Origin: Phycisphaerales bacterium
GTDB taxonomy: Bacteria; Planctomycetota; Phycisphaerae; Phycisphaerales; UBA5793
Length of the DNA stretch: 64,000 bases
NCBI GenBank assembly: GCA_043101845.1
Contig: JBICHN010000007.1
Location: forward strand, 38,224-102,223
Reading direction: 5' to 3'
How positions within the stretch are numbered: position 1 is the first letter of the stretch; each line of letters begins with the position of its first letter. Under the pieces are notes generated by a model. It saw only the letters and a list, made by a program, of their open reading frames with translations. It ran no database searches and was not told the origin of the DNA. Positions 1 to 64,000 of this stretch are shown here, in pieces. Both the position numbers and the translations under genes were made by a program.

Positions 1-2
1 TC

Positions 3-539
3 ATGGACATGAAGCGCGGCGACCACATCACGCTTTCGACGCTCCGTACAACCGTCCATGTCGGCGCGCACGCGGACGGAGCGAACCACTACGAACGCGA
101 CGGTCGCTCGATTGACGAGATGCCGCTCGAGCATTACCTCGGTCGATGCCAGGTCGTCCGCGTCGAAGTCGATCCGCGCACGCGCCTTTCGATCGACGAC
201 TTCGAGGATGAGATCACCGAGCGGCGCGTCCTCTTCGCGACCGGGTCGTGGCCGGACTCGACGAAGTTCAATGAGGACTTCTCCGCGTTCGATCCCGAGC
301 TCGTCGACGCGCTCGCCGCGAGCGGGGTCATCACGATCGGCATCGACACACCGAGCGTCGACCTCGCCGACTCGAAAGACCTCCCGGCCCACGCGGCGTT
401 CGCCCGGAACAAGGTCGCGATTCTCGAAGGACTCGACCTCTCGAAGGTCCCGCCCGGCGACTACGAACTCATCGCGCTCCCGCTCAAGCTCACCGGCTTC
501 GACGGCAGCCCGGTCCGGGCCGTCCTGCGCTCGTTTTGA
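3..539 (+). CDS. Cyclase-family protein (kynurenine formamidase/arylformamidase-like), 5' end truncated by the window edge
   Basis: ORF 3..539 reads through the window start; the translation resembles the cyclase family (KynB-like), including an HxGxHxD-type region (VHVGAHADG); codon usage matches the host. Confidence 0.65.
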   Translation: MDMKRGDHITLSTLRTTVHVGAHADGANHYERDGRSIDEMPLEHYLGRCQVVRVEVDPRTRLSIDDFEDEITERRVLFATGSWPDSTKFNEDFSAFDPELVDALAASGVITIGIDTPSVDLADSKDLPAHAAFARNKVAILEGLDLSKVPPGDYELIALPLKLTGFDGSPVRAVLRSF

Positions 540-605
540 ACGGAGAACCACAGAGGCGCAGAGACACAGAGAAGAGATGGGTTGGAATGGGAGCGGGGGA
601 GACAA

Positions 606-660
606 GCGACCACGCCGGAGATGAGGCCCGGCGATTCTCCGGATTCGACGCCCGAACGCA
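606..660. repeat. Hairpin repeat-family unit (ccggagatgaggcccggcgattctccggattcgacgcccga) followed by a tctcaaatc-type minisatellite (690-735)
   Basis: Same family as 55790 and 46224; lies 3' of the cyclase gene. Confidence 0.6.
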
Positions 661-788
661 AACAGCCCCGGCCGCGCGTCTCCCATCTCCCATTTCAAAT
701 CTCAAATCTCCAATCTCCAATCTCAGATCACTCGTGTTCCGCTCACCAGTCTCTTCCCACTCTTCTCTGAGCCTCGGCGCCTCTGTGG

Positions 789-1211
789 TCATTCCTCCCC
801 GATCGTCGCAATGACCTTGAGCTCGATCGCGATCGGCGTCGGGAGCGCGTTGATCTCGATCGTCGTGCGCGTCGGCTGGTTGTCCTTGAAGTACTCGGCG
901 TAGAGCCGGTTGTACGCGGCGAAGTCGTCCTTCATGTTCGTGAGAAACACGAGCACATCGACGACCTGGTCCCACGACGAGCCGGACTCCTCGAGAATCG
1001 TGCGCACATTCTGAAAGACCGAGTGGCACTGCGCCTCGATGTCGTAGCTCATGATCTCGCCGCGCTCGTCGAGTGTGACACCCGGAATCTCTTTCATCCC
1101 GCGCTTGCGCGGTCCGACGCCGGAGAGGAACAGAAGGTTCCCGACCCGCCGCGCATGCGGATACGCGCCGACCGGCTCGGGAGCGGATTTGCTGTGGATG
1201 GGATCGGGCAT
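789..1211 (-). CDS. RidA/YjgF family reactive-intermediate deaminase (AmnD-like context)
   Basis: 140-aa ORF with typical RidA/L-PSP endoribonuclease-family sequence (…VLVFLTNMKDDFAAYNRLYAEYF…). Confidence 0.8.
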   Translation of the reverse strand: MPDPIHSKSAPEPVGAYPHARRVGNLLFLSGVGPRKRGMKEIPGVTLDERGEIMSYDIEAQCHSVFQNVRTILEESGSSWDQVVDVLVFLTNMKDDFAAYNRLYAEYFKDNQPTRTTIEINALPTPIAIELKVIATIGEE

Positions 1212-1269
1212 GGTCGTTCCTGTGACTCAGGAGGAGATTGAGCCGTTCGAGCGCTGCCGGCGGTCGCGG

Positions 1270-2721
1270 CTAGGTCAGATCCACGCAGACATTCTTCGCC
1301 TCGGTGAAAAACTTGAGGGCGTCCCAGCCGCCTTCGCGGCCGAGCCCGCTTTGTTTCATGCCGCCGAACGGGGTCCGCAGGTCGCGGAGCATCCAGCAGT
1401 TCACCCAGACGATGCCCGCGTCGAGGCGCGACGCCACGCGGTGCGCCCGCGTGAGATCGCTCGTCCACACGATCGACGCGAGACCGTACGGCGTGCCGTT
1501 CGCGATCGCGAGCGCCTCATCCTCGTCGTCGAACGGCGTGATCGACACGACCGGGCCGAAGATCTCCTCCTGCTCGACGCGGCACGACGGGTCGAGCCCC
1601 GTCATCACCGTCGGCTCGTAGAAGAACCCGGAGGCGCAGCGATCGTTCGGCGCGTCGGCCCGGCGACCGCCAGTATGAATCTCGGCGCCGAGTTCGCGCG
1701 CCCGGTCCACGGCGCCGCTCACCTTTTCGAGATGCGCCGCCGACACGAGCGCGCCCATCGTCGTCGACTCGTCGAGCGGGTCGCCCACGCGCAGGCGGCC
1801 GACGAGTTTCGTGAATCGCGCCACAAAGTCGTCGAAGATCGACCGTTCCACGATGATCCGCGGTCCGCACAGGCAGATCTGTCCCTGGTTCGCGAACGAC
1901 GAGCGCACCGAGGTCTTCACGGCGCGGTCGAGGTCCGCGTCGGCGAAGATGAGGTTCGGGTTCTTCCCGCCGAGTTCGAGCGAGACGCGCTTGAACATCG
2001 GCGCCGTCGCCGTGGCGATCGCCTGGCCCGTCTTCGTCCCGCCGGTGAAGGAGATCGTGGGAATGTCGGGGTGTTCGACGATCGCCGCGCCGGCGCGGGG
2101 GCCGGTTCCGTGCACGATGTTGAGCACGCCGCGCGGCAGGCCGGCCTCGACGCACAGTTCGCTCAAGCGGAACGCGGTCATCGGCGTGACCTCCGACGGT
2201 TTGCCGACCGCGGTGTTCCCCGTCGCGAGCGCTGGGGCGATCTTCCAGGTGAAGAGATAAAGCGGCAGGTTCCAGGGCGAGATGAGCCCCGCGACGCCGC
2301 GCGGCTTGCGCAGCGTGTAGTTCAGCGCGGCGCCGTCCGTGTCGTGCGCCGGGGCTTCGCTGTGCAGAATCGCGGTCGCGAAGAAGCGGAAGTTCGACGC
2401 GGCCCGCGGAATGTCGACCGTTTTCGCGAGGGAGATCGGCTTGCCCGTATCGATCGATTCGGCCCGCGCGAGATCGTCGAGGTTCGCCTCGATGAGTTCG
2501 GCGATGCGGAGCAGGATCCGCGACCGCTCCGCCGCCGGTGTCGCCGACCACTCCGGAAACGCGCGCTTCGCCGCCTCGACGGCCCGGTCGACCTCGTCCG
2601 AATCGGAATCGGGCGATTCGGCGTAGACGGCGCCCGTCGCCGGCTCGACGACTTCGAGCGACGCGCCGCCCTGCGGGGCCGCGAGTTCGCCGTCGATGAA
2701 GTTCGCGAGTCGTGTCGTCAT
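1270..2721 (-). CDS. NAD(P)-dependent aldehyde dehydrogenase (2-hydroxy/2-aminomuconic semialdehyde dehydrogenase-like)
   Basis: ALDH hallmarks are present: ELGGKNP, the catalytic Cys region QGQICLCG and a GxGxxG-like NAD fold. Start set at MTTRLANF (ATG complement 2719-2721); the longer ORF to 3027 is upstream read-through. Confidence 0.85.
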   Translation of the reverse strand: MTTRLANFIDGELAAPQGGASLEVVEPATGAVYAESPDSDSDEVDRAVEAAKRAFPEWSATPAAERSRILLRIAELIEANLDDLARAESIDTGKPISLAKTVDIPRAASNFRFFATAILHSEAPAHDTDGAALNYTLRKPRGVAGLISPWNLPLYLFTWKIAPALATGNTAVGKPSEVTPMTAFRLSELCVEAGLPRGVLNIVHGTGPRAGAAIVEHPDIPTISFTGGTKTGQAIATATAPMFKRVSLELGGKNPNLIFADADLDRAVKTSVRSSFANQGQICLCGPRIIVERSIFDDFVARFTKLVGRLRVGDPLDESTTMGALVSAAHLEKVSGAVDRARELGAEIHTGGRRADAPNDRCASGFFYEPTVMTGLDPSCRVEQEEIFGPVVSITPFDDEDEALAIANGTPYGLASIVWTSDLTRAHRVASRLDAGIVWVNCWMLRDLRTPFGGMKQSGLGREGGWDALKFFTEAKNVCVDLT

Positions 2722-2788
2722 CGATCGCTCCGGGAGCGGACTGAATGAATAGACGCGCGCCGCGTCGCGTTGCGTGGCCTCGTGCGGG

Positions 2789-3583
2789 TCAGAGTGTGCC
2801 GAGTCGCCCGCCGTCCACCGGCAGGTTGATGCCGTTGATGTATCCCGCGGCCGGGGTCGCGAGGAACGCGATCGCGGCGCCGACCTCGTCCGGCCGCGCG
2901 AAGCGGCCGAGCGGCACGCTCCGCCGCATCTCCTCGGCGACCGCGTCCGGCGTCGAGTTTCCCTTGCCCGCCTTCGTTTCGATGAGGCTGCCGAGCCGCT
3001 CCGTGTCGGTGAAGCCGGGCAGCACATTGTTCACCGTGATGTGATGCGGCCCGAGTTCCTGCGAGAGCGTCTTCGCCCAGCTCGCCACGGCGCCGCGGAT
3101 CGTGTTCGACACGCCGAGCCCGGGAATCGGCTGCTTCACCGAGGTCGAGATGACATTGATGATGCGGCCGTACTGCGCCCGCTTCATCCCGGGCACGACC
3201 GCCTGCGTGATGATCTGGTTCGCGAGCAGGTGCAGGCGGAACGCCTTCGCGAAGTCTTCGGGGTCGGCGTCGATCGCCTGTCCCGCGGGCGGTCCGCCGG
3301 TGTTGTTCACGAGAATGTGGAAGGTCGCCCCGTCGTCGCCCTCGACGGCGCCGTGAATGGCGCGCTTCACCGAATCGGGATCGTGGAAGTCGGCCTGGAG
3401 CACGCCGTGCGCGCCGCCCTCGATGTCGGGAAGGTCGCCCGCGGTCGCGTCGAGCTTCTCCCGGTTCCGGGCGAAGAGGGTGAGCTGCGCGCCGAGCTTC
3501 GCGAGCTCAACCGCCGCGGCCCGGCCGATGCCCGCCGTCGACCCGCACACGAGCGCCCGCATTCCGACGAGGTTGATGTCCAT
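2789..3583 (-). CDS. SDR-family oxidoreductase
   Basis: N-terminal Rossmann motif VCGSTAGIGRAAA; SDR-like length and composition (264 aa). Confidence 0.8.
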   Translation of the reverse strand: MDINLVGMRALVCGSTAGIGRAAAVELAKLGAQLTLFARNREKLDATAGDLPDIEGGAHGVLQADFHDPDSVKRAIHGAVEGDDGATFHILVNNTGGPPAGQAIDADPEDFAKAFRLHLLANQIITQAVVPGMKRAQYGRIINVISTSVKQPIPGLGVSNTIRGAVASWAKTLSQELGPHHITVNNVLPGFTDTERLGSLIETKAGKGNSTPDAVAEEMRRSVPLGRFARPDEVGAAIAFLATPAAGYINGINLPVDGGRLGTL

Positions 3584-3897
3584 ACGCGGATGGTAGTCGA
3601 TCCCCGCGGAGATTCACGCCGATGAACGGACGCCGGTCCTGATCGCCACGAGCCTACTCGAGGATGCGAAAGGTGTAGTCGTCATAACCCGCACGGCGGG
3701 AGTGGCGTCGACATCCACGCATTCGAGATGCGGCGTCGTCGCATCGTCGTGCTCGATCTTGTACATGGAGTCGGCGCAGATCGGATTCTGCCCCTGCTTT
3801 GGCTTGATCACGAGGTCCCGCACACTGATCGAATCGACCTCGAGCAGTTATCGGTCCAAGGGGTATCACCATCTCCTCACAATCAATAATGTCATTG

Positions 3898-5079
3898 CTA
3901 TCGAACCGCCTCGGCGCGGTGCGGTAATGTTCGAACAGTAATGAAGTATCCGCCGCTGACTTCGTTTGGTGGTTCGGACCAGTTCGCCCAGCCGACCATT
4001 TGACCACGGTTGTTCATGTCCAGCGGACGCCAGAGTTCGAGATCCTGTGCCGCGCCAGGAAGGAGTCGCTGGAGTTCGATCGTCCCGGTTTCCGGTGTCC
4101 AAAGCAGGGGCGTCGGTGGCATGGCGCGCCGTTGCGTCGTGATCCAAGGACCATTCGCCATGGCGAAGCCGCCCCCGACCTCGTCGCTTCTGAACAACAG
4201 TTGCGGGCTCTCGTACACTCCATTCTGGTCGACCGTCGAAAGAAAGTAATTCCAATCTTCCGAGACGAGGAGTATGTCCCCGTGGTCGTTGAGTGCGACT
4301 CCACCCTCGGCGCCATCCGGCAGTAGACCCTTCAGCACTCGCTCGCGATTGATTGGATCCCAGAGAAGTGGATGATCGGGCGAAGTGGAGGTCGTCCCGA
4401 GGCCCAGCGAATCCGCATTCATCCGTGCGATCCCGCCGACGCCCCCGGGCATCACATCGACGAAGCCAAACTTCGGGTTATATGTATCCCCTTCAGCGAC
4501 CATCCACAGATCGTCACTCACATCCGACATGGCCACGCTGTGTCCCATGTAGGAATCCGGTAGCTCAATCAACTCACCCGTGTGCATTGATAGATAGCTG
4601 GAGATTTCAGTCAGAGGATAGTTCAAGAACAGAACATCGCCCAAGTTGTTAATGCTCATGTGTAGGAACACGCGCATACGCCCGAGGAGGCTCGTGTCAA
4701 TAAAATCAAATCGACCGTCCTGCCATCTCGCCACGAAGTACCAGTCCTCGCCGGTCGCCTGTTCGGGGACGGCAATCGCAATGGCGACCACACCGAACTC
4801 GTTTATCGAGAAGGGGGTCAATGGATACGGACCCGATTCCGGTTCCATCATGCCGAAGATCCACAGCGGAAGATCGTCGATCGAACAGCGAATGAGTTCG
4901 ATCGAGTTCCGCTCGATCGGCCATGCCGCAGCGGTCATCGCCGTTTCCGCCGTATGCGCCGACGATGACGCTGAAGCCGACGAGATCGCGTCGGCGCCCT
5001 CGCCGCCGCGGGACAATGCCGCGATGGCGATCGCGAGCGCGGCGCACCCGCCGAGCCCTCTGGTGATGTTCGTACGCAT
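3898..5079 (-). CDS. Secreted repeat protein (signal peptide; HAF-like extracellular repeat theme)
   Basis: Start at MRTNITRGLGGCAALAIAIAALS (signal peptide); recurring LLWxP/Gxx…G repeat blocks; a paralogous theme to the 37834..39240 gene. Confidence 0.5.
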   Translation of the reverse strand: MRTNITRGLGGCAALAIAIAALSRGGEGADAISSASASSSAHTAETAMTAAAWPIERNSIELIRCSIDDLPLWIFGMMEPESGPYPLTPFSINEFGVVAIAIAVPEQATGEDWYFVARWQDGRFDFIDTSLLGRMRVFLHMSINNLGDVLFLNYPLTEISSYLSMHTGELIELPDSYMGHSVAMSDVSDDLWMVAEGDTYNPKFGFVDVMPGGVGGIARMNADSLGLGTTSTSPDHPLLWDPINRERVLKGLLPDGAEGGVALNDHGDILLVSEDWNYFLSTVDQNGVYESPQLLFRSDEVGGGFAMANGPWITTQRRAMPPTPLLWTPETGTIELQRLLPGAAQDLELWRPLDMNNRGQMVGWANWSEPPNEVSGGYFITVRTLPHRAEAVR

Positions 5080-5323
5080 ATGCCCTCCCTGGCTTGAACT
5101 CGCCGATGTGTCGCACAACACCGTCTAACACGGATACGAGATGCTGTCAATCAATACGGATTCAACGATCGATCGCCAGTATGGATAGATGTACCCGTGA
5201 ATACAACAGACATCTCACGGATCGGCCTTCACGCTGTTTGATCGTCTCTCGGCGGGATCGTGGGCGGATGATGGCGAATCGACGGCGCCACGGTGTCGTC
5301 GCCCGCCAGGATATGATGCCGCC

Positions 5324-6370
5324 ATGTCTCGATCCGACGACGAACCACAGCAGGTGATGAAGGCGACGCTCGCCGAGCTCGTGCAGGGGGGCTCGCTCGA
5401 CGAGCGCCGCGCGTACGAAGTGTTCTCCATCATCATGGACGGTGGGGCGGAGGAATCGCAGATCGGCGCCCTGCTTGCGCTCATCGCCCGGCGGGGGCCG
5501 ACGGTCTCCGAACTCACCGGCGCCGCGCGCGTCATGCGCGAGCATGTCACCGGCGTGCCGACGGACGAATCGTGGCGCGACCGCGTGATCGACACCTGCG
5601 GCACGGGCGGGGCGCCGAAGACCTTCAATGTCTCGACCGCCGCGGCGCTCGTCGCCGCCGGCGCCGGCGCGAAGGTCGCGAAGCACGGCAACCGCTCGCG
5701 GAGCGGGCGCGGCTCGGCCGAGGTCCTCGAAGCGCTCGGCGTGAATGTCGCCGCGTCGCCCGAAACCCAGGGCCGCTGCCTCGACGAGGCCGGCGTCTGC
5801 TTCAGCTTCGCGATCCACCACCACCCGGCGACGCGGCATGCGACCCCGGCCCGCAAAGCGCTCGCGTTCCCGACGATCTTCAACCTCCTCGGCCCGCTCA
5901 CGAATCCCGCCGGCGCCGGGCGCCAGCTCATGGGCGTCTTCACGAAGGAGTTCGCGCGACTCAACGCGGAGACGCTCGCGACGCTCGGCTGCCGCCGCGC
6001 GTTCGTCGTGCACGGCGACGACGGGCTCGACGAAATCTCGACAACGGCGCGGACGACCGTGTTTGAAGTGCGCGACGGGCGCGTCGAAGAGTGGAGCGTC
6101 GGGCCGGAGGAACTCGGGATCGAGCGCGTCGAACTCGAAGCGCTCACGCCGACGAACGGGCTCGACGAAGCGGTCCGCTGGCTCGAGGGCGCGATCGACG
6201 GCGAGGCGGGACCGATCCGCGACATCACGCTCGTCAACGCCGCGGCCGCGATCGTCGTCGCCGGCCTCGCCGACACGCTCGACGACGGCATGGCCGCGGC
6301 GGAAAAGTCGATCGACACCGGCGCCGCCCGCGCCGCGCTCACGCAACTCGTCGAATGTTCGAATGGGTAG
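5324..6370 (+). CDS. trpD: Anthranilate phosphoribosyltransferase
   Basis: 348 aa; TrpD motifs DTCGTGG, KHGNRS and the VFTKEF…HGDDGLDEIS region. Confidence 0.85.
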   Translation: MSRSDDEPQQVMKATLAELVQGGSLDERRAYEVFSIIMDGGAEESQIGALLALIARRGPTVSELTGAARVMREHVTGVPTDESWRDRVIDTCGTGGAPKTFNVSTAAALVAAGAGAKVAKHGNRSRSGRGSAEVLEALGVNVAASPETQGRCLDEAGVCFSFAIHHHPATRHATPARKALAFPTIFNLLGPLTNPAGAGRQLMGVFTKEFARLNAETLATLGCRRAFVVHGDDGLDEISTTARTTVFEVRDGRVEEWSVGPEELGIERVELEALTPTNGLDEAVRWLEGAIDGEAGPIRDITLVNAAAAIVVAGLADTLDDGMAAAEKSIDTGAARAALTQLVECSNG

Positions 6371-6571
6371 GTCAGGCTCTTGCCTGACGGTTGGGCGTGC
6401 GAGGTCGTATCCGGGTTCGCTTCGTCGATTGAGCTGCGAAGATCCAACCGGTCGGCAGTAGCCGAACCTACCCCGGTCCTGTGGCTTCCCCAAACCTCAG
6501 CCACAGCCACCCCAGGCGCCCCGTGCGACATATGAGCGGGTGGCTGTGGTTGGACCGCAGGGAAACCACAG
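6367..6571. repeat. Composite structured intergenic repeat, copy 1 (arms gtaggtCAGGctcttgcc…, …ctgtggcttcccc-N-cagccacagccaccc/gggtggctgtggttgg-ccgcagggaaaccacag)
   Basis: Begins on the trpD TAG stop; long imperfect inverted repeats; homologous to copies at 36880, 37250 and 39237. Confidence 0.65.
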
Positions 6572-6824
6572 CGCCAGGAACGACGGTGATCGGGACACGC
6601 TCTCGCGATTCAGCACCGCTCGTCACTCGTAGAGCCGCGCTCTGTGAGCGGGGTCGCGGCGCAGGGGGTCAACCCCCCGGAGCCGCGAATCGTCGCGCGA
6701 CGGACGCCGAACTTCGAGGCTCCGCCCCGTTGAGGGGCTACGCCTCGACCCCGTGCACAGCACGCGGCTCTACGGGGGGACGATTCGGATGGGCTCGAGG
6801 AGTCCGGGAGATTCCGTTCCTTAG

Positions 6825-8528
<1,704 letters not shown>

Positions 8529-8560
8529 TCCCGGACGCGACGACATTCGACACCTTTCCC

Positions 8561-8595
8561 ACGCCCGCGGCCGATTCGGCCGCGGGCGTTTTGGT
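8561..8595 (+). terminator. Rho-independent terminator hairpin after atpD
   Basis: cccgcggccg-attc-ggccgcgggcg followed by tttt. Confidence 0.55.
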
Positions 8596-8690
8596 TGGCG
8601 CAGGGGGGCTCAGTCGCCTATCCTGTTCGTCGAGCGCCGGCCGATTCCGCCGGCGTGTTCTATCGATCGGTCCCCCGGGAGATTGACCTC

Positions 8691-9878
8691 ATGGCCGCTG
8701 CACGAATCGTTACCGAGCCGACCTCGTCCACCCGAGGACTCGTCGGGCTCATCACGCTCATCCTCATCACGGCGCTCATGTACCTCGGACTGCGCACGGC
8801 CTTCGCCGACACGCTGATCGGTGGCGGCGGCGGCATGGTCGTCGGCGCGATCGACGGGCACGACGCGCACGGCGACGACCATGACAAGGTCGTCTTCGCG
8901 CCGACCTTCCGCGTCGGACGCGAAGTCGTCTGGGAACAGACCGCGGACTCGAAGGGATCGCAGTCCTTCGGCGATCAGGAGTTCCCGAACGACGCGTATT
9001 CGGCCCTCACGATGCGCGTGCGCACCGAGTCGGTCGACGAGAACGGCGTCGCGACGATTACGATGACCTACGACCGCGTCGCGATGCGCGGCAACGCGTT
9101 CTTCGGCGGCGAGTATTCCTACGACAGCGCCATGCCGATGGCCGTCGCGTCGCCCGGCGTCGGTCCCGCGCTCACGAAACTACTCGACGCGACGATCACC
9201 GCGAAGGTCGCGCCCGACGGCAAGGTCAGCGAGGTGACCGGTAATGAAGAAGCCTTCGAAGCCATGCAGGCCGTCGCGCAACTCTCCGGCAAGGCGGGCG
9301 AATTCAGCGCGCAGGGCCTCAGCCAGATGATCGAAAGCTTCTGGCTCGTCGGGTCACCCGGACAGTCGTTCGAAGAGGGCGACACCTGGGAGGAGAGTTC
9401 CGACAGCGACTGGCAGGGGATGGGCACGCTCACCATCGCGACCGATTACAAGATGAGTGAAGTGACCGACGAGCAGGCGCGCGTCGACTTCCAGATTCTC
9501 ATCAGCCTCGATGTCGAGATTCCCGAGACGAATCCGGAAGAGGATCCGTTCCCGATTCTCGGCGTGAACCTCGTCTCCGAAGAGAACAAGGGCCACCTCC
9601 TCTACGACCTCACCGCCCACGAACTCGCGTTCCGCGAAAGCCACCTCGGCTTCAAGCTCACGACGAAGCAGCGGGGCCTGTTTGAAGGTCAGGAAGAGAT
9701 GGAGAATGTGCGCACCCAGTCGGTGACCGCCATTCTCACCCGCAAGGAAGTCGTGAGCCCGGGCGCCGAGCCGGTCGCGCATCACGGCGCCGAAGACGCC
9801 GACGATCATCATGAGGACGATCACGACGATGACGGAAGCCACGAAGACGGCGACGGCGACGGTGACGGCGATCATTGA
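8691..9878 (+). CDS. Hypothetical membrane-anchored protein with a His/Asp-rich C-terminal tail
   Basis: One N-terminal TM helix (LVGLITLILITALMYLGL); the C-terminus HHGAEDADDHHEDDHDDDGSHEDGDGDGDGDH looks like a metal-binding tail; host codon usage. Confidence 0.5.
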   Translation: MAAARIVTEPTSSTRGLVGLITLILITALMYLGLRTAFADTLIGGGGGMVVGAIDGHDAHGDDHDKVVFAPTFRVGREVVWEQTADSKGSQSFGDQEFPNDAYSALTMRVRTESVDENGVATITMTYDRVAMRGNAFFGGEYSYDSAMPMAVASPGVGPALTKLLDATITAKVAPDGKVSEVTGNEEAFEAMQAVAQLSGKAGEFSAQGLSQMIESFWLVGSPGQSFEEGDTWEESSDSDWQGMGTLTIATDYKMSEVTDEQARVDFQILISLDVEIPETNPEEDPFPILGVNLVSEENKGHLLYDLTAHELAFRESHLGFKLTTKQRGLFEGQEEMENVRTQSVTAILTRKEVVSPGAEPVAHHGAEDADDHHEDDHDDDGSHEDGDGDGDGDH

Positions 9879-9933
9879 GCCCGCGCAGTTAATTTGACCC
9901 GCACGGCCTCGGCCCGCGCCGGGGCCGTATCTT

Positions 9934-11229
9934 TTGAACGACATGGTCGAACGGGTTTCGCTTCCCATCCTCACGCTCGAGACGCGCGATCAGAAGTATT
10001 CGTGCCACGCCTGTGGTCTGTGCTGCCGCGACTTCACGGTGCAGCTGCGCGACGAAGACATCCGCAAACTCGACGAGCAGAAGTGGGACGACGAGTTCGG
10101 TCATGTGCCGTATCTCGAGTTCCGCGGCCAGACCTGGCTGCGCCAACGGAAGGACGGCTCCTGCGTCTTCCTGCTCGACGACGGTCGATGCCGCATTCAT
10201 GCGGAGCACGGCTTCCGCGAGAAGCCGCTCGCCTGCCAGCTCTTTCCGTTCGCGATCATTCCGGGAGAGCGCGGCCAGCAGATCGGTCTCAGCTTCGCCT
10301 GCCCATCGGTCGTGAACAACCGTGGCGCCGGCCTCGACACGCACTGGAAGGATGTGCGTCGAATGGCGCGGGCGCTCGGCGAGCGCACGCCGCCGCGCCA
10401 TTCGCTCACACTCGAAGGGCGCACGCCACTCGACGCCGCGGCGGTCGACGCGATCAACCGCTCGCTTGATCGCTGGATGCTTCGCGACGATCTCGATATC
10501 GAAACCCGCCTCGAAGGGCTCGCGCTGCTCACCGCGACGCTGCGGGATGAGAAGCTGTCGACCATCGTCGAGGGCGGCAAGCTGGGTGCGCTCTTCGATC
10601 AACTCCTCGACGCGGCGCCGGACGAGATGGGCGAGCGCCCCGCGGCGGCCCCGACGGCGCGGCAGCTCAAACAACTCCGCCAGCGCGTCTTCGCCCATGT
10701 CGAAGATCCGAAGATCCCAACGCTCGGCGGTCGCTTCGCCGTGCGCCGTCGCGCGTTCCAGCAGCTTCGCATCAACCGCCGCTTCAGTCGCGGCCGCGGC
10801 GCGACGCCCGTTCCGATCGGCGCCGACTGGCCGGCCGAAGTCCCTCTCGAATCGGTGGACACCGTTGACGCCGCCCGCGACCCCGAAACGATCGCGTGGT
10901 TCGACTCACTCATGACGCGGTATGTTCGGGCGCGCGTGCACGGCGGCCGCGCGTTCGGGCCCGGGTACTACGGCTTCTCCGTACTCGACGGCCTCGATTC
11001 ACTCTGGCTCGACCTCGCCGTGACCGGCTGGCTCGCGCGGCACCATGCCGCCGGAATGAATCGAGCGACCATCGAAGCCCGCGACATCGAGGCGGCGCTC
11101 ATCCGCGTCGACCGCGCCGCCGGCCGCGCCCCGTGGCTCGGCTCGCGGGCCGAGCGTCTCCGCCTCCAGTTTCTTACGCAGAAGGAAGGCGTCCGCCGGC
11201 TGCGACGGTCCTGGCGGATGACCGACTGA
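9934..11229 (+). CDS. YkgJ/UPF0153-family cysteine-cluster protein
   Basis: CHACGLCC (CxxCxxCC) motif near the N-terminus plus a second Cys cluster (CVFLLDDGRCRIH). Confidence 0.65.
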   Translation: MNDMVERVSLPILTLETRDQKYSCHACGLCCRDFTVQLRDEDIRKLDEQKWDDEFGHVPYLEFRGQTWLRQRKDGSCVFLLDDGRCRIHAEHGFREKPLACQLFPFAIIPGERGQQIGLSFACPSVVNNRGAGLDTHWKDVRRMARALGERTPPRHSLTLEGRTPLDAAAVDAINRSLDRWMLRDDLDIETRLEGLALLTATLRDEKLSTIVEGGKLGALFDQLLDAAPDEMGERPAAAPTARQLKQLRQRVFAHVEDPKIPTLGGRFAVRRRAFQQLRINRRFSRGRGATPVPIGADWPAEVPLESVDTVDAARDPETIAWFDSLMTRYVRARVHGGRAFGPGYYGFSVLDGLDSLWLDLAVTGWLARHHAAGMNRATIEARDIEAALIRVDRAAGRAPWLGSRAERLRLQFLTQKEGVRRLRRSWRMTD

Positions 11230-11347
11230 GGAAACTTGACGAGTGTTGCAAGAGATCGCCATCGCCTCGACATGGTGCGATGAGCCGTCACACTGCACAG
11301 GAATGGCGGCGGCTCCCACGACTCCCCATTCGATTCAGGAGGGCGCC

Positions 11348-12925
11348 ATGAATCGTCGTCTCCACCACGCCGTTCGATCGTTCTTCGTCGCGTCTGCGGT
11401 CGGCCTCGTCGCGCCGGTGACCGTAGAGGCCCAATGCGAGACCTTCGCACTGTCCCTCGACGACACCGGCGTCTTCGCGCCGACGACCGTCGCGATGGAT
11501 CCCTTCGATCTCTCCGCCGACGGGATGACGCTCGCCATCGGCGCCGCGGTCGACCGCCAGGGCTCGCTCCATTCCGTCGGTTCGGTTCTCGTCTATCGGC
11601 GTGAGACGAGCGGCGCGTGGACACTCGACGAAAAGATCCTCAACCCCGACCCGGCGCTTGGCGACCAGTTCGGCTGGTCGGTCGCGCTGTCGGGTGACGG
11701 GCGGGCGCTCGTCGTTGGCGCCCTCACCGATGACATCGCCGGCCAGAACAGCGGGGCGGTCTATGTCTATGGCCGTACCGACAGCGGGTGGACGCTCTTC
11801 GACCGACTCGAACCATCAGACTACTCGACCGGCGATCTGTTCGGCGCCTCGGTCGGGATTTCATCCGACGGGTCGACGATTGTCGCCGGCGCGACGAACA
11901 CGGACACCGTCCGGGTTTTCGAGCGCGCCGGAACCCGATGGATTGAGCAAGCGGCGTTTGACGCGTCGTCCACCCAGTCGGGCGATCGCTTCGGCGAGTC
12001 CCTCGATCTCTCCGCCGACGGCGACACGCTTCTCGTCGGCGCCCCGCGCGTGCGCAACGCCCGCGGCGCATTCGAAGGCGCCGCCTACATCTTCGAACGC
12101 GATGGATCGAACTGGTCCGAGAGCGCCATGATTCGACCGGAAACCTCAACCGGCGTCTCGTTTGGATGGGCGCTCGCGCTGGCGCAGGACGGTTCGGCCG
12201 CCGCGATCGGCTCGCCGGGTGAATCGCCCGATGGTCTCCAGTTCGGCGCCGCGTACATATTCGAACGCCACGGCGACGACTGGCGCGAAGCGCTCCGTGT
12301 GACGAGCGATCTCGCCTCCATCGAAGCGCCGTTCGCGATCGACATGTCGGTGGACGGCGATGGGGACACGGCGCTCTTTCCCGTCCCGGCCGGACGACTC
12401 GATACGCCCGGCGAAATCCTCGTCTACCGCAAGTCCGGCGACGACTGGGTCGCCGGTCCGACGATCCGCTCGGCCGATCCCGATCCTCTTCGCGTCTTCG
12501 CGGTGCGCGCCGGTCTCGAAGCGGCCGGCGCGACGGTCGCCGCCCTCTCGAGCCGCGCGTCGTTCGACGACATCACGGTGTCCTTCCATTCGCTCGGCGC
12601 GGGGTGCGATCTCGTCCTGAGCGCGCCGGCGCCTGGACTCGCGGGTCAGGTGAACTCCATCACCGCGAACTGGCAGAATGTCGGCGACCGCATTCAGTTC
12701 GCGTTCTCGACCCGGACCGGCTCCGTGGCGATTCCGGGCTGTCCCGGGGTCACCACCGATCTCGCGCGACCGACGCTCATCGGCGAAGCGATCGTCGATT
12801 CGAACCATGAAGCGATCGTCAACGCGTTCGTTCCCCCCGGCGCGTCGGGAACGCGCGTCTTCCTCCAGGCGCTGCAGTCGGACGCGTGCGCCGTGAGCAA
12901 CCTCGTCGAACATCAATTCCCGTAA
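11348..12925 (+). CDS. Secreted FG-GAP (integrin-alpha-like) repeat protein
   Basis: Signal peptide MNRRLHHAVRSFFVASAVGLVAPVTVEAQ; repeated GDxFGxSVxxSxDGxxxxVGA FG-GAP units. Confidence 0.7.
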   Translation: MNRRLHHAVRSFFVASAVGLVAPVTVEAQCETFALSLDDTGVFAPTTVAMDPFDLSADGMTLAIGAAVDRQGSLHSVGSVLVYRRETSGAWTLDEKILNPDPALGDQFGWSVALSGDGRALVVGALTDDIAGQNSGAVYVYGRTDSGWTLFDRLEPSDYSTGDLFGASVGISSDGSTIVAGATNTDTVRVFERAGTRWIEQAAFDASSTQSGDRFGESLDLSADGDTLLVGAPRVRNARGAFEGAAYIFERDGSNWSESAMIRPETSTGVSFGWALALAQDGSAAAIGSPGESPDGLQFGAAYIFERHGDDWREALRVTSDLASIEAPFAIDMSVDGDGDTALFPVPAGRLDTPGEILVYRKSGDDWVAGPTIRSADPDPLRVFAVRAGLEAAGATVAALSSRASFDDITVSFHSLGAGCDLVLSAPAPGLAGQVNSITANWQNVGDRIQFAFSTRTGSVAIPGCPGVTTDLARPTLIGEAIVDSNHEAIVNAFVPPGASGTRVFLQALQSDACAVSNLVEHQFP

Positions 12926-13059
12926 GACCAGCCGAGTTCGAATCCTTCTTCGACCTCTCCGATCGCCGCGCGGGTCATCCCGGCTCGCGCGGCTATTATG
13001 CCGCCCGACGCACACGAAACCGACTCTCAAGGCGCCCGGCGCCATCGGGTGGAACCGCG

Positions 13060-14259
13060 ATGAAGATTCACGAATACCAGGCTCGTCAACTCCTGTCCGA
13101 CGCCGGAGTTCCGGTCCCTCCCGGAGTCGTCTGCACCGACGCGACGAAGGCCGGCGAGGCGTACAAGGAAGTCACTCGCGAAGCCGGAACCGACCTCGCC
13201 GTCGTCAAGGCGCAGGTGCACGCCGGCGGCCGGGGCAAGGCCGGATTCGTCAAGCTCGTGCACGCCGCCGACGAGGCCGAGCAGGCCGCGAAGTTCATGC
13301 TCTCGAACCGTATGGTGAGCCCGCAGACCGGCGCTGACGGGATCGAAGTCAAGAAACTTCTCATCGCCGCGGGCGTCGACATCGCGCATGAGTACTACCT
13401 CGCGATCACCACCGATCGCGCGCGAAATACGAACACGCTCATCGCCTCGGCCGAGGGTGGCGTCGAGATCGAGAAGGTCGCCGAAGAGAACCCCGACGCG
13501 ATCATCAAGGTCCCGCTTCATCCGGTCGACGGCCTGCAGCCCTATCAGGCGCGGGAAGTCGCGTTCAAGCTGGGCTTCACCGGCAAGCAGGTCGGCCAGG
13601 CGGTGAAGTTCATGCTGAGCCTCGCGAAGCTCTTCGTCGAGAAGGACTGTTCGCTCGCCGAGATCAACCCGCTCATCGTCACGCCGCCGAGCGACGGCGA
13701 CCCCGACGGTCGCGTGCTCGCGATCGACGCGAAGTTCAACTTCGACGACAACGCGCTCTTCCGCCACCGGGATGTGCAGGACCTCTTCGATCCGAGCGAA
13801 GAAGACCCCGCCGAGTTACGCGCCTCGAAGTTCGGACTCAGCTACATCAGCCTTGACGGCAACATCGGTTGTCTCGTGAACGGGGCCGGCCTCGCCATGG
13901 CGACGATGGACATCATCAAACTGCACGGCGGCGAGCCGGCGAACTTCCTCGATGTCGGCGGCAGCGCCACCGAAGAAGCGGTCACCGAAGCGTTCCGCAT
14001 CATCCTCGGCGACGAACAGGTGAAGGGCGTGCTCGTGAACATCTTCGGCGGCATCATGCAATGCGACAAGATCGCCCGCGCCATCGTGAACGCGGCGAAG
14101 GAAGTTGGGTTCGAGGTTCCGCTCGTCGTCCGCCTCGAAGGCACGAATGTGAACGAGGCCCGGCGCATTCTCGACGAGGCGCGTTCCGACATCGCCGCCA
14201 TGCAGACCGCGACCGACCTCACCGACGCCGCCCATAAGGTGTGCGCCGCGGTGGGATGA
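13060..14259 (+). CDS. sucC: Succinate--CoA ligase (ADP-forming) beta subunit
   Basis: [12 protein letters not shown]… N-terminus and an ATP-grasp domain; ~400 aa; no sucD follows. Confidence 0.85.
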
Positions 14260-14492
14260 GCGGGCTCAACCTCCCGGTGTTCGTGGATCCGTGACTCTGT
14301 CTGCCCGCAGGGCAAAGGAATGTAGCCACGGGTGATGCGGAGTCGGGCCGGCCCGACGGAGCGTCACTTCACTCATTCCAACCATCAATGCACGGCGCGG
14401 CGCCCCCTCGCGCTCGTGTTTGCACGCCATCCCACCGCGCTATCATCGCCATCCAGACAGATTGTCGGACATCGGATCGGAGAGGCAACGCC

Positions 14493-16592
14493 ATGTCGGT
14501 ACGGACCACCCTGATCGTGGTCGCGAGCGGACTGCTCGCGACCGTCTCGCTCTTCGCGTCGAACGGCTGCGCGCGAATGCGCAGTTCCTCGGAGCAGCGA
14601 CCACAGCAGCGGATGACCTCGGCGTCGGTCGTGAGCGAGTCGCCGCGGGCGTCGTATCTGCGCAATCCGGCGCCGCGCGCGCCCGAAACGATCTTCTCCG
14701 AGTTGCCGCTTCCGCCGGCGAACGAAGTTCGCCTCGGCTCCGGCGCCCCGGGTCCTGAGTATTGGCAGCAGCGCGTTGATTACGACATCGAGGCGACGCT
14801 CGACGCCGAGAACGAACACCTCACCGGCCGCGCGACGATCACCTATACGAACAACTCGCCGCATCCGCTCGACTACCTCTGGATTCACCTCGAGCAGAAT
14901 CTCTTCCGCCAGGACAGCGTGGCGACGATGACTTCCGAGCCCGGCGCGCGATTCTCGAATCGCGACTTCAACGGCGGCTACACCATCGGCGCCGTGCGCA
15001 CCGGCGACGGCGAAGAGCTCGACTTCCACATCTTCGATGTCCTCGGGCGGATCGATCTCCCCGAGCCCCTCGACCCGCGTGGTGACCAGTTCGTCTTCGA
15101 AATCGAGTGGGACTTCCAGGTCCCGCAGTACGGCATCGACCGCATGGGAATCGAAGAGGTCTCCCAGGGCAAGGTCTTCCAGTTCGCCCAGTGGTTCCCC
15201 GCGGTCGCCGTGTACGACGATTACTACGGCTGGAACACGCTGCCGTATCTTGGCCAGGGCGAGTTCTACACGAACTTCGGCGACTACACAATCGCCCTCA
15301 CCGTGCCCGGCGACCATCTCGTCGACTGCACCGGCACGCTCGAGAACCCCGAGGAAGTGCTCACTGAAGTCCAGCTCGCGCGCCTCGAAGAAGCGCGGAA
15401 CAGCGCCGAGACGGTCATCATCCGCGGCGCCGACGAAGTGGACGATCCGATCTCCCGCCCCGCGGGGACCGGCCCGCTCACCTGGCGCTTTCAGGCCGAA
15501 GATGTCCGCACCGTCGCGTGGGCCTCGTCCGACGCGTTCATCTGGGACGCGTCGTTCATCGAAGACAGCGGACCGACCGGTCCCGACGGCGAGATGACCG
15601 GGACACTCGTGCAGTCGCTTTATCCCGTCGAAGGCCTGCCGATCTGGGCCGACAGCACGGCAATGCTGCACTTCGCGATCGTCGGCTACAACGAGAAGTG
15701 GTATCCGTATCCCTATCCGGTCGCGACGAATGTGAACGGAATCGTCGGGGGCATGGAGTATCCGATGATTCTCTTCTGCCGCGGCCGCCGCAGTGAGCGA
15801 TCGCTCTGGGGCGTGACAACGCACGAGATCGCCCACAACTGGTTCCCGATGGTCGTCAACACCGATGAACGCCGTCATTCCTGGATGGACGAAGGACTCG
15901 CTACCTTCGTCAACTATTACTCCGACCGCGAGTACTTCCCCGAGGATGATGTCGTCCCGAACGACGGCGAAGGGCGCGGCAAGGACATGGCCGAGTACAT
16001 GGCGCGTCCCGACCGCCAGCCGATCATGACCTTTCATGATCAGATCCGCGAATCCGGCGCGACGCAGTACTGGAAGCCGGAGTTCGGGCTTGTCCTCCTG
16101 CGCGATCACATCCTCGGTCCCGAACGCTTCGACTACGCGTTCCGCGAGTACATCCGCCGCTGGGCGTTCAAGTCACCGCGTCCGGCGGACTTCTTCCGCA
16201 CGATGAACGACGCGGCGGGCGCCGATCTCGACTGGTTCTGGCGCGGCTGGTTCTACGAGGCTGGCACGCTCGACCAGGGCGTCGCGCGCGTCGACCAGTC
16301 CGCCGACGGCGAAGTGCGGGTGACCTTCCGGAACCACGACGACCTCGTGATGCCCGTCAACTACCGCGTCACCTACGACGACGGCTCCGTCGAAGATCGC
16401 GTGCTTCCCGTCGAGGCGTGGCACACGACCGATGAGTGGACCGTCGGCTGGAACGCCGGCGACAAGCGCGTCACCGAAGTGTGGATCGACCCGAAGTACC
16501 ATTTCCCGGATGTGAATCGCGAGAACAACCGCTGGCGGGCGCCGCGCCGAACCCATGACGGGCCGATCGAGCCGGTGAAGTCGGACGGGTAG
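14493..16592 (+). CDS. M1-family zinc metallopeptidase, secreted or lipoprotein
   Basis: Signal/lipobox-like N-terminus (…LFASNGC); HEIAHNWF…WMDEGLATF gluzincin motifs. Confidence 0.8.
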   Translation: MSVRTTLIVVASGLLATVSLFASNGCARMRSSSEQRPQQRMTSASVVSESPRASYLRNPAPRAPETIFSELPLPPANEVRLGSGAPGPEYWQQRVDYDIEATLDAENEHLTGRATITYTNNSPHPLDYLWIHLEQNLFRQDSVATMTSEPGARFSNRDFNGGYTIGAVRTGDGEELDFHIFDVLGRIDLPEPLDPRGDQFVFEIEWDFQVPQYGIDRMGIEEVSQGKVFQFAQWFPAVAVYDDYYGWNTLPYLGQGEFYTNFGDYTIALTVPGDHLVDCTGTLENPEEVLTEVQLARLEEARNSAETVIIRGADEVDDPISRPAGTGPLTWRFQAEDVRTVAWASSDAFIWDASFIEDSGPTGPDGEMTGTLVQSLYPVEGLPIWADSTAMLHFAIVGYNEKWYPYPYPVATNVNGIVGGMEYPMILFCRGRRSERSLWGVTTHEIAHNWFPMVVNTDERRHSWMDEGLATFVNYYSDREYFPEDDVVPNDGEGRGKDMAEYMARPDRQPIMTFHDQIRESGATQYWKPEFGLVLLRDHILGPERFDYAFREYIRRWAFKSPRPADFFRTMNDAAGADLDWFWRGWFYEAGTLDQGVARVDQSADGEVRVTFRNHDDLVMPVNYRVTYDDGSVEDRVLPVEAWHTTDEWTVGWNAGDKRVTEVWIDPKYHFPDVNRENNRWRAPRRTHDGPIEPVKSDG

Positions 16593-16641
16593 GCGCGACC
16601 GTTTCGAGCCGGCGGGCCGCTCGAGAACAGGAGTTTCGATC

Positions 16642-17667
16642 ATGCGTTTGCGCGCGGTGCTCGCATGCCTCGTCGCCGCAGCTTGGGTGATCACCTTGTC
16701 GCCTGCGGTGGACGCGCAGGACAAGACCGTCATCCTCGTGCGGCACGCCGAGAAGGCGACCGACTCGACGAATCCCGCCGACCCGCCGCTCACGGACGAG
16801 GGACGCGATCGGGCCGCGGCGCTCGCCCGACTGCTCGCGAACGCCGAGATCGACGCGATCATCTCGAGCGAGTACCGGCGCACGCGCGACACGGTGGCGC
16901 CGCTCGCCCGCGCGATGAACCTCGAGGCGGAGATCATCTCCGCCCGTGATCTCGAGGCGACGATCGATCGCGCGACCACTGGCGAGGAGACCACGGTCCT
17001 CGTGTGCGGCCACTCGAACACCGTGCCCGCCATGCTCGGCGCGCTCGGCGTCGAGCGGTCGATCTCGATCGCCGACGACGAGTACGACCGGCTCTTCGTC
17101 GTCTTCCTCGATGCGGAAGAAGAGGACGGTCGTCTCGTCGCGCGGCTGCTTGAGTTTCGCTTCGGAGCCGACCCGGCTGGGAACCGCAGAGGTCCGAACG
17201 CCCAGCAGCCGATCGGCGTCGGGGTGGCGTTCGACGACGCGATCGCGATCCATACCGTGCTCGACAGCTTTCACGACGCCGCGGCGAAGGCCGACGAGGA
17301 TCGCTACTTCGGTCACATGACCGAGGACGCCGTCTTCCTCGGCACGGACGCGACCGAGCGCTGGACCCGCGACGAGTTCGAGGCGTTCGCCCTCCCGTAC
17401 TTCGAGCGCGACACGGCGTGGACCTACCACCCGCGCGACCGCCATATCGGGATTAGTCCCGGCGGCGACGCGGCGTGGTTCGATGAACTGCTCGACCATG
17501 AGAGCTACGGCGAATGCCGCGGCTCAGGCGCCCTCGTTCGCGACGAAGCCTCGGGCGAGTGGAAGATCGCGCACTACCACCTCACGATTCCCATTCCGAA
17601 CGATCTGGCCCGGGAATTCGTCGATCGCATCCGCAAGCACGACGCGGAATCGTCCGGCGATCCGTGA
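16642..17667 (+). CDS. Secreted histidine phosphatase (PGAM-like) fused to an NTF2/SnoaL-like C-terminal domain
   Basis: Signal peptide; RHAEK…GHSN histidine-phosphatase motifs in the N-terminal half; the C-terminal half looks like an NTF2-like fold (inference). Confidence 0.6.
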   Translation: MRLRAVLACLVAAAWVITLSPAVDAQDKTVILVRHAEKATDSTNPADPPLTDEGRDRAAALARLLANAEIDAIISSEYRRTRDTVAPLARAMNLEAEIISARDLEATIDRATTGEETTVLVCGHSNTVPAMLGALGVERSISIADDEYDRLFVVFLDAEEEDGRLVARLLEFRFGADPAGNRRGPNAQQPIGVGVAFDDAIAIHTVLDSFHDAAAKADEDRYFGHMTEDAVFLGTDATERWTRDEFEAFALPYFERDTAWTYHPRDRHIGISPGGDAAWFDELLDHESYGECRGSGALVRDEASGEWKIAHYHLTIPIPNDLAREFVDRIRKHDAESSGDP

Positions 17668-17728
17668 AGTTTCGATTCAGGCGTCGAGCTGAATAGCCCG
17701 GGCCGATCACGCGACTACCCTTGGGCCC

Positions 17729-18460
17729 ATGCTCATTCTCTTTGATATCGACGGCACGCTTTACAAGGGCAACGGATCCGGTCGGGCCGCCTTTCTCCGC
17801 GCCGGCGCGGCGGTGTTCGGCGAGCCCTTCACCGACGAAGGCGTCGCCTTCTCCGGACGCCTCGATCCGCTCATCTTCGCCGATCTCATTGCCGCGAACC
17901 GGCGCGACCACTGCAATGAGAAACTCGCCGAGGCGCGGGCGCTCTCCCACGCGTTTCTCAAGGAGCATCACGCGACCCGCGAGTTCAATCACTCGGCCTG
18001 CCCCGGCACGATCGAACTCGTCGAACGGCTGCGGTCGCGGAACGATCTCACGCTCGGCGTGCTCACGGGCAACTGGCCGGAGAACGGGCGGATCAAACTC
18101 GAATCCGTCGGTTTCGATCCCGACTGGTTCCCGGTGTCCGTATGGGGCATGGACGGCCCGACGCGGAACGACCTTCCGCCCGTCGCCTGTTCGCGATATC
18201 TCGAAATGCGGGGCGAGCCGGTCGCCGTCGAGCGCGTGCTCGTCGTCGGCGACACGATTCATGACATCGCGTGCGCCAAGGTGAACGGGTGCCGTTCGCT
18301 CGCCGTCGCGACGGGTGGGGGATCGTGGGAAGAACTCGAGGCCGCGGCTCCTGATCGCCTCGTCCCTGACCTGAGCGAAACCGACGATCTCATCGAGTGG
18401 ATCGATCGGATGGCCACGCGCGGCCGCGGCGCCTGCGCTCAGGCTTCCGCGCGATTCTGA
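17729..18460 (+). CDS. HAD-superfamily hydrolase
   Basis: N-terminal DxDGT motif (LFDIDGTL) and C-terminal VGDTIHD motif. Confidence 0.7.
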   Translation: MLILFDIDGTLYKGNGSGRAAFLRAGAAVFGEPFTDEGVAFSGRLDPLIFADLIAANRRDHCNEKLAEARALSHAFLKEHHATREFNHSACPGTIELVERLRSRNDLTLGVLTGNWPENGRIKLESVGFDPDWFPVSVWGMDGPTRNDLPPVACSRYLEMRGEPVAVERVLVVGDTIHDIACAKVNGCRSLAVATGGGSWEELEAAAPDRLVPDLSETDDLIEWIDRMATRGRGACAQASARF

Positions 18461-18861
18461 TAGGCTCGGGCGAGCGTCGTGACGAGTTCGGTCGAGGTGA
18501 ACGGCTTCGTAATCCGCGGGGTCGAGAGGTACGCCTCCGGCACATGCGACTCGTCGTATCCGGTCGCCAGAATGTAGGGCACCTTCCGCCGGGCGAGTTC
18601 GTCCGCGACCGGAAACGCCGGCGTCCCGTCGAGGTTTACATCGAGCACCGCGAGTTCGGGCTCATGTTTGTCGATCGCCTTGAGCGCCTGCTCGATCTTC
18701 GCCGACGGTCCGATGACTACCGCTCCCTGATCTTCGAGGATCTCGCGGATCTCATCCGCGATGAGCGCGAAATCTTCCACCACGAGAACGCGACGACCCT
18801 CGAGAATCTGACGGGCGTCCGTTCCAGATCCTGCCACCTGGCTCATGTCGCTTCCTTTCAC
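18439..18861 (-). CDS. Single-domain response regulator (CheY-like receiver)
   Basis: Receiver-domain features: acidic pocket, phospho-acceptor D in LAVLDVNL, and a conserved K (…ITKPF). The start may be at 18861 (overlapping the HK stop by 4 bp) or at 18846. Confidence 0.75.
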   Translation of the reverse strand: MKGSDMSQVAGSGTDARQILEGRRVLVVEDFALIADEIREILEDQGAVVIGPSAKIEQALKAIDKHEPELAVLDVNLDGTPAFPVADELARRKVPYILATGYDESHVPEAYLSTPRITKPFTSTELVTTLARAYQNRAEA

Positions 18862-21800
18862 TCCGGCCGATCAGCGGCTGGAGAGTCCTTCCAGGGAATG
18901 ACCATCTCGCATTCCACACCTTCGGGTTCATATCGAATATCGGAGGTCGCTTCGAGGTCGTAGGCGAGCCCGCGCCGAATGAGATGCGATCCGAATCCAT
19001 TTCGCTCAGGCTCCCGCACCTCCGGCCCGTTCGTTTCGCGCCAGAGAATCCGCAACTGGTGGCCGTCGCCCGCTTCATTCTCCTCGAGCCGCCAGCGCAC
19101 ATGGACTCGACCTTCCGAGGTCGAAAGAGCGCCGTACTTCGCGGCGTTCGTCGTAAGTTCATGGAAGACCATGCTCAGCGTCATGGCGATGCGCGGCGGA
19201 AGCACGATCGGATCGCCGTCGAGTTCGTACACACTGCCCTCCGGCGCATACGGCCGCAGGGCCTGCGCCACGAGTTCGCGCAACTCGGCGCCTTCCCAGT
19301 TCGACCGGGTGAGCAGCGTATGGGCCAGGGCAAGCGACGACAGTCGACCCTCGAAGGCGCCGCGGAAGGTCTTCATCGAATCGCTCTGGCGCATCGTCTT
19401 CGACGCGATCGACTGCACGGTCGCGAGCGTGTTCTTCACGCGGTGGCTCAACTCGGCGAGAAGGAGTTCTCGCGTTTCCTCGGCCCGCTTCTGCGCCTCG
19501 ATGTCCTCGACGATCGCGATGTAGTAGTCCGGGTCGCCGTTGTCCTTCCGCACGAGCGATACGGTGAGATTGACCCACACCGGGTCGCCCGACTTGCGCA
19601 CGTAGCGCTTCCGCATCGAATAGTGGGGCAGTTCGCCGGAGATGAGTCGATGCGTGTTCGATATATCCTCGTCCACATCATCCGGATGGGTGATGTCCTG
19701 GAACGAGTTACGAAGCAGCTCCCGCCGGGAGTACTCGGTGATTTCGCAGAGTCGCTCGTTCACGCGGAGCCATCGGCCATTGAGGTCGCAGTGGCCGATG
19801 CCGACCGCGGCGTTCTCGAAGGTGCTGCGGAACCGAGCCTCGCTCATGCGCAGCGCCCGCTCGGCCTGCTTGCGCTCCGTGACATCGGCGCACACGCCCG
19901 CCATGCGCAGCGGTTCGCCATCCTTGTCGAGGAGAAGGCGGCCCCGCGCTTCGAGCCATCCGAGCCGGCCATCCGGACGGATCATCCGGTATTCGATGTG
20001 GTAATCCGTGCGCTCGTCGACGGATCGCCGAATCGTCTTGAGCACCCGATCACGGTCGTCCGGATGCATGTCCGCCTGGAAGTCGGCGAAGGTGCCGCCG
20101 AATGATCCCGGCTCGAGGCCGTGGATTTCCTCGAGCGTGGACGACCAGCGAATCTCGTTCGTCCGGATGTCCCATTCCCACGCGCCCATGCGACCGGCCT
20201 TCATGGCCATCGTCAGTCGCTCTTCACTTTCGCGCAGCGCCGAGCGGGTCTGATGGCTGTGGATGGCGCTGCCGAGCACATTCGCTACGGCCTGGAGGAA
20301 ACTCACATCGTCGTTCGTGAACTGTCGTCGACTCGTCGAATGCGCGCCGAGCACGCCCCAGGGACGACGACCTTCCGATGGGATGATGCAACTGATCCCG
20401 CTGATGACCCCGTGATCGCGCAGGAGTTGCGGTCCGGAGAATCTCGTCTCCTGACGGAGATCATCGACGATAACCGGCGCGCTGCTCCGCAGCGTGTACC
20501 CCGCCTGCGAGTCGAGATCGGTCGGCACGCTGGCCTGTCCAACGAGCCCCGGGCGCCAGCCGACGCCGGAACGGAGGAAAACCTCTTCGCCGCTCGGCAT
20601 GAGCTCGAGCACCTTGCAGTACTCGACGCCGAGGGTCGAACGCACGACCGAAACGGCTTCGTCGAAGAGGAACTGAAGATCGAGTTCAAGCAGCGCCCGC
20701 TGGCCGAGTGACGCGACCGCGGCCTGCTGACGGGCGCGCTCGACGACCTTCTGCTCGGCGATCTTGAGATCGTGAATATCGGTGAGTGTGCCGAACCAGC
20801 GCTCGACCTGATTCGACTCGCCGTGTATCGGGGTGCCGCGGAGAACGAACCAGCGGGCCGAGCCGTCGCGCGTGCGCAGGCGAAGCTCCTGTTCGCAGGC
20901 GGCGCCGCCGGCGAGAGCTTCCTCGAGGCAATCGCGCACGCGTTCGCCGTCCTCTTCCACGACCGCCGAGACCCACTCGGCGCCGTGCGACTCTCCGTTC
21001 GAGCGCCCGGTAACGAACTCGAACCTCGGATTGACATAGATCCATTCGAGGTTCCGGTTCGCGACGAACACGATGTCCGGAATCGTCTCGGCGAGCGTGC
21101 GGAAACGGAGCTCGTTCTCGCGCAGCTGCTGATAGAGACGCGCGTTGTCGATCGCGACCGCGGCCTGCGCCGCAATGCCCGCGATGATCTGCTCCGTCTG
21201 CTCGGTGAAGACGCCGGCCTCTTCGTGCCCGAAGAACAGGCCGCCGTGCACCTCGCCGGTGCGCGAGATGACAGGGACCGCGAGATAGCTCCGGACCGGG
21301 AGATGACCCTGCGGCATGCCAAAGTACGGGTCGTTCTTCCCGAAGCGGGGATCCTCGAGCACATTGTCGAGCCGGATGACCCCCTCGCCGCGGAAGGTGG
21401 GGCCGAACAACTGCGTGTTCCGCGGCATCGGGAACGACCGGAACTTGTCCGGATCGACCCCGGAGATCGTGTAGAGCGTGTAGCGCTCGCCCTCGCGATC
21501 GATGACATTGTAGAAGAAGGCGCCGAATTGCGCGTTCGAGAGATCGGTCGCGGCGTCGGTCAGCGTCTGCACGAGTTTGTCGAGCTCGAGTTGCCCGACG
21601 AGCGAGCGACTCACCTGGTTGATCGTGCCGAGTGTTTCGGTCTTCTCGCGGAGCGCCTCTTCCCAGTCGCGGCGTTCGGAGATGTCGCGATCGATGCCGA
21701 TGAAGCCGATCGGCTCACCCCTTTCGTTTGTCACGAGCGAGATGACGGTGTGCGACCAGAACGCTTCGCCGTTCTTTCGACGCAGCATGTACTCGCCGGT

Positions 21801-24800
21801 CCACTCGCCGCGCTCGATCACCTCCTGCATCCGGTCGCGTTCTTCCTCCTCTTCCTCTTCCGTCACAATGAGCGTTTCGATGCGGCGCCCGACCGCCTCT
21901 TCCTCGGTGAAGCCGAACAACGCTTCGGCGCCGCGTCCCCAGTAGGTCACGCGACCGTCGATGTCGGTGGCCACGACCGACTCCGTCAGATTCTCGAGCA
22001 ACTTCGCCTGGAACTCGAGACGCTGCGCCGCCTGTCGGCGCTCGATCGCGATCGCCGCCGTGCGGTTGAGGGCGTTGAGGATGCGCTGCTCGTCGACCGT
22101 CGGGCGGCGCGGCTGGGTGAAGTAGATCGCAAAGGTACCGAGCACTTCGCCGCCCGCCGTGCTGATCGGCGTGGACCAGCAGGCGCGGAGTCCGTGCCGA
22201 TCGGCGAGTTCACGGAACGGAGCCCAGCACGAGTCAGTCTGAATGTCTTCCGTGGTAAAGGCCCGGTTGAAGTGGGCCGCGCGTCCACAGGTGCCAACCT
22301 CCGGCCCCGTCGGTATGCCGTTGATCGCTTCGCGGTAGGCGGGATCCAGGCGCGGTCCGGCGCCGTCGAGCAGTCGCCGCGTTTCGGCGTCAAAGAGCAG
22401 AATCGACCCACGGACATCGTCGCCGCCCGCTTCGTCGATGATTTCGACGAGGCTCGCGAGCGTGCTCTCAATCGGATCTCCCGCGAGAATCCGTTCGAGG
22501 ATATCACGCTGCGCGTCGACGATGTGTTGCGCGAGCTTTCGCTCGGCGACCTCATGCTGCGATTCCTGGTAGAGCTGGGCGTTGTCGATCGCGAGGGCGC
22601 AGCGGCGGGCAATCTCTTCGATGAACGGCAGATCCGCGTCGCTCAGCGGCGATCGATTCACTTCGGTCACAAGCGTGAGCACGCCGAGCTTGCGTCCGTG
22701 CGCCACGAGGGGCGCGAAGATGGCGCTTTCAATACCGAGTTCGCGCACGATTCGATAGTGCTGATCGTCGTTTGTCGCGACGCGCAGGGTCGGCTCGTCA
22801 AAGTGCTCGATGACCTGAGGTCGGCCCGTGCGGAGCACCTCGTACACGCCCACCTCGGATGACGGATCGGGGGGATAGCGCTCGGTCAACTCTTCGGCGA
22901 ATCGGACCTTCTCCGGATCGGAATGCATGACGGTGGCGCGCCGCAGTGAGCCTTCCGCGGGGTCGAGAAGATCAACGACGCACCAGTCGGCGACGGCGGG
23001 CACGAGGGCGTCCGCGACGCGCCGCATGGTTTCCGTGTAGTCGAGCGAACCGCCGAGCGCCGCCCCTGATCGCGCCATCGCCTGGAGGGCGCGCTCGGCC
23101 CGCTTGCGGTCATGAATGTCGATCGCCCCACCGATGAACCCGGTGAATTCGTCGTCCGCATCGTGCATTGGCACGCCGCGGTTGAGCACCCACCGGTACT
23201 CGCCGCTCCGGTCGCGGATCCGATACTCGATCTCAAACGGTTCGCGGACCTCGAACGCGCGATCGAAGACGCCGTGCACGCTCGCCCGGTCGTCCGGATG
23301 CAGACCGCCCAGCCAGCCGGATCCGAGCTCGTCGTCGAGCGAGCGGCCGCGGAACTCGAGCCATTCGCGATTCACCCAGTTCAGGCTCTGATCCGGACTC
23401 GAGAGCCACACCATGACCGGAGCCGAGTTCGCCATCATGCGGAAGCGCTGTTCGCTCTCACGCAGCGCGTACTCCGCCTTCTTCCGGTCCGTGATGTCTT
23501 CATTGACGACGACGGCGCCGCGGACCGACCCGTCATCATCGCGAATCGGCACGGCGGAGTTCAGAATGATCTTGCGCGATCCGTCGAAGCATTCGATCTC
23601 GAGCGTCTCTTCGATCGTCGTTTCGCCGTGGTGGATGGCCCGGTATCCGGCCCACTCCTCGGCGGGCAACGGGTCGTCTTCGCCCGGACGCCACGCCTTG
23701 TAGACATGGAACTCGTCGGTCGGCACATACTCGGCGCCTTCCCAGATGCGCTCGCCCGCCGGGTTGCCGAGGATGATGCGGCCTTCTTCGTTGATGAGCC
23801 ATACGCCGACGGGAAGCGTCTGGAGCATGGCGCGCATCTGCTCTTCGCTCCGGCGCAAGGCTTCGATCGCGAGATTGCGCTCGGTCACATCGAGCAGCAT
23901 GTTGATCGCGCCAACCTGTCGACCATGCGCGTCGTAGAGCGGCTCAGGATTGGCGAGCACCTGGCGCCGCGTCCCGTCCGGTCGCTCGACGACGATCTCG
24001 GCGTCGCGGATCCGTCGACCCTCGCGGAGCGCGACGGCCATCGGGCAGGTGTCGAGCGGCATCGGCTCGCCGTTCGGGGAGTAGATCTTCCACGAGCCGC
24101 ACCAGAGATCCTTGCCGATCACCGGCTCCCGGCCCCAGAGCTTCACCGACGCTTCATTGAAGAGGGTGACGCGACCCTCCTGGTCGCAGGTGTAGATCGC
24201 CGCGGGGACGGCGCTCACGACCTCCCGGAAGCGTCGCTCGCTTTCGCGGATCGCCTCCTCCGCGAGTTTGCGCTCCGTGATGTCACGCACCTCGATGACC
24301 GTCGCCGCGTCGCCGGACTCGTCGATGACCGGCCGCGCCGAGCAGAGCACGGGGAACGCTTCGCCGTTCCTGCGGAAGAAGAGGTCCTCATGGTCGCGGA
24401 CTTCGAGGTGCTCCGGCAACGCCCGGTCGATCGGACACTCCTCGATCGGAAAAGCGCTTCCGTCCGGACGGGTATGGTGGATGTAGTTGTGCAGCGGTTG
24501 GTCGCTGATCTCGTCGAGCGTGTATCCGATCATCTCCTCCGCCGCCGGATTCATGAAGGTGCAGTAACCCTGCGCATCCATCATGAAGAGCGCCGCGGTC
24601 GCGTTCTCGGTAATCGCATGCCGGAGCTTCGCTTCGCGCACCGCTTCGCGTTCGGCGCGGAGCCGCGGACGCAGATCGCGAGCGACGGAGATGACATGTC
24701 GACGGCCCTCGATGGTCGTCGTGCTGATGCTGACCTCGACCGGTATGAGTTCGCCGGTCTTCGTTCGATGCACGCTGTCCCGCTGCATCTCTCCGCTCGC

Positions 24801-26438
24801 GAGAAGTTCGCTCACGAGCGATCGAAAGTCCTCGTCGGTGTGCGGCGTGATGTCGCGGATCGAAAGTTCGAGTATCTCGTCCCGTGCGTACCCAAGCCGT
24901 TCACACGCGGTCTCATTGACCTCGAGGAAGCGGCCGGGGACGCCGTCCTCGCCGATCGGATACACGAAGACCGCGTCGCGTACGGAATGGAGGAGCCGGC
25001 GGTAGCGTCGCTCCTCTTCGAGTCGCCTGGACTCGGCGCGTCGGAGCGCCGTGATGTCCGAGACGCACGCAAGCCAGCCGATGTTGGCGCCCGTTTCGTC
25101 CATGACCGGCGCCGTCTTCACGAGCGTTTCGACGCGCGTCCCATCTTTCCGCTGAAATTCGAGCTCGAAGCCGCCGGCGGGGGCGTCGCCCTCGAGCGTC
25201 CGCCGCAGCGCCGCGGTGATCTGGTCGAGGTTGTCGGCCGGCCAGTATTCGAAGGGCGGAGTCGCGCCTTCGAGTTCCTCCCGGGTAAACCCGAGCATCG
25301 CGCAGAACGCCGGATTGACATAGGTCTGGCGGCCGTCGAGATCGGTCATCGCGATCCCCGCCGGGACGGACGACTCAATCGCGCGCCGCATCGCGTATTC
25401 AGAGCCGAGCGTGCGCTCCGCGAGCTTCTGCGCGGTGATATCGCGGGTGAAGCAGCGGGTGTGAACGAATTCGTCACCGCGCCACGAGACATTCGAATCG
25501 ATGAGCACATGCTTGATGGCGCCGTTCTTCGCGCGCAGTCGCGCCTCGTACTCGTGCAGTTCTTCATTGCGACCGAGCCGCGCGAGGATGTCGTCGATCA
25601 CCTCCTGGTCGACATGAAACTCCGCGATATGACGACCGATGTACTCCTCGCGCTTGTAGCCGAGCAGGCGAAGCTCCATCTCGTTCGCCCACAGAATCTT
25701 TCCGTCGGGGCCGACCCAGTGCATCGAAACCGGCGCGTGCTCGACGAAATCCTGCAGCCGATTCTTCATCTCGCGGACGGTGTGTTCGGCCCGCCGTCGT
25801 TCGAGTACGCGTCCCAACTGCTCGCCCACGACTCCGACGAGCCGGAGGAGCTCGTGATCGGGCGCCTGCTCGTCGGTCGAGAAGAACTCGAGCACCGCTT
25901 CGATCTGGCCGTCAACCTTGATCGGGAAGCCGAAACCGCTGCGCACATCACCGAGGTCCTGAACCTCGCGCCGGACGAAGTTCGGATCACGCCGAATGTC
26001 GCGGATCCACGCGGGCTCGCCCTGCTCGAGGATGCGGCCGGGCAGCCCGACTCCGCTCGCGAGTGGAGTCTTCCGCGTCGCGTCAATGAATGCGCGCCAA
26101 CGGGGGTCGTCGACCGCGCCCGCCCAGATCCCGGTGGGATGAAGACGATCAGGGTCGCCATTGCGCGTGTACGCGTGTCCGATCGGCCAACCGGTGAGTT
26201 CACAGACGATCTCGAGACAGCCGCGGAGCGCTTCGTCGATCGATCCGGTCGCCGCGGCGAGCGTGGTCGCCTGGTAGAGCAGCTCGGCGCGGACGGCGCG
26301 GCGTTCGGCGGCGAGCGCGTGGCCGTTCGGCGGCTCTTCGCCGTTCTTGTTCGAAGCCGGTTTCGCTGACGACGAACGGACACCCTGCTCCTTCCGCCGG
26401 GAAGTCGGATCCACCGTCGTTTCTTCACCGTCGCTCAT
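18858..26438 (-). CDS. Giant multi-sensor hybrid histidine kinase (~11 PAS/PAC, ~4-5 GAF, C-terminal HWE/HisKA_2-type kinase)
   Basis: A single 2526-aa ORF; reiterated PAS/PAC boundaries (…DITERKxAE…SExRFR…); GAF blocks; the C-terminal H-box HRVKNTLATVQSIA is typical of HisKA_2/HWE kinases. Confidence 0.85.
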   Translation of the reverse strand: MSDGEETTVDPTSRRKEQGVRSSSAKPASNKNGEEPPNGHALAAERRAVRAELLYQATTLAAATGSIDEALRGCLEIVCELTGWPIGHAYTRNGDPDRLHPTGIWAGAVDDPRWRAFIDATRKTPLASGVGLPGRILEQGEPAWIRDIRRDPNFVRREVQDLGDVRSGFGFPIKVDGQIEAVLEFFSTDEQAPDHELLRLVGVVGEQLGRVLERRRAEHTVREMKNRLQDFVEHAPVSMHWVGPDGKILWANEMELRLLGYKREEYIGRHIAEFHVDQEVIDDILARLGRNEELHEYEARLRAKNGAIKHVLIDSNVSWRGDEFVHTRCFTRDITAQKLAERTLGSEYAMRRAIESSVPAGIAMTDLDGRQTYVNPAFCAMLGFTREELEGATPPFEYWPADNLDQITAALRRTLEGDAPAGGFELEFQRKDGTRVETLVKTAPVMDETGANIGWLACVSDITALRRAESRRLEEERRYRRLLHSVRDAVFVYPIGEDGVPGRFLEVNETACERLGYARDEILELSIRDITPHTDEDFRSLVSELLASGEMQRDSVHRTKTGELIPVEVSISTTTIEGRRHVISVARDLRPRLRAEREAVREAKLRHAITENATAALFMMDAQGYCTFMNPAAEEMIGYTLDEISDQPLHNYIHHTRPDGSAFPIEECPIDRALPEHLEVRDHEDLFFRRNGEAFPVLCSARPVIDESGDAATVIEVRDITERKLAEEAIRESERRFREVVSAVPAAIYTCDQEGRVTLFNEASVKLWGREPVIGKDLWCGSWKIYSPNGEPMPLDTCPMAVALREGRRIRDAEIVVERPDGTRRQVLANPEPLYDAHGRQVGAINMLLDVTERNLAIEALRRSEEQMRAMLQTLPVGVWLINEEGRIILGNPAGERIWEGAEYVPTDEFHVYKAWRPGEDDPLPAEEWAGYRAIHHGETTIEETLEIECFDGSRKIILNSAVPIRDDDGSVRGAVVVNEDITDRKKAEYALRESEQRFRMMANSAPVMVWLSSPDQSLNWVNREWLEFRGRSLDDELGSGWLGGLHPDDRASVHGVFDRAFEVREPFEIEYRIRDRSGEYRWVLNRGVPMHDADDEFTGFIGGAIDIHDRKRAERALQAMARSGAALGGSLDYTETMRRVADALVPAVADWCVVDLLDPAEGSLRRATVMHSDPEKVRFAEELTERYPPDPSSEVGVYEVLRTGRPQVIEHFDEPTLRVATNDDQHYRIVRELGIESAIFAPLVAHGRKLGVLTLVTEVNRSPLSDADLPFIEEIARRCALAIDNAQLYQESQHEVAERKLAQHIVDAQRDILERILAGDPIESTLASLVEIIDEAGGDDVRGSILLFDAETRRLLDGAGPRLDPAYREAINGIPTGPEVGTCGRAAHFNRAFTTEDIQTDSCWAPFRELADRHGLRACWSTPISTAGGEVLGTFAIYFTQPRRPTVDEQRILNALNRTAAIAIERRQAAQRLEFQAKLLENLTESVVATDIDGRVTYWGRGAEALFGFTEEEAVGRRIETLIVTEEEEEEERDRMQEVIERGEWTGEYMLRRKNGEAFWSHTVISLVTNERGEPIGFIGIDRDISERRDWEEALREKTETLGTINQVSRSLVGQLELDKLVQTLTDAATDLSNAQFGAFFYNVIDREGERYTLYTISGVDPDKFRSFPMPRNTQLFGPTFRGEGVIRLDNVLEDPRFGKNDPYFGMPQGHLPVRSYLAVPVISRTGEVHGGLFFGHEEAGVFTEQTEQIIAGIAAQAAVAIDNARLYQQLRENELRFRTLAETIPDIVFVANRNLEWIYVNPRFEFVTGRSNGESHGAEWVSAVVEEDGERVRDCLEEALAGGAACEQELRLRTRDGSARWFVLRGTPIHGESNQVERWFGTLTDIHDLKIAEQKVVERARQQAAVASLGQRALLELDLQFLFDEAVSVVRSTLGVEYCKVLELMPSGEEVFLRSGVGWRPGLVGQASVPTDLDSQAGYTLRSSAPVIVDDLRQETRFSGPQLLRDHGVISGISCIIPSEGRRPWGVLGAHSTSRRQFTNDDVSFLQAVANVLGSAIHSHQTRSALRESEERLTMAMKAGRMGAWEWDIRTNEIRWSSTLEEIHGLEPGSFGGTFADFQADMHPDDRDRVLKTIRRSVDERTDYHIEYRMIRPDGRLGWLEARGRLLLDKDGEPLRMAGVCADVTERKQAERALRMSEARFRSTFENAAVGIGHCDLNGRWLRVNERLCEITEYSRRELLRNSFQDITHPDDVDEDISNTHRLISGELPHYSMRKRYVRKSGDPVWVNLTVSLVRKDNGDPDYYIAIVEDIEAQKRAEETRELLLAELSHRVKNTLATVQSIASKTMRQSDSMKTFRGAFEGRLSSLALAHTLLTRSNWEGAELRELVAQALRPYAPEGSVYELDGDPIVLPPRIAMTLSMVFHELTTNAAKYGALSTSEGRVHVRWRLEENEAGDGHQLRILWRETNGPEVREPERNGFGSHLIRRGLAYDLEATSDIRYEPEGVECEMVIPWKDSPAADRPE

Positions 26439-26642
26439 TCATCCCCCGACGCGATGATCGTGGTCGCCTTAGACAACAACGCGCCGGGAACCGGGGAGCC
26501 CTCATGATGACCGGGACATGGGCCGTCGCGGATCCCGAATACCGATGCTCATCATCTCCAATCATCCTAATGACCCGGACCCCTCGCATCCAGCGGATTC
26601 CCGCTCGCTCCGTCTCTTCCGGCCGGGGTCAATAATGACACT

Positions 26643-27539
26643 ATGAACCCGAGCGACACCACCATCGGCTGGATCGGGACCGGCGTCATGGGCGCCTCCA
26701 TGGCGTCGCGGCTCCTCGACGCCGGATTCCCCGTTCATCTCTACACCCGGACGCGCGGAAAGGCGGCCGCCTTGCTCGAGCGCGGCGCCGAATGGGCCGC
26801 GTCACCCAGGGCCGCCGCGGACAAGTGCGAAGCGCTCTTCTCCATCGTGGGTTACCCCCACGATGTCGAAGCGGTCTACTTCGGCGACGACGGCGTCTTC
26901 CAGGCGGCCAACCCGCCCCGTGTCGTCGTCGACATGACCACGAGCAGTCCCGCCCTCGCCGAACGCCTCGCCGCCCGCGCCGCCGAACTCGGCGTCCACG
27001 CGATCGACGCTCCGGTTTCGGGCGGTGACATCGGGGCCCGGGAGGGCACGCTTTCCATCATGATCGGAGGCGACGCCGACGCCGTCGAATCCGTCCGGCC
27101 GATCCTCGAGCACATGGGCCGCAAGATCACGCGTCTCGGCGGACCGGGCGCGGGCCAGCACACGAAGATGGTGAACCAGATCCTCATCGCGACGATGATG
27201 ATCGGCGCCTGCGAGGGACTCCTCTACGCCGATCGGGCCGGCCTCGACCTCGATCGTGTCATCGAAGCCGTCGGCGGGGGGGCCGCGGGCTCGTGGACCA
27301 TCAACAACCTCGGGCCGCGCATGGCCCGGCGCGATTTCGAGCCCGGCTTCTACATCGAGCACTTCATCAAGGACATGAACATCGCCCTCGCCGAAGCGCG
27401 GCGGCTCGGCGTGAGCGTGCCCGGCCTCGCGCTTTCCGAACAGCTCTACCAGGCCGCGAAAGACCAGGGGCTCGACCGCCGCGGCACGCAGGCGCTGCTC
27501 CTCGTACTCGAGCGACTCGCCGGAATTGATCGCGCATGA
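26643..27539 (+). CDS. NAD(P)-dependent oxidoreductase, 3-hydroxyisobutyrate dehydrogenase family
   Basis: GWIGTGVMG Rossmann motif; HIBADH-family length and motifs. Confidence 0.8.
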   Translation: MNPSDTTIGWIGTGVMGASMASRLLDAGFPVHLYTRTRGKAAALLERGAEWAASPRAAADKCEALFSIVGYPHDVEAVYFGDDGVFQAANPPRVVVDMTTSSPALAERLAARAAELGVHAIDAPVSGGDIGAREGTLSIMIGGDADAVESVRPILEHMGRKITRLGGPGAGQHTKMVNQILIATMMIGACEGLLYADRAGLDLDRVIEAVGGGAAGSWTINNLGPRMARRDFEPGFYIEHFIKDMNIALAEARRLGVSVPGLALSEQLYQAAKDQGLDRRGTQALLLVLERLAGIDRA

Positions 27540-29698
27540 GGCGTCCGCCGGTCCGGTCCATCGTCGTCCTCCTTCTTATCGCGATCGTCGCGACGCCGAT
27601 CGCTTCGGCGCAGCGGCTGCGTCTCGGCGATCCGAAGCCGCCTGAACTCGGCGCCTCGAGTTACGCGTTTCGGCGTGCGTTCGAATTGCGCGCCGAAGTC
27701 GATCGCCTGCCGCGCGACGACGCCACGGCGAACGCGGACAGCGCCGGCGTGATCCTCGACGCGTCGCGTCGCGCCTGGCGACAGGTCGCCGCGACCTGGC
27801 TCTCGGCCGCGACCTCGTTCGATCGCGCTGGGATCGATGACGATGAACTCGAGTCGGCGCTCATCGTCGCCGGACATCGGCTCGCTGACGCGGGGCCGAC
27901 GCTCGACGCATGGCTGAACTCGCTCGAGGCAAACGGTGACTTCGACCTCGCCACGCGCGAGGCGGCGCTCTGGGGACTGCGTCGATTCAACGAGCGCGCC
28001 GCGACGCTCGACGCGAACGCGGCGCCGCCGAAGTCGTTTGAATCGCTCGACGCGCACACGCGGCGGTTCATTCGACCGCTGTTCGACGCTGTACTCGCCA
28101 CGGCGCCCGACGCGACGCCATACTCCGGCTGGACGCTGTCCTCGCAGCCGCCCGAGCCGTCGAGTCGCCTCGCCGCGACGCGCGATCGAATCAACCAGGC
28201 TTCGATCGACGACGCCGTGCGCGCCGCGGCGCTCAGCCGACTGAACGAACTCGAGACAGCACAGTCATTCCGCATCGCATGGCCCGACCTCGACGCGGCG
28301 CTCACCGATCTCGAGTCGCTGACCCGCGTCGCCGAAGTGACGGCCGCGGCCGACTGGCTGGGCGCCGGGGTCGTGAGCGATCTGATTACACTGCTCGCCG
28401 AAGCGACGGCGCTGGTCGGAGACGATGAGGCTCGGGCCGCGAACAGCGGTCGCCTGCGCCGCCTCGAGTTCGCCCGCCGGATCATCGAGTCCACCGCGAC
28501 GCTGCGCGGGGCCACCGGTCGCGACCGCATCGCCCTTCGGGCGCTCGAAGAACTCATCACGAACCTCGATGTCCGCGCGGTCGATACCGCCGCGCTCGTG
28601 CGCCTTCGTCTGCTCGCCGACATTCTCGACGGCTTCATCGAATTCCGCACGATGAGCGAATCGAAGATGCGCCTCGAGATGCGTCGCGCGCACAAGCTGA
28701 TCGAAGACGCGTACCGCGAAGTCGAGCAGGAGCTTCTCGATCAGCTCCGCCGCCTCGAGGAACCCCGCGAAGCGCTGAGTGATCCCGACTTCCTCAGTCT
28801 GAACGCGAAGCGGCGCACCCTCCTCGGCGACATGCGTCGCCTCCGTTCGGTCGATCAGTGGATCGAGCGAATGGCGGACGGTGACCGCGCGATCGAGCGC
28901 GATCTCACGCTACGACTCGTCGCCCTCGCCGAAGCGCTCGCGAACCCGATGACCCGACCCGACGCGGCGGATCAACTCGCTGCGTTCGACAATCAGGCCT
29001 CGCGCTTTCTCGTCCTGCCGCTGGAAGAGAGGATCAACTCGAACGACGCGACGACGCTTCGGCCGCTCGAGTCGCTCGCCCTGCGCCTGCCCACGATCAT
29101 CCGGGAGAAGCGCAACCTCTGGATTCTCGCGTGGGCCCGACGACCGGACGCGGTCCCGGGCGCCGCGGCCGAAGTGGAGGCGCTCGAGCGTTTCCTCGCC
29201 GCCCATAGAGCATCGCTCCGGCTCGACGCGCTCGGCGACTCGCCCGCGTCGCTCAACGCCTGGGCGCCGTGGTACCTCGACGCGAGCACGATCGCCGCCG
29301 GCCGGTCGCGTCTCGAGCGTGGGCGTGACGGAATCGCGCCGCTGGTCGACCGCGGCGGGCCGCCGCTCATCCGCGCGCTCGATGAACTCGATCGCGACGC
29401 CGGGTTCGCTCTCGCCGTCGCGTCGCTGCTCGATCAGGCGCCGGTCGACGGGGATCGATCGGCCACCTCGCTCGCGGGTCGCCTGAGCCCGCTCGTCTAC
29501 CCGCCCTCGTCCGGGGCGCCGCTTCTCGCGGCGCGCGGCCTCGTGAGCCGCCTCGTCCGCTGGCAGACCGAGGATGATCATCCGGCGCCGACCCGCTCGC
29601 GTGATGAACGCCGCGAACTCGCCGCGTACCTCGAGTTCGCGTCGGAGCGCGTGCGCGTGGCGGCCGACGCGGCCGGAATGAAGTCAGTGGGGGAGTGA
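27536..29698 (+). CDS. Hypothetical secreted Ala/Arg/Leu-rich alpha-helical protein
   Basis: Signal peptide (VVLLLIAIVATPIASAQ); ATGA overlap with the upstream dehydrogenase gene; no recognisable domain. Confidence 0.5.
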   Translation: MRRPPVRSIVVLLLIAIVATPIASAQRLRLGDPKPPELGASSYAFRRAFELRAEVDRLPRDDATANADSAGVILDASRRAWRQVAATWLSAATSFDRAGIDDDELESALIVAGHRLADAGPTLDAWLNSLEANGDFDLATREAALWGLRRFNERAATLDANAAPPKSFESLDAHTRRFIRPLFDAVLATAPDATPYSGWTLSSQPPEPSSRLAATRDRINQASIDDAVRAAALSRLNELETAQSFRIAWPDLDAALTDLESLTRVAEVTAAADWLGAGVVSDLITLLAEATALVGDDEARAANSGRLRRLEFARRIIESTATLRGATGRDRIALRALEELITNLDVRAVDTAALVRLRLLADILDGFIEFRTMSESKMRLEMRRAHKLIEDAYREVEQELLDQLRRLEEPREALSDPDFLSLNAKRRTLLGDMRRLRSVDQWIERMADGDRAIERDLTLRLVALAEALANPMTRPDAADQLAAFDNQASRFLVLPLEERINSNDATTLRPLESLALRLPTIIREKRNLWILAWARRPDAVPGAAAEVEALERFLAAHRASLRLDALGDSPASLNAWAPWYLDASTIAAGRSRLERGRDGIAPLVDRGGPPLIRALDELDRDAGFALAVASLLDQAPVDGDRSATSLAGRLSPLVYPPSSGAPLLAARGLVSRLVRWQTEDDHPAPTRSRDERRELAAYLEFASERVRVAADAAGMKSVGE

Positions 29699-29725
29699 CC
29701 GCGTCAGGCGGACCCACAAAATGAA

Positions 29726-29755
29726 ATCGAGCTCCGGCCGAAACCGGAGCTCGAT
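29726..29755. terminator. Bidirectional terminator hairpin between convergent genes
   Basis: Perfect inverted repeat atcgagctccgg-ccgaaa-ccggagctcgat. Confidence 0.55.
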
Positions 29756-29793
29756 GGATTGGCGTACAAGTATGAAGCGTTCGAACGAGCGAA

Positions 29794-30321
29794 TCAGCGC
29801 TTCGAGAACTGGAAGCGACGACGGGCGCCCGCGAGACCATACTTCTTGCGTTCGACGCGGCGCGCGTCACGCGTGAGGTAGTTCTTGTCGCGGAGCGTCG
29901 ACTCGAGCGACGCGTCGTAGACGCGGAGGGCGCGGGCGACGCCGAGGAGAATGGCGCCGGACTGGCCGGTGTACCCGCCGCCGCTCACATTCACATGTAC
30001 ATCGAGCTGACCGAGCGTGTTCGTCGCCTTGAGCGGCGCGACGCAGTCGTTCCGATCGCGAAGCTCACTGAAGAAGTCATCGATCTCGCGACCGTTGATC
30101 TTGAACTCGCCCTTGCCGGGACGAATCCGCACGCGGGCGACGGCGCTCTTGCGGCGACCGGTTCCCCACCACCAGCCGAACTTCTTCGCCTCTTCACCGT
30201 GCTTGAAGGTGATCTCGGCGGGGGGCTGCTGCGTGTCGGTGACCTTCGGCTCCGTCTCGGGCGCGCCAAGACCGCCGGTCAGGTTCTCCTTCATCGCCTT
30301 CGCCGCGTCCGTCGCGCTCAT
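29794..30321 (-). CDS. rpsI: 30S ribosomal protein S9 (with N-terminal extension)
   Basis: C-terminal …GLAGARRRFQFSKR and the conserved S9 core; start at MSATD… (CAT at 30319-30321). Confidence 0.85.
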   Translation of the reverse strand: MSATDAAKAMKENLTGGLGAPETEPKVTDTQQPPAEITFKHGEEAKKFGWWWGTGRRKSAVARVRIRPGKGEFKINGREIDDFFSELRDRNDCVAPLKATNTLGQLDVHVNVSGGGYTGQSGAILLGVARALRVYDASLESTLRDKNYLTRDARRVERKKYGLAGARRRFQFSKR

Positions 30322-30411
30322 GTGCTTTTCGCTCACGGTCAATTCTTCCTTTATCGAACACATGTCGCGGCGTCTCATGCCGCGTCGTGCCTGCGTCTCT
30401 CACTCAGTCGG

Positions 30412-30846
30412 TCAGACTTCGAGCGGCTCGGGCCGCTGCGCTGCGTGCGGATGCTCCGCGCCGCGGTACACCTTGAGCTTGCTGTACATTTGACGGCCGA
30501 GCGGTCCCTTCGGGAGCATGCGCCGCACCGCGTTCTCGACGACGCGCTCCGGGTGCTTCTCGAGCAGTTCGCCGTAGGTTCGCGTCTTGAGCCCGCCCGG
30601 ATACCCGGTGAAGCTCTTCGCGAGTCGCTGTTCCGTCTTGCGGCCGGTCATGACGACCTTCTCGGCGTTCGTGATGACCACGAAATCGCCCGTGTCGACA
30701 TGCGGGGTCCACTCCGGACGATGCTTGCCCTGAAGCACGCGGGCGACTTCCGCCGCCATCCGTCCGAGCACGCGGCCTTCCGCGTCGACATGCCGCCACT
30801 TCGGCGTCACATCGCTCGACTTGGCCATATAGGTCTGCCGTGTCAT
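30412..30846 (-). CDS. rplM: 50S ribosomal protein L13
   Basis: L13 core conserved; lies upstream of rpsI in the canonical rplM-rpsI order. Confidence 0.85.
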   Translation of the reverse strand: MTRQTYMAKSSDVTPKWRHVDAEGRVLGRMAAEVARVLQGKHRPEWTPHVDTGDFVVITNAEKVVMTGRKTEQRLAKSFTGYPGGLKTRTYGELLEKHPERVVENAVRRMLPKGPLGRQMYSKLKVYRGAEHPHAAQRPEPLEV

Positions 30847-31207
30847 TCGTCGAACCTCAAATCTGCGGTCAATAGCACACACCGCCGACAACGGCCGGCG
30901 GAGCCGGAAAGGATAGCCGCGCGTCCCCGATGGTCAATCCGCCCGGCCGCATTCCCGGCGGTCTGCGGCCCGATTTCGCCCCCGTTTCCGGACCTTCCCC
31001 GACCAGGCCCCGTCCTTCTTCATGCCGCCGGCGCCTGCGGGCCGATGCCATGTCCCGTCAGGCCGATCTTCCGACATGTCCCATGGCGTTTCCGCGGGCA
31101 CACTTTCCCATGAAGCAGTCCCGACCCCCTCGGCTCGATCGATCACCGTCCCGGAGGATCGAAGCGATCGATCGAACCACCCCGTTTGTCTGAAGGAGGC
31201 TCGAACC

Positions 31208-32794
31208 ATGGCCGGCATACTTCTCGCCATCGGTGTCGTCCTGAGCATTTTCATCCTCTCCATGGTTCCGAAGGCCCCGAACACCGCGGCCCGGGCCGGG
31301 CTCGGCATCGTCGCCCTCGCGGTGCTTCTCGTCTTCGTCTCCGTGAGCTCCGTCCGGTTCGTCGGCGAAAACGAAGTCGGCGTCGTGGTGAAGAACTACG
31401 GCCCGGATCTGCCGCCCGGGAACATCATCGCCCGCAATGGCGAGAAGGGACCCCAGGCCGACATCCTCGGCCCCGGCTGGCACTTCTTCCTCTGGCCCGG
31501 CCTGTACGATGTCGAGATCAGCCCGATCATCGAGATCACCGAAGGCGAAGTGGGCCTCCTCACCGCCTCCGACGGTCAGCCGCTTCCCGCGGGCGAGTCG
31601 TTCGCGCCCGAATGGACCGCGGACCAGATGAGTTCAATGCTCAACGACGGCAATTACTTCGTCGAGAACGGATTCAAGGGCCCGCAGTCCACGGTCCTCA
31701 AGCCCGGCAAGCACCGCTTCAATCCGAAGCTCTTCGCCGTGGATCGCGTTCCCGTGACGAACATCGAGAAAGCGACCGTCGCGGTGATCAAGTCGAATGT
31801 CGGCACGCCGCCCGAAGGCGTCGCCGCCGGCGCCGAGTCGCTCGTGCCCCGCGGTCAGCGCGGCATCTGGCTCGAGCCATACACGCCGCAGAAGCTTTAC
31901 CTGAACACGAAGGCCTATGAGGTCACCGTCGTCTCGACCCGCAAGAGCACCGTGCGCTACGGCATCGGCGGGACGGGTGACGAAACGGAAATCGAGGTCC
32001 GCACTTCGGACGGCTTCACCTTCCCCGTCGATGTGCGCGTCGAATACCGCATCAAGCCCGAAGACGCGTCACTCGTCGTCGCCGAGTTCGGCGACGACAA
32101 GGAGACGCTCCGCCTGCGCCTCGCGTCCGCGGTGCGCGCGATCTTCCGGAACAACGCCGAGAATGTGAAGGCGCTCGACTATGTGAAGCAGCGCTCGCAG
32201 CAGGAATCGTCAACCACTTCGACACTCGCGAGCGCCATGAAGGAAGTCGGCGTGACGATCGAGGCGGTTCGCATCGGCGAGATCGGTGACGAACAGTCGC
32301 TCGGCGCGCTCCTCAAGACGCAGACCGAGCGCGAGATCGCGATCCAGGAGCAGATCACCCTCGAAGAGCAGCAGCGCGCCGCGGAGAAGAAGAAGGACCT
32401 CTCGCGCACCGAGCAGGAAGCCGAGGAGGAGCGGCGCCTCGCGACCGCAAGCTACGGCGTGCAGATCGCCGAGCAGGACAAGGAGAAGCGCATCATCGAG
32501 GCGAACGCGGAGGCCGAGGCGATCCGCATTCAGGCGGAAGCCCAGGCCGAGGCGTTCCGCGTCATCGCCGAGCAGATCGGCGCCGGAAACACGGCGCTCG
32601 TTGAGTTGCTCAAGATCGTCGGTGAGCGCGGAATCAACATCACGCCGCGCGTCATGGTCGTCGGCGGCCAGGGCGCGAACGGCGAACGCGTCGCCGAGGA
32701 CGCCCAGACCACGGCGCTCATCGGAACCATGCTGGATACGATGATCGACCGCTCGCCGCAGCCCGAAACCGTGGCGAGTCAGCAGCAGCCCTGA
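31208..32794 (+). CDS. Flotillin-like SPFH/band-7 domain protein
   Basis: N-terminal TM helix, SPFH domain, and a long EA-rich coiled-coil (…EAEAIRIQAEAQAEAFR…). Confidence 0.8.
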   Translation: MAGILLAIGVVLSIFILSMVPKAPNTAARAGLGIVALAVLLVFVSVSSVRFVGENEVGVVVKNYGPDLPPGNIIARNGEKGPQADILGPGWHFFLWPGLYDVEISPIIEITEGEVGLLTASDGQPLPAGESFAPEWTADQMSSMLNDGNYFVENGFKGPQSTVLKPGKHRFNPKLFAVDRVPVTNIEKATVAVIKSNVGTPPEGVAAGAESLVPRGQRGIWLEPYTPQKLYLNTKAYEVTVVSTRKSTVRYGIGGTGDETEIEVRTSDGFTFPVDVRVEYRIKPEDASLVVAEFGDDKETLRLRLASAVRAIFRNNAENVKALDYVKQRSQQESSTTSTLASAMKEVGVTIEAVRIGEIGDEQSLGALLKTQTEREIAIQEQITLEEQQRAAEKKKDLSRTEQEAEEERRLATASYGVQIAEQDKEKRIIEANAEAEAIRIQAEAQAEAFRVIAEQIGAGNTALVELLKIVGERGINITPRVMVVGGQGANGERVAEDAQTTALIGTMLDTMIDRSPQPETVASQQQP

Positions 32795-32802
32795 CGGAGC
32801 CG

Positions 32803-34902
32803 GTGAACGCCGCGCTCCGCTCGCTCGAGTCGAGGAGCCGGCCGATGAATCTCGCACGACACGCGGCGGCGAAGGGCCAACCCTTCGCCGCCGTTCTCAT
32901 TTTCGTGTTCGCGTTAATCGATTGCGGGGCCGTAGTCGACGGCGCGCCGCCTGAGATCGTCATGCAGCGCCTCGATGTGCGCCTCGATCTCGAGAACGCC
33001 TCCGCCCGCATCGAGTCCGACTTCACGATGCGCGGCGCCGGCGCGTTCGATCTTCGTCTGCCCGATTCGGTCGACGCCGAATCGATCCGCTGGCTCGAAT
33101 TCGACGCTGCGGTCTCGCCGCTCGAGAACGATCCGACACGCTTCCGCGTCACCGTGGATATCGACGACGAGTCGGTGCTCCGCGTCATTTACACCGCAAC
33201 CTTTGATGATGATCCCGCCGCGGGTGAAGCGCCCGGCGCCATTCACAACTTCGCCGTGCAGGCGACGGTCGGCGCCGACGGCGCCTTCCTCTCCGAAGGA
33301 TCGAACTGGCACCCGCAACCGCTCGACGAGGACGGCCGCCCGCTCCTTCGTCCAATGAAGACGACCATTCAGGAGATCGACGGCTGGCTCTTCGTCGCCT
33401 CGGGAAATCCGGCGTGCGACCTCCAGCCGGCGATCGAAGCGTGTTCGATCTGGCGCACGCCGCGCCCGGTCGAGGGCGTGACCCTCTTCGGCGGGCCGCG
33501 CGAGCGACGGGCCCGCGTGTGCGAGACACCGCACGGCCCGGTCGCCGTCGTCGCGCAGTTCGCGGTGGGGAATGTCGAGCAGGCCGAGACCTTTCTCGAC
33601 GCCGCCTGCGAGTACATCGCGCTCTACACCGGGCGCCTCGGCCCGTTTCCGTACGAGCGCTTCACGATCGCGGAGAACTTCTTCAGCTCCGGCTTCGCCT
33701 ATCCCGGCTTCACGCTGCTCGGGCCGCGTGTGGTCGCGATGGGGGACCGGGCCGCGCGCGGCTATGGCTACCTCGACCACGAGATCCTCCACAACTGGTG
33801 GGGGAACGGCGTGTATGTCGATCCCGACGACGGCAACTGGTGTGAAGCCCTCGCGACCTGGGGCGCGAACTACGGACGGCGCCTCGTCGACGGCGGCGAG
33901 GACGCTGGACGCGAATACCGGCGCGGCGTGATCATGCGCGCCTCCGTCGATCCCGATTCGTTCGACAATGCGGCGCTCGACCGGTTCGGGCGCGACGCGT
34001 CGGTCGATCGCTTCGTCGGATACGACAAGGGCGCGTTCGTCTTCGCCATGCTCGAAGACCTCGCGCCCGGCGCCACCCCCGACGAGCGTCGCGCGTACGC
34101 GTGGGCCGCGTTGCGTTCGTTCGCCGAATCCCACCTTGGACGGCGCGCCGGCTGGGACGAACTCGAAGAGGCGTTCGAATCGGCGTACAGCGAATCGCTC
34201 GACGACTTCTTCGACCACTGGGTCCGCCGCCACACGACGCCGCACACGGTCGTGCCCGGCGCCGACGATCGCGTCGTCGCGTTCGAGTTGCAGTACGCGA
34301 TGGGACAACCGAAGGACCATCTCTTCGAATTCGCCTTCGGCGCCGGAGGCACGCGCGTCGAGATTGATCCGGAGTTCCGGCTCTATCGCATCGTTCCCCC
34401 GGCGCAACTGATCCCAACGCTCGCGGGCACGCTCGGCCCGGGTGGCGTTCGGATCGACGCGCGCGGCGTCGAGCGTCCGGAACTCGACACGCTCCGCCGC
34501 ATGATCGACGCGAGCGCCGAAGACGATGACAGCGCCGAGAACCTGTTCCTCGTCGGCCGCGACGCGTTCGAGGCGAACGCCGACCTCATCGCGCTCGGCG
34601 ACGACTCCATCACGCTTACCGATGACGGCGTCGGCTTTCGCGTCGGCGGAGAGGAATACGACGATCCAGCCCACGCCGTGCTCCACACCATGGCGCATCC
34701 CGACCAGCCCGGGCGCTTCATCACCGTGTTTCTCGCGAACGGCGACGCGGGGTGGAGCCGCCTCCGCCTCGCGCCCTTCTATTCGCGCGATTCGACGATC
34801 GTCTGGTTGAACGACGAAGTGATCGAGCGGCGCCTCTTCGAGCCCGATCGGCGAATCTTCCTCACGCCGCCTGAAGACGCGTCGTCCGGACCCGGAGGCT
34901 GA
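32803..34902 (+). CDS. M1-family metallopeptidase-like protein (paralog of 14493..16592)
   Basis: HEILHNWWG gluzincin motif; similar overall length. Confidence 0.65.
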   Translation: MNAALRSLESRSRPMNLARHAAAKGQPFAAVLIFVFALIDCGAVVDGAPPEIVMQRLDVRLDLENASARIESDFTMRGAGAFDLRLPDSVDAESIRWLEFDAAVSPLENDPTRFRVTVDIDDESVLRVIYTATFDDDPAAGEAPGAIHNFAVQATVGADGAFLSEGSNWHPQPLDEDGRPLLRPMKTTIQEIDGWLFVASGNPACDLQPAIEACSIWRTPRPVEGVTLFGGPRERRARVCETPHGPVAVVAQFAVGNVEQAETFLDAACEYIALYTGRLGPFPYERFTIAENFFSSGFAYPGFTLLGPRVVAMGDRAARGYGYLDHEILHNWWGNGVYVDPDDGNWCEALATWGANYGRRLVDGGEDAGREYRRGVIMRASVDPDSFDNAALDRFGRDASVDRFVGYDKGAFVFAMLEDLAPGATPDERRAYAWAALRSFAESHLGRRAGWDELEEAFESAYSESLDDFFDHWVRRHTTPHTVVPGADDRVVAFELQYAMGQPKDHLFEFAFGAGGTRVEIDPEFRLYRIVPPAQLIPTLAGTLGPGGVRIDARGVERPELDTLRRMIDASAEDDDSAENLFLVGRDAFEANADLIALGDDSITLTDDGVGFRVGGEEYDDPAHAVLHTMAHPDQPGRFITVFLANGDAGWSRLRLAPFYSRDSTIVWLNDEVIERRLFEPDRRIFLTPPEDASSGPGG

Positions 34903-35080
34903 ATTCGATCGGGCGCCGGCTTTCATGTTCGACTTCAGTCCCCGGCCGACGCGGCCGACCCATTCCGGGGCCTGAACGACCCTTCGCGCCCGGAACCGGC
35001 TGTGGTATACTGACTTCGATCGACCCACCCCGCGGCGTCGCGCCGCCGTGCCGCGCCGCCCGACACCTTCGGTAGATGAG

Positions 35081-36868
35081 ATGACGACGAAGCGACTCGA
35101 TATCGAATCCGGATTCGATCAGGGCAAGCGCATCGAACTCGGCGAACAGCCCGTCACGATCGGCCGCCATCCGGACAACCTCTTTGTCATCGGCGATGAA
35201 CGCGCGAGCCGGTTCCACTGCGTCGTCGATTTCGATCGCGGCGACTATGTCCTGCGCGATCTCGACTCGAGCAACGGAACGAAGCTCAACGAGCGCGCCA
35301 TCGAATGGGCGCGCCTCCAGCCCGGCGACGCGTTCCGCATTGGCGACACGCGCTTCCGCTTCGTCGATCCCGATGCGCCGCCCGCGAAGAAATCCGCCGC
35401 CGCCGCGACGACCGCCACCGCGGCCGGAGGTGGCGGGCGCTCGTTCGATCCCGTGAAGTTCGATCAGTCTCCGCTCGAAATCGACGACATCGTCGCCGGC
35501 CGGGGGAACGCCGGCGGCGCCACGCGTTCCGCGCCGGCCGACTCGTCATCGGTCGCGGCGCCTTCGCTGGAGGAGCCGATGAACGAACTCCGCGCCATGT
35601 CCCGCGCGGCGCTCGCCGACCCCGACGCCCCGCTCGATCCCGCCGCGCTCGCGCTCCTCAACGCGAAAGGCGCGCTCACCTACGACTCCGGATCGACCCC
35701 CGCCGGAACCGCGAGCGGCGACGCGGTGCAACTGCTGCGTCTCATGCTCCTCACCGCGCTCATCACGCGCGCGACCGATCTCCACCTCGAACCGAACGGC
35801 GACCGGTACTCGGTGCGCCTGCGTGTCGACGGCGCCCTGACCGACGCCGCGTCGCTCGACGCCGCCGCGTTCGTCCGCCTCGCCGGCGTCGTGAAGGCGC
35901 TCGCGGGGCTCGAGGTCGCCTCGTCCGACCTCCTCCAGGAAGGGCACTTCTCCGCCCAGGCGCTCAACCGGCGCATCGGCTATCGCGTGAGCGTTTCGAA
36001 GTCGGGCGCCGAGCAGCGCCTCGTCATCCGCATCGCCGATTCCCACCGCGCGCCCCGAGAGCTTGATGAGCTTCGTCTCCCCGAGCCGACGCTCGAGCGG
36101 CTCCGCGCGTTCCTTCGGCGCGAGGCCGGCTTCCTGCTCGTCGCCGGGCCGGCCGGGTCCGGCAAGACGACGACCGCGTACGCGGCGATGCGCGAAGTCG
36201 ATCACCGGCGTCGGCGCGTCGTCACGATCGAGGAAACCATCGAGTACCCGCTCGAAGGCGCCGCGCAGCTCGCGGTGAACGGCTTCAAGGGTGAGTCCGC
36301 CCAGGCGATTCTGCGCACGGTCCTGCGTCAGGACGCCGATGTCATCTTCCTCGGCGAAGCGAACGACCGCGACACCGTCGCCGACGCGTTCGACGCGTCG
36401 ACGAGCGGCCGCCTCGTCCTCTCGACGATCGAAGCGATGGACGCAGTGAGCGCCGCGTTCCGAGTGCTCGACCTCGGGCTCGAGCCGTACCGCGTCGCGT
36501 CGTCGCTCAGCATGATCCTCGCCCAACGACTCATCCGCGTCCTCTGCCCGAGTTGCAAAGAGGAAGGGAAGCCGACGGAGGAGCAGCTCGAATCGCTCCG
36601 CGCCGTCGTCGAGTTCGAGCCCGCGGTCTACCGACCGGGCGGATGTCCGCGCTGTCTCGACACGGGATACCGCGGCCGCCGCGCGATCGTCGAATTGCTC
36701 GTCGTGACCGACGCGCTGCGCGATGAGATCCTCGAGTCGCCGACGATCCAGGGCGTCCGCGCCGCCGCGAACCTCGACCCGCGCGACACACTCCGCGGCC
36801 AGGGCTTCACCCTCGTCGCCCGCGGCCTCACTACCTTCGGCGAAGTGAACCGCGTCGCCGGGGCGTGA
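35081..36868 (+). CDS. FHA-domain-containing GspE/PilB-family secretion ATPase
   Basis: N-terminal FHA (…VTIGRHPDNLFVIGDERASRFHC…); C-terminal Walker A AGPAGSGKTTT, a GspE-type core and a CxxC…CxxC zinc motif (CPSC…CPRC). Confidence 0.8.
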   Translation: MTTKRLDIESGFDQGKRIELGEQPVTIGRHPDNLFVIGDERASRFHCVVDFDRGDYVLRDLDSSNGTKLNERAIEWARLQPGDAFRIGDTRFRFVDPDAPPAKKSAAAATTATAAGGGGRSFDPVKFDQSPLEIDDIVAGRGNAGGATRSAPADSSSVAAPSLEEPMNELRAMSRAALADPDAPLDPAALALLNAKGALTYDSGSTPAGTASGDAVQLLRLMLLTALITRATDLHLEPNGDRYSVRLRVDGALTDAASLDAAAFVRLAGVVKALAGLEVASSDLLQEGHFSAQALNRRIGYRVSVSKSGAEQRLVIRIADSHRAPRELDELRLPEPTLERLRAFLRREAGFLLVAGPAGSGKTTTAYAAMREVDHRRRRVVTIEETIEYPLEGAAQLAVNGFKGESAQAILRTVLRQDADVIFLGEANDRDTVADAFDASTSGRLVLSTIEAMDAVSAAFRVLDLGLEPYRVASSLSMILAQRLIRVLCPSCKEEGKPTEEQLESLRAVVEFEPAVYRPGGCPRCLDTGYRGRRAIVELLVVTDALRDEILESPTIQGVRAAANLDPRDTLRGQGFTLVARGLTTFGEVNRVAGA

Positions 36869-36879
36869 TCGCACGCCTC

Positions 36880-37202
36880 GTAAGCCCGGCTCTTGCCGAA
36901 CGGTCGCGCCGTAGGTTCGGCTCTTGCCGAACGGTTGTGCGTTCGTGGTTCAAGAGGGATTCGTGTAGTACGGAACGCGTGCGGCAGTTCGCCCGCCCAA
37001 CCGTCAGGCAACAGCCTGACCTACCGGGACGATCTCAATTCTCAAGTCTCAAATCTCCGATTTCAGATCTCAGATTTCAGATTTCAGATCTTCCGTCTCG
37101 AGCGCTGTCCCACCTGTGGCTTCCCGGAACCTCAGCCACAGCCACCCGATGGACAACGAAGTACCAATGGGTGGCTGTGGTTGGTCCGCAGGGAAACCAC
37201 AG
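36880..37202. repeat. Composite structured intergenic repeat, copy 2
   Basis: Starts 12 bp after the GspE stop; contains the gtaggttcggctcttgccgaacggt arm, the cgcccaaccgtcaggcaacagcctgacctacc arm, a tctcaaatc-type minisatellite, and the gccacagccaccc/gggtggctgtgg hairpin. Confidence 0.7.
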
Positions 37203-37249
37203 CGAATGAAACGACGGCGCCGGGTCCAGTGAAGGCGCACGATCGCCCT

Positions 37250-37662
37250 GTAGGTTCGGCTCTTGCCGAACGGTCGGTCGTTCGTAGTTCGAGCGGCGTT
37301 CGCGTTGAACGCGAGGCCTGCGCGAGATCGCACGCCCAACCGGCAGGCAATAGCCTGACCTACCGAATCGCCAACCCGCGCGTGTGCCACGGCCTTCCAG
37401 GCCGTGCGAATGGAACGAGGGCGTGGGTGACGAGGTCGGCCGGGGATGACTCGCGCGCCGTCCGCCGCCCACGCACGGCCGACACGGCCGTGGCACACGA
37501 GTTGATACGCTCGCCTCAAATCTCAAATCTCAAATCTCAAATTCCAGATCTTCCGCTCCGAGCGCCGTCCTCCCTGTGGCTTCCCCGAGCCTCAGCCACA
37601 GCCACCCAGCGCAAACGGGACAACGAAGGGGTGGCTGTGGTTGGGCCGCAGGGAAACCACAG
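37250..37662. repeat. Composite structured intergenic repeat, copy 3 (with a ~140-bp internal insertion)
   Basis: Same arm order as copy 2, in tandem with it. Confidence 0.7.
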
Positions 37663-37833
37663 GGCATGGAACGACTGTGTCCGTGACGAAGATCGCGCTT
37701 CAGCGTCTCCCCGATCCGATTCTGAGAAACGAATTGACGAATTCCGCGACAGTTCCCATCCTGGGGGTGGGGGCCGCTTGCATCTGCTTGGCGCCGATCG
37801 ATGTCCGGGCGACCCCGGATCGTGCGGCTGTAA

Positions 37834-39240
37834 TTGAGAGGGATCGAGATGTCGAGGAGAATATTCTGCATCGTGTCCGGTCTACTGCTATTGACCGGAG
37901 TCGGCGTCTCGTCCGGCGCCGCGGGTCCGCATCCCGTCGCGATCATCGACCTCGGCACGCTGGGGGGTGTCGGATCCACCGCACGAGGGATGAATGAAGT
38001 GGGTCAGGTGACCGGTGCAGCGCGCTCAGGATTCTCGACATTCAATCCCTATGTGTGGGAGCAAGGGGTAATGGCGCCGCTTTCAGGCGTCGGTATGTGC
38101 TGTGAAGGCGAGGGCTGGGAAATCGCCGAGACGGGGCATGCTGCGGGCGCAAGTGTAAGTGCAGACCAGCCTGCGTTATGGCGTGACGGTGTGGAGACCC
38201 CCCTTGGCACACTCGGGGGAGACAGCGGGCGAGCGCGGGCGCTCAACGACCTCGATCAGGTTGTCGGTGAATCTGAATTCGAGCCCGGCTCATTGCTGAT
38301 TCACGCCTTCTTCTGGGAAGACGGCGTGATGATCGATCTTCACCCGCCGTTCAGCGATGACCAGAGTGTCGCCTACGACATCAATAATAACTCGCAGATC
38401 GTGGGTCTCGCGTCGAATCCGAGCGGGGGAACACTGGCGGTTCTATGGGAAGAACTCGTCGCGACTGACTTGGGCTCACTCGGCGGATCGGTGAGTGTAG
38501 CCTACGGAATAAACGAACTGCATCAGATCGTCGGCTATTCACATGAGCCGTCCGGGTTCGGTCAACTCTTCTTTCGACGGGCCTACCTGTGGGAAAACGG
38601 CGAAATGCGATCGATTCACTTCGATTCATACTTCGACAGCAGCCGTGCGATTGACATCAACAACCTCGGCATGATCATCGGTGAGTACGACAATGGCGAC
38701 TTGGACGAGCGATCGCCGGCCGTCTGGTTGAGCCCTGATGGGCCGAGTCTGCATGTGGCGCGGATGCTTCCGCCGAACAGCCGGTGGGCGCCGCAGTGGA
38801 TGTTCCTCGAGGATCTCAACGACTCGGGGCAGATCGTCGGACTCGGCTGGCACTTTCAACCGGAGCGCGGCGCTTTCGAGGACCGCGGCTTCCTCATCAC
38901 GCCGGTCGAGCACGAGTTCGCGCTTTCCGATGTCGCGCCCGGGATCGCCGGGCAGGTGAACGGGATCAGGGCGAGCGGACTCGAGCCGGGCGAGCGCGTG
39001 TACTTCCTCTACTCGCAGCGTGGCGGCGGAACCGTCCTGCCCATGTGCGAGATCCTCGACGCGACGCTCCAACTCGACTACCCGTCGGTCATCACGAGTG
39101 TCCGGGCCGACGCAAACGGCGAGGCGCTCCTCCTCGTCGAGGTCCCCGCCGCGGCCCGCGCGCGAGGCGACATCCTCATCCAGGCCGTGGTCCCCTCGTC
39201 GTGCAAGCTGAGCGAGTTGCGCGTGGTGCGGTTCGAGTAG
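37834..39240 (+). CDS. Secreted HAF-family extracellular repeat protein
   Basis: Signal peptide; repeated …LGTLGG…A…IN…GQVVG…HAFLW units. Confidence 0.75.
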   Translation: MRGIEMSRRIFCIVSGLLLLTGVGVSSGAAGPHPVAIIDLGTLGGVGSTARGMNEVGQVTGAARSGFSTFNPYVWEQGVMAPLSGVGMCCEGEGWEIAETGHAAGASVSADQPALWRDGVETPLGTLGGDSGRARALNDLDQVVGESEFEPGSLLIHAFFWEDGVMIDLHPPFSDDQSVAYDINNNSQIVGLASNPSGGTLAVLWEELVATDLGSLGGSVSVAYGINELHQIVGYSHEPSGFGQLFFRRAYLWENGEMRSIHFDSYFDSSRAIDINNLGMIIGEYDNGDLDERSPAVWLSPDGPSLHVARMLPPNSRWAPQWMFLEDLNDSGQIVGLGWHFQPERGAFEDRGFLITPVEHEFALSDVAPGIAGQVNGIRASGLEPGERVYFLYSQRGGGTVLPMCEILDATLQLDYPSVITSVRADANGEALLLVEVPAAARARGDILIQAVVPSSCKLSELRVVRFE

Positions 39241-39446
39241 GTTCGGCTATTGCCGAACAGTTGGGCGCGCGTGGTCGAGCGGGATTCGAGCCGAACGAAC
39301 GACCTGCAAGAGATCGGCCGCCCAACCGGCAGGCAATAGCCTGACCTACCGGGACGATTTCAAATCTCAAATCTCAGATCTCAGATCTTCCGCTTGGAGC
39401 GCTGTCCTCCCTGTGGCTTCCCCAAACCTCAGCCACAGCCACCCCG
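39237..39446. repeat. Composite structured intergenic repeat, copy 4 (truncated; lacks the distal hairpin half)
   Basis: Begins on the TAG stop of the HAF gene. Confidence 0.65.
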
Positions 39447-39477
39447 CGCCGAGCCTGAACGAATACCCTCTCCGTCT

Positions 39478-39531
39478 CTTCGTCTCTCCGTCTCTCCGTC
39501 TCTCCGTCTCTCCGTCTCTCCGTCTCTTCCG
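39478..39531. repeat. Tandem 8-mer minisatellite (ctctccgt)x~7
   Basis: Directly visible tandem repeat. Confidence 0.8.
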
Positions 39532-39600
39532 AAAAAAACGAAGAGCCGGACTCGCGCCCGACTCTCCGTAACCCGCAATTGAAATCTCAGTTTCCGTTCG

Positions 39601-40641
39601 TCAGTTCTTCTCGCGCTCGTACTGCTCGAGCACTTCCTTGAGCTGCGTGCGCATCGGCCCTTCGTTCTCCGACTCCACCGCCTTACGCTGCCACTTGATC
39701 GCGGCGTCGAGGTCGCCCTTCTCGTAGTAGACCCGCGCGAGCGTGTCGAGAATGGCGCCGTTCTTATGGTCCGACAGCTCCGCGGCCCGCTGCGCCACCT
39801 TCATCGCGAAGTCGAGGTTCCGCTCCTGCACCTTCGGATTGTCCACGACGAACCACGCGATGGAATTGAGCGCGTTCGCGTTGTCCCAGCTCCGCTCGAC
39901 TGCCTGCTCGCCGATCTTGTATGCCTTCGCCGGCTCGTTCATGTCGCCGAGCATGACCTGGAACTTCGTCGAGAGGAGGTAGCCGTAGCGCTCTTCGTCG
40001 ACCTTCATGAGTTCGTCGATGTAGCCGAGCGCTTCCTGGTAGTTCCCGCTCTTCATCGCCTCGTTGAGTTTCCGCTGCGCTTCGAACTCGCGGCGGAACT
40101 CGTCGCGGTTCCACTCGTCGCGCACGACCTTCGCGAGCGGATCGTCGATGCGCACTGGATGGCCGATCCATTCGACCTCGCCCGTCTTGCCGACGATGAA
40201 CGCCGTCGGAATGCCGTTCTGGCCAGCGGCCTTCATGTACGAGTCGAAGACCGAGCGATCCGGATCGGTCGCGAGCGTGTAGTCGATCTTGTCGTACCAG
40301 AGGACATTCTCATCGTCCTTCTGCGCGAGGAAGTCGACGACGGTCGCAAGCTTCTCATCGCTCACGCCGATGAAGGTCACGCCGTAGTCGCGGAACTCGG
40401 TCTGCAACTCCGAGATGTGCGGCATGCTCGCGCGGCACGGGCCGCACCAGGTCGCCCAGAACTCGACGACATAGACCTTGCCGTTTTCGAACGACTTGAC
40501 CTCTTCGCCCTTCACCCAGTGTGAGATCTCGATCGCCGGCGCGGCGTCACCGACCGAGAGATCGCCCTCGGCGAACGCGACGCCGCCGGTGACGAGTCCC
40601 ATCGCCGCGGCGCTTCCGATCCACTGCATTCCTCGACGCAT
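39601..40641 (-). CDS. Secreted TlpA/redoxin-like thioredoxin fused to a C-terminal TPR/helical domain
   Basis: Signal peptide; WATWCGPC active site; a helical repeat tail. Confidence 0.75.
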   Translation of the reverse strand: MRRGMQWIGSAAAMGLVTGGVAFAEGDLSVGDAAPAIEISHWVKGEEVKSFENGKVYVVEFWATWCGPCRASMPHISELQTEFRDYGVTFIGVSDEKLATVVDFLAQKDDENVLWYDKIDYTLATDPDRSVFDSYMKAAGQNGIPTAFIVGKTGEVEWIGHPVRIDDPLAKVVRDEWNRDEFRREFEAQRKLNEAMKSGNYQEALGYIDELMKVDEERYGYLLSTKFQVMLGDMNEPAKAYKIGEQAVERSWDNANALNSIAWFVVDNPKVQERNLDFAMKVAQRAAELSDHKNGAILDTLARVYYEKGDLDAAIKWQRKAVESENEGPMRTQLKEVLEQYEREKN

Positions 40642-41310
40642 GTTGCGCTCCTTCGTTGTTCGTCATCGCATCGCCGACGCGATGTCGTGTTACCGATTCG
40701 TCCCCGGGACGGCTTCCCGCGAGCGGCGGGCGCCATGGAGGCGAACGCCCCGACGCGTCCCGCCGAGCCCACCGGCCGCAGTCCTTTATATACAGGTATA
40801 TGTCGTGTCGCCCGCCGGGCTGCGGCAACCCCGGGGCGCCGGGGACCATTTCCGTCCGCGGTGGTGATCCGCTCGCGGAACGAGGGGGCCCCGCACGGGG
40901 CGGAGGCGTAGGCCTCGCATGTCCGCCGGTCCGCAGAACTCCGGACGACGGCGAGGCGTACCATGAACGGATGAAGATTCGTTCACCTCATCCGCCGAAA
41001 TCGTGGCCGACCGGCTGGAGCGCGGTCGTTTCCGTATCCCGCCGTACGACAGACGGTAACGCCTTAATCCCTGATTAAACAGCACTTCGGGACATGTCAG
41101 CCCCTCCAAAAGTGGAGTATTTGGGGCTGTCGAAACGATTATCGGTCCCTAATATGGGGGCCACGGTGATCGAAGCCACCGCACGACACGCCCCTGGGGT
41201 CAACCGTACGACGCGTGTCGTTCCCCACCCTGGAAACCGAGATTGGATGATTGAAGCCAGCGGCCGATCGAGGCCATGACTGCCCGGTGTCGCTACAGGA
41301 GAACCGCAAA

Positions 41311-43050
41311 ATGATGATGTCACGCGCGTGGGCGCGATCGCGACCGACGTTCATCGCTCTTGCCTCATTCCTCTTCGTTCTCACCCAGTTCGAATCGACC
41401 CTCCTCGCCCAAGAGTGCGATCCCTACATCCACTGGGCCGTGCGCAGCTCCCTGCGCGACGACATGCGACCGCTCCCGGGCCAGTACGAGCTCTATTACA
41501 CGATGGAGCACTCGATGGACCTGAGCGGCCTCCCCATCAGCCGCGACATCATCGATGTCCCCGAAGCCGCGTTCCGCATCGCGAACTGTGACCCCTCCGT
41601 CGCCATGTGGAGCGAGGCCGATTACAACACCTACCCCGAGCACGGCCTCCACGAGATCTTCGACGGCCTGCCCGGCGCCCCCGACTACGCGAACTGGGTC
41701 GAGAACCGCGACCTCTTCCTCGCCGAGTACTATTCGCAGGTCCAGTGCCTCGTCGAGCACCTCGTCCCCGTCGGCGGGGCCTACGACAAGCTCGTCATCG
41801 ACTGGGAAACCTGGAGCCCGCTCTGGAGCGCCGAGGGCAACCTCAACAATGGCGAGCAGGAGAACTGGCGCGAATGCGTCCGCGCGATCAACGACCGCGC
41901 CATCGGCGGCTGGGACGATCAGTTCCTCACCGAAATCGTCCGCTACATCCCCGGCGTGAGCATTTTTGACACGCTCGGCACGCAGGATTTCACCGACCTC
42001 GAAATCGTCGACCCCGATGTCGCCGAAGACCTGCTCAAGACCTCCTGGGAGCACTACGCCCGCGAGTTCTACACCGACTCCGTCAATCAATTCAAAATGA
42101 ACCGACCTGAACTCAAGGTCGGTTTCTATTTCCGGCCGATGCGCGGCGGCATCATCGTCACCGAGCACACCCGCCAGCTCAACGATCAGCTCTCGTGGTT
42201 GTGGGAAATCGTCGACATCTTCTCGCCCGGCTGGTACGCCACGCGCTGGGCCTGGGACGAGCGCGCCCGTCTGCCCGAGCCGCCCGTCGACATGGAAGAC
42301 TGCCCCGGCTACCAGTGCTTCAGCACCATCCACTATCGCGACTACCGCGACTTCTACCGCACGAACATCGATGAACTCCTCCGCCTCAAGTTCCAGTACG
42401 GGTCGGAAGACACGCTCCTCATTCCCTTCGTGACCTGGAACTACGGCAAGGCGCTCTCCGAGCCCGGCGATGGGTGCTGCGAGGAGTACAAGCGCTCGTT
42501 CCTCAACTCGATCAATCTCGAGGAACAGCTCGTCATCCCGTACCAGTATGTCTCGAGCCGCTACGGCATCGGGCTCGACGGCCTCGCCGTCTGGGGATAC
42601 TTCCCCGAAGACACCGAGGCGTATCGACGCAGCATCGAGTGCGAACTCAACACCCGCTGGACGGACATCTTCATCGAGGCCGGCATCTGCTCGAACGGCG
42701 GCGGGTCGATGGCGCAGGGCGACTGCCTCACGCTCATCAACCCGATTCGCGATTCCGGCGGACCGAACCGCTACACCTTCAGCGTCCTCGGCGCCGAAGA
42801 GGGCGCCCGCGTCCTCATCTACTGGGGTCGCGTCGACGGGCTCACCCCCGTCCCGCTCTGCCCGCTCACGAACATCCGCATCGGTCTCGCGCTGCCCATC
42901 GTGAGCGAAGCCCTCGTCGCGACGACCACCGGTCAGGCGACCGTCACCGTCGACGCGCCGGTGAGCATCAGCGGCAAATCACTCCGCTTCCAGGCGGTCG
43001 AGCTCGGCTCATGCCGCCTCTCGAATGTAATGCGCCACACCTTCCGCTGA
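41311..43050 (+). CDS. Hypothetical secreted protein (Trp/Tyr-rich, possible glycoside-hydrolase-like fold)
   Basis: Signal peptide (FIALASFLFVLTQFESTLLAQE); 580 aa; no confidently recognisable motif. Confidence 0.5.
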   Translation: MMMSRAWARSRPTFIALASFLFVLTQFESTLLAQECDPYIHWAVRSSLRDDMRPLPGQYELYYTMEHSMDLSGLPISRDIIDVPEAAFRIANCDPSVAMWSEADYNTYPEHGLHEIFDGLPGAPDYANWVENRDLFLAEYYSQVQCLVEHLVPVGGAYDKLVIDWETWSPLWSAEGNLNNGEQENWRECVRAINDRAIGGWDDQFLTEIVRYIPGVSIFDTLGTQDFTDLEIVDPDVAEDLLKTSWEHYAREFYTDSVNQFKMNRPELKVGFYFRPMRGGIIVTEHTRQLNDQLSWLWEIVDIFSPGWYATRWAWDERARLPEPPVDMEDCPGYQCFSTIHYRDYRDFYRTNIDELLRLKFQYGSEDTLLIPFVTWNYGKALSEPGDGCCEEYKRSFLNSINLEEQLVIPYQYVSSRYGIGLDGLAVWGYFPEDTEAYRRSIECELNTRWTDIFIEAGICSNGGGSMAQGDCLTLINPIRDSGGPNRYTFSVLGAEEGARVLIYWGRVDGLTPVPLCPLTNIRIGLALPIVSEALVATTTGQATVTVDAPVSISGKSLRFQAVELGSCRLSNVMRHTFR

Positions 43051-43126
43051 TCGACCGACGACATTTTGTCATTCACCCTTCGCCCGCGGCGTCGCAGGTT
43101 CTCGAAATCGAGTACCATGCGACGCC

Positions 43127-43948
43127 GTGGGCTTTTTAACCGAAGCCATCGCCGATCTCGAACGCGACTGGCTCGGCGTCGCCCGGCCGGCGCCCGCCGC
43201 CGTCCTCGCCGAATCCGGCTGGTCGCCCGACCGCCCCGCGCCGCCCGGCGTCGACTTCTGTCCGAAGTGCGGCGGGTCGGTCGGAGCGGGGGAGTACCGC
43301 GCCTCCCCGGCGCCCGCCGGCTGTCGCGAGTGCCGCGCGCGACGCTTCCCCTGGAACGAAGTCGTCCGCCTCGGCGCCTATCGCGATCCGTTGCGCGGCT
43401 GGGTGCACGCGATCAAGTTCACGAAGTGGGACGCCATGGGCCGCGCGCTCGGACGACGGCTCGGCGAATCCGTGCGCGAAGCGCAACTGGCGAACGCGAA
43501 CGCGCCCGCGAAGAATTCAGAAGCAGTGGGGGCGCCTCGCGCCGCGATCGACCTCGTCATCCCCATGCCGTCGACCTGGCGCCGCCGCGCCCGGCGCGGC
43601 GTCGATCACGCCGCCGTCATCGCCTCCGGCGTCGCGCGCGAACTCGACGCGCCCGTCTGTCAGGCGCTCCAGCGCCTCGCCCGCCCGCCCCAGTGGACCG
43701 TTCCGCCATCGCGCCGGCGCGACAATGTCCGCCGCTCGATCCGCCCGCGGCGAATCGCCGCCTCGCTCGTGCGCGACGCCCGCCTCGTCCTCGTCGACGA
43801 TGTGACGACGAGCCGCTCGACGCTCATCGAAGCCGCCCGCGTCCTCCGCGCCCTCGGCGCCGCGTCGATCACCGTCGCCATCCTCGCCGCCGCCGACCCA
43901 CCCGGCCGCCGCGCCCGAACAACTTCGCCGGGAAATCCCGAGCGATAA
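43127..43948 (+). CDS. comF: ComF family protein (double zinc-ribbon + phosphoribosyltransferase domain)
   Basis: N-terminal CPKCGG…CRECRA zinc ribbon; C-terminal PRTase-like LVLVDDVTTSRST. Confidence 0.7.
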   Translation: MGFLTEAIADLERDWLGVARPAPAAVLAESGWSPDRPAPPGVDFCPKCGGSVGAGEYRASPAPAGCRECRARRFPWNEVVRLGAYRDPLRGWVHAIKFTKWDAMGRALGRRLGESVREAQLANANAPAKNSEAVGAPRAAIDLVIPMPSTWRRRARRGVDHAAVIASGVARELDAPVCQALQRLARPPQWTVPPSRRRDNVRRSIRPRRIAASLVRDARLVLVDDVTTSRSTLIEAARVLRALGAASITVAILAAADPPGRRARTTSPGNPER

Positions 43949-44067
43949 TGACCCGTCCAAAGCCCATTGAGCGCCCACCAAGCCGGACTGGAGCCCGATG
44001 ACGCAACGCGTCATCAGCGGAGGTCCGGTTCCGACGCCCACCCGCCGCCCCCACGCAAACCCCAGCC

Positions 44068-44300
44068 CCACCCAAAAAGAAAGAGAGGCGCGCCCACCGA
44101 CGCGCCTCCCCGAAATCTCAAATCTCAAATCTCAAATCTCAAATTTCAGATCTCAATTCTCCGACCTCCGACCTCAGATCTCAAATCAAACCCTCGGGTG
44201 GCACAGGCCTCCGCGCCTGTGCGAAGCTCGAGCTTCCTCATCCAAAAGGAAAGAGAGGCGCGCCAACCGACGCGCCTCCCTGAAACCTCAAATCTCAAAT
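44068..44300. repeat. Duplicated hairpin (gaggcgcgcc-caccg-acgcgcctc) plus tctcaaatc minisatellites
   Basis: Two near-identical ~60-bp units at 44068-44125 and 44245-44300. Confidence 0.6.
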
Positions 44301-44358
44301 CAACTCAATCCGCCCGCGCCTCCACCCCTCCGTGCCTCCGCGCCTCCGTGCCTCCCCG

Positions 44359-45732
44359 TCACCCCTTCGCCGCCGCCGCCGCCGACTCCGCTGCGATCTC
44401 CTCGAGCTGCTCGCCCCAGGTCTTCTCGTTGTACCGGAACCGCGTCCGCAACATCTCGCCGTACTCGACGATCGCGTCCTTGTCCCACGCGATGAACACA
44501 TCGATATACAACCGACGGAACCGCTCCTTCGTGTTCCCGAGCTTGAGGAACAAATCGATGAACTTCCGGTTGAAGTAAAGCTCCGCGAAGGTGTGAATGT
44601 GCGAGAGGATCCCCTTGAACTCCTCGACATACCACTTCTCATACTGCATGAGGTACTCCTTCGAGAGGTCGCCCTTCTCGAGTCCCTCATGACAGAGATC
44701 CGCAAGCTTGATGCCGCACGACTGCACGATGTTCAACCCCGCCGAGAAGATCGGATCGACGAACCCGCTCGCGTCGCCGAGCAGCACCCATCCATCCCCG
44801 ACCTGCTCCGTCGCGTAGTAGTGGTACCCCTCGTACTCCGGCCCCTCCGCGTTCTTGCGCGGCGCCGGCTTGAGGCTCGTCACCCGCTTCGCGTTCTCGA
44901 GCGCATCCGCCACCTCCGGACGCATCAACACATACTTCTCGTAGAACTTGTCCGCCCCGAGCTCGACATACTCATCCCAGTGCTCGTCGCGGCTCGACAC
45001 GAGACCGACTGACACGCGGTTACCCTTGAGCGGCGCCCACCAGATCCATCGATTCTCATCGAAGTAGATGTAGAAATTCCCCTCGTCGATCCCGCTCTCG
45101 CGCTTCGCGCCTTCCCAGTGCGCAAAGGTCGCGAAGCTCTTGAGCCGCGACATCTCCTGCCGCAGCCCGAGCTTCCGACCGAGGTAGTTCGCCCGCCCGC
45201 TCGCGTCGACCACGAGATGGCAGTTCACCTCGTGCGTCTCGCCGTGCCGCGTAAAGCGCACGCCGTTCATGCGCCCGTTCTCGTCATAGAGCACATCATC
45301 GACCCGCGCCTCTTCGAGCGCCGTCGCGCCCTTCTCCCGCGCCCAGTTGAGGAGGAACTCGTCGTACACCGCCCGGTCGAGCGTGTACACGAACGCCTGG
45401 CACGCCTCCTCATCGGGGAACACATCCTGCTCGAAATTGAACCGCGCCCCGCTCGACGCGACGAACTGTCCGCCCCATTTCTGGATGAACATGTCGTCGA
45501 GCATTTCGCGCGTGAGTCCGAGCCGCGCCCAATTCCGCCAGATCGCGGTCGGCGCGATGATCTCGCCCACGACGAACCGCGGGAACTTCGCGTACTCGAG
45601 CACGAGCACCGAGCGCCCATGCTCGGCGGCGATCGTCGCGAACGACGCGCCCGCCGGCCCGCCCCCGATGACGACGAAGTCGTAGAAATCCTTGAGTTCC
45701 GTTCCGTTCGGCTTCCTGGCGATCATGGGCAC
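44359..45732 (-). CDS. FAD-dependent oxidoreductase, flavin-dependent halogenase-like
   Basis: GGGPAG FAD motif; WIWWAP (WxWxIP-like) and FVDPIFSAG (FxxPxxSxG) motifs characteristic of tryptophan-halogenase-family enzymes. Confidence 0.65.
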   Translation of the reverse strand: MPMIARKPNGTELKDFYDFVVIGGGPAGASFATIAAEHGRSVLVLEYAKFPRFVVGEIIAPTAIWRNWARLGLTREMLDDMFIQKWGGQFVASSGARFNFEQDVFPDEEACQAFVYTLDRAVYDEFLLNWAREKGATALEEARVDDVLYDENGRMNGVRFTRHGETHEVNCHLVVDASGRANYLGRKLGLRQEMSRLKSFATFAHWEGAKRESGIDEGNFYIYFDENRWIWWAPLKGNRVSVGLVSSRDEHWDEYVELGADKFYEKYVLMRPEVADALENAKRVTSLKPAPRKNAEGPEYEGYHYYATEQVGDGWVLLGDASGFVDPIFSAGLNIVQSCGIKLADLCHEGLEKGDLSKEYLMQYEKWYVEEFKGILSHIHTFAELYFNRKFIDLFLKLGNTKERFRRLYIDVFIAWDKDAIVEYGEMLRTRFRYNEKTWGEQLEEIAAESAAAAAKG

Positions 45733-46223
45733 AGATCCTTCGGCGAGAGTTCATAACGCGTCGTCGTCTGAGGAGGCAGAGCGACAAAGACCCATCCGTC
45801 CGACCGGCGCCCGCTTGAAACGAGGCGTCGGCGTGACTTGAACGGCTGATCTGGTTGTGCGCGAGAGTGATCTTCCTCCCCGCGCGCAAAGACCGCGGCC
45901 CCACGCGGTCATGCCACCAACCTCCACCTCCGACGAACTATTGCACACTTCCCCACAACAACGAGTCTGACCATCCATACTAGGGATTCGAACCGACGAG
46001 ACGACCACCACGGAAATCCCCGGCGCGAACGAACCCCAACCATCCCATGAACCCCTCGCCCGCCCGCCGAGATGCGGCTCGCGCGCGAAATGTGCCATGC
46101 GAGAGACGCATGAGCGATCGACCCGATCGCGATCCCGATTGAGCCGAACCCGCCACACGCCGCCCATCCGCCCGATAGCCCGCCCCCCAGCCCGAACCCC
46201 TCCACACGCCGGAAATCACGCCG

Positions 46224-46470
46224 GAGATGGTAAAAGCTCGGCGTTCTCCGGATTCGACGCTCGAATCACACCGTCGCGTCCATACTCGCACCCATCGATC
46301 GAACGATCGCGCCCCTCCTCCACGCCGGAGATAAGCCCGGCGTTCTCCGGATTCGACGCTCGAATCACACCGTCGCGTCCACACTCGCACCCATCGATCG
46401 AACGATCGCGCCCCTCCTCCACACCGGAGAGAGTAAAAGCTCGGCGTTCTCCGGATTCGACCCTCCGAGC
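46224..46470. repeat. Tandem ~110-bp repeat (2.4 copies), each unit containing the ccggaga-N-ttctccggattcgacgc hairpin
   Basis: Direct sequence comparison of 46224-46333, 46334-46423 and the partial unit 46424-46470. Confidence 0.75.
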
Positions 46471-46667
46471 CTGTGCGAAGCGCGCTCACACCGTCGGCGT
46501 AACGCGCGCCGGCCTCAACCGCACTCTCTTCCGTTCTCCAACTAATCGCGCCCGGGGTTTTCTCGGTCGTGCAACCCGGACATTGCCACACAATCACCTT
46601 TCGATAAACTATCTCACGACTGCGGAGGGCGCACTCAATCTCATCGATTCCTGTCGCCGGAATTCAC

Positions 46668-48404
46668 GTGCGAAAACGACTCGTCATTCTTGGCTGTTCT
46701 GCGACGAAGAAGCCCACACCGGGACCTCTTCCCGCGGTTGATCGCTATGACGGTCCGATGTATCGGGTACTGCGGTCCTTTCTTCGAAAACACCGCTGGC
46801 CCTCGGATCTCTCAGTGGCGGTCTTGTCTGCAGAACACGGACTCATCGGCGGATTGACGCCGATCGAGCCCTACGACCGTCGAATGTCGGGAGACCGGGC
46901 CGCGGAGATTGCGCCGAAAGTCGCGAAGACACTCGAAGCTTGGAAGCCTCTGCATTCGCGCGTCGACCTGGTGCTTGGTCAGTCATATCTGCCTGCAATT
47001 GAGGCGACCGCAAGACAGTGTTGGCCAAGTACCACCTCGGTCGCAGGGGGTGGGATCGGCATGAAGCTCTCGTACCTGCGGAAAGAACTCCATCAGAAGG
47101 CTCAACCTGCCCATGCTCCGGATCCCGACGACTCCCCGCGAAAGCGGGGGCGTCCCGCCTACTTTCTCCCGGACTGGGATGACTTCGTAGACGCTGATTT
47201 CGACTTCGTGAGAGACCGATTCTCATCAAACGACCGTGTCTCCCGTCAGGAACTTCACTGCTCCCAACTTGTCGATTGCCTCGCCGATGGAATCCTCGTC
47301 AGCCTCGCACAGAGCACTACAGGGAAGGGGTTGCTGCGTTCACTGGAGGCGTCATCACCCGATTCCCTCGCGCCGACATCGGTGAAGAAACACTTTGGGC
47401 TGAATTCGAGGCAGTGGGCCTTCGGCGACTGCGGCGCATTCAGCTATGTCAACGAACACGAGCCGACGATAAGTATCGAGCAAGCCGTCACAATTTACGA
47501 GTTGTTCGGATTCGACCTCGGTGCCAGCATCGACCACATCCCGGTTCCAATTGTCATTCGCGAAGGAAAGCGCAGAAGACTGACCAGGGCGGAGCGTAAG
47601 GCACGCTTGGCGTTGACCGTTCGGAACGCGGATGCATTTATTTCTGAGTGGCGATACCGCGAATGCCGTTTTCATCCTGTCGGTGTCATTCAGGGCATCA
47701 CGTCGGAGGACTACGCGAACTCCGTCTTCGCCTACAGCGAAATGGGGTATCGCCGGCTCGCGTTGGGTGGTCTTGTCCCGCGTTCGGATCGCGAGATTGT
47801 GGAGATCGTCACGGCCGTCACTGATGCGTTCAAGCAGCTCCGCGAGCGCCCATGGCTGCACCTCATGGGCGTGTATAGACCCGAGATTCAGTCACAACTT
47901 CGCGCCATGAAGGTCGATAGCTTCGACAGCGCCACCTACTTCCGCAAAGCATGGCTCCGCTCCGGCCAGAACTACCTCGGCGCCAACGGCCAGTGGTACG
48001 CCGCCATCCGCGTCCCACCCTCGCGCGACCCTCGCACCGCCAAACGCCTCAAGGCCTCTGGCAAGTCAGAGAAGAAGATTCGCCAACTCGAACTCGCAGC
48101 CCTCCGCGCACTTCGTGGTTACGCCAGCGGCCGAGTCAAACGCGTCGACACCTGCCTCAAACACGTCATGGCCTATGACAGCTTGCTCGACCGAGCTGAA
48201 GCCGAGCAGGTCTCATTCGCCGACAGCTACCGCCGCACGCTTGAAGATCGACCGTGGGAGAAGTGCAAGTGTGACATCTGCAGGTCAATCGGCATTGATG
48301 CGCTGATCTTCCGCGGCCTGAACCGAAACAAGCGGCGGGGCGCGCACAATACGTTGAAACTCTACGAGAATCTCGGTTCGAGCCGTGGGACTCGACAACG
48401 ATGA
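46668..48404 (+). CDS. TGT-fold (DpdA-like transglycosylase) protein with a ~190-aa N-terminal domain of unknown function
   Basis: C-terminal Zn subdomain CxCxxC-x25-H (KCKCDICRS…RGAHN), exactly as in tRNA-guanine transglycosylases; a TIM-barrel-like middle region; lower-GC codon usage than the host. Confidence 0.55.
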   Translation: MRKRLVILGCSATKKPTPGPLPAVDRYDGPMYRVLRSFLRKHRWPSDLSVAVLSAEHGLIGGLTPIEPYDRRMSGDRAAEIAPKVAKTLEAWKPLHSRVDLVLGQSYLPAIEATARQCWPSTTSVAGGGIGMKLSYLRKELHQKAQPAHAPDPDDSPRKRGRPAYFLPDWDDFVDADFDFVRDRFSSNDRVSRQELHCSQLVDCLADGILVSLAQSTTGKGLLRSLEASSPDSLAPTSVKKHFGLNSRQWAFGDCGAFSYVNEHEPTISIEQAVTIYELFGFDLGASIDHIPVPIVIREGKRRRLTRAERKARLALTVRNADAFISEWRYRECRFHPVGVIQGITSEDYANSVFAYSEMGYRRLALGGLVPRSDREIVEIVTAVTDAFKQLRERPWLHLMGVYRPEIQSQLRAMKVDSFDSATYFRKAWLRSGQNYLGANGQWYAAIRVPPSRDPRTAKRLKASGKSEKKIRQLELAALRALRGYASGRVKRVDTCLKHVMAYDSLLDRAEAEQVSFADSYRRTLEDRPWEKCKCDICRSIGIDALIFRGLNRNKRRGAHNTLKLYENLGSSRGTRQR

Positions 48405-50779
48405 CACGCTTTCCTCCTTTGAAAGACGCAGACGAGTTCACCGCCAGCCTTGCTTCGGCGGTAGTACGATTCCAAGAGCATGGATTGGACGAACCCCAAG
48501 CCGCCGCCACGTTCGCGCCGCCGTCTGAGCCACTTCACGTCGTTGCGGGTCCCGGTAGCGGCAAGACCACTGTGCTGGTCCTTCGAATCCTCTACCTCGT
48601 CTTTGTTCACGGGTATCGCCCCGCTGAGATCATCGCCACGACGTTTACACGCAAAGCGGCCTCCGAAATGCGCTCGCGTGTCCTGGGATGGGGATACGTG
48701 CTGCGCAATCACCTCATTGAGGCGTCTGACTCCGAAGAAGTCCGGGGGTGGTTGCGCACCCACTGCGAATTCAGCGATATTCGCCTAGGCACCTTCGATA
48801 GCCTCGTTCAGGAGTTCATTGCGGAGCACGGCCCGCGAGAAGAAGACCCACCTGTGGTCATTGAACCGATCACTGCAACCTCGATCATGCTCCTCGACGG
48901 GTTGATCTCGAATAATGGCCTCCATAACAGCGCGACACTCCGGCAGCACCTTACGGACATTGGGTACTGGCCCATCAATGCACCGCGCCTCGCCGGATAC
49001 TTGCGGCAACTTTCAGATCGACTCGCCAACGATCTTGTTGACAAAGACGCCCTCGCAGCATCGTCGCCTGCGATGCAGAGGGCGTGCGCTGCAATCGATG
49101 CGTTTCGAGAGTCTCTTGCACGGCGACAGTTGATCGACTATAGCGGCCTGTCAGAGCGGTTCCTTACTTTGGTGATAGACGGTGCGCTCGATGATGGCTT
49201 GCAGCAATACCGAGTGATGGTGGTTGACGAATTCCAAGACACGAACTGCCTTCAGGAAGCGTGCTATTTTGAGATGTACTCACGATTCTTAGGTGATGAT
49301 CAGTGTCCAGCATCACTCACAGTTGTCGGTGACGACGACCAATCTATCTTTCGTTTCCGCGGCGCAACCGTCGAAATCTTTACCGACTTCCCGAATCGAA
49401 TCGCTACGCACACAGGCGGGCCTGTGTGCGATACGACGTTTCTTAGCAGCAACTTCCGGTCGCGCCCTGGCATACTGTCGCACTTCGACAGGCTTGTCGA
49501 TCAGCCGGACTTTGCGGACGCTAGAGTAGCCGATAAACCGAGTCTCGTTGCACGGACCCACGGTGGAGCACCAACCCTACAAGGTTTGCCCGTACTCGGC
49601 ATGTTCGACGACAATCGGGGCACGCTCGCAAATCGGTTGCGCGACATGCTCATAGCCGTTTTTCGCGGAGATGGGTTCCGCGTCCAGTGTGTTGATGCAG
49701 AATTTGTGATTCAAGGAACTGAAGATCACGACTTTGCGGATGCCGTTTTGCTGGGTTCCTCTATGGTGGAGAGAAAACCTGAACGCAAAGATCCGCTCAA
49801 TCTCACTGGCCACCTGCGCGCAGCGCTCGAACCTGATGTTCCGGTATTCAATCCTCGCGGTCGCGCTCTGCACGACGTTCTGGACGTCCAGCGGTTGCTC
49901 GGCTTGTTCCTTCAATGCACCGATCCAAATCGCGCGATCCAGACGAGCATCCCGTGGCTTCAAGCGCAATTCGGCGACACGATGGATGGGTGGAGACAAC
50001 GAGCACAGGATCTTGCGGCTTCAAACCCGGCACCGGGAAACCTAGCGCAGTTCCTGAACGACTGGAGTACTAGGACGTGGAGAAATCGCCGCCGAACCCT
50101 GAGGGATTGGCCGGCGATTGAACTGTTGTTTACGCTGACAACTTGGCTGCCGCGGTTCGTTGAGGATCCTGAGTACCAAGTGTACTTAGAGGCGATTGCG
50201 CGGGCCGTTGAACAATCCACACCGCTGTCCGCATTCGGCGGCAGGATCGTTTTCGACGACAGATTCGATGGTCCTTCCGTCAAACATTTGCTAATCAACG
50301 TGCTAGCTCCGATTGCGGGTGGAGAGATCGACGTTGATGAGGAATTGATACCACACGTTCCTAGACATTGGTTCCCCATGATGACGATTCACCAAGCGAA
50401 AGGGCTTGAGTTCCCCTTGGTGATCGTCGACGTCGGTAGCGGAAATGGACACGAGATTCGCGACTTCATGCGGTTCCCGACAAGGCCGTCGGCGGTCCAT
50501 CATGACGAGGACATCGTGGCGCCGCATTCAGCTCTCGGAAACCTGCGTCAGGCGCGGGATTCGATCACTCGGGCGCGTGATGACCTTAAGCGAAAGTACT
50601 TCGTCGCCATGAGCCGCGCCCAATCCGTATTGATCCTCGTAGGACACACGAGGTTCATTGACGGGAACCCACTACCTTCCATTCAAGTGGGTAGCCGATA
50701 CGACGAAACGCGCATATGGCGCTATATACCAGCCGCACAATGCTCGACGGTCGACACAGATACTGTCGCACTGATTTGA
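48401..50779 (+). CDS. UvrD/PcrA-like superfamily-1 DNA helicase
   Basis: Walker A AGPGSGKTT, motif II VVDEFQDTN and motif VI TIHQAKGLEF; its start overlaps the upstream stop (ATGA). Confidence 0.8.
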   Translation: MTRFPPLKDADEFTASLASAVVRFQEHGLDEPQAAATFAPPSEPLHVVAGPGSGKTTVLVLRILYLVFVHGYRPAEIIATTFTRKAASEMRSRVLGWGYVLRNHLIEASDSEEVRGWLRTHCEFSDIRLGTFDSLVQEFIAEHGPREEDPPVVIEPITATSIMLLDGLISNNGLHNSATLRQHLTDIGYWPINAPRLAGYLRQLSDRLANDLVDKDALAASSPAMQRACAAIDAFRESLARRQLIDYSGLSERFLTLVIDGALDDGLQQYRVMVVDEFQDTNCLQEACYFEMYSRFLGDDQCPASLTVVGDDDQSIFRFRGATVEIFTDFPNRIATHTGGPVCDTTFLSSNFRSRPGILSHFDRLVDQPDFADARVADKPSLVARTHGGAPTLQGLPVLGMFDDNRGTLANRLRDMLIAVFRGDGFRVQCVDAEFVIQGTEDHDFADAVLLGSSMVERKPERKDPLNLTGHLRAALEPDVPVFNPRGRALHDVLDVQRLLGLFLQCTDPNRAIQTSIPWLQAQFGDTMDGWRQRAQDLAASNPAPGNLAQFLNDWSTRTWRNRRRTLRDWPAIELLFTLTTWLPRFVEDPEYQVYLEAIARAVEQSTPLSAFGGRIVFDDRFDGPSVKHLLINVLAPIAGGEIDVDEELIPHVPRHWFPMMTIHQAKGLEFPLVIVDVGSGNGHEIRDFMRFPTRPSAVHHDEDIVAPHSALGNLRQARDSITRARDDLKRKYFVAMSRAQSVLILVGHTRFIDGNPLPSIQVGSRYDETRIWRYIPAAQCSTVDTDTVALI

Positions 50780-50789
50780 GGCCTACGCG

Positions 50790-51998
50790 ATGACCATTGC
50801 GCGAAGAGAACGGGCGTATGAGATTCCACCCTATTCACTAACCGGGGATGTTCTGTCGTTTCGGCGGTGTGGTCTCCAATACCGTTACTACAACCGAAGC
50901 AAGCTGCCCCCATCGCGGCCAGTCCAGATGTGGACGGGCGAGTTCCTGCACGGAGTGATGGAGGACGCGTATCGACAGTGGCCAGACAACCCACATTTCC
51001 CTTGGCCGTTTGTCGAAGCTATCGATGGCCTACCGAGGCTTGACGAGCCAGCACCTGATGAATGGCCCCGAAACCACGTGGGTAGGATGGGACTGCGTAT
51101 GGAGAAGCATCTGGCAGCTGCAGGGCGCAGTTCCCGCAACGCGCAAGCACGATTCAATGCGTATCGAAGAGCAGCAGAGGCGATCAATGTTCTGGGTCCC
51201 GACCTCTTTCCGCTAATCACGACTGCGGAAGAGCCAATTTCGGGCACCCGTCCGATTGTGTTGCCTGCCAACTCACCGCGAAATGCAGACAGATATGAAC
51301 TGAATGGCATCGTGGATGTGATTTCGAGTGTCCGACTTCAGGAACATCAGGACAATGATCTCGTTGCGATGCTGGCCGAACACCTTCCCGACGAGGATGA
51401 GGTGTTCGACGTTATTGTCGACTACAAAGGCATGCGCAGACCCTCTCGCGGCGTCCAGAATGATCCAATCTGGGATGATCACGCTTGGCAGATCCAAACG
51501 TATGCCTGGCTTCGTAGCAAGAGGGAAGATCGGGCGCGCGTCGGGTGTGGTCTCATCATCTACCTGAACGAACTCTACCCGTCGCGTCAGGACATGAAAG
51601 CGTTGCGCGCCGATCGAGAAAACGGGACATCCGACGTGCTCCCTCCGAGGGGGTCCGCCGACGACTACGCCATTTTGGGAGTCGCAGCAAATGCGGATGA
51701 AGATGGGGACGAGCCAACCGATGCAGCCTTGTCACTTGCATTCCGTCTCGAACGGGCGGTGCGCGTCATCGGCGTTGACGAACAGAGCCAGCAGAACGCC
51801 GTGGATCGGATTCACGCGGTTGTCGAGGACATTGAAGAACGCGTAAGTCGCGAGCACGCCGATGGAGAGATTCGCAACAACTGGCCCGCGAACGGACGCC
51901 ACCGGGACTGTGTCGCGTGCGACTTCAATGACACATGCCCGCAGCCCGCATGGGTCCGCGATGGACTAGCCAGAACGCCACCGCGAGCACCCGGCTAA
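50790..51998 (+). CDS. PD-(D/E)xK nuclease, Cas4/RecB-family-like, with a 4Fe-4S Cys cluster
   Basis: D…DYK core (IVDVIS…VIVDYKG); N-terminal Cys plus C-terminal CxxCx5C (CVACDFNDTC) as in Cas4/AddB nucleases; 10-bp gap to the helicase gene. Confidence 0.6.
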   Translation: MTIARRERAYEIPPYSLTGDVLSFRRCGLQYRYYNRSKLPPSRPVQMWTGEFLHGVMEDAYRQWPDNPHFPWPFVEAIDGLPRLDEPAPDEWPRNHVGRMGLRMEKHLAAAGRSSRNAQARFNAYRRAAEAINVLGPDLFPLITTAEEPISGTRPIVLPANSPRNADRYELNGIVDVISSVRLQEHQDNDLVAMLAEHLPDEDEVFDVIVDYKGMRRPSRGVQNDPIWDDHAWQIQTYAWLRSKREDRARVGCGLIIYLNELYPSRQDMKALRADRENGTSDVLPPRGSADDYAILGVAANADEDGDEPTDAALSLAFRLERAVRVIGVDEQSQQNAVDRIHAVVEDIEERVSREHADGEIRNNWPANGRHRDCVACDFNDTCPQPAWVRDGLARTPPRAPG

Positions 51999-52004
51999 TC
52001 GAAT

Positions 52005-52373
52005 CTAGCCGGAGTAAACACACCCCGCGGTCTCCGTCTCGCGAACCTCAATCCGCGATAACCCCGGCACCACTCCATCGAGTTGCCCCCAAATCCACCG
52101 CGCGAGATTCTCAACGGTGGTCACGCCAATCTCCTCGATGTCGTTGAGATTCTGGTGATCCAGACGCTTGATCACCGGCTCAACCGCGCGCTTGAGATCA
52201 GCAAAGTCAATGATCCAGCCCGTCTCCGGGTCGACCTCACCCGACACATACACGATAAGCCGATACGAATGCCCATGGACATTCCGGCACTTGTGTCCCT
52301 CTGGCAGATGCGGCAACGAATGCGCCGCCTCAAACTTGAACTCCTTGTAGATCTCCAACGAAACGGCTCCCAA
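52005..52373 (-). CDS. queD: 6-carboxy-5,6,7,8-tetrahydropterin synthase
   Basis: 122 aa, near-colinear with E. coli QueD, including the CxxxHGH motif (CRNVHGHSY) and the C-terminal TAGCVY. Confidence 0.9.
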   Translation of the reverse strand: MGAVSLEIYKEFKFEAAHSLPHLPEGHKCRNVHGHSYRLIVYVSGEVDPETGWIIDFADLKRAVEPVIKRLDHQNLNDIEEIGVTTVENLARWIWGQLDGVVPGLSRIEVRETETAGCVYSG

Positions 52374-52679
52374 TCGAGGTCATCAGCTCAGACGCGAGGT
52401 CGCCATCATCGTGGCTCCCGGCGCTGCGTCAAGTCGACGCGCTGCCCGCCATGACCGCTCATCTGCGTAGCCGCGCACGGCGTTCCCCACTCGCTCATCA
52501 TTTCGGGGCCTCCACCTCATTCGTCCGAAAAAATCGCGCTCCGCTCGCCGCCCCGCCCGTCCGGCCGGCAGGTTAAGCAGTGTGATGACCCGTCACGGCG
52601 TCGACACGCCACTGGAGATCTGCCCGCCGATCAAAAGAAGCCAGGCCACCGCCATCGCATCCGCCGGGGTCCGAGGAGT

Positions 52680-53447
52680 TTGATCATGCCGACGAAACGC
52701 CCGCGCCAGATTCCGCCACACGACGACGATGACCACACCGACCGTGGACGAATCCACGCCGCGTCCACCACGGCGCCGAAGACTCCCGCGACAACCACCG
52801 CCGCCACCGCCGCCTCCGCCGCGGCCCTCACCGTCGAACAGATCTGCGCCCGGGCCTTCGCGGCCGACCATAACAACGATAACGACGACGAACGAATCGA
52901 CGCCCGCGTCCGCTTCTTGCTCATCCTCCTGAGCGACCAGTGCGAACACGCCTGGCTCGAGGTCCTCCGTCAGGTCCAGCCCTTCACCCGTTCGCTCGCC
53001 CGGCGCCTCGACCCGCACAACGCGGCCGACCTCGCGCTCGAACTCGGTCAGGAAATCGTTGCCGCGTTCCGCGAACGGATCTTCAACTTCGAGTCGCAGA
53101 AGAACCTGCGCGACCGGCTCGCCGACATCGCGATCAATGTCTACCGCAAGCGCCTCCGCGCCGAGCGCCGCTGGCGCGCCGTCGTCGCGCAGCTCATCGA
53201 CGATTACCGGCGCGGTCGCTCGGTCTCGCTCGCGGATCGGCTCATCGCCCGGACGCTGCTCGAACGCCTCCGCCGCGCGGTCGAATCGCTCGAGCCGACC
53301 GACCAGGCGATCGTCACGATGCGCATCGCCGATGACATGACCTTCGTCGACATCGCCGCGTGTCTCGGCCATGCGCTGAGCCCCGATGCGGTCGCCGATC
53401 ACTACCGCGCCGCGTTGCGCGACCTTCGAGACTGGTTCGAGACCTGA
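52680..53447 (+). CDS. ECF-type RNA polymerase sigma factor (with low-complexity N-terminal extension)
   Basis: Region-2-like (…QEIVAAFRERIFNF…) and region-4 HTH-like (…AIVTMRIADDMTFVDIAACLG…) segments. Confidence 0.5.
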   Translation: MIMPTKRPRQIPPHDDDDHTDRGRIHAASTTAPKTPATTTAATAASAAALTVEQICARAFAADHNNDNDDERIDARVRFLLILLSDQCEHAWLEVLRQVQPFTRSLARRLDPHNAADLALELGQEIVAAFRERIFNFESQKNLRDRLADIAINVYRKRLRAERRWRAVVAQLIDDYRRGRSVSLADRLIARTLLERLRRAVESLEPTDQAIVTMRIADDMTFVDIAACLGHALSPDAVADHYRAALRDLRDWFET

Positions 53448-53461
53448 ACCGGAGAACGACC

Positions 53462-54439
53462 ATGCCTTCGGGATTGAACAACACACTGCTCGACCCGCCG
53501 CGCCGCGCGTTCGGCGCCGCGGACGAACTCGTCTTCCGCCGGCGATCAAACGACCCGGGAGGAGCGCCGACCGACCCGCCGGGAGCAGCGGCGGGGGGGC
53601 GAACCCTCGTGCCGTGCAACCACGAGAGCGAACGAACCGAAACAATCGAGCCGGCCGGGTGGACCGCGGCCGGCTCGTCGCATTCCGGCCTCGACCGCGG
53701 TGGCCCGCCCGTCGCGCTGGCGCGCGACGACGATCACCGCCCCGATCCCGATGACGACGACGCCCTCGTGACCGCCGGCGTCCGCGCGCTCGTCGCCGAC
53801 GGCCGCCTCCGCTCGTCCGACGACTGGATGGTGTTGCTCGAGATCGCGCGCGTCGGCGGAGGAGGCGGTGGCGCCGCCGACACCTGCGGCGACCTTCACA
53901 ATCATGACGCGTTCGACCACGACGCCACGAGCGCCGGCGCGTCCGTCGGCGCCGCGCTTCCCGGCGTCGAGGGCCTCGACCTCTCGAAGCGCCCGTTGCG
54001 CTCCATCGATCGCCTGCGTGACTGCTCGAAACTCCGCTGGCTCTCGCTCGACCGGACCTGGGTGAATGACTTGCGCCCGCTCGCCGGCGCCGATCGTCTC
54101 GAGACACTCTCCCTCATCGGCGCGCCCGTGACCGATGTCCGCCCGATCGCCGAGCTCCCGCGTCTGAGGCGGCTCTACCTCGACGAAACCCTCGTCGAAG
54201 ATGTGCTGCCCCTCGTGATGTCGCCGGCGCTCGAGTATGTCTCACTCCTCGGCGCCCAGGTGAACATCGACCACGCGACCGAACTCCAGTGGGCGCTTAA
54301 CCGCCGCCACTCCCGCCGCCGCGACCACGACCCTGAGCAGCAGCAGCACGAGAGCAGCGCACAAGATCGATCGCCCGCCTCCTCCCCCGAACCCCCGCGC
54401 CGCTCTTCCCCCGTAGTCGACACCGGCGGCGGCCACTGA
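53462..54439 (+). CDS. Leucine-rich-repeat protein (possible sigma-factor partner)
   Basis: LRR units LxxLxxLxLxxTxVxDxxPL repeated four times; overlaps or abuts the sigma-factor gene. Confidence 0.5.
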   Translation: MPSGLNNTLLDPPRRAFGAADELVFRRRSNDPGGAPTDPPGAAAGGRTLVPCNHESERTETIEPAGWTAAGSSHSGLDRGGPPVALARDDDHRPDPDDDDALVTAGVRALVADGRLRSSDDWMVLLEIARVGGGGGGAADTCGDLHNHDAFDHDATSAGASVGAALPGVEGLDLSKRPLRSIDRLRDCSKLRWLSLDRTWVNDLRPLAGADRLETLSLIGAPVTDVRPIAELPRLRRLYLDETLVEDVLPLVMSPALEYVSLLGAQVNIDHATELQWALNRRHSRRRDHDPEQQQHESSAQDRSPASSPEPPRRSSPVVDTGGGH

Positions 54440-54456
54440 CAGAGCAAAACAAAACT

Positions 54457-54480
54457 CCCCTCCCTCCAAAGAGGGAGGGG
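54457..54480 (+). terminator. Terminator-like hairpin cccctccctc-caaa-gagggagggg
   Basis: Perfect 10-bp stem immediately after the stop at 54439. Confidence 0.5.
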
Positions 54481-54828
54481 CCGGGGGAGGATGGCTCGTT
54501 CAGTATCAAAACCAAACCCCGCCCGCCTCGCCTGGCGGCGCCCCTCGGCCCAACGGTGGCACAGGCCTCTGAGCCTGTACGAACCGCCGCAAGATCCGCG
54601 CTCTCCGTATCTCTCTTCGTCGCCCCGGCGCACTCCGTCTCTTCACTCCGGACCTCCGCCCCTCCGTGCCCCCGTGCCTTCGTGCCTCCGTGCCTTCTCT
54701 CCCCACTCACACTCCCCACCCCACAAGCGCCTCTCTTGTATGGATGGATGGAGGAATGCCTCTTCCGTTCGTTTGTTCGTTCGAACGACCCACCATCCAC
54801 ACAACCCACGGGTAGGAGAGGAGAACCC

Positions 54829-55116
54829 ATGCCCGTCTTCACGTTCTCCGCCACGCTTCCGCCGCGCGGCGTGCATCGGTGGTGGACCGGCGGCGGCGAT
54901 TACTACGACCACGATCACTTCCCCCAGTTCGACGCGCGGCCGCGACCATACCCCGGACTCTGGCCGCCCGGGTCGGAACTCTCGCCCGCCCTCATCTACA
55001 AGGACTTCGCCTGCGCCATTCACGACACCTGGCCCTACCTCGCGACCTACTTCGTCACCGTCGAAAACCCGTCCGACCGCGCCGTCTCCTATGACATGAG
55101 GATCTACGTCCCATGA
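54829..55116 (+). CDS. Hypothetical small protein
   Basis: 95-aa ORF with host codon usage; its stop overlaps the next start (ATGA). Confidence 0.3.
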   Translation: MPVFTFSATLPPRGVHRWWTGGGDYYDHDHFPQFDARPRPYPGLWPPGSELSPALIYKDFACAIHDTWPYLATYFVTVENPSDRAVSYDMRIYVP

Positions 55117-55745
55117 CCACGAACCGAAACAAGAAGAAGAGTGGCGAACCGAAGAAGAAGAAGTTAACCACCACGGCGCGGAGCGGCGATCGAAGTGACG
55201 GTCGCGGCGCCGGTCAGAGCGCGAGCTCGCGCCCCGGTACGAGCCGCGCCGTCTCGACCTCGGCCTACGCGACGCCGCCGCATCTCGAGAGGGAAGTGGA
55301 GAAGGGGGCGCCGGCGCGGCCACGACCCCGCGCAATGGTCCATCACACGACCGACGGCCGCATCGTCTCGGTGATCATGACGAGCGCCGCCGGAAGTGCT
55401 GCCGGGGGTGGCGACGGCGATGGCGGCTTCGACCCCGGACGCGCGGCGCCGCCCGCCGGGGTTCTCCCGCCCCTCGTCGGCGACTACGGCATGGTCGGCC
55501 GGGATGCGACGATCGAGGTCTCGGAGATCGAACTCCCCGACGACCTGCGCGGCCTCGACCCGCTCGAAATCCACGAACGCTTCCGTGTGTCGTTCGACCA
55601 GGGCGCCAGCCGTTCCGGGAAAGTCGCGTCGACCACGATGAAGAAGGGAAAGGGGTCGAAGCAGGCGTCCGCCCACGCGCCGACTCTCATCCCGATCGAG
55701 CCCCCCGACAACAAGAGGGGAAGGCTGAAATCCAAGAGGAAATGA
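55113..55745 (+). CDS. Hypothetical Lys/Arg-rich protein
   Basis: Translationally coupled to the upstream small ORF; basic N- and C-termini. Confidence 0.3.
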   Translation: MTTNRNKKKSGEPKKKKLTTTARSGDRSDGRGAGQSASSRPGTSRAVSTSAYATPPHLEREVEKGAPARPRPRAMVHHTTDGRIVSVIMTSAAGSAAGGGDGDGGFDPGRAAPPAGVLPPLVGDYGMVGRDATIEVSEIELPDDLRGLDPLEIHERFRVSFDQGASRSGKVASTTMKKGKGSKQASAHAPTLIPIEPPDNKRGRLKSKRK

Positions 55746-55789
55746 GATCGACGAACGAACCCCGCGAGACTGGCCCCCACCAACCGACC

Positions 55790-55845
55790 CTCCACGCCGG
55801 AGATAAGGCCCGGCGTTCTCCGGATTCGACGCCCGACCCACCCGA
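55790..55845. repeat. Hairpin repeat-family unit (ccggagataaggcccggcgttctccggattcgacgcccga)
   Basis: Matches units at 606-660 and inside the 46224-46470 tandem array. Confidence 0.6.
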
Positions 55846-56105
55846 CGCGTGAATCCGTCACATGCCAAGTCGGATCGGGAGCCCGACACGCTCCGCGCCG
55901 ACGATCGGAGGTCTGGCGGCTACCCGCGTCGAGCCCTCCACGCCTCTGACACCGTTCGCTTGTCTCGACGCGAACCATCGCTAACCATAACGTTGTCCAC
56001 CGCTTACGACCGGTACGGAGAATCTTCGGCCGGGCCTCGAACCGGAGCGGGCGAGCGGGCGTAGAGAAGGCTGGACATTTGGGCGGAGAAAGTTGGCTCG
56101 CCGCC

Positions 56106-56133
56106 TTGACTGTCCGACCCGCTGAGTTATGAT
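56106..56133 (+). promoter_or_regulatory. Putative sigma-70 rRNA promoter TTGACT-N16-TATGAT, with a boxA-like element at ~56204-56218 (gctctttgaaaag)
   Basis: Near-consensus -35 and -10 elements ~440 bp upstream of the 16S 5' end. Confidence 0.5.
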
Positions 56134-56572
56134 CCTCACGCTCGCCGCGGGGCACGACGCTTTGCGGCGACGGGTATCTTGTCGCCTGTGAGAGGCGATG
56201 GGATCTGCTCTTTGAAAAGTGAACAGTTGGGAATACGACGCCGCGAGGATGTGCCGTAACTCCGAGTCTTTCACAAGGTTCGGCGGTTGCGGGATCCCAT
56301 GGCGCGAGAATCACAGCTCGCGTCGGGAAGCATCCTTGTGACGCCCCAATTCTTTGAATGAGGAATTGTGAGGTGACGGATGATTCCGGAACTGTCCCGT
56401 CGATCTTAGCCGACGACGGGGCCCGGTGGCGCCTGCGGACATGTGTGCGTGCATACATGGGAGTGGGTGTCACGGGAAGACCGGCCCGATCGGACTAAGC
56501 CCCGGTCGGGTGACCAGGTCGACCTTCATCTGACGCATTCCGGCTTCTTCGGAAGTCGGAGCGATGATAATC

Positions 56573-58091
<1,519 letters not shown>

Positions 58092-58830
58092 GATACCTTA
58101 GACGCGGTCCGAGAGCGATCTCAACCGCGATACAAGTCAACGCAGCCTCGTCCGCTAAGACCCTCACCGGTCCGGCGGAAACGCACGCGGCGACGCGTGC
58201 GGATGGCGCCGAATTCCCCAACTGTTCGCAATATAACCAGCAACCCCGGCTGACTTAGCTCAGTCGGGGTTGTTGTGTTTAAGGCGGAAGGCACGGGGGC
58301 ACGGGGGCACGGAGGCACGGAGGGAAGAGACGGAGAGACGGGGAGGCGGAGAGACGAAGTGTGCGGGAGGGACGGAGGCACGAAGGCACGGGGGCACGAC
58401 GGGAAGAGACGGGGAGACGAAGAGACGGGGGCGCGGGGAGGGGCAGAGGAATATCTCAGATCTGAGATTTGAGATCTGAGATTCTTATGCGGCCGAGTCA
58501 GGGGCATCGACACTGTGCGGCTTTGAGAACTCGCCGCGCAAAGACACGCCTGAGCTCCGACAAATCTCAAGGGATACCGCGTGATTTCGAGTCGCATCAA
58601 ATACATACCAGCAGACCTTCGCTCGCCGGCGCCAGCGCCCGACATGACAAACGAGGCCCCCGCGTGATTCCGCTATGACTTTCTGGTAAGGTGTGCCGCG
58701 TGGGCGCATGGCGATCGTCGCCGCGCGAAACGAGAAGCACGGCGGCGTCGCGCCTTCGGTCCGTCACATTCAACCGTTCCATCCGGTCACACTTCGGCGC
58801 CTCGTTCCGGCGCCGCGCGGAGACTGCTCC

Positions 58831-59913
58831 ATGTTCGAAGATCGCGAAACGCTCTGGGTCGTTCATATCGGAAGGCAGGACGGCCTGCCGACGCGGGCCC
58901 GCGACGAAGGCTTCGTCGCCATCGGATGGCCGCGGCTTGGCGATCTTCGTCAATACAAGACGCGCGACGCCATGCGCGAGGCGATGAAGCGGGCATGGCC
59001 GAACTGGTCCGAGCATCGGGTCCGCGCCTGCTACGGCCAGGTCTTTCGCTTCGCGCACAAGATGCAGGTTGGCGACCCCGTCGTGTTTCCCATCAAGGCG
59101 ACCCGTGAGATCGCGATCGGGCGAATCTCGAGCGACTACCGGTACCACCCCAACTACCACGAGACCGACGGCGAAGACTATCCGAACTTCCGCGATGTCG
59201 AATGGCTCAAGATCGTGCCGCGCACCGCGTTTTCGAAGTCCGCGCTGCACAGCTTCGGCGCCTTCCTCTCCGTGAGCACTTCCGACGATCATCTCGAAGA
59301 GGTCATCGCCGTGCTGAACGGCCAGGACTCCTCCTCTCCTGCCGATCGCACGCCCACGATCGGGGGCGGAGTCGTCAAACGGACGCCATCCGTCTTGCCC
59401 CGGGACGACGATGAGGACGCCGACGATCCCACCGACCCCGGCATGAGCCTGCTCGAATCAGCGCAACAGGAAACTGAAGATTACCTGCTCAAGCGATGGT
59501 CGCGCACCGGCGCCGAGTTCGAGCATGTCGTCGCCGCGGTGCTCGAGGCGATCGGATACACCGCGACCGTGACGAGCGCGAGCGGCGATCACGGCGTCGA
59601 TGTCATCGCCCATCCCGACCCGCTCGGCCTCGAGCCGCCCTTCGTGAAGGTCCAGGTCAAGAGCGGGACCGGCTCGGTCGGCGAGCCGGCGGTGAGCCAG
59701 CTCCTCGGATCGCTGTCGGAGGGGGAGAAGGGGATCTGCGTCGCGCTCGGCGGCTTCACGACGCACGCGCTCTCGAAGGCCCGGAACTCATCGCGTGTGA
59801 GCCTCATCGACGCGAAACAGTTCGTCGCGCTCTTCCTCGAACACTACGAACAGATGAACCCGCTCTGGCGGGCGCGGTTCCCACTCAGCCGCGTGTATGT
59901 GCCGAGCGCGTGA
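58831..59913 (+). CDS. Mrr-family type IV restriction endonuclease (Mrr_N winged helix + Mrr_cat)
   Basis: C-terminal PD-(D/E)xK Mrr_cat (…FEHVVAAVLEAIGY…GDHGVDVIA…VQVKSG…); the start could be further upstream (58693). Confidence 0.65.
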   Translation: MFEDRETLWVVHIGRQDGLPTRARDEGFVAIGWPRLGDLRQYKTRDAMREAMKRAWPNWSEHRVRACYGQVFRFAHKMQVGDPVVFPIKATREIAIGRISSDYRYHPNYHETDGEDYPNFRDVEWLKIVPRTAFSKSALHSFGAFLSVSTSDDHLEEVIAVLNGQDSSSPADRTPTIGGGVVKRTPSVLPRDDDEDADDPTDPGMSLLESAQQETEDYLLKRWSRTGAEFEHVVAAVLEAIGYTATVTSASGDHGVDVIAHPDPLGLEPPFVKVQVKSGTGSVGEPAVSQLLGSLSEGEKGICVALGGFTTHALSKARNSSRVSLIDAKQFVALFLEHYEQMNPLWRARFPLSRVYVPSA

Positions 59914-59929
59914 GTCAGGCTTGCGACGG

Positions 59930-60466
59930 CTACTTGTTCCCAGCCGACTTGGTCGGAAACTCAAACCCGTAATACGACTCGGTCGTCTTCTCCTCTTCCC
60001 AGAGCGCCGCGACGCGCGGGTCGCTCGCGAACTGCTTCATGCCGTTCAACCAGGACTCCCAGACCGGGTCGTAGATGTACCCGGCCTTGCGGAACACCCA
60101 CTCTTCGGCGCACAGGTTGAAGTAGTCGATGAACGCGAGGCGCTCGTCTTCGTCGAGTTCGCCGCCGGCGTCCTCGAGAATCTTCTGCAGGTTGTTGTTC
60201 TGCGCGTCGTACCGCCCGTTGAAGTACTCGAGCAGTTCCTTCATGAAGCGCGCATCTTCGACATGGCCGCGATGCAGAAAGAACGCCATCGCCCAGATCG
60301 ATCCGAGCGCTGCGAAGAGCACCTCGGTATTCGCCAGCGGGCCGAGCACTTCAAACGATGAGGCCAGTGCGCCAACGCCGACCCACGCGCCGATGCAAAC
60401 GGCGGACAGCACCAGCACCCACAGCCACACACGCCGCCGATGAATCAACGGAGACTTCCGAATCAC
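59930..60466 (-). CDS. Hypothetical membrane protein
   Basis: Two predicted TM helices at the N-terminus; host codon usage. Confidence 0.45.
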   Translation of the reverse strand: MIRKSPLIHRRRVWLWVLVLSAVCIGAWVGVGALASSFEVLGPLANTEVLFAALGSIWAMAFFLHRGHVEDARFMKELLEYFNGRYDAQNNNLQKILEDAGGELDEDERLAFIDYFNLCAEEWVFRKAGYIYDPVWESWLNGMKQFASDPRVAALWEEEKTTESYYGFEFPTKSAGNK

Positions 60467-60512
60467 GGCGCGTCACTCCTTCTGCGGCGCCCAAACACCA
60501 CGGCCGGTCCCG

Positions 60513-60797
60513 TCACTTCTTCTTCATCTCACCTTCGCGCACCACGATCCGGCTTGTATCCGTTTGTACGAACAGGTTCACCGCCTTGCGCTTTCCCTCC
60601 GCGGTCGCCCGGTTGTAGCCGTTGATGTGCCCGAGCGCCTGGCCGAGCGACAGGTGCAGTTTGAGCGCTTCCTCGAAACTCAACACAAGGTTGAGCGCCT
60701 TCTTCTGCCCGGACTGGAAGTCCGGCTCCGGCCGGATGTGATCGAGCGTCGCCCCGCCGAACGACGCCGTCTTGCGCCGCGTTTCCTTCTTCGCCAT
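60513..60797 (-). CDS. Hypothetical small basic protein
   Basis: 94-aa ORF, Lys-rich at both ends. Confidence 0.3.
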   Translation of the reverse strand: MAKKETRRKTASFGGATLDHIRPEPDFQSGQKKALNLVLSFEEALKLHLSLGQALGHINGYNRATAEGKRKAVNLFVQTDTSRIVVREGEMKKK

Positions 60798-60860
60798 GGT
60801 TCGTTCACCTCCTCACGCTCGTGCTGGCGTGCACACCTGCCACACTGCATCAACCCGCCC

Positions 60861-62858
60861 TCACCCCACGCCCGCCTCCGCGAGGATTTCGCGTTCGACA
60901 TACCGTCGGAAGTCGCGGGCGCGGGTGAAGCAGCGGTAGCCGATCTGGTTCGCGAACGCGATCGTCTCCGCCGGCTCGTTGAGCAGCACCGCGACCGGCT
61001 CGCTCAACTCTTCGCGCAATCCCGCCGGCCAGACGAGGTCGAACACGGCGCGCTGCTCGCCGGTCTCCACGTCGGCGTACTCGTACCCCATCTCGCCCTC
61101 GGTCAGGCCCTGCTCGACGACCCAGGCGTTGATCGCTTCGAGTTCGCGCTCCTCGTCTTCGCTCGAGATGCCGCCGAGCACGACCACCTCGGGCGCACGC
61201 CCCGCCGTCGACGCTTCGTCATCATCGGCCGCCGCGGTCACCGGCGCCGTCGCGTCGGCGTCCATCCAGTGCGTCTCGCCGTGCAGCAGTTCCGCGAGCT
61301 GCCGGTTCGCCTGCGCTGCGAGCAGTTCCCGCCGCGCTTCGAGGAAGTCGAGGTACCGGTCCAGCTTCCAGAGCGCCGGGTCCTGCGGGATCCACTGCGA
61401 CGCGAGCGCCCCCGGATGCGCCTTCTCCACCTCGCGGAAATACTCCTCGGGGAATCGATGGCTGATGTCGAGGTTCGTCTCTTTCGTGAGGAAGCAGAAG
61501 TTCGCGATCGCGTTGACCTCGGCGCGCCGATGCCCCGCCGCGTAGAGGCGCGCCTTCGGAAAGATGTGGTGCACTTCGAGGCGGCTCATCTTGCCGAGCA
61601 GACTCGCCTTGAGCGGCAGACCCGTGCCCCAGTCGCGCGCCTCGCCCATCCGCGTGAGCATGTAGAGCACCGGATAGAAGCGCGCGCCGAGGCTCGCCCC
61701 GCTGAAGTGACCCGGGCGCACGCGCAACTGGCCGTGCCAGAGACGCAACTGTTCGAGCAGTTTGTCGACGCCGCCGTCGGGTCCTTCGAGCGCTGCGAGA
61801 TCCTGGTCGATGTACGACTCGGTCGATCCGGAGAAGCGCCCCCACATGCCCGCCTGGGCGAACCAGAAGAGGAGCTTGTCGCGTTCGCGATCACTCAACT
61901 GCTTCGGCCGCTCGTCGAGGTAGCGCACCATGACCGGCACGGCGAAGCGGCCGAAGAAGACGCGATTGTGATCGAGGCCGAGTCGGCCCGCGATGAGGTT
62001 GAGGCAGTAGTCGATGTGCTTCGTCGCGCGCTCGAGCGCCTCGCGCACCTCTTCAGCGTCACGATCGTGCAGATGCTGAAACTTCGCCTCGCCGGTAAGA
62101 ACGGTGTTCACCGACCGGAGCAGCCAGTCGAGGTTGAAGCGGTACCCGGCCTTCTTCCATTCCTTGAGCTTCACCTTCATCGTGTCGCGCGCCTCGGGCC
62201 AGTCGGCGCAGATCTTCGCGAGCGCGAGGTCGCCCTTTGAAAGCTTCGTGCCGCCGCTGTTCACGCGGTTGAAGATGTCGACGACGATATCGATCGACTT
62301 GTCGGCGCCCGTGACCTCCTCGACATGGAGGTCGATGTCGACAATCCCGATGAGCCTCGAGATGCGCCCGACATACTCACCCACGCGCGGCGCCAGTTCC
62401 GGGTTCGCGCTCAGCCGCCCGACGAGCGGGCCGATGCCCTCGTTCCCGGCCTTCATGAGTTCGGTGACATCGATCCAGAGCGGATCATCCTTCATCTTGA
62501 CCGGCTGGAAGAACTCGAAGACCTCGTTCTCGAGATGGAACATGAGTCCGGTGAAGGCCTTCGCCTTGCCGTCGAAGAACTTCGGCGGCCGGCCGCGCAC
62601 GACGCCGTACAGCGAGGTCATGCGCTGCTGTCCGTCGAGGAGGAGCTTCACGACGCCGGGCGCGAGTTGCCCGTCGCCGCGATGCGTCGCGGACTTCGAC
62701 TCGGTCGCCCAGACGAGCAGCCCGCCGACGGGGTGGCGGCGGTAGAGGGAATCGAACAGGCCGCGGACCTGGTCGCGGCCCCAGACATAGCCGCGCTGGA
62801 ATTCGGGCAGGGCCATGTGTCCGGAATCGATGTGGTCGAGGACGGTGGAGATTTTCAT
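60861..62858 (-). CDS. GmrSD-like type IV restriction endonuclease (DUF262 + DUF1524)
   Basis: N-terminal DUF262 motifs (LPEFQRGYVW, DGQQR) and C-terminal DUF1524 HNH-like motif (EVHHIFPKA); start at MKISTVLDH (CAT at 62856-62858). Confidence 0.8.
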   Translation of the reverse strand: MKISTVLDHIDSGHMALPEFQRGYVWGRDQVRGLFDSLYRRHPVGGLLVWATESKSATHRGDGQLAPGVVKLLLDGQQRMTSLYGVVRGRPPKFFDGKAKAFTGLMFHLENEVFEFFQPVKMKDDPLWIDVTELMKAGNEGIGPLVGRLSANPELAPRVGEYVGRISRLIGIVDIDLHVEEVTGADKSIDIVVDIFNRVNSGGTKLSKGDLALAKICADWPEARDTMKVKLKEWKKAGYRFNLDWLLRSVNTVLTGEAKFQHLHDRDAEEVREALERATKHIDYCLNLIAGRLGLDHNRVFFGRFAVPVMVRYLDERPKQLSDRERDKLLFWFAQAGMWGRFSGSTESYIDQDLAALEGPDGGVDKLLEQLRLWHGQLRVRPGHFSGASLGARFYPVLYMLTRMGEARDWGTGLPLKASLLGKMSRLEVHHIFPKARLYAAGHRRAEVNAIANFCFLTKETNLDISHRFPEEYFREVEKAHPGALASQWIPQDPALWKLDRYLDFLEARRELLAAQANRQLAELLHGETHWMDADATAPVTAAADDDEASTAGRAPEVVVLGGISSEDEERELEAINAWVVEQGLTEGEMGYEYADVETGEQRAVFDLVWPAGLREELSEPVAVLLNEPAETIAFANQIGYRCFTRARDFRRYVEREILAEAGVG

Positions 62859-63542
62859 GGGGGTGGGGGTTCCTCGAGTTCGGGGACTGGGTCGGCGTGT
62901 GTCGGGTCTGTGGTCCTCTTGTGATCGTCGCGGCGACCGCTCCGAGGCGGGCGCCGCCACGCGACGCGACGCGACGCATTGTGTCACAAGGTAGCAGAAA
63001 TTGGGGGTGGGGGAAGGGGGATACCAGTCGACCTCGAGCTTGACACGTCAGCCAAGACTCTCGCATCGACAGTCTCCAACTGACGGAAGGGCGGGACGCC
63101 TGATTCGAGCAGTTCGTCAACTGTGATATCGCGCCAGCCTTGCGCACGCACGATTCCAAATCGTCCGGAAGTGGCACTGGGACGACGCCAGCGAGCGATC
63201 TTCATGCGACGCAGTTCACATAGACCTTCCCAATACTCGATCCATCGCTCTTCGAACTTCGCTCCGACCTGCCAGCCTCGCGGTCGGCGGCATCTTCCGT
63301 CGAAGATCGATCCATCCTTTGCGTACGGGACGCTTATCAACATGACATCGCTATTTGCCACAGTTTCTCCTTTCAAAGGGGATTAAGGCGACAGAATGGG
63401 CGATGCTGGTGCATCGCCCATGCGTTTCAGGTACTCAAATGCATGTGATGACTGATTGAGAGAGGCAGCAGTTGTCGTCGCCGCCGTCTTTGGATTGTGC
63501 GTCGAATCTACCCTCCGTGGGATGTTCTGGCTTCGGCAAATG

Positions 63543-63625
63543 ATCGTGGCGCGCACTGCGGGACCCGGCGCTTGGCGCGCGCGGCGGGACCCGGCGCTTG
63601 GCGCGCGCGGCGGAATCCGGCGCTT
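63543..63625. repeat. Tandem ~27-bp repeat x3 (gggacccggcgcttggcgcgcgcggcg)
   Basis: Directly visible tandem copies. Confidence 0.7.
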
Positions 63626-64000
63626 GGCGCGGAAATGGCGTGATTCGGTCATTCTGCGCCAGGCATCGGGTGCGCCGAGGAGGTAGGTCCCTCTACTTAA
63701 CGGGGCGCGGACATTCCTTGAGACCGAATCTCCGTCATCTCAGCCATTCAGTTGGTTGGTCGAGCAGGTAGCGCCTGGGTTGTGCTTCCGCATGGACCGA
63801 GTGTCAGCGGCAGTAGGGCATGCCCTCTAGTCCCGATGTTGCCGTCCTCACGCACCTTCCTCCGGATCCGGCTTCGGCGCCACATGCCGTAGTTCTTGAA
63901 CCGCGTGTCCTCCGACGCTTCATCGCGCGGCTTGCAGCGGTAGCTGAATGGCGAATTGGCGACGACGGCGTCGAACCGCGGCTTGTGCGCCGGGTTGGTC

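Follow-up and report, generated by a model that had tools for sequence, protein, structure and literature searches.

Gene-end repeat clusters in a Phycisphaerales genome are probable BIME-like mosaics of GTAG- and GTGG-tagged hairpins

Four intergenic clusters of short palindromes and tandem repeats lie in a 64,000-nt stretch of a Phycisphaerales genome (the window, here meaning the whole stretch analysed), and they raise the question of whether each is a copy of one structured element or an assembly of separate repeats. A sequence-only reading had described them as four copies of a single composite element, built of shared modules in a common order. Pattern searches, Tandem Repeats Finder and alignment bear out the clusters, their modules and their positions, which are as follows:

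6367-6571: cluster, copy 1, 3′ of trpD
6367-6471 (+): module A pair 1, tags outward, spacer 61 nt
6367-6388 (+): left unit of pair 1, GTCAGGC/GCCTGAC stem type
6450-6471 (−): right unit of pair 1, GTTCGGC type
6478-6571 (+): module C pair 1, tags inward, spacer 25 nt
6478-6512: left unit of module C pair 1, GTGG tag on the minus strand, stem CTGTGGCT/AGCCACAG
6538-6571: right unit of module C pair 1, stem CTGTGGTT/AACCACAG
6629-6773: further GTAG-ended inverted pair, unique in the window, arms 6629-6656 (+) and 6746-6773 (−)
36880-37202: cluster, copy 2, 3′ of GspE
36880-36901 (+): lone degenerate module A unit GTAAGCCCGGCTCTTGCCGAAC, before copy 2, head-to-tail with the next unit
36911-37024 (+): module A pair 2, GTTCGGC-type left unit, GTCAGGC-type right unit, spacer 70 nt
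37032-37091 (+): module B heptamer array, ATCTCAA-type, 8.6 copies (Tandem Repeats Finder, period 7)
37113-37202 (+): module C pair 2
37250-37662: cluster, copy 3
37250-37363 (+): module A pair 3, spacer 70 nt
37364-37513: insertion of ~150 nt, copy 3 only, no second copy in the window
37382-37394 and 37486-37498: 13-bp inverted ends of this insertion, GTGTGCCACGGCC
37515-37551 (+): module B heptamer array (Tandem Repeats Finder, period 7)
37552-37572: conserved linker, ~21 nt, between the heptamer array and module C of copy 3
37573-37662 (+): module C pair 3
39237-39446: cluster, copy 4, 3′ of the HAF/DUF3466 gene
39237-39349 (+): module A pair 4, spacer 69 nt
39356-39388 (+): module B heptamer array (Tandem Repeats Finder, period 7)
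39410-39444 (+): single left unit of module C without a right partner, copy 4
39468-39527 (+): octamer array CTCTCCGT, 7.5 copies

The shared module order is recovered in an alignment of the copies, but copy 1 lacks a heptamer array and carries module A inverted relative to module C and to the module A pairs 2-4; nor are the four copies alike throughout, with ~150 nt of extra sequence in copy 3 and module C reduced to its left half in copy 4. We find that the modules are independent repeat families that vary separately in orientation, presence and taxonomic range, and not one structured element, and that the clusters belong to a known class of bacterial repeat, of which they are a new example.

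Hairpin searches and folding reveal that module A in the window consists of two inverted units of 22-31 nt, both with a GTAG tag abutting a 7-bp stem with a 4-nt loop. Nine such units are returned by a pattern search, i.e., nine per 64 kb, where shuffles expect 0.00; the window also holds 15 perfect hairpins tagged with GT[AG]G, vs. 3.25 ± 1.5 in shuffles, and 13 of these fall inside the clusters. Module C pairs two GTGG-tagged hairpins of 8 bp in inverted orientation, with tags that abut the stem and face inward (four left and three right arms in the window, shuffles again expecting 0.00). As single-stranded DNA, a single A or C unit is predicted to form its hairpin with the tag beside it, at about −8 to −9 kcal/mol. 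Each pair, in A and C alike, joins two unlike subtypes whose stems differ by compensatory changes; stem position 7 of module C, for example, is C-G in left units and T-A in right units. This means that selection works on each small hairpin and not on the long one between the arms. Module A conforms to the short-hairpin rule of PMC6006769 (stem ≥7 bp, loop 2-5 nt), and module C, with a 12-nt loop, falls outside it, although loops of 9-15 nt are described in the literature for GTAG-15 repeats. The basal stem contains two G/C of four in both module A (GTCA or GTTC) and module C (CTGT), below the search filter of PMC6006769 (≥3/4), which is a heuristic for searching and does not define REPs biologically; in this, family A, to which the module A units belong, is unlike published GTAG REPs.

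The remaining components are simpler. Module B, a heptamer microsatellite, is also present by itself elsewhere in the window. C/T-rich arrays were considered as Rho-loading sites, a candidate that we dropped, their orientation relative to the flanking genes not being uniform. The GTAG-ended pair at 6629-6773 is predicted to fold as a long hairpin (z = −6.7). Short-read contigs of the same strain break off within module C and within the octamer array, which hints at the multi-copy nature of both. Besides its seven units in the window, module C is known from one outside locus, the only genuine match in a metagenome scan that also gave one low-complexity false match; on this metagenome contig the units are arranged tag-outward, opposite to the window, directly 3′ of a stop codon.

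The clusters are closely tied to gene ends. With the last base of the trpD frame at 6370 and the first unit starting at 6367, the TAG of its GTAG (6368-6370) is the trpD stop; likewise, the HAF/DUF3466 frame ends at 39240, on the TAG at 39238-39240 of a unit that starts at 39237. The tag thus supplies the stop codon at two of the four clusters, as the sequence-only reading had noted, and its remark that a third copy starts shortly after the GspE stop also holds, with the stop at 36866-36868 and the degenerate unit beginning 11 nt further on. Across loci, 50 of 209 units have a tag whose TAG terminates an open frame of 100 codons or more, vs. 9.7% for all TAGs; 160 units lie within 400 nt of the end of their nearest upstream open frame (120 codons or more), and for 41 of these that end falls exactly on the tag. 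Stop-codon overlap of this kind has already been reported for GTAG REPs (PMC3733652). The genes that flank the clusters are housekeeping genes (trpD, atpD, GspE); look-up of the HAF/DUF3466 protein returned no database record, and the bracketing of its gene by copies on both sides, while real, reflects neighbouring clusters. An integron attC site was considered and rejected on end sequences and flanking genes, as the ends read GTAGGTC/GACCTAC vs. RYYYAAC/GTTRRRY and the flanks are housekeeping.

A sequence scan finds family A in at least 109 stretches, nearly all from Planctomycetota among the matches listed. The identical 22-mer GTAGGTCAGGCTATTGCCTGAC is carried by 20 or more Planctomycetota assemblies, which span 50-65% GC and both classes (Kolteriales, Planctomycetaceae, Pirellulaceae, Gemmataceae, Phycisphaerae and Tepidisphaeraceae), and one- or two-base variants occur in Isosphaeraceae and one Pirellulales MAG. 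Loci picked for carrying the motif hold 84 units in 308 kb of one MAG and 37 units in 120 kb of Kolteria, while three related Phycisphaerales loci (~75 kb) contain none of the modules. Inverted doublets are the commonest arrangement, 54 of 75 neighbouring unit pairs being tag-outward and mostly 44-70 nt apart, and single units are also common. Pair spacers are 61-81% alike within the window and mostly unrelated in sequence and length in other genomes; these unrelated spacers fit poorly with the whole family A pair as the copied unit.

Covariation had been proposed as a check, and compensatory changes are indeed present: four of the seven module A stem pairs change on both sides (16 cells), which none of 500 shuffles reaches, and the two free stem positions remain complementary in 141 of 148 exact family A matches. 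Some units are retained at orthologous sites between genomes 81-88% identical, where the units are nearly identical and the adjacent spacers show indels and substitutions; in one case the orthologous unit precedes a gene, 5′ of its start. An empty-site comparison reached nearest relatives that are 84-85% identical at atpD, with synteny breaking at the trpD-atpD spacer. A literature search for the sequence itself returned nothing but unrelated primer sequences.

A cognate transposase was sought among all ORFs in the window and the fetched loci, with tblastn and an HMM made from 120 Planctomycete RAYTs, and neither yielded one for family A. RAYTs do exist in Planctomycetota: one in Planctomycete locus L059 scores 85.4 bits against NCBIfam REP_Tyr_transpos (cutoff 80) and has 570 homologues, and this RAYT and those of L113-L115 are flanked by GTAG REPs other than family A. 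In the window and ~120 fetched loci, no RAYT adjoining family A is found by HMM, regular expressions or Pfam on flanked ORFs. Pfam on ORFs bracketed by family A units, the genomic contexts of four RAYT homologues, and scans of plasmids and viral contigs likewise show no family A link or cognate RAYT, and none was found for family C in the window or fetched loci.

The clusters are likely to be BIME-like mosaics, in which at least two REP-type families and short tandem repeats are combined after genes of a Phycisphaerales genome, with spread by a RAYT acting in trans. Against this reading stand the negative RAYT searches beside family A, the unrelated spacers in other genomes, the long loop and few known units of module C, and the ~75 kb of related loci that lack the modules. 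The REP-BIME-like family suggested at the outset is upheld by GTAG palindromes in inverted pairs, their occurrence in many Planctomycetota genomes, compensatory stems and the lack of target-site duplication. Most likely a RAYT/TnpA-REP protein (an HUH Y1 transposase), with its gene in another part of the genome, reads the GT[AG]G tag and so recognises the A and C units as single-stranded DNA hairpins; it would spread or maintain them in trans without target-site duplication. Insertions would survive at harmless sites, i.e., 3′ gene ends, where the tag TAG, or a TGA 18 nt downstream, could stand in for the stop codon. Copies 2-4 are also 79-89% identical over the heptamer array, the linker and module C, which argues that duplication or recombination later copied A+B+C as a block. 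In transcripts, the hairpins may protect the 3′ ends of upstream mRNA.

It is decidedly unlikely that the clusters are mainly functional 3′-UTR RNA, i.e., terminators, attenuators or 3′ exonuclease barriers whose repetition is secondary, although all four lie directly 3′ of plus-strand genes in one common orientation, strong folds are predicted (z −3.9 to −6.5), and orthologous retention of units is as this reading expects. The terminator idea of the sequence-only reading founders on the T-run, which is absent after A and C even though canonical hairpin-plus-T-run sites exist elsewhere in the window; a scan of 36500-40000 gives a single match that reads as a terminator (39569-39538, minus strand) and none at A or C. 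Nor is a conserved structured RNA recognised by Rfam, as the window yields only 16S rRNA at gathering score and only sub-threshold matches to miRNA hairpins in a permissive scan. Module A moreover occurs in both orientations relative to the gene (copy 1 vs. copies 2-4), one orthologous unit is 5′ of a gene, and the compensatory changes keep the small hairpins while leaving mismatches in the long inter-arm stem, as expected for hairpin recognition and with no need to invoke RNA. A role as RNA would also fit a REP origin. Least credible, and in our view extremely improbable, is a classical MITE origin, in which the pairs would carry terminal inverted repeats and be mobilised by a DDE transposase: the inverted ends of 22-31 nt, the size of about 105-115 bp and the intergenic position are suitable, but 35 of 49 family A pairs have no target-site duplication, equal to the permuted control, every arm is itself a GTAG-tagged palindrome, single units are frequent, and no related insertion sequence was found in the fetched loci.

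The identity of the 22-mer over two classes and a wide GC range, the near-identity of orthologous units beside varying spacers, the unrelated spacers of different copies and the lack of an adjoining RAYT could all be accommodated if family A units were bound by a conserved protein of the host (nucleoid, gyrase or IHF-like) or served as some other host signal, under purifying selection at each site and now immobile. We regard this as very improbable, given a patchy occurrence (abundant in the window, absent from the ~75 kb of related loci), the decay of pairs to single units by deletion and the coexistence of subtypes with compensatory changes; E. coli REPs are both bound by host proteins and substrates of RAYTs, so the two roles are not exclusive. 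Rather unlikely is a broader proposal, that the family A hairpin is a phylum-wide element, near letter-perfect in both classes and held at orthologous sites without an adjoining transposase. If true, it would imply either a RAYT-REP partnership of great age, passed on vertically, or a host-domesticated signal, e.g., a protein-binding or 3′-end processing site.

As BIME-like mosaics, the clusters invite comparison with known repeats. GTAG REPs are known from Planctomycetes, namely R. baltica and two Planctomyces species (Di Nocera et al. 2013, PMC3733652; Nunvar et al. 2010, PMC2817692), and they share with module A a GTAG that abuts a short GC-rich hairpin on its 5′ side, subfamilies with compensatory stem differences, mostly tag-outward pairs 20-100 nt apart, and a location mainly 3′ of genes with TAG as the stop codon. 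Conserved spacers are a rule of thumb in one of these accounts, unlike the variable tag-outward spacers of family A. Family A may already be among the published families. Like REPINs (Bertels & Rainey 2011, PMC3116915), family A forms inverted REP doublets that are predicted hairpins and outnumber other arrangements; singles arise from REPINs by doublet decay, and one such deletion is seen for family A in an orthologous comparison. Unlike the species-level REPIN families of that study, the family A unit is near-identical phylum-wide, and its spacers are not conserved among copies in most genomes. Planctomycetota RAYTs flanked by their own REPs are REPIN-like, but families A and C have no cognate RAYT among those found.

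BIMEs of E. coli are mosaics of Y and Z REPs and linker motifs. The window clusters resemble them in having two REP subtypes in alternating orientation together with other short motifs, pair partners that differ in subtype, as Y and Z REPs do, and tandem reiteration (copies 2 and 3). The sequences are unrelated, and here GTAG and GTGG families are combined with a heptamer microsatellite.

To our knowledge, research on REPs and REPINs has been almost entirely on Proteobacteria. The present clusters offer a well-delimited Phycisphaerales case, with two tagged families and a heterodimer design, in which the BIME-style mosaic reaches Planctomycetota. On the practical side, such repeats supply the stop codons of annotated genes and break short-read assemblies. 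The phylum-wide near-identity of a 22-nt REP and its orthologous retention bear on the nature of REPs, as long-lived symbionts or as signals selected by the host.

The four repeat clusters of the window (copies 1 to 4, at 6367-6571, 36880-37202, 37250-37662 and 39237-39446) are a real finding, and we find that they are a mosaic rather than one element, composed of module A (an inverted pair of GTAG-tagged hairpin units), module B (a heptamer array) and module C (an inverted pair of GTGG-tagged hairpins). Inspection of the sequence and a search for each module show that the module coordinates of the sequence-only reading are correct: pattern searches of the window return nine occurrences of the module A motif GTAGGTYMGGCTNTTGCCKRAC, four left arms and three right arms of module C, each with an expected count of 0.00 in dinucleotide-preserving shuffles, and Tandem Repeats Finder detects the heptamers.

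37032-37091, heptamer array, period 7
37515-37551, heptamer array, period 7
39356-39388, heptamer array, period 7

The proposal that all four copies share these modules in order holds only in part. A four-copy alignment reveals module A, heptamers, a linker that is conserved and module C in copies 2, 3 and 4, at ~79-89% identity; of C, the left half alone is present in copy 4. Module A of copy 1 abuts C without heptamers and is inverted, with the GTCAGGC-type unit left and the GTTCGGC-type right, opposite to copies 2-4, the orientation of C being unchanged. Copy 3 carries an additional ~150-nt insertion that has 13-bp inverted ends of its own and occurs nowhere else in the window. Since orientation and presence differ among the copies, and heptamer arrays lie at three further sites that lack A and C (679-729, 44113-44187, 58453-58482), the modules are independent pieces; block copying of A, B and C together is secondary only.

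Each arm of module A places GTAG directly 5' of a perfect 7-bp stem with a 4-nt loop, in two types separated by two compensatory base pairs, GTAG-GTTCGGC-TCTT-GCCGAAC and GTAG-GTCAGGC-TATT-GCCTGAC, and each pair in the window comprises one of either type. The predicted fold of a lone unit as single-stranded DNA is the tag and its hairpin, with an energy of about -8 kcal/mol. Scanning one genome per species, we find at least 109 family A stretches, nearly all in Planctomycetota. The commonest form is an identical 22-mer, GTAGGTCAGGCTATTGCCTGAC, in assemblies of 50-65% GC from Kolteria novifilia, Planctomycetaceae, Pirellulaceae, Gemmataceae, Phycisphaerae and Tepidisphaeraceae, with one- or two-base variants in Isosphaeraceae and a Pirellulales MAG. 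Beyond the phylum, matches are isolated, mostly non-palindromic and look like chance; the exception is a single true pair, from a Campylobacterales MAG. The sequence-only reading had proposed covariation across copies and target-site duplications as checks. The former is evident, as over 53 distinct variants 93.8% of cells in the 7-bp stem are paired and four of its seven pairs change on both sides, the latter a result reached in none of 500 shuffles; target-site duplications are absent, with no direct repeats abutting family A pairs beyond the permuted control.

Module A fits the GTAG-tagged REPs (short tagged palindromic repeats) described in the text of PMC3733652, and the earlier description of the clusters as REP-BIME-like was right. 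Common to both, as far as that text goes, are the GTAG tag, subfamilies with complementary stem changes, position after genes, use of the tag TAG as a stop codon and tag-outward dimers, often of different subtypes and 20-100 nt apart in the published REPs; family A tags point outward in 54 of 75 neighbouring unit pairs, mostly 44-70 nt apart. For Rhodopirellula baltica the same text lists GTAG REPs together with many tyrosine transposases, and its survey covers two Planctomyces genomes; family A may already be named there. A full-text literature search for the family A sequence returned nothing relevant.

RAYT-REP units (RAYT, REP-associated tyrosine transposase) do exist in Planctomycetota, because a bona fide RAYT in a locus fetched from another genome (L059, 2786-3394, minus strand) has GTAG REPs of non-A families on its flanks, as do three homologues from other genomes. 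The L059 protein scores 85.4 bits against NCBIfam REP_Tyr_transpos (cutoff 80), matches Pfam Y1_Tnp and has 570 homologues, many already named RayT at source; the flanking REPs combine 8-bp stems with a TGCCG-type loop (TGCCG or TGCCGG), e.g., GTAG-GTCCAGCC-TGCCG-GGCTGGAC. At L115 (3871-4822), up to eight GTAG REP units surround one RAYT gene in a clear REPtron-like layout. Because no RAYT lies beside family A or C, either in the window or in the loci fetched, it is only by analogy with work in E. coli and Pseudomonas (PMC3479197, PMC3116915) that we infer that these units may be mobilised in trans.

Each arm of module C, previously read as one long hairpin, is itself a tagged palindrome with GTGG abutting a perfect 8-bp stem; on the tag-first strand the units are GGGTGG-CTGTGGCT-(12 nt)-AGCCACAG and GGGTGG-CTGTGGTT-(12 nt)-AACCACAG. 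Stem position 7 is C-G in all left units and T-A in all right units, so the small hairpins are perfect and the long inter-arm hairpin contains a C-A mismatch and a G-U pair. Tags in the window point inward, separated by 21-25 nt of variable sequence; JGI metagenomes yield a single further genuine match, with two such units, tags outward, immediately 3' of a stop codon. Given the mismatched long hairpin and this outward arrangement, the unit rather than the long hairpin looks like the building block of module C. Although GTGG is accepted as a REP tag variant, the 12-nt loop falls outside the usual short-REP rule (PMC6006769), making REP membership less secure for C than for A. Neither module C nor the heptamer and octamer arrays occur in the 109 Planctomycetota loci among the matches listed or in ~75 kb from the closest relatives available. 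In the same strain, short-read contigs terminate within module C and within the octamer array, which suggests that both are multi-copy in its genome.

The claim that clusters supply or closely follow stop codons is borne out at all three genes named. The trpD (5324-6370) and HAF/DUF3466 (ending at 39240) frames stop on the TAG of the GTAG with which the first unit of the adjoining cluster begins, and a degenerate module A unit starts at 36880, after the GspE-like stop at 36868. Over all loci, 50 of 209 units have a tag TAG that terminates an open frame of 100 codons or more, compared with 9.7% of all TAG triplets. For 160 family A units the closest upstream open frame of 120 codons or more stops no further than 400 nt away, and in 41 of these it ends precisely at the tag. 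Lying between copies 3 and 4, the HAF/DUF3466 gene (37849-39240) is 58-62% GC along most of its extent, compared with ~70% in the upstream GspE-like gene, shows positive GC skew and may have arrived later.

The clusters had also been read as terminators or as a single composite structured RNA. No T-run follows module A or C, which argues against canonical terminators, and canonical sites occur only elsewhere.

39569-39538, minus strand, canonical hairpin and T-run
44111-44082, minus strand, canonical hairpin and T-run
44281-44252, minus strand, canonical hairpin and T-run

The last two are near-identical, ~170 nt apart, downstream of a FAD/halogenase-like gene. A composite RNA is unsupported, as the modules are independent and the clusters match no Rfam family. 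An integron attC site was rejected: the cluster ends differ from attC core sites, and the neighbours are housekeeping genes.

The window holds further repeats and features.

608-653, single relative of the 99-nt repeat, intergenic
679-729, pyrimidine-rich array
6629-6773, third GTAG-ended inverted pair, 145 nt, trpD-atpD spacer, single copy in window
39468-39527, pyrimidine-rich array
44113-44187, pyrimidine-rich array
44197-44220, third tagged palindrome family, GGTGG-CACAGGC-(6 nt)-GCCTGT(G), one of two copies
44283-44355, pyrimidine-rich array
46217-46465, 99-nt tandem repeat, 2.4 copies, 88% matches
54555-54578, GGTGG-CACAGGC palindrome, the other copy
54640-54705, pyrimidine-rich array
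55789-55834, single relative of the 99-nt repeat, intergenic
56572-58085, complete 16S rRNA gene
58289-58482, pyrimidine-rich array
58693-59913, Mrr-type restriction endonuclease gene, after 16S

The 6629-6773 pair has a predicted long hairpin fold (z = -6.7). Because this pair and the GGTGG palindrome occur in addition to A and C, there are several tagged palindrome families in the genome, as reported for R. baltica. The atpD product shares 91% identity with Phycisphaerales MAG proteins, and the true atpD start near 7088 gives a trpD-atpD spacer of ~720 nt. Synteny 3' of atpD is the same as in related Phycisphaerales genomes (L118-L121); 5' of it lies trpD in the window and an OEP-family gene in those relatives, and the break falls within the repeat-filled spacer (6371-7087). 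The pyrimidine-rich arrays (30-190 nt; heptamers ATCTCAA, octamers CTCTCCGT and CCTCCGTG) occupy many intergenic spaces, and both GGTGG-CACAGGC copies adjoin them; none was found in the other Planctomycetota loci fetched. A Rho-loading role is unsupported, their orientation relative to flanking genes not being uniform. The 99-nt repeat contains a CCGGAGA...TCTCCGG hairpin without a GTAG tag and is another repeat family. No 23S rRNA lies in the 6 kb after the 16S gene; the rRNA genes appear unlinked.

Family A units occupy the same site in three homologous locus pairs from genomes 81-89% identical, differing by one base in two pairs and identical over 22 nt in the third, while the adjoining DNA of the two pairs aligned has acquired indels and substitutions; as these loci were chosen for containing the motif, they establish that long-lived copies exist and give no rate. 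One orthologous pair has a full doublet in one genome and a single unit with an 82-nt deletion in the other, which fits the published decay of REPINs from doublet to single unit. Another GTAG hairpin family, GTAG-CTGAAGTC-GTAA-GACTTCAG, forms a tag-outward pair at L069 (~2395-2500), with a T6 run after the left unit; the orthologous site in L048 keeps the right unit only. Spacers within family A pairs are mostly unrelated in other genomes, which a simple model of whole-doublet copying does not explain. Only two aspects go beyond textbook REP biology: the identity of the family A unit across the phylum, and the fact that it is retained at orthologous sites.

Follow-up and report, generated by a model that had tools for sequence, protein, structure and literature searches.

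Does a low-GC segment that carries a transglycosylase gene, a helicase gene, and a nuclease gene next to queD encode a defense system based on DNA modification? The original prediction was that it may. The Dpd system (dpdA-K) of Salmonella enterica serovar Montevideo is a 7-deazaguanine restriction-modification island (Thiaville 2016; Yuan 2018; Gedara 2023, PMC10164549). In the 64,000-nt stretch of Phycisphaerales DNA that we analyzed (the window), we found a four-gene island, three codirectional genes (46668-51998) plus a convergent queD, that looks like a compact or minimal version of this system. The features are as follows.

46668..48404, plus strand: gene 1, 578 amino acids (aa), GTG start; DpdC-like domain fused to a DpdA DNA-guanine transglycosylase (putative modification enzyme)
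46683..47081, plus strand: N-terminal DUF6884/YaaA-fold domain of gene 1 (residues about 6 to 138); DpdC-like, predicted dPreQ0-to-dADG hydratase and/or DNA-binding module
47151..48377, plus strand: catalytic TIM-barrel DpdA domain of gene 1 (residues 162 to 570), mapped onto S. Montevideo DpdA
48401..50779, plus strand: gene 2, 792 aa; UvrD/PcrA/Rep-type SF1A helicase, motor of the predicted restriction module
50790..51998, plus strand: gene 3, 402 aa; RecB-family PD-(D/E)xK nuclease with a Cas4/AddB-type four-cysteine (Fe-S) signature, predicted restriction nuclease
52005..52373, minus strand: queD, 6-carboxytetrahydropterin synthase; TIGR03367 (QueD), 106.6 bits (cutoff, 89.25); PF01242, 1e-38

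The open reading frames and the tight coupling of the three genes were confirmed: the start and stop codons of genes 1 and 2 overlap in an ATGA (48401-48404), 10 nt (50780-50789) lie between genes 2 and 3, and the stop codons of gene 3 and the convergent queD are 6 nt apart. The original prediction correctly placed a convergent queD at the end of the island but took it for a neighbor. It is part of the island, because the closest relative, L155, keeps the same convergent queD (89% aa identity), and the similarity between the two loci runs from about 46638 to about 52362 and stops there. A convergent queD also directly follows the nuclease gene at L003, L014, L020, and L026; at L064 it lies about 0.9 kb further downstream. 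The queD gene moves with the island and feeds the preQ0 pathway, whose other genes were not found in the 64-kb window.

The GC content of the island is 57.8%, versus 65.6% in the remainder of the window. It is therefore lower, as predicted, but the ∼69% claimed for the flanks is too high; local values there range from 60 to 74%. GC3 is 0.68, 0.61, and 0.61 in genes 1, 2, and 3 and 0.72 in queD, versus 0.81 to 0.89 in neighboring host genes. No flank synteny was found when the island was compared with its relatives, whose neighbors are of mobile or defense type: a recombinase and a SocA/Panacea-domain gene at L155, and TIR and caspase-helicase genes at L156. Because its composition is foreign, its flanks lack synteny, and its relatives have such neighbors, we conclude that the island was acquired horizontally; conserved synteny with host-like composition, which the original prediction named as the outcome contrary to it, was not what we observed. 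Mrr- and GmrSD-like genes (type IV restriction-like) lie near the island in the same window, and neither a CRISPR array nor a recognizable cas or Argonaute gene was seen near it.

As judged from profile and structure comparisons, gene 1 is a DpdA-type DNA transglycosylase, as had been predicted, and not a tRNA-guanine transglycosylase (TGT), because it scored 341.9 bits with the NCBIfam DpdA model NF041059 (cutoff, 200) but only 33.5 bits with the archaeosine TgtA model (cutoff, 350), and it matched the DpdA crystal structure 7UI4 (E = 2.3e-64, versus 1e-3 for an archaeosine TGT structure). These comparisons did not place it in the tRNA Tgt/archaeosine TGT family, the contrary outcome named beforehand. 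The PADLOC DpdA model matches gene 1 at 5e-98, Pfam assigns it DUF6884 plus TGT, and an identical protein in a Phycisphaerales MAG is named "tRNA-guanine transglycosylase DpdA" by NCBI. Residues Asp95, Phe99, Asp130, His181, Gly206/207, Asp256, and Phe265 of S. Montevideo DpdA correspond to D254, F258, D289, Q342, G367/G368, D420, and W429 of gene 1, and the zinc ligands Cys368/370/373/His395 correspond to C533/C535/C538/H560. All of the mapped catalytic and zinc residues of gene 1 are invariant across 15 family members. The zinc subdomain noted in the original prediction is therefore present, but its spacing is C533-x-C535-x2-C538-x21-H560 instead of CxCxxC-x25-H. Activity of the gene 1 DpdA domain on DNA is an extrapolation, because S. 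Montevideo DpdA requires DpdB and ATP in vitro (PMC10164549), and no DpdB homologue was found in the window or near the fused loci.

The N-terminal domain of gene 1 has the YaaA/DUF328 fold, the family to which DpdC has been assigned (PMC5699537), and it has motifs in common with proteins whose genes, in canonical clusters, immediately precede dpdA or dpdB-dpdA. The order of the domains in gene 1 agrees with the canonical operon order, dpdCAB (PMC12707154). The DpdC-like/DpdA fusion thus combines two of the three canonical modification functions in one polypeptide. However, because the domain spans only about the first half of canonical DpdC, and matches the PADLOC DpdC model only marginally (E = 0.045), and because stand-alone DUF6884 proteins are also present in plasmid and phage records, its putative hydratase activity is uncertain.

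The prediction of a UvrD-like helicase and a Cas4/RecB-like Fe-S nuclease held for genes 2 and 3. Gene 2 matches PF00580 (4.3e-44) and, in a profile search of the PDB, UvrD (8e-45) and AddA (7e-39). Its sequence is that of an intact UvrD-type SF1 helicase: invariant in 34 homologues are Q33, AGPGSGKT (49-56), DExQD (276-280), GDDDQ..RFRG (310-321), T662/H664/Q665/K667/G668/L669/E670 (consensus TIHQAKGLE), and Y733/V735/S738/R739. Gene 3 matches PF12705 (4e-10), and its invariant residues C27, C374-x2-C377-x5-C383, D176, D211-Y-K213, and Q234...Y238 make up a PD-(D/E)xK core with Cas4/AddB-type cysteines. The top Foldseek matches of its AF2 model (pLDDT, 83) were AddB (4CEJ_B, 2e-6), followed by ACE1, a Cas4 protein associated with Argonaute. 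With 303 representatives in a set of 1.84 billion proteins, gene 3 belongs to a small, discrete nuclease family.

Like AddAB and AdnAB, the pair joins an SF1A helicase of the UvrD type to a RecB-family nuclease in which the Fe-S cysteines are arranged 1+3; no structure matched gene 3 better than AddB, and AddA ranked among the top profile matches of gene 2. However, no nuclease domain is fused to gene 2, the large inactivated helicase body of AddB is missing from gene 3, and the pair is a discrete small family strictly linked to DpdA and not to recombination genes. Gene 3 shares the four-cysteine Fe-S cluster and the D...D/ExK...QxxxY core with Cas4 and ACE1, but it scores 16.9 bits on Cas4 models (cutoff, 65) and, with extra N-terminal and inserted segments, has about 400 aa versus about 200 to 270. 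A UvrD-like helicase with a nuclease in a defense island setting also recalls Gabija (GajA nuclease, GajB UvrD-like helicase), and the best PADLOC matches of gene 2 were GajB models. We rejected gene 2 as a GajB; the similarity is generic to SF1, since these matches fell in two separate stretches of long models, and GajB structures ranked below UvrD, AddA, PcrA, Rep, AdnB, and RecB in the PDB search. Moreover, GajA is an OLD/TOPRIM-type nuclease, whereas the island nuclease is of the RecB/Cas4 type, and Gabija has no modification gene.

Gene 1 homologues occur at 66 genome loci representing more than 12 phyla; at 54 of these, the genes for the transglycosylase, helicase, and nuclease follow one another directly in this order on one strand, and at L021, L039, and L055 the helicase-nuclease pair is present in another arrangement. 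Conversely, DpdA was found at 36 of the 37 metagenome loci that were identified via the nuclease and had at least 4.3 kb upstream of it (the 37th ends at a DpdB-like gene), and the helicase was found at all 70 nuclease-anchored metagenome loci with enough upstream sequence. At 90% identity, there are at least 1,252 gene 1 clusters and at least 1,242 gene 3 clusters, from many phyla. The three-gene module is therefore a widespread family and not a one-off. Cultured carriers include Planctomycetales bacterium 10988, Pelotomaculum terephthalicicum JT, Ammonifex thiophilus SR, and Desulfothermobacter acidiphilus 3408-1. The claimed preQ0 link is also recurrent, as QueD, QueC, and the YhhQ family (PF02592/Vut_1; annotated as queuosine salvage in L071) adjoin homologous modules (genome/metagenome loci: QueD, 10/14; QueC, 11/11; YhhQ family, 8/8). 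Gene 1 occurs without the pair at L015 (alone), at L041 (beside recombinase, integrase, and relaxase genes), and at L062 and L063 (with only a HerA-like pair), but the pair was never seen without DpdA among the loci examined. This asymmetry is typical of restriction-modification systems.

The modification and helicase-nuclease modules recombine independently. L155 is 81% identical to the island in gene 1 but only 27% in the helicase; L156 is 72% identical in the helicase and 78% in the nuclease but only 54% in gene 1. The same pair adjoins a canonical DpdB-DpdA-DpdB-QueE/D/C cluster on Bradyrhizobium plasmid pB41S5 (39% and 43% identity); in Sorangium So ce145 it adjoins a comparable cluster, QueC/E/D-DpdB-DpdA-DpdB. 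Because the same pair accompanies canonical DpdA/DpdB clusters, the three-gene arrangement is one form of a wider class of Dpd systems that have a helicase-nuclease pair.

The whole block (about 46.64 to 52.37 kb) is probably, although by no means certainly, a mobile, compact Dpd-type restriction-modification island. Its modification arm would be gene 1 plus queD. QueD would raise flux into the preQ0 pathway, with the FolE, QueE, and QueC steps presumably encoded outside the window, and the DpdA domain would swap particular guanines of host double-stranded DNA for preQ0 via, by homology to the S. Montevideo enzyme, a covalent Asp-DNA intermediate (D420 as nucleophile, D254 as general acid/base). 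Either no DpdB-like ATPase is needed or the helicase may provide ATP-driven DNA opening. In the restriction arm, genes 2 and 3 would act as a small helicase-nuclease that degrades unmarked phage or plasmid DNA and spares marked self DNA. We infer the chemical product, the independence from DpdB, and the restriction function with its mechanism of discrimination; the defense role is thus a prediction. A processive helicase-nuclease would have to sense a sparse base modification, and helicase-nuclease pairs function in repair too; both points, like the absence of the other preQ0 genes from the window, speak against this reading.

Like the Dpd system, the island has a DpdA-family enzyme (the catalytic Asp residues and the CxCx2Cx21H zinc site are shared), a DpdC-like domain preceding DpdA, linkage to queD and other preQ0 genes, modification and presumed restriction modules, and horizontal mobility. 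It differs in having 3 or 4 genes instead of 11 or more, a DpdC that is reduced to its N-terminal core and forms one protein with DpdA, Gln in place of His181, no DpdB (a ParB/DndB-like ATPase essential in vitro in Salmonella), and one UvrD-type SF1 helicase with one Fe-S RecB-type nuclease where canonical DpdE, F, and G are SNF2/DEAD/YprA-type helicases plus a PLD nuclease. A search of the window that covered DpdD, J, K, possibly I, and the available part of DpdH detected no homologue. In agreement with the original prediction, the arrangement is apparently undescribed, as no description was found in the literature searched, which left out three key Dpd papers.

The helicase and nuclease might instead be accessory factors for base exchange with no part in restriction, which we consider unlikely. 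They could open the duplex in place of DpdB, which is missing from the window and from every fused locus, or could act on abasic sites and on covalent DpdA-DNA intermediates that have stalled, processing or removing them; the mark would then have a different role, for instance in shielding DNA from other nucleases or in epigenetic control. Gedara et al. propose that the need for ATP may reflect helicase-like DNA opening (PMC10164549), and strict linkage to DpdA would suit an obligatory cofactor equally well. However, the pair is not simply a DpdB substitute, because it also occurs beside clusters with two DpdB genes (L070, L073, L131, and L142). In addition, DpdA/B/C need no nuclease to modify DNA in vitro, the pair is missing beside gene 1 at the loci named above, base exchange has no need of an intact RecB-type nuclease, and module shuffling suits a cassette-like effector better than a tightly coevolved cofactor.

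It is rather improbable that the island is a selfish addiction or antirestriction cassette, in which the mark shields the DNA of the element or host from other restriction systems, the helicase-nuclease kills cells that lose the island (postsegregational killing), and phage defense is incidental. The foreign composition, the lack of synteny, and the recombinase, integrase, and relaxase genes adjoining relatives are what such a cassette would have, but classical restriction-modification systems behave likewise, so it is compatible with the restriction-modification reading. Phage DpdAs (phages 9g, CAjan, and iggy; PMC6884629 and PMC10484667) work without DpdB and are linked to preQ0 genes, which recalls the island; they are antirestriction tools (PMC6884629) that modify a large fraction of the G in phage genomes, a use that also favors the cassette reading. 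In contrast, gene 1 falls in the bacterial DpdA equivalog and is tied to a helicase-nuclease. Against a cassette of this kind, only 1 of 2.9 million viral contigs matched the module, and among 72,556 plasmid records there was no homologue that was both fused and full length. Gene 1 is not a phage gene.

Were the DpdA domain to recognize or excise 7-deazaguanines in phage DNA and recruit the helicase-nuclease, self DNA being unmarked, the system would be a modification-sensing one of type IV-like character. In principle, transglycosylation can run in reverse, 7-deazaguanines are found in many phages, and type IV restriction-like genes are nearby, but we think this very unlikely: the recurrent QueD, QueC, and YhhQ linkage points to preQ0 consumption, i.e., insertion, a DpdC-like domain makes sense only after insertion, and the canonical DpdA/B/C clusters with the same pair are of the kind that in S. 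Montevideo has been shown to write it.

That a housekeeping TGT lies by chance beside a housekeeping AddAB-like recombinational repair pair, as the NCBI product name and the repair-type UvrD- and AddB-like folds might suggest, is scarcely credible, being already contradicted by the reciprocal linkage across phyla as well as by the scores of tRNA-TGT models far under their cutoffs, the foreign composition, the discreteness of the nuclease family, and the absence of an AddB helicase-like body from gene 3 and of an AddA nuclease domain from gene 2.

The island of genes 1 to 3 and queD is a real, well-delimited feature. Its reading frames and junctions are exactly those of the original prediction, with an ATGA overlap between the first two genes and a convergent queD at the right-hand end.

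46668-48404, + strand: gene 1, DpdA with an N-terminal DUF6884 domain (578 aa)
48401-50779, + strand: gene 2, UvrD-type helicase (792 aa), in ATGA overlap with gene 1
50790-51998, + strand: gene 3, RecB-type nuclease (402 aa), after a 10-nt spacer from gene 2
52005-52373, - strand: queD, convergent with gene 3, the stop codons 6 nt apart

The source of the window is a Phycisphaerales (Planctomycetota) metagenome-assembled genome (MAG). The block has the low GC content that had been noticed, 57.8% versus 65.6% in the remaining window; the 69% first given for the flanks was slightly off. GC at third codon positions (GC3) is 0.61 to 0.68 in genes 1 to 3 and 0.72 in queD, versus 0.81 to 0.89 in neighboring genes. 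At the left edge, 45733-46667 (about 0.9 kb) was left as noncoding DNA because the 205-aa open reading frame (ORF) at 45980-46597 (- strand) is probably not a gene: its GC by codon position (0.64/0.69/0.61) is like that of noncoding DNA, it spans a tandem repeat, and it has no match in Pfam or NCBIfam. Between 45600 and 53000 the only candidate end repeats were short, imperfect two-copy matches (14 to 19 nt, 79 to 93% identity), as occur by chance. No tRNA genes were found in the window, a scan for promoters and terminators gave counts not above those of shuffled sequence, and Rfam, whose sole match was a 16S rRNA, detected neither a preQ1 riboswitch nor another regulatory RNA in the window.

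A conserved element of ∼45 nt (CCACGCCGGAGAT..AAGGCCCGGCGTTCTCCGGATTCGACGC) with an internal CCGGAGA/TCTCCGG inverted repeat occurs in five copies, all on the + strand, at 46217-46465, ∼55789-55835, and ∼608-655; the chance expectation is 0.08. Three of the copies form a 99-bp tandem array directly upstream of gene 1. Possibly it is a dispersed host repeat of a REP-like or small-RNA-like kind.

The DpdA-type identity proposed for gene 1 is upheld by two matches: residues 165-569 score 341.9 bits against the NCBIfam DpdA equivalog NF041059 (cutoff, 200), and residues 162-570 align to the DpdA structure 7UI4 with an E value of 2e-64. The PADLOC DpdA model also matches, at 5e-98. The models for tRNA enzymes fell far below their cutoffs, with 33.5 bits against 350 for archaeosine TgtA (TIGR00432) and 24.3 bits against 47.6 for tRNA-guanine transglycosylase (TGT; TIGR00449). 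The archaeosine TGT structure 1IQ8 matched at an E value of 1e-3 only, and the Pfam scan found no PUA-domain family in gene 1. Thus, neither profile nor structure searches place gene 1 among the canonical tRNA TGTs.

Gene 1 has kept the catalytic Asp pair (D254 and D420) and the zinc site (C533/C535/C538/H560) of the DpdA family; the zinc spacing is C533-x-C535-x2-C538-x21-H560, slightly shorter than the x25 first read. When residue roles are taken from Gedara et al. 2023 (PMC10164549) and the PDB chain numbering is shifted by 20, DpdA residues Asp95, Phe99, Asp130, Gly206/207, Asp256, and Phe265 correspond to D254, F258, D289, G367/G368, D420, and W429 of gene 1. The mapped catalytic and zinc residues do not vary among 15 diverse members of the family. 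DpdA His181 is replaced in the gene 1 family by an invariant Gln (Q342), the residue that bacterial tRNA TGT also has at the equivalent position.

Overlooked in the first reading was a second domain: residues 6-138 match Pfam DUF6884 above threshold, and the AlphaFold model of residues 1-162 has a pLDDT of 94. DpdC has been placed in DUF328 by Hutinet et al. (PMC5699537) and in DUF6884 by the GATOR-GC study. On an Enterobacter plasmid with a canonical cluster, the protein encoded directly upstream of dpdA weakly matches DUF6884 and YaaA; in an alignment, the gene 1 N terminus and proteins encoded at this place in canonical clusters have in common the motifs C-S/T-x2-K, PA-x-D-x-Y-x-G, and SA-x2-GL and conserved tyrosines. 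The domain order of the fusion also agrees with the canonical gene order dpdC-dpdA-dpdB (PMC12707154). A DpdC-like identity by homology is well supported. The domain is without the C-terminal half of DpdC, and its direct match to the PADLOC DpdC model is marginal (E value, 0.045); we infer that it may act as a dPreQ0 hydratase. In PHROGs it matches an unnamed family only.

Stand-alone DUF6884 proteins of ∼140 aa, which match the PADLOC candidate PDC-M57A, were found on plasmids and in phages (hits H20-H32), examples being Burkholderia phage KS14 gp8 and Streptomyces phage Ponzi gp64. The role of the domain may be broader than dPreQ0 hydration.

Genes 2 and 3 are, as predicted, a UvrD-like helicase and a Cas4/RecB-like Fe-S nuclease. 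Gene 2 encodes a UvrD/PcrA/Rep-type SF1A helicase (PF00580, 4e-44; profile against the PDB, UvrD 8e-45 and AddA 7e-39), and of the helicase motifs, those examined (Q, I, II, III, V, and VI) do not vary among 34 homologues. Gene 3 matches PDDEXK_1. C27, C374-x2-C377-x5-C383, D176, D211-Y-K213, and Q234...Y238 are kept across 39 to 50 homologues, and by sequence these residues are the signature of an Fe-S-cluster nuclease of the RecB/Cas4/AddB kind. The AlphaFold model of gene 3 (pLDDT, 83) has AddB from AddAB structures as its nearest match (Foldseek, 2e-6), and the second-closest fold is that of the Argonaute-associated Cas4 protein ACE1. A profile search of PDB sequences with gene 3 found nothing, so the AddB/Cas4 placement comes from the predicted structure only. 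The public MAG annotation calls gene 3 as 299 aa (P0123), dropping the conserved N terminus; these 100 residues, the first Fe-S cysteine (C27) among them, show the 402-aa form to be the real one. The nuclease family is small and discrete, with 303 representatives at E values of ≤1e-3 among 1.84 billion proteins. There are two helicase-nuclease subtypes, in which the nuclease is long (about 390 to 400 aa) or short (about 300 aa).

Despite these likenesses, the two proteins are neither Cas4 nor AddAB. Gene 3 has Cas4-like cysteines and nuclease motifs, but TIGR00372 gives 16.9 bits (cutoff, 65), the window showed no CRISPR-like array, and none of the about 27 window proteins scanned matched a Cas family. 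In AddA a C-terminal RecB nuclease is fused to the helicase, whereas gene 2 had no PD-(D/E)xK match in the Pfam scan; AddB carries its C-terminal Fe-S nuclease on a large scaffold of inactivated helicase, whereas gene 3 has only 402 aa. Two addA models gave gene 2 scores of 97 and 94 bits (cutoffs, 708 and 861), and the Foldseek alignments of gene 3 with AddB (1132 to 1156 aa) have target-normalized TM-scores of 0.16 to 0.17, consistent with a partial AddB match. With scores this far below the cutoffs and a different domain layout, membership in AddAB or Cas4 is rejected; an action like that of AddAB or Cas4 nucleases is predicted. Genes 2 and 3 are likewise predicted to act as helicase-nuclease defense pairs do, while standing outside those families. 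PADLOC gave only generic GajB and RTasHel and weak Cas4 matches for genes 2 and 3, PHROGs assigned gene 2 to a generic helicase family, and apart from DpdA, PADLOC matched no system among genes 1 to 3.

The three genes are strongly linked. Scanning one genome per species gave 67 loci with homologues of gene 1 (66 with a gene 1 ORF) in Planctomycetota, Acidobacteriota, Chloroflexota, Latescibacterota, Actinomycetota, Bacillota, Pseudomonadota, Nitrospirota, Armatimonadota, and other phyla. By tblastn and ORF clustering, gene 1, helicase, and nuclease followed one another in this order on one strand at 54 of the 66 loci; at three more (L021, L039, and L055) the helicase-nuclease pair was present in a different arrangement. 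Among the carriers are cultured organisms: Planctomycetales bacterium 10988 (CP043547), Pelotomaculum terephthalicicum JT, Ammonifex thiophilus SR, and Desulfothermobacter acidiphilus 3408-1. A scan of metagenomes seeded with gene 3 gave 80 loci. The helicase lay upstream of the nuclease in all 70 with enough sequence, and DpdA was present in 36 of the 37 with at least 4.3 kb upstream of the nuclease; the 37th ends at a DpdB-like gene. In 30 of the 36, DpdA is in the fused form and DpdB is lacking; in the other six, DpdA is accompanied by a DpdB-like gene (three canonical-type and three Planktothrix-type).

Among the genome and metagenome loci the pair was never seen without DpdA. Gene 1 does occur without the pair: alone in L015, beside recombinase, integrase, and relaxase genes in L041, and with only a HerA-like pair in L062 and L063. 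This asymmetry mirrors classical restriction-modification, in which orphan modification enzymes are tolerated and orphan restriction modules are not.

Several accessory genes recur. QueD is encoded at 10 genome loci, often convergent straight after the nuclease as in the window, QueC at 11, and a YhhQ/Vut_1 family protein at 8 (annotated as queuosine salvage in L071); together with queD inside the island, this bears out the proposed link to preQ0 synthesis. At 10 genome loci gene 1 is followed by a HerA-like ATPase (PF01935, 608 aa) and a 650-aa protein without a family match. This HerA-like module lies between gene 1 and the helicase-nuclease pair in six loci (L022, L025, L033, L035, L040, and L044); in L002 and L004, whose flanks are incomplete, the pair was not seen. 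The HerA-like module could serve as a further effector or as an alternative one. A 317-aa protein (e.g., L010:8967-9920, L024:15253-16308, and L043:15327-16289) stands directly beside the module at 10 genome and 6 metagenome loci; it has no Pfam or PADLOC match and is absent from the window.

The nearest known system is Dpd, which has in common with the island DpdA and its linkage to preQ0 genes. DpdB, a ParB/DndB-like ATPase, is required there for preQ0 insertion (PMC10164549), and the canonical restriction operon DpdD-K comprises SNF2, DEAD, and YprA helicases, a PLD nuclease, and others. In contrast, tblastn with six DpdB queries from L069, L070, L073, and L074 (E values of <1e-4) gave no match in the 64-kb window, nor, at any of the 67 genome loci, up to about 10 kb from gene 1; two of the queries were rerun on the window at <1e-2 and again found nothing. 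Queries from L069 for DpdD, DpdK, DpdJ, the DpdI-position protein, and partial DpdH also found nothing in the window (tblastn, E value of <1e-2). Homologues of canonical DpdC, QueC, QueE, FolE2, and YhhQ were absent from the window, as was FolE.

The helicase might be taken as a replacement for DpdB, but as its sole role this is rejected because the pair also accompanies DpdB. Plasmid pB41S5 of Bradyrhizobium sp. 41S5 encodes DpdB-DpdA-DpdB-QueE-QueD-QueC beside a pair that shares 39% (helicase) and 43% (nuclease) identity with genes 2 and 3; in Sorangium sp. So ce145 the pair adjoins DpdB-DpdA-DpdB, QueC/E/D, FolE2, and a protein in the DpdC position; and Planktothrix serta PCC 8927 combines a 700-aa DUF6884-TGT protein and a DndB-like gene with it. 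The pair beside DpdB-bearing clusters thus points to a DpdA-dedicated module that is more than a DpdB substitute.

Unusual layouts were also seen in the plasmid dpdA clusters of Paenibacillus sp. 37 (pART37; L071) and Nostoc sp. NIES-3756 (L072), whose DpdA proteins are 689 to 714 aa long and have additional N-terminal portions. Another TGT-like gene and a P-loop NTPase or DEAD/DEAH helicases accompany them, and DpdB is not annotated. The diversity of Dpd-type systems seems to go far beyond the canonical dpdA-K layout.

Relatives resemble the window only over about 46638-52362 and have no synteny in the flanks; conserved position with host-like composition was thus not what we found, GC3 being lower in the island. 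In the closest relative (L155), gene 1 is 81% and queD 89% identical, the helicase only 27%, and the nuclease is short and divergent; in a second (L156), the helicase is 72% and the nuclease 78% identical, and gene 1 only 54%. By these sequence identities, the modification and helicase-nuclease modules have different histories. L155 is flanked by genes for a serine recombinase, a SocA/Panacea-domain protein, and a PycTM-domain protein, and TIR-domain and caspase-helicase genes lie near L156. The fused gene 1 is all but missing from viral contigs, occurring in 1 of 2.9 million, which carries the whole trio. Plasmid and phage collections contained no full-length fusion, only unfused DpdA or stand-alone DUF6884.

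The analysis establishes the gene identities, motifs, and linkage; a modified product, independence from DpdB, and a restriction function are what we infer. QueD would feed the preQ0 pathway, and the DpdA domain would replace specific guanines in duplex DNA with preQ0, through a covalent intermediate on D420 with D254 as acid/base. The fused DpdC-like domain would then hydrate the nitrile to dADG; one speculative choice for the nucleophile is Cys10, an invariant residue of the C-S-x2-K motif, on the analogy of QueF and other enzymes that activate nitriles. Unmarked DNA would be degraded by the helicase-nuclease. Gedara et al. suggested that the ATP requirement possibly reflects helicase-like opening of DNA (PMC10164549), and by extension the UvrD-type helicase could assist modification. 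One reading, which we think unlikely, gives the helicase double duty as the DNA opener replacing DpdB and as the motor of a nuclease that reads dADG as a Chi-like self signal. ATP-driven opening would let the fused DpdC-DpdA enzyme write dADG, and sparse marks, rather than block a cut at a specific sequence, would attenuate processive AddAB-like degradation. If so, restriction would work by counting marks along the translocation track rather than by site recognition, which would explain how modification at only about 0.01% of G protects a genome.

The original interpretation, a modification-defense system of the 7-deazaguanine type, is supported and can be sharpened: the island is a variant of the known Dpd system with an apparently undescribed architecture. 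We found no description of it in the searchable literature; a mention in key Dpd papers outside the search is possible. The latest survey of dpd islands requires dpdA and dpdB together and lists, for Myxococcota, Cyanobacteriota, and other groups, islands "lacking the restriction operon," leaving the alternative module unnamed, and the PADLOC 2023 models name DpdA only; consequently, current approaches would miss the family. Because it occurs widely among environmental phyla (Planctomycetota, Acidobacteriota, Chloroflexota, Latescibacterota, Nitrospirota, Bacillota, and others) and overlooked by surveys, 7-deazaguanine DNA modification may be considerably commoner in bacteria than catalogued. 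Canonical Dpd, with 11 or more genes, is hard to dissect. The three-gene version, in which a predicted bifunctional writer is joined by a single helicase and a single nuclease, is a more tractable model that offers a direct route to how the mark is read and unmodified DNA destroyed, and a test of whether bacterial DpdA acts without DpdB. It is predicted from sequence to be a minimal, widespread model for 7-deazaguanine restriction-modification and for DpdB-independent activity of bacterial DpdA.

Two further genes, 6 to 10 kb from the island, resemble by sequence type IV, modification-dependent restriction enzymes and, together with the island, make this a defense-rich neighborhood; they are listed here after the 16S rRNA gene.

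56572-58085, + strand: complete 16S rRNA (Rfam, 1503 bits)
58693-59913, + strand: Mrr_cat restriction endonuclease-like gene (7e-24)
60861-62987, - strand: GmrSD_N (DUF262) gene (1.6e-24)

A deazaguanine mark of the host's own would need to be tolerated by these Mrr/GmrSD-like enzymes. No 23S rRNA was found in the 6 kb after the 16S rRNA, the next gene being the Mrr-like nuclease, so the 16S gene is seemingly unlinked from 23S, a condition known in Planctomycetota. Directly downstream of the 16S rRNA is a 71-nt repeat in 2.3 copies (58290-58449). Elsewhere in the window, a 2526-aa ORF (18858-26438, - strand) has host-like codon usage, and two short intergenic microsatellite-like arrays, at 39468-39527 and 44113-44187, consist of 7.5 copies of CTCTCCGT and 10.7 copies of AAATCTC.

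Follow-up and report, generated by a model that had tools for sequence, protein, structure and literature searches.

The Dpd system of Salmonella Montevideo (dpdA-K) is well established as a restriction-modification system: dpdA-C carry out the modification and dpdD-K the restriction. We know of no larger restriction-modification system. DpdA, a DNA-guanine transglycosylase, introduces preQ0 into DNA; Asp95, Asp130 and Asp256 are catalytic and essential in the S. Montevideo enzyme, which also requires the DpdB ATPase for the insertion. DpdC, whose Pfam domain is DUF6884 (GATOR-GC paper), converts dPreQ0 to dADG. Cas4-like nucleases and helicases have been remarked on as frequent neighbours of tgt genes (data not shown by the authors), phage 9g, M. 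aeolicus and D. thermolithotrophum being the cases named, with the suggestion that such pairs might restrict unmodified DNA (Tsai et al., 2017; PMC5567051). Our literature search found this remark to be the closest precedent, and no paper defining or testing the helicase-nuclease pair described here; the novelty claimed in a preliminary description of the locus is reduced to the extent that the pairing with tgt genes was already on record in qualitative form. We propose, with a probability of about 0.6, that the pair serves a compact, DpdB-less Dpd-type restriction-modification system as its restriction (effector) arm, a function inferred from the comparisons below.

Layout and modification genes of the cassette

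The locus lies in a 64,000-nucleotide stretch of a Phycisphaerales bacterium genome (the whole stretch analysed, hereafter the window). Its functional unit consists of a DpdC-DpdA fusion gene, a helicase gene, a nuclease gene and a convergent queD, four genes spanning roughly 46668-52373 (~5.7 kb):

46583..46610, + strand: sigma-70-like promoter match TTGCCA-16-TAAACT (consensus scan; weak)
46668..48404, + strand: DpdC-DpdA fusion gene (578 aa), GTG start (Pfam, NCBIfam, PADLOC and PDB matches)
48401..50779, + strand: UvrD/PcrA-type SF1A helicase (792 aa) (Pfam, motif alignment, predicted fold)
50790..51998, + strand: PD-(D/E)XK nuclease (402 aa) (Pfam, motif alignment, predicted fold)
52005..52373, - strand: queD, 6-carboxytetrahydropterin synthase, an enzyme of the preQ0 pathway (Pfam PTPS)

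The preliminary description had placed both the helicase and the nuclease reading frames correctly, but had taken 48401-51998 as the unit, to which the DpdC-DpdA gene and queD have to be added. It had also called the helicase and nuclease genes translationally coupled. The tight operon is confirmed, with the nuclease ATG 10 nt beyond the helicase stop and a GAGG overlapping the helicase TGA stop, but these two genes do not overlap; it is the DpdC-DpdA stop (48402-48404) and the helicase start (48401) that share an ATGA. Median gaps in relatives, for which start calls are approximate, are ~5 nt from DpdA to helicase and ~13 nt from helicase to nuclease. The queD gene ends 6 nt from the nuclease stop. 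The promoter match lies 58 nt 5' of the DpdC-DpdA start, in a region where the number of promoter and terminator consensus sites does not exceed that in shuffled sequence. The tRNA and Rfam scans revealed neither an integration site nor preQ1-riboswitch control: no tRNA gene was found in the window, and no riboswitch or other Rfam family near the cassette, the sole match in the window being a 16S rRNA.

Composition sets the cassette apart from its surroundings, with a GC content of 56-59% (~65% for the window) and a GC3 of 0.61-0.68 against 0.8-0.9; for queD, GC3 is 0.72 against the 0.8-0.9 of surrounding genes. The system is horizontally acquired and sits in a low-GC island beside defence genes, which encode Mrr-like and GmrSD enzymes in this window and include TIR, toxin-antitoxin and Abi genes in related loci.

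Residues 1 to ~160 of the fusion protein form a DUF6884 (DpdC-like, YaaA-fold) domain, matched by Pfam over residues 6-138 (40 bits, cut-off 30), and residues ~162-570 form a DpdA DNA-guanine transglycosylase domain. The latter scored 38.5 bits against Pfam TGT (cut-off 26.3), 341.9 bits against the NCBIfam DpdA equivalog NF041059 (cut-off 200), 326.6 bits against the PADLOC DpdA model and 221 bits (E 2e-64) against the solved S. Montevideo DpdA (7UI4). The three catalytic aspartates of that enzyme correspond to D254, D289 and D420, which are invariant in 10 fusions together with a zinc-type C533/C535/C538/H560 set; the CxxxK (C10-K14) and LSAxxG (L53-G58) motifs of DUF6884 are likewise invariant among fusions. 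By its sequence, the DUF6884 domain is the predicted DpdC of a Dpd system. The TGT-like neighbour noted earlier is therefore real, but the view that it stands in for a sensor has to be given up: it is a DpdC-DpdA fusion and thus a DNA-modifying enzyme, which points to Dpd-type restriction-modification logic and not to a sensor-effector system.

The product of queD matched Pfam PTPS with 132.2 bits and is the only preQ0-pathway component within the window. The gene adjoins the cassette in many related loci (e.g., L015, L028, L034, L041, L044, L071) and was found in 17 of the 57 metagenome loci that were informative. As for DpdB (a DGQHR/ParB-like ATPase), phmmer found no DndB/DpdB homologue between 36 and 62 kb of the window or in any fusion-type genome locus, and none was seen among Pfam-scanned neighbours, while in proteobacterial relatives DpdB is present as two bona fide genes (scores of 421 and 486 bits). 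Given this absence, the modification step may work differently here or may need the helicase.

The helicase and its nuclease partner

The helicase matched Pfam UvrD-helicase (PF00580) with 151.7 bits (cut-off 23) as well as AAA_19 and UvrD_C, and contains no nuclease domain. In an alignment of 32 sequences (38-85% identity) the invariant positions comprise Q33, AGPGxGKTT 49-57 (motif I), TFTxxAA 80-87 (Ia), DExQD 276-280 (II), VGDDDQSxxRFRGA 309-322 (III), N351/R353/S354 (IV), TxHQxKGLExP 662-672 (V) and V735/R739 (VI). The complete SF1 motif set reported in the preliminary description is thus upheld, and can be specified as that of SF1A helicases of the UvrD/Rep/PcrA type (Q, I, Ia, II-VI) with a four-subdomain fold, to which the family adds a conserved insert of its own (~residues 470-660). 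Foldseek searches with the AF2 model (pLDDT 88.2) matched UvrD, PcrA and Rep at E values of 1e-22 to 2e-26, UvrD at 2e-26, and also AddA, AdnB and RecB; by sequence, the closest solved relative is M. tuberculosis UvrD1 (100 bits). Orthology with UvrD, PcrA or Rep was rejected, their equivalogs scoring 96-116 bits against cut-offs of 911-1144, and the AddA equivalogs TIGR02785 and TIGR02784 gave 96.9 and 93.7 bits (cut-offs 707.65 and 860.75).

The nuclease matched Pfam PDDEXK_1 with 40.4 bits (cut-off 22). Across 76 aligned sequences with an overall identity of ~45-50%, H54, D176, D211-Y212-K213 and the QxxxY motif (Q234...Y238) are invariant, as are four cysteines (C27, C374, C377 and C383, the last three forming CxxCx5C) and a C-terminal PPxAPG tail. 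Strict conservation at this level of identity excludes chance as the source of the D...D-x-K and C-x(n)-CxxCx5C patterns described earlier, and the cysteines form a Cas4/AddB-type four-cysteine signature that would be expected to hold a 4Fe-4S cluster. Searched against all PDB chains, the nuclease profile gave no match even at E<=1, so the protein was placed by fold comparison only: the best match of its AF2 model (pLDDT 85.7) was the Fe-S nuclease domain of AddB (4cej_B, E 9e-6), followed by the Cas4-family protein ACE1, with AddA, MGME1 and AdnA also found. Together, the two folds bear out the earlier impression of a split AddA-like helicase-nuclease. At E<=1e-30, 161 of 1.84 billion cluster representatives belong to the family. 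The invariance of both the nuclease and the ATPase catalytic residues indicates that enzymatic activity is under selection.

Linkage to Dpd genes and distribution

Searches with the nuclease yielded 83 genome loci from ~17 phyla, 56 of them with full flanks (at least 9 kb on both sides). The helicase adjoins the nuclease on its upstream side in 82 of the 83, and DpdA lies within 10 kb in 65 of the 83; of the 56 with full flanks, 50 (89%) have it within that distance. The six full-flank loci without DpdA within 10 kb include two from Bradyrhizobium, one of which was examined and shows a conjugative-element context (ArdC, ParB). In the reverse direction, 57 metagenome loci were informative when collected through the DpdC-DpdA fusion (at least 3.7 kb downstream), and these contain the helicase in 49 cases (86%) and the nuclease in 47.

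The neighbourhood persists although the gene order changes. The order fusion, helicase, nuclease is seen in this window, in locus L003 and in many others, whereas in the archaeon Methanoregula (L078) and in L076 an unfused DUF6884 gene is followed by helicase, nuclease and DpdA. On the Bradyrhizobium plasmid pB41S5 the pair adjoins a queCDE-dpdB-dpdA-dpdB cluster without dpdD-K, and the same combination occurs in Ensifer, Sphingomonas, Variovorax and Acidovorax, the last of which is listed among Dpd islands 'lacking the restriction operon' (GATOR-GC paper). Neither Pfam nor NCBIfam matches the first gene of these proteobacterial clusters (unk318) or several of the neighbours; unk318 may be DpdC-like, to judge from its single line of evidence, a phmmer hit to a Picosynechococcus fusion protein. 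Where a fusion locus does not have the pair, an unknown protein of ~625 aa and a HerA/DUF87 ATPase are encoded in its place, as would be expected if the position holds a motor-driven effector; the effector slot next to DpdC-DpdA is modular. In Sorangium, Polyangium and one Bacillota MAG the pair stands beside canonical Dpd restriction genes (SNF2, DEAD, DpdG, AAA), and is there an addition to dpdD-K and not a replacement; in the myxobacteria it borders a complete Dpd island, with HTH or transposase genes in between.

The two partners have evolved together, their distance matrices being strongly correlated (r = 0.945, 38 loci), and in the haloarchaeon Halomicrobium a single 1047-aa polypeptide joins helicase and nuclease, their order unchanged. 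The pair and the fusion gene show no more than moderate co-evolution (r ~0.39). The distribution is patchy and takes in ~17 bacterial phyla, a methanogen and plasmids. Among 50,697 phage records, tblastn with the nuclease found nothing at E<=1e-5 and a chance-level match of 48 residues at E<=1, and IMG/VR contained one locus in 2.9 million viral contigs. We therefore rejected a phage origin or an anti-restriction role of the pair, which is essentially absent from phage data.

Proposed function and relation to known systems

We infer from these data DNA modification, restriction of unmodified DNA by the pair and a three-protein complex. DpdC-DpdA would constitute the modification arm, marking the cell's own DNA with a 7-deazaguanine, which the DpdC-like domain probably converts to the 7-amido form. 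The restriction arm would be a complex of the UvrD-like motor and the Fe-S PD-(D/E)XK nuclease, resembling a split AddAB/AdnAB, in which the motor would translocate along and unwind DNA with ATP and the nuclease would cut the displaced strand, so that incoming DNA without the mark is destroyed. The anti-phage effector role suggested earlier for the pair is, in this form, the best reading. It is favoured by the two-way linkage of pair and DpdA and the neighbourhood that survives changes of gene order, by the modular effector slot, the co-evolution and fusion of the partners and their invariant catalytic residues, and by the island and defence context, the absence from phages, the conserved DpdA residues and the Dpd precedent. 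Against it stand the lack of DpdB, the presence of queD as the sole preQ0-pathway gene, the six full-flank loci without a nearby DpdA, the moderate co-evolution with the fusion gene and the loci in which the pair accompanies dpdD-K; nor do the cassette protein sequences show a mechanism by which the modification would be read.

Three other explanations were considered. The pair could belong to the modification machinery, with the helicase replacing DpdB as an ATP-driven DNA opener and the nuclease processing or repairing intermediates of base exchange. The lack of DpdB from all fusion-type loci, given that S. Montevideo needs this ATPase, argues for such a role, as do the ATGA overlap of dpdA and helicase, the short gaps that recur in relatives and the recovery of the DUF6884 member YfjM as an interactor of DNA lesions (in a published study). 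However, the proteobacterial loci with two DpdB genes still keep the pair, so the helicase cannot be regarded as a mere replacement for DpdB; the pair family has no phage homologues, although the DpdA systems of phages modify DNA extensively; base exchange calls for neither an invariant nuclease site nor Fe-S cysteines; and the alternative HerA-type module fits an effector slot better. We consider this role unlikely. It seems similarly improbable that the pair is an autonomous helicase-nuclease module for defence or repair, comparable in action to AddAB or to nuclease-helicase systems of defence islands, independent of 7-deazaguanine and merely co-localised with Dpd genes. The six full-flank loci without a nearby DpdA, the position of the myxobacterial pair at the island edge behind HTH or transposase genes and the moderate co-evolution with DpdC-DpdA are compatible with autonomy, but the association in both directions (89% and 86%) far exceeds what casual sharing of an island would produce, the genes lie in common operons, their reading frames overlapping or nearly so, and the Methanoregula pair is inserted between dpdC and dpdA. 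A housekeeping recombination-repair enzyme orthologous to AddAB, RecBCD or AdnAB, as the likeness in fold to AddA/AddB, AdnAB and RecB might suggest, is very improbable given AddA, RecB, UvrD, PcrA and Rep equivalog scores 5-10-fold under their cut-offs, the lack of an AddB-type inactive helicase domain, the atypical low-GC composition, the patchy occurrence across phyla and on plasmids, the defence-gene neighbours and the small size of the family.

A bolder extension of the restriction-arm reading, which we put forward as a speculation with low odds, would unite DpdC-DpdA, helicase and nuclease in one machine for writing as well as reading 7-deazaguanine: the motor would replace DpdB as the ATP-driven opener for preQ0 insertion, and motor and nuclease would degrade DNA processively in the manner of AddAB until they meet a 7-deazaguanine mark; the mark, comparable to Chi but encoded chemically, would signal 'self' and turn the nuclease off. 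If true, this would be a new form of self/non-self discrimination, in which a base modification is read by a translocating SF1 helicase-nuclease and not by a site-specific endonuclease.

As proposed here, the cassette is a widespread variant of the known Dpd system. It reduces the Dpd chemistry to three proteins and queD, with one fused writer that lacks DpdB and an effector that is a two-protein module of well-understood parts, and the pair family probably accounts for many Dpd islands earlier scored as having no restriction operon. It thereby provides a small, tractable model for the reading of 7-deazaguanine marks, offers a compact enzyme with which deazaguanine may be placed at specific sites in DNA, and is a candidate for annotation in defence catalogues, PADLOC and NCBIfam naming at present the DpdA part only.

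Several systems known from helicase-nuclease defence were compared and set aside. The Gabija- or Hachiman-like logic of the preliminary description does not hold. As in Gabija the helicase is UvrD-like, and its best PADLOC matches are GajB models (at most 93 bits), but these cover generic UvrD motifs only, the match to solved GajB is weak (36 bits), and no GajA (OLD/TOPRIM) is found in the cassette proteins or their neighbours; the partner is a PD-(D/E)XK Fe-S nuclease tied to a modification enzyme. Hachiman combines HamA (DUF1837) with the SF2 helicase HamB, whereas the helicase here is SF1 and no HamA is present, nor is any Ham model among the PADLOC matches listed (the best 25 of 45 for the helicase, all 4 for the nuclease). 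With the Cas4 family, represented by the Argonaute-associated ACE1 (PDB 9iab), the nuclease shares RecB-type motifs, the four-cysteine signature and the fold (TM ~0.63 normalised to ACE1), but it is twice the size of Cas4. Membership in that family was rejected at 16.9 bits against TIGR00372 (cut-off 65) and at most 19 bits against PADLOC Cas4 models. No cas genes were seen among neighbours within ~10 kb on either side and no Argonaute nearby; related loci show Dpd genes rather than cas genes.

AddAB and AdnAB share with the cassette an SF1A UvrD-type motor and a helicase-nuclease partnership, fused in Halomicrobium, and AddB has the same nuclease fold and the arrangement of one N-terminal cysteine plus CxxCx5C. 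Each of these enzymes, however, has two helicase-like and two nuclease domains, where the cassette has one motor and one nuclease, the latter free-standing, and the pair is tied to DNA modification and not to housekeeping repair; no Chi-recognition domain is identifiable in it. Identity with AddB was rejected, since the nuclease-domain fold alone is held in common and a 402-aa protein has no inactive helicase-like body; AddB models in NCBIfam and PADLOC gave no match.

The closest relative remains Dpd itself. Both systems have a bona fide DpdA with the same catalytic residues, a DUF6884 domain, an adjacent preQ0-pathway gene, a horizontally acquired island, and genes for ATP-dependent motor(s) and a nuclease next to those for modification. 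In contrast to the ~20 kb of Dpd, the cassette fuses DpdC and DpdA and has no DpdB or any of DpdD-K, and in place of SNF2/YprA helicases, BrxC-like ATPases and a PLD nuclease it has one SF1A helicase and one Fe-S nuclease. Neither of these two matched DpdD-K in the NCBIfam and PADLOC Dpd models, and the neighbour genes are unrelated. BRC systems and the halobacterial BRIGADE likewise combine Dpd-type modification genes with other motor and nuclease sets, but are built around BREX, YprA or STAND components absent from the cassette. The pairs of Tsai et al. (2017) were a remark with no defined family or functional test, and that of phage 9g is of a different lineage, as the cassette family has no homologue in the phage records; in their composition, a Cas4-like nuclease and a helicase beside a DNA transglycosylase, and in the restriction suggested for them, they nevertheless agree with the cassette described here.

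Cassette layout and genomic setting

The helicase-nuclease cassette is a real and coherent feature of the window. Two plus-strand ORFs, encoding a UvrD-like helicase and an Fe-S PD-(D/E)XK nuclease (the pair), were found at 48401-51998, as the preliminary description had placed them. They form an operon with the gene on their 5' side, and the genes relevant here are as follows:

46668-48404 (+), DpdC-DpdA fusion gene, 578 aa, 5' of the helicase gene
48401-50779 (+), helicase gene, 792 aa
50790-51998 (+), nuclease gene, 402 aa
52005-52373 (convergent with the nuclease gene), queD, 122 aa, PTPS at 132 bits
58693-59913 (+), Mrr-type (Mrr_cat) restriction endonuclease gene, 84.6 bits
60861-62987 (-), GmrSD/DUF262 type IV restriction enzyme gene, 87.6 bits

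The TGA stop of the fusion gene and the ATG of the helicase gene overlap as ATGA; the nuclease gene starts 10 nt after the helicase stop codon, which is overlapped by a GAGG. The adjoining queD encodes an enzyme of the preQ0 pathway (PTPS). While the window has a GC content of about 65% and its ordinary genes a GC3 of 0.8-0.9, the three cassette genes show 56-59% GC and a GC3 of 0.61-0.68 (queD, GC3 0.72), and these lower values point to horizontal acquisition of the cassette. Since the Mrr-type and GmrSD genes lie a few kb to its 3' side, the surrounding region looks like a defence island.

Within a 936-bp non-coding stretch 5' of the fusion gene, a 99-bp unit is present in about 2.5 tandem copies of 97% identity (46217-46465), each with the internal palindromes CCGGAGA...TCTCCGG and GATTCGA-CGC-TCGAATC. 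The core motif tested had no additional copy within the window, and the unit is possibly a regulatory element or a mobile-element remnant.

Elsewhere, a complete bacterial 16S rRNA gene (56572-58085, plus strand, 1503 bits) fits Planctomycetota; it is followed by the Mrr-like and GmrSD coding genes and not by 23S rRNA, an unlinked arrangement common in that phylum, and the whole window contains no tRNA genes. Composite intergenic repeat elements at 36880-37680, 39237-39535 and 44066-44301 combine a 7-nt microsatellite (ATCTCAA/ATTTCAG), conserved blocks of 90-160 nt and long hairpins; an 8-nt CTCTCCGT run occupies 39468-39535, and spurious ORFs with 'SNLKSQISNLKFQIS'-like translations arise from these repeats. 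The very large ORF at 18858-26438 (minus strand, 2526 aa) has typical coding composition.

The three proteins

The protein encoded 5' of the pair had been called TGT-like, which is right as to its transglycosylase nature but falls short of the whole. Residues 162-570 score 341.9 bits against the NCBIfam DpdA equivalog cut-off of 200 and give a 221-bit alignment with the crystal structure of Salmonella Montevideo DpdA (7UI4), and residues 6-138 match DUF6884 (40 bits, cut-off 30) with the CxxxK and LSAxxG motifs present. DpdC, which converts dPreQ0 in DNA to dADG, has DUF6884 as its Pfam domain. A DpdC domain is thus joined to a DpdA domain, and 46668-48404 is a DpdC-DpdA fusion gene. The residues shown or proposed to be catalytic in S. 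Montevideo DpdA, Asp95, Asp130, Asp256, Phe99 and Gly206/207 (Gedara et al.), correspond to D254, D289, D420, F258 and G367/368. Together with the zinc-type C533/C535/C538/H560, these counterparts are invariant in 10/10 fusion proteins. Q342 stands where the S. Montevideo enzyme has His181; bacterial TGT also carries a glutamine at the equivalent position.

The helicase matches Pfam UvrD-helicase at 151.7 bits, and also AAA_19 and UvrD_C. Its catalytic motifs are intact: across 32 aligned relatives (38-85% identity) neither the Q motif nor any of motifs I, Ia, II, III, IV, V and VI varies, which bears out the complete SF1 set noted before, and a family-specific block at residues ~470-660 is likewise invariant. 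By sequence, M. tuberculosis UvrD1 (100 bits), UvrD, PcrA, AdnB, Rep and AddA come closest among solved proteins, and the AF2 model (pLDDT 88.2) matches the UvrD/PcrA/Rep fold at E 1e-22 to 2e-26, with AddA, AdnB and RecB also matched (TM up to 0.59). Orthology to any named helicase was rejected, the NCBIfam equivalogs scoring 96-116 bits against cut-offs of 700-1150.

In the nuclease (Pfam PDDEXK_1, 40.4 bits), the residues invariant in 76 relatives include H54, D176, D211-Y212-K213 and Q234...Y238 as well as cysteines C27, C374, C377 and C383, so that both signatures first noticed, D…D-x-K and C-x(n)-CxxCx5C, are preserved across the family. A profile search over all PDB sequences gave no match; the AF2 model (pLDDT 85.7) has its closest fold in AddB of AddAB (E 9e-6), followed by the Cas4-family protein ACE1, then AddA, MGME1 and AdnA. 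The C-terminus (51984-51998) is a near-invariant PPxAPG tail in both nuclease-family alignments (A1 and A2), predicted to be disordered (pLDDT <50); the helicase or DpdA might dock on this peptide.

When 1.84 billion cluster representatives were searched exhaustively with an HMM, 501 relatives of the nuclease came up at E<=1e-3, and 161 at the stricter threshold of E<=1e-30; the family is discrete and of modest size. None of 50,697 phage genomes gave a match to the pair, and 2.9 million viral contigs yielded a single locus; the pair is cellular, not viral.

Linkage to Dpd genes and probable exchange of modules

In the Dpd 7-deazaguanine system of S. Montevideo, dpdA-C are the modification genes and dpdD-K the restriction genes. 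The pair and such genes are linked in both directions. Among 80 genome loci plus three more anchored on the nuclease, which span about 17 phyla of bacteria plus the archaeal Methanoregula and had their neighbours scored by phmmer, the helicase lies directly 5' of the nuclease in 82/83, and DpdA lies within 10 kb in 65/83, or 50/56 where both flanks reach at least 9 kb. In the other direction, a search anchored on the fusion gave 261 confirmed related metagenome stretches, of which 80 were fetched; 57 of these extend far enough on the 3' side, and among them the helicase is present in 49 and the nuclease in 47. The neighbourhood is kept despite changing gene order.

Arrangements of the pair with Dpd genes
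1. Fusion, helicase, nuclease, sometimes queD: the window's type
2. Unfused DUF6884, helicase, nuclease, DpdA: Methanoregula (L078) and locus L076
3. DpdC-like gene, DpdB, DpdA, DpdB and queCDE beside the pair, without dpdD-K: alpha- and betaproteobacteria, including Bradyrhizobium plasmid pB41S5
4. Pair beside a complete Dpd island (SNF2, DEAD, DpdG, AAA): Sorangium, Polyangium, a Bacillota MAG

In Sorangium (L001:7289-7552) and Polyangium (L087:7261-7524), where the pair flanks the complete island, an 87-aa ScoMcrA_N protein is encoded directly 5' of the helicase. The 38-kb Picosynechococcus plasmid NZ_CP014001.1 (L085) bears the pair along with a 691-aa DpdA and NurA with its paired ATPase; at 16180-21751, two DEAD/DEAH helicase genes enclose a second, short gene resembling tRNA-guanine transglycosylase.

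Helicase and nuclease co-evolve, their pairwise-distance matrices correlating at r = 0.945 over 38 loci, and in a 1047-aa Halomicrobium plasmid protein they are fused in one chain in the order of the genes (residues 8-746 against the whole helicase, E 2e-51; residues 780-972 against the N-terminal two-thirds of the nuclease, E 3e-14). Both observations argue that the two are partners. The correlation of the pair with the fusion gene is weaker (~0.39), which suggests that modification and effector modules get swapped. In agreement with such exchange, fusion loci lacking the pair encode a ~625-aa unannotated protein and then a HerA/DUF87 ATPase (L098:3930-7636, L144:4342-8027, L110:9544-13409, L100:3066-6919), apparently another type of effector module used with the same modification enzyme.

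Proposed function and comparison with known systems

The best-supported reading, to which we give a probability of about 0.6, sees in the cassette a compact restriction-modification system of the Dpd type. In it, DpdC-DpdA, supplied by queD and the cell's queuosine pathway, would put dPreQ0/dADG on self DNA, and the helicase-nuclease, split and AddAB/AdnAB-like, would degrade DNA without the mark, the proteins possibly acting as a complex. The main weakness of a restriction role is that no DpdB is encoded here; because S. Montevideo DpdA needs this ATPase, there is room for the helicase to act in modification instead, although the pair is kept in proteobacterial loci having two DpdB genes and strict selection acts on the active site of the nuclease. 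It is unlikely that the pair is an autonomous module simply travelling with Dpd genes: the six full-flank loci without DpdA and the co-occurrence of the pair with dpdE-H speak for this, the operon overlaps and a reciprocal association of 86-89% against it. Housekeeping AddAB is excluded; judged by the features that define AddAB, the pair does not belong to it.

The earlier likening to a split AddA-type helicase-nuclease agrees with the folds, AddB for the nuclease and AddA/AdnB/RecB for the helicase. The suggested Gabija/Hachiman-like logic does not hold: judged by what defines these systems, the pair belongs to neither, and GajB matches the helicase at 36 bits only. Cas4 membership of the nuclease was likewise rejected on the defining features of that family, Cas4 models scoring 17-19 bits (TIGR00372 cut-off, 65), although the RecB-type motifs and the four cysteines are shared. 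Tsai et al. (2017; PMC5567051) mentioned, as data not shown, Cas4-like nucleases and a helicase among the commonest neighbours of tgt genes, with phage 9g and two prokaryotes as examples, and proposed a possible role of these pairs in restricting DNA that lacks the modification. Because the present family has no phage homologue, the phage 9g pair is a separate lineage. Our literature search found no publication defining, naming or testing the helicase-nuclease family. A GATOR-GC survey of Dpd islands put Acidovorax, among others, in the group 'lacking the restriction operon'; Acidovorax (L064) has the pair, which is probably the missing effector for many such 'restriction-less' islands. Compared with the Dpd system itself, the cassette has DpdA and the DpdC domain, whereas DpdB and DpdD-K are missing from the window's unit. 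We infer that it works as a Dpd system does, its effector being AddAB-like, and as such it would offer a minimal, tractable model of self/non-self discrimination by 7-deazaguanine.
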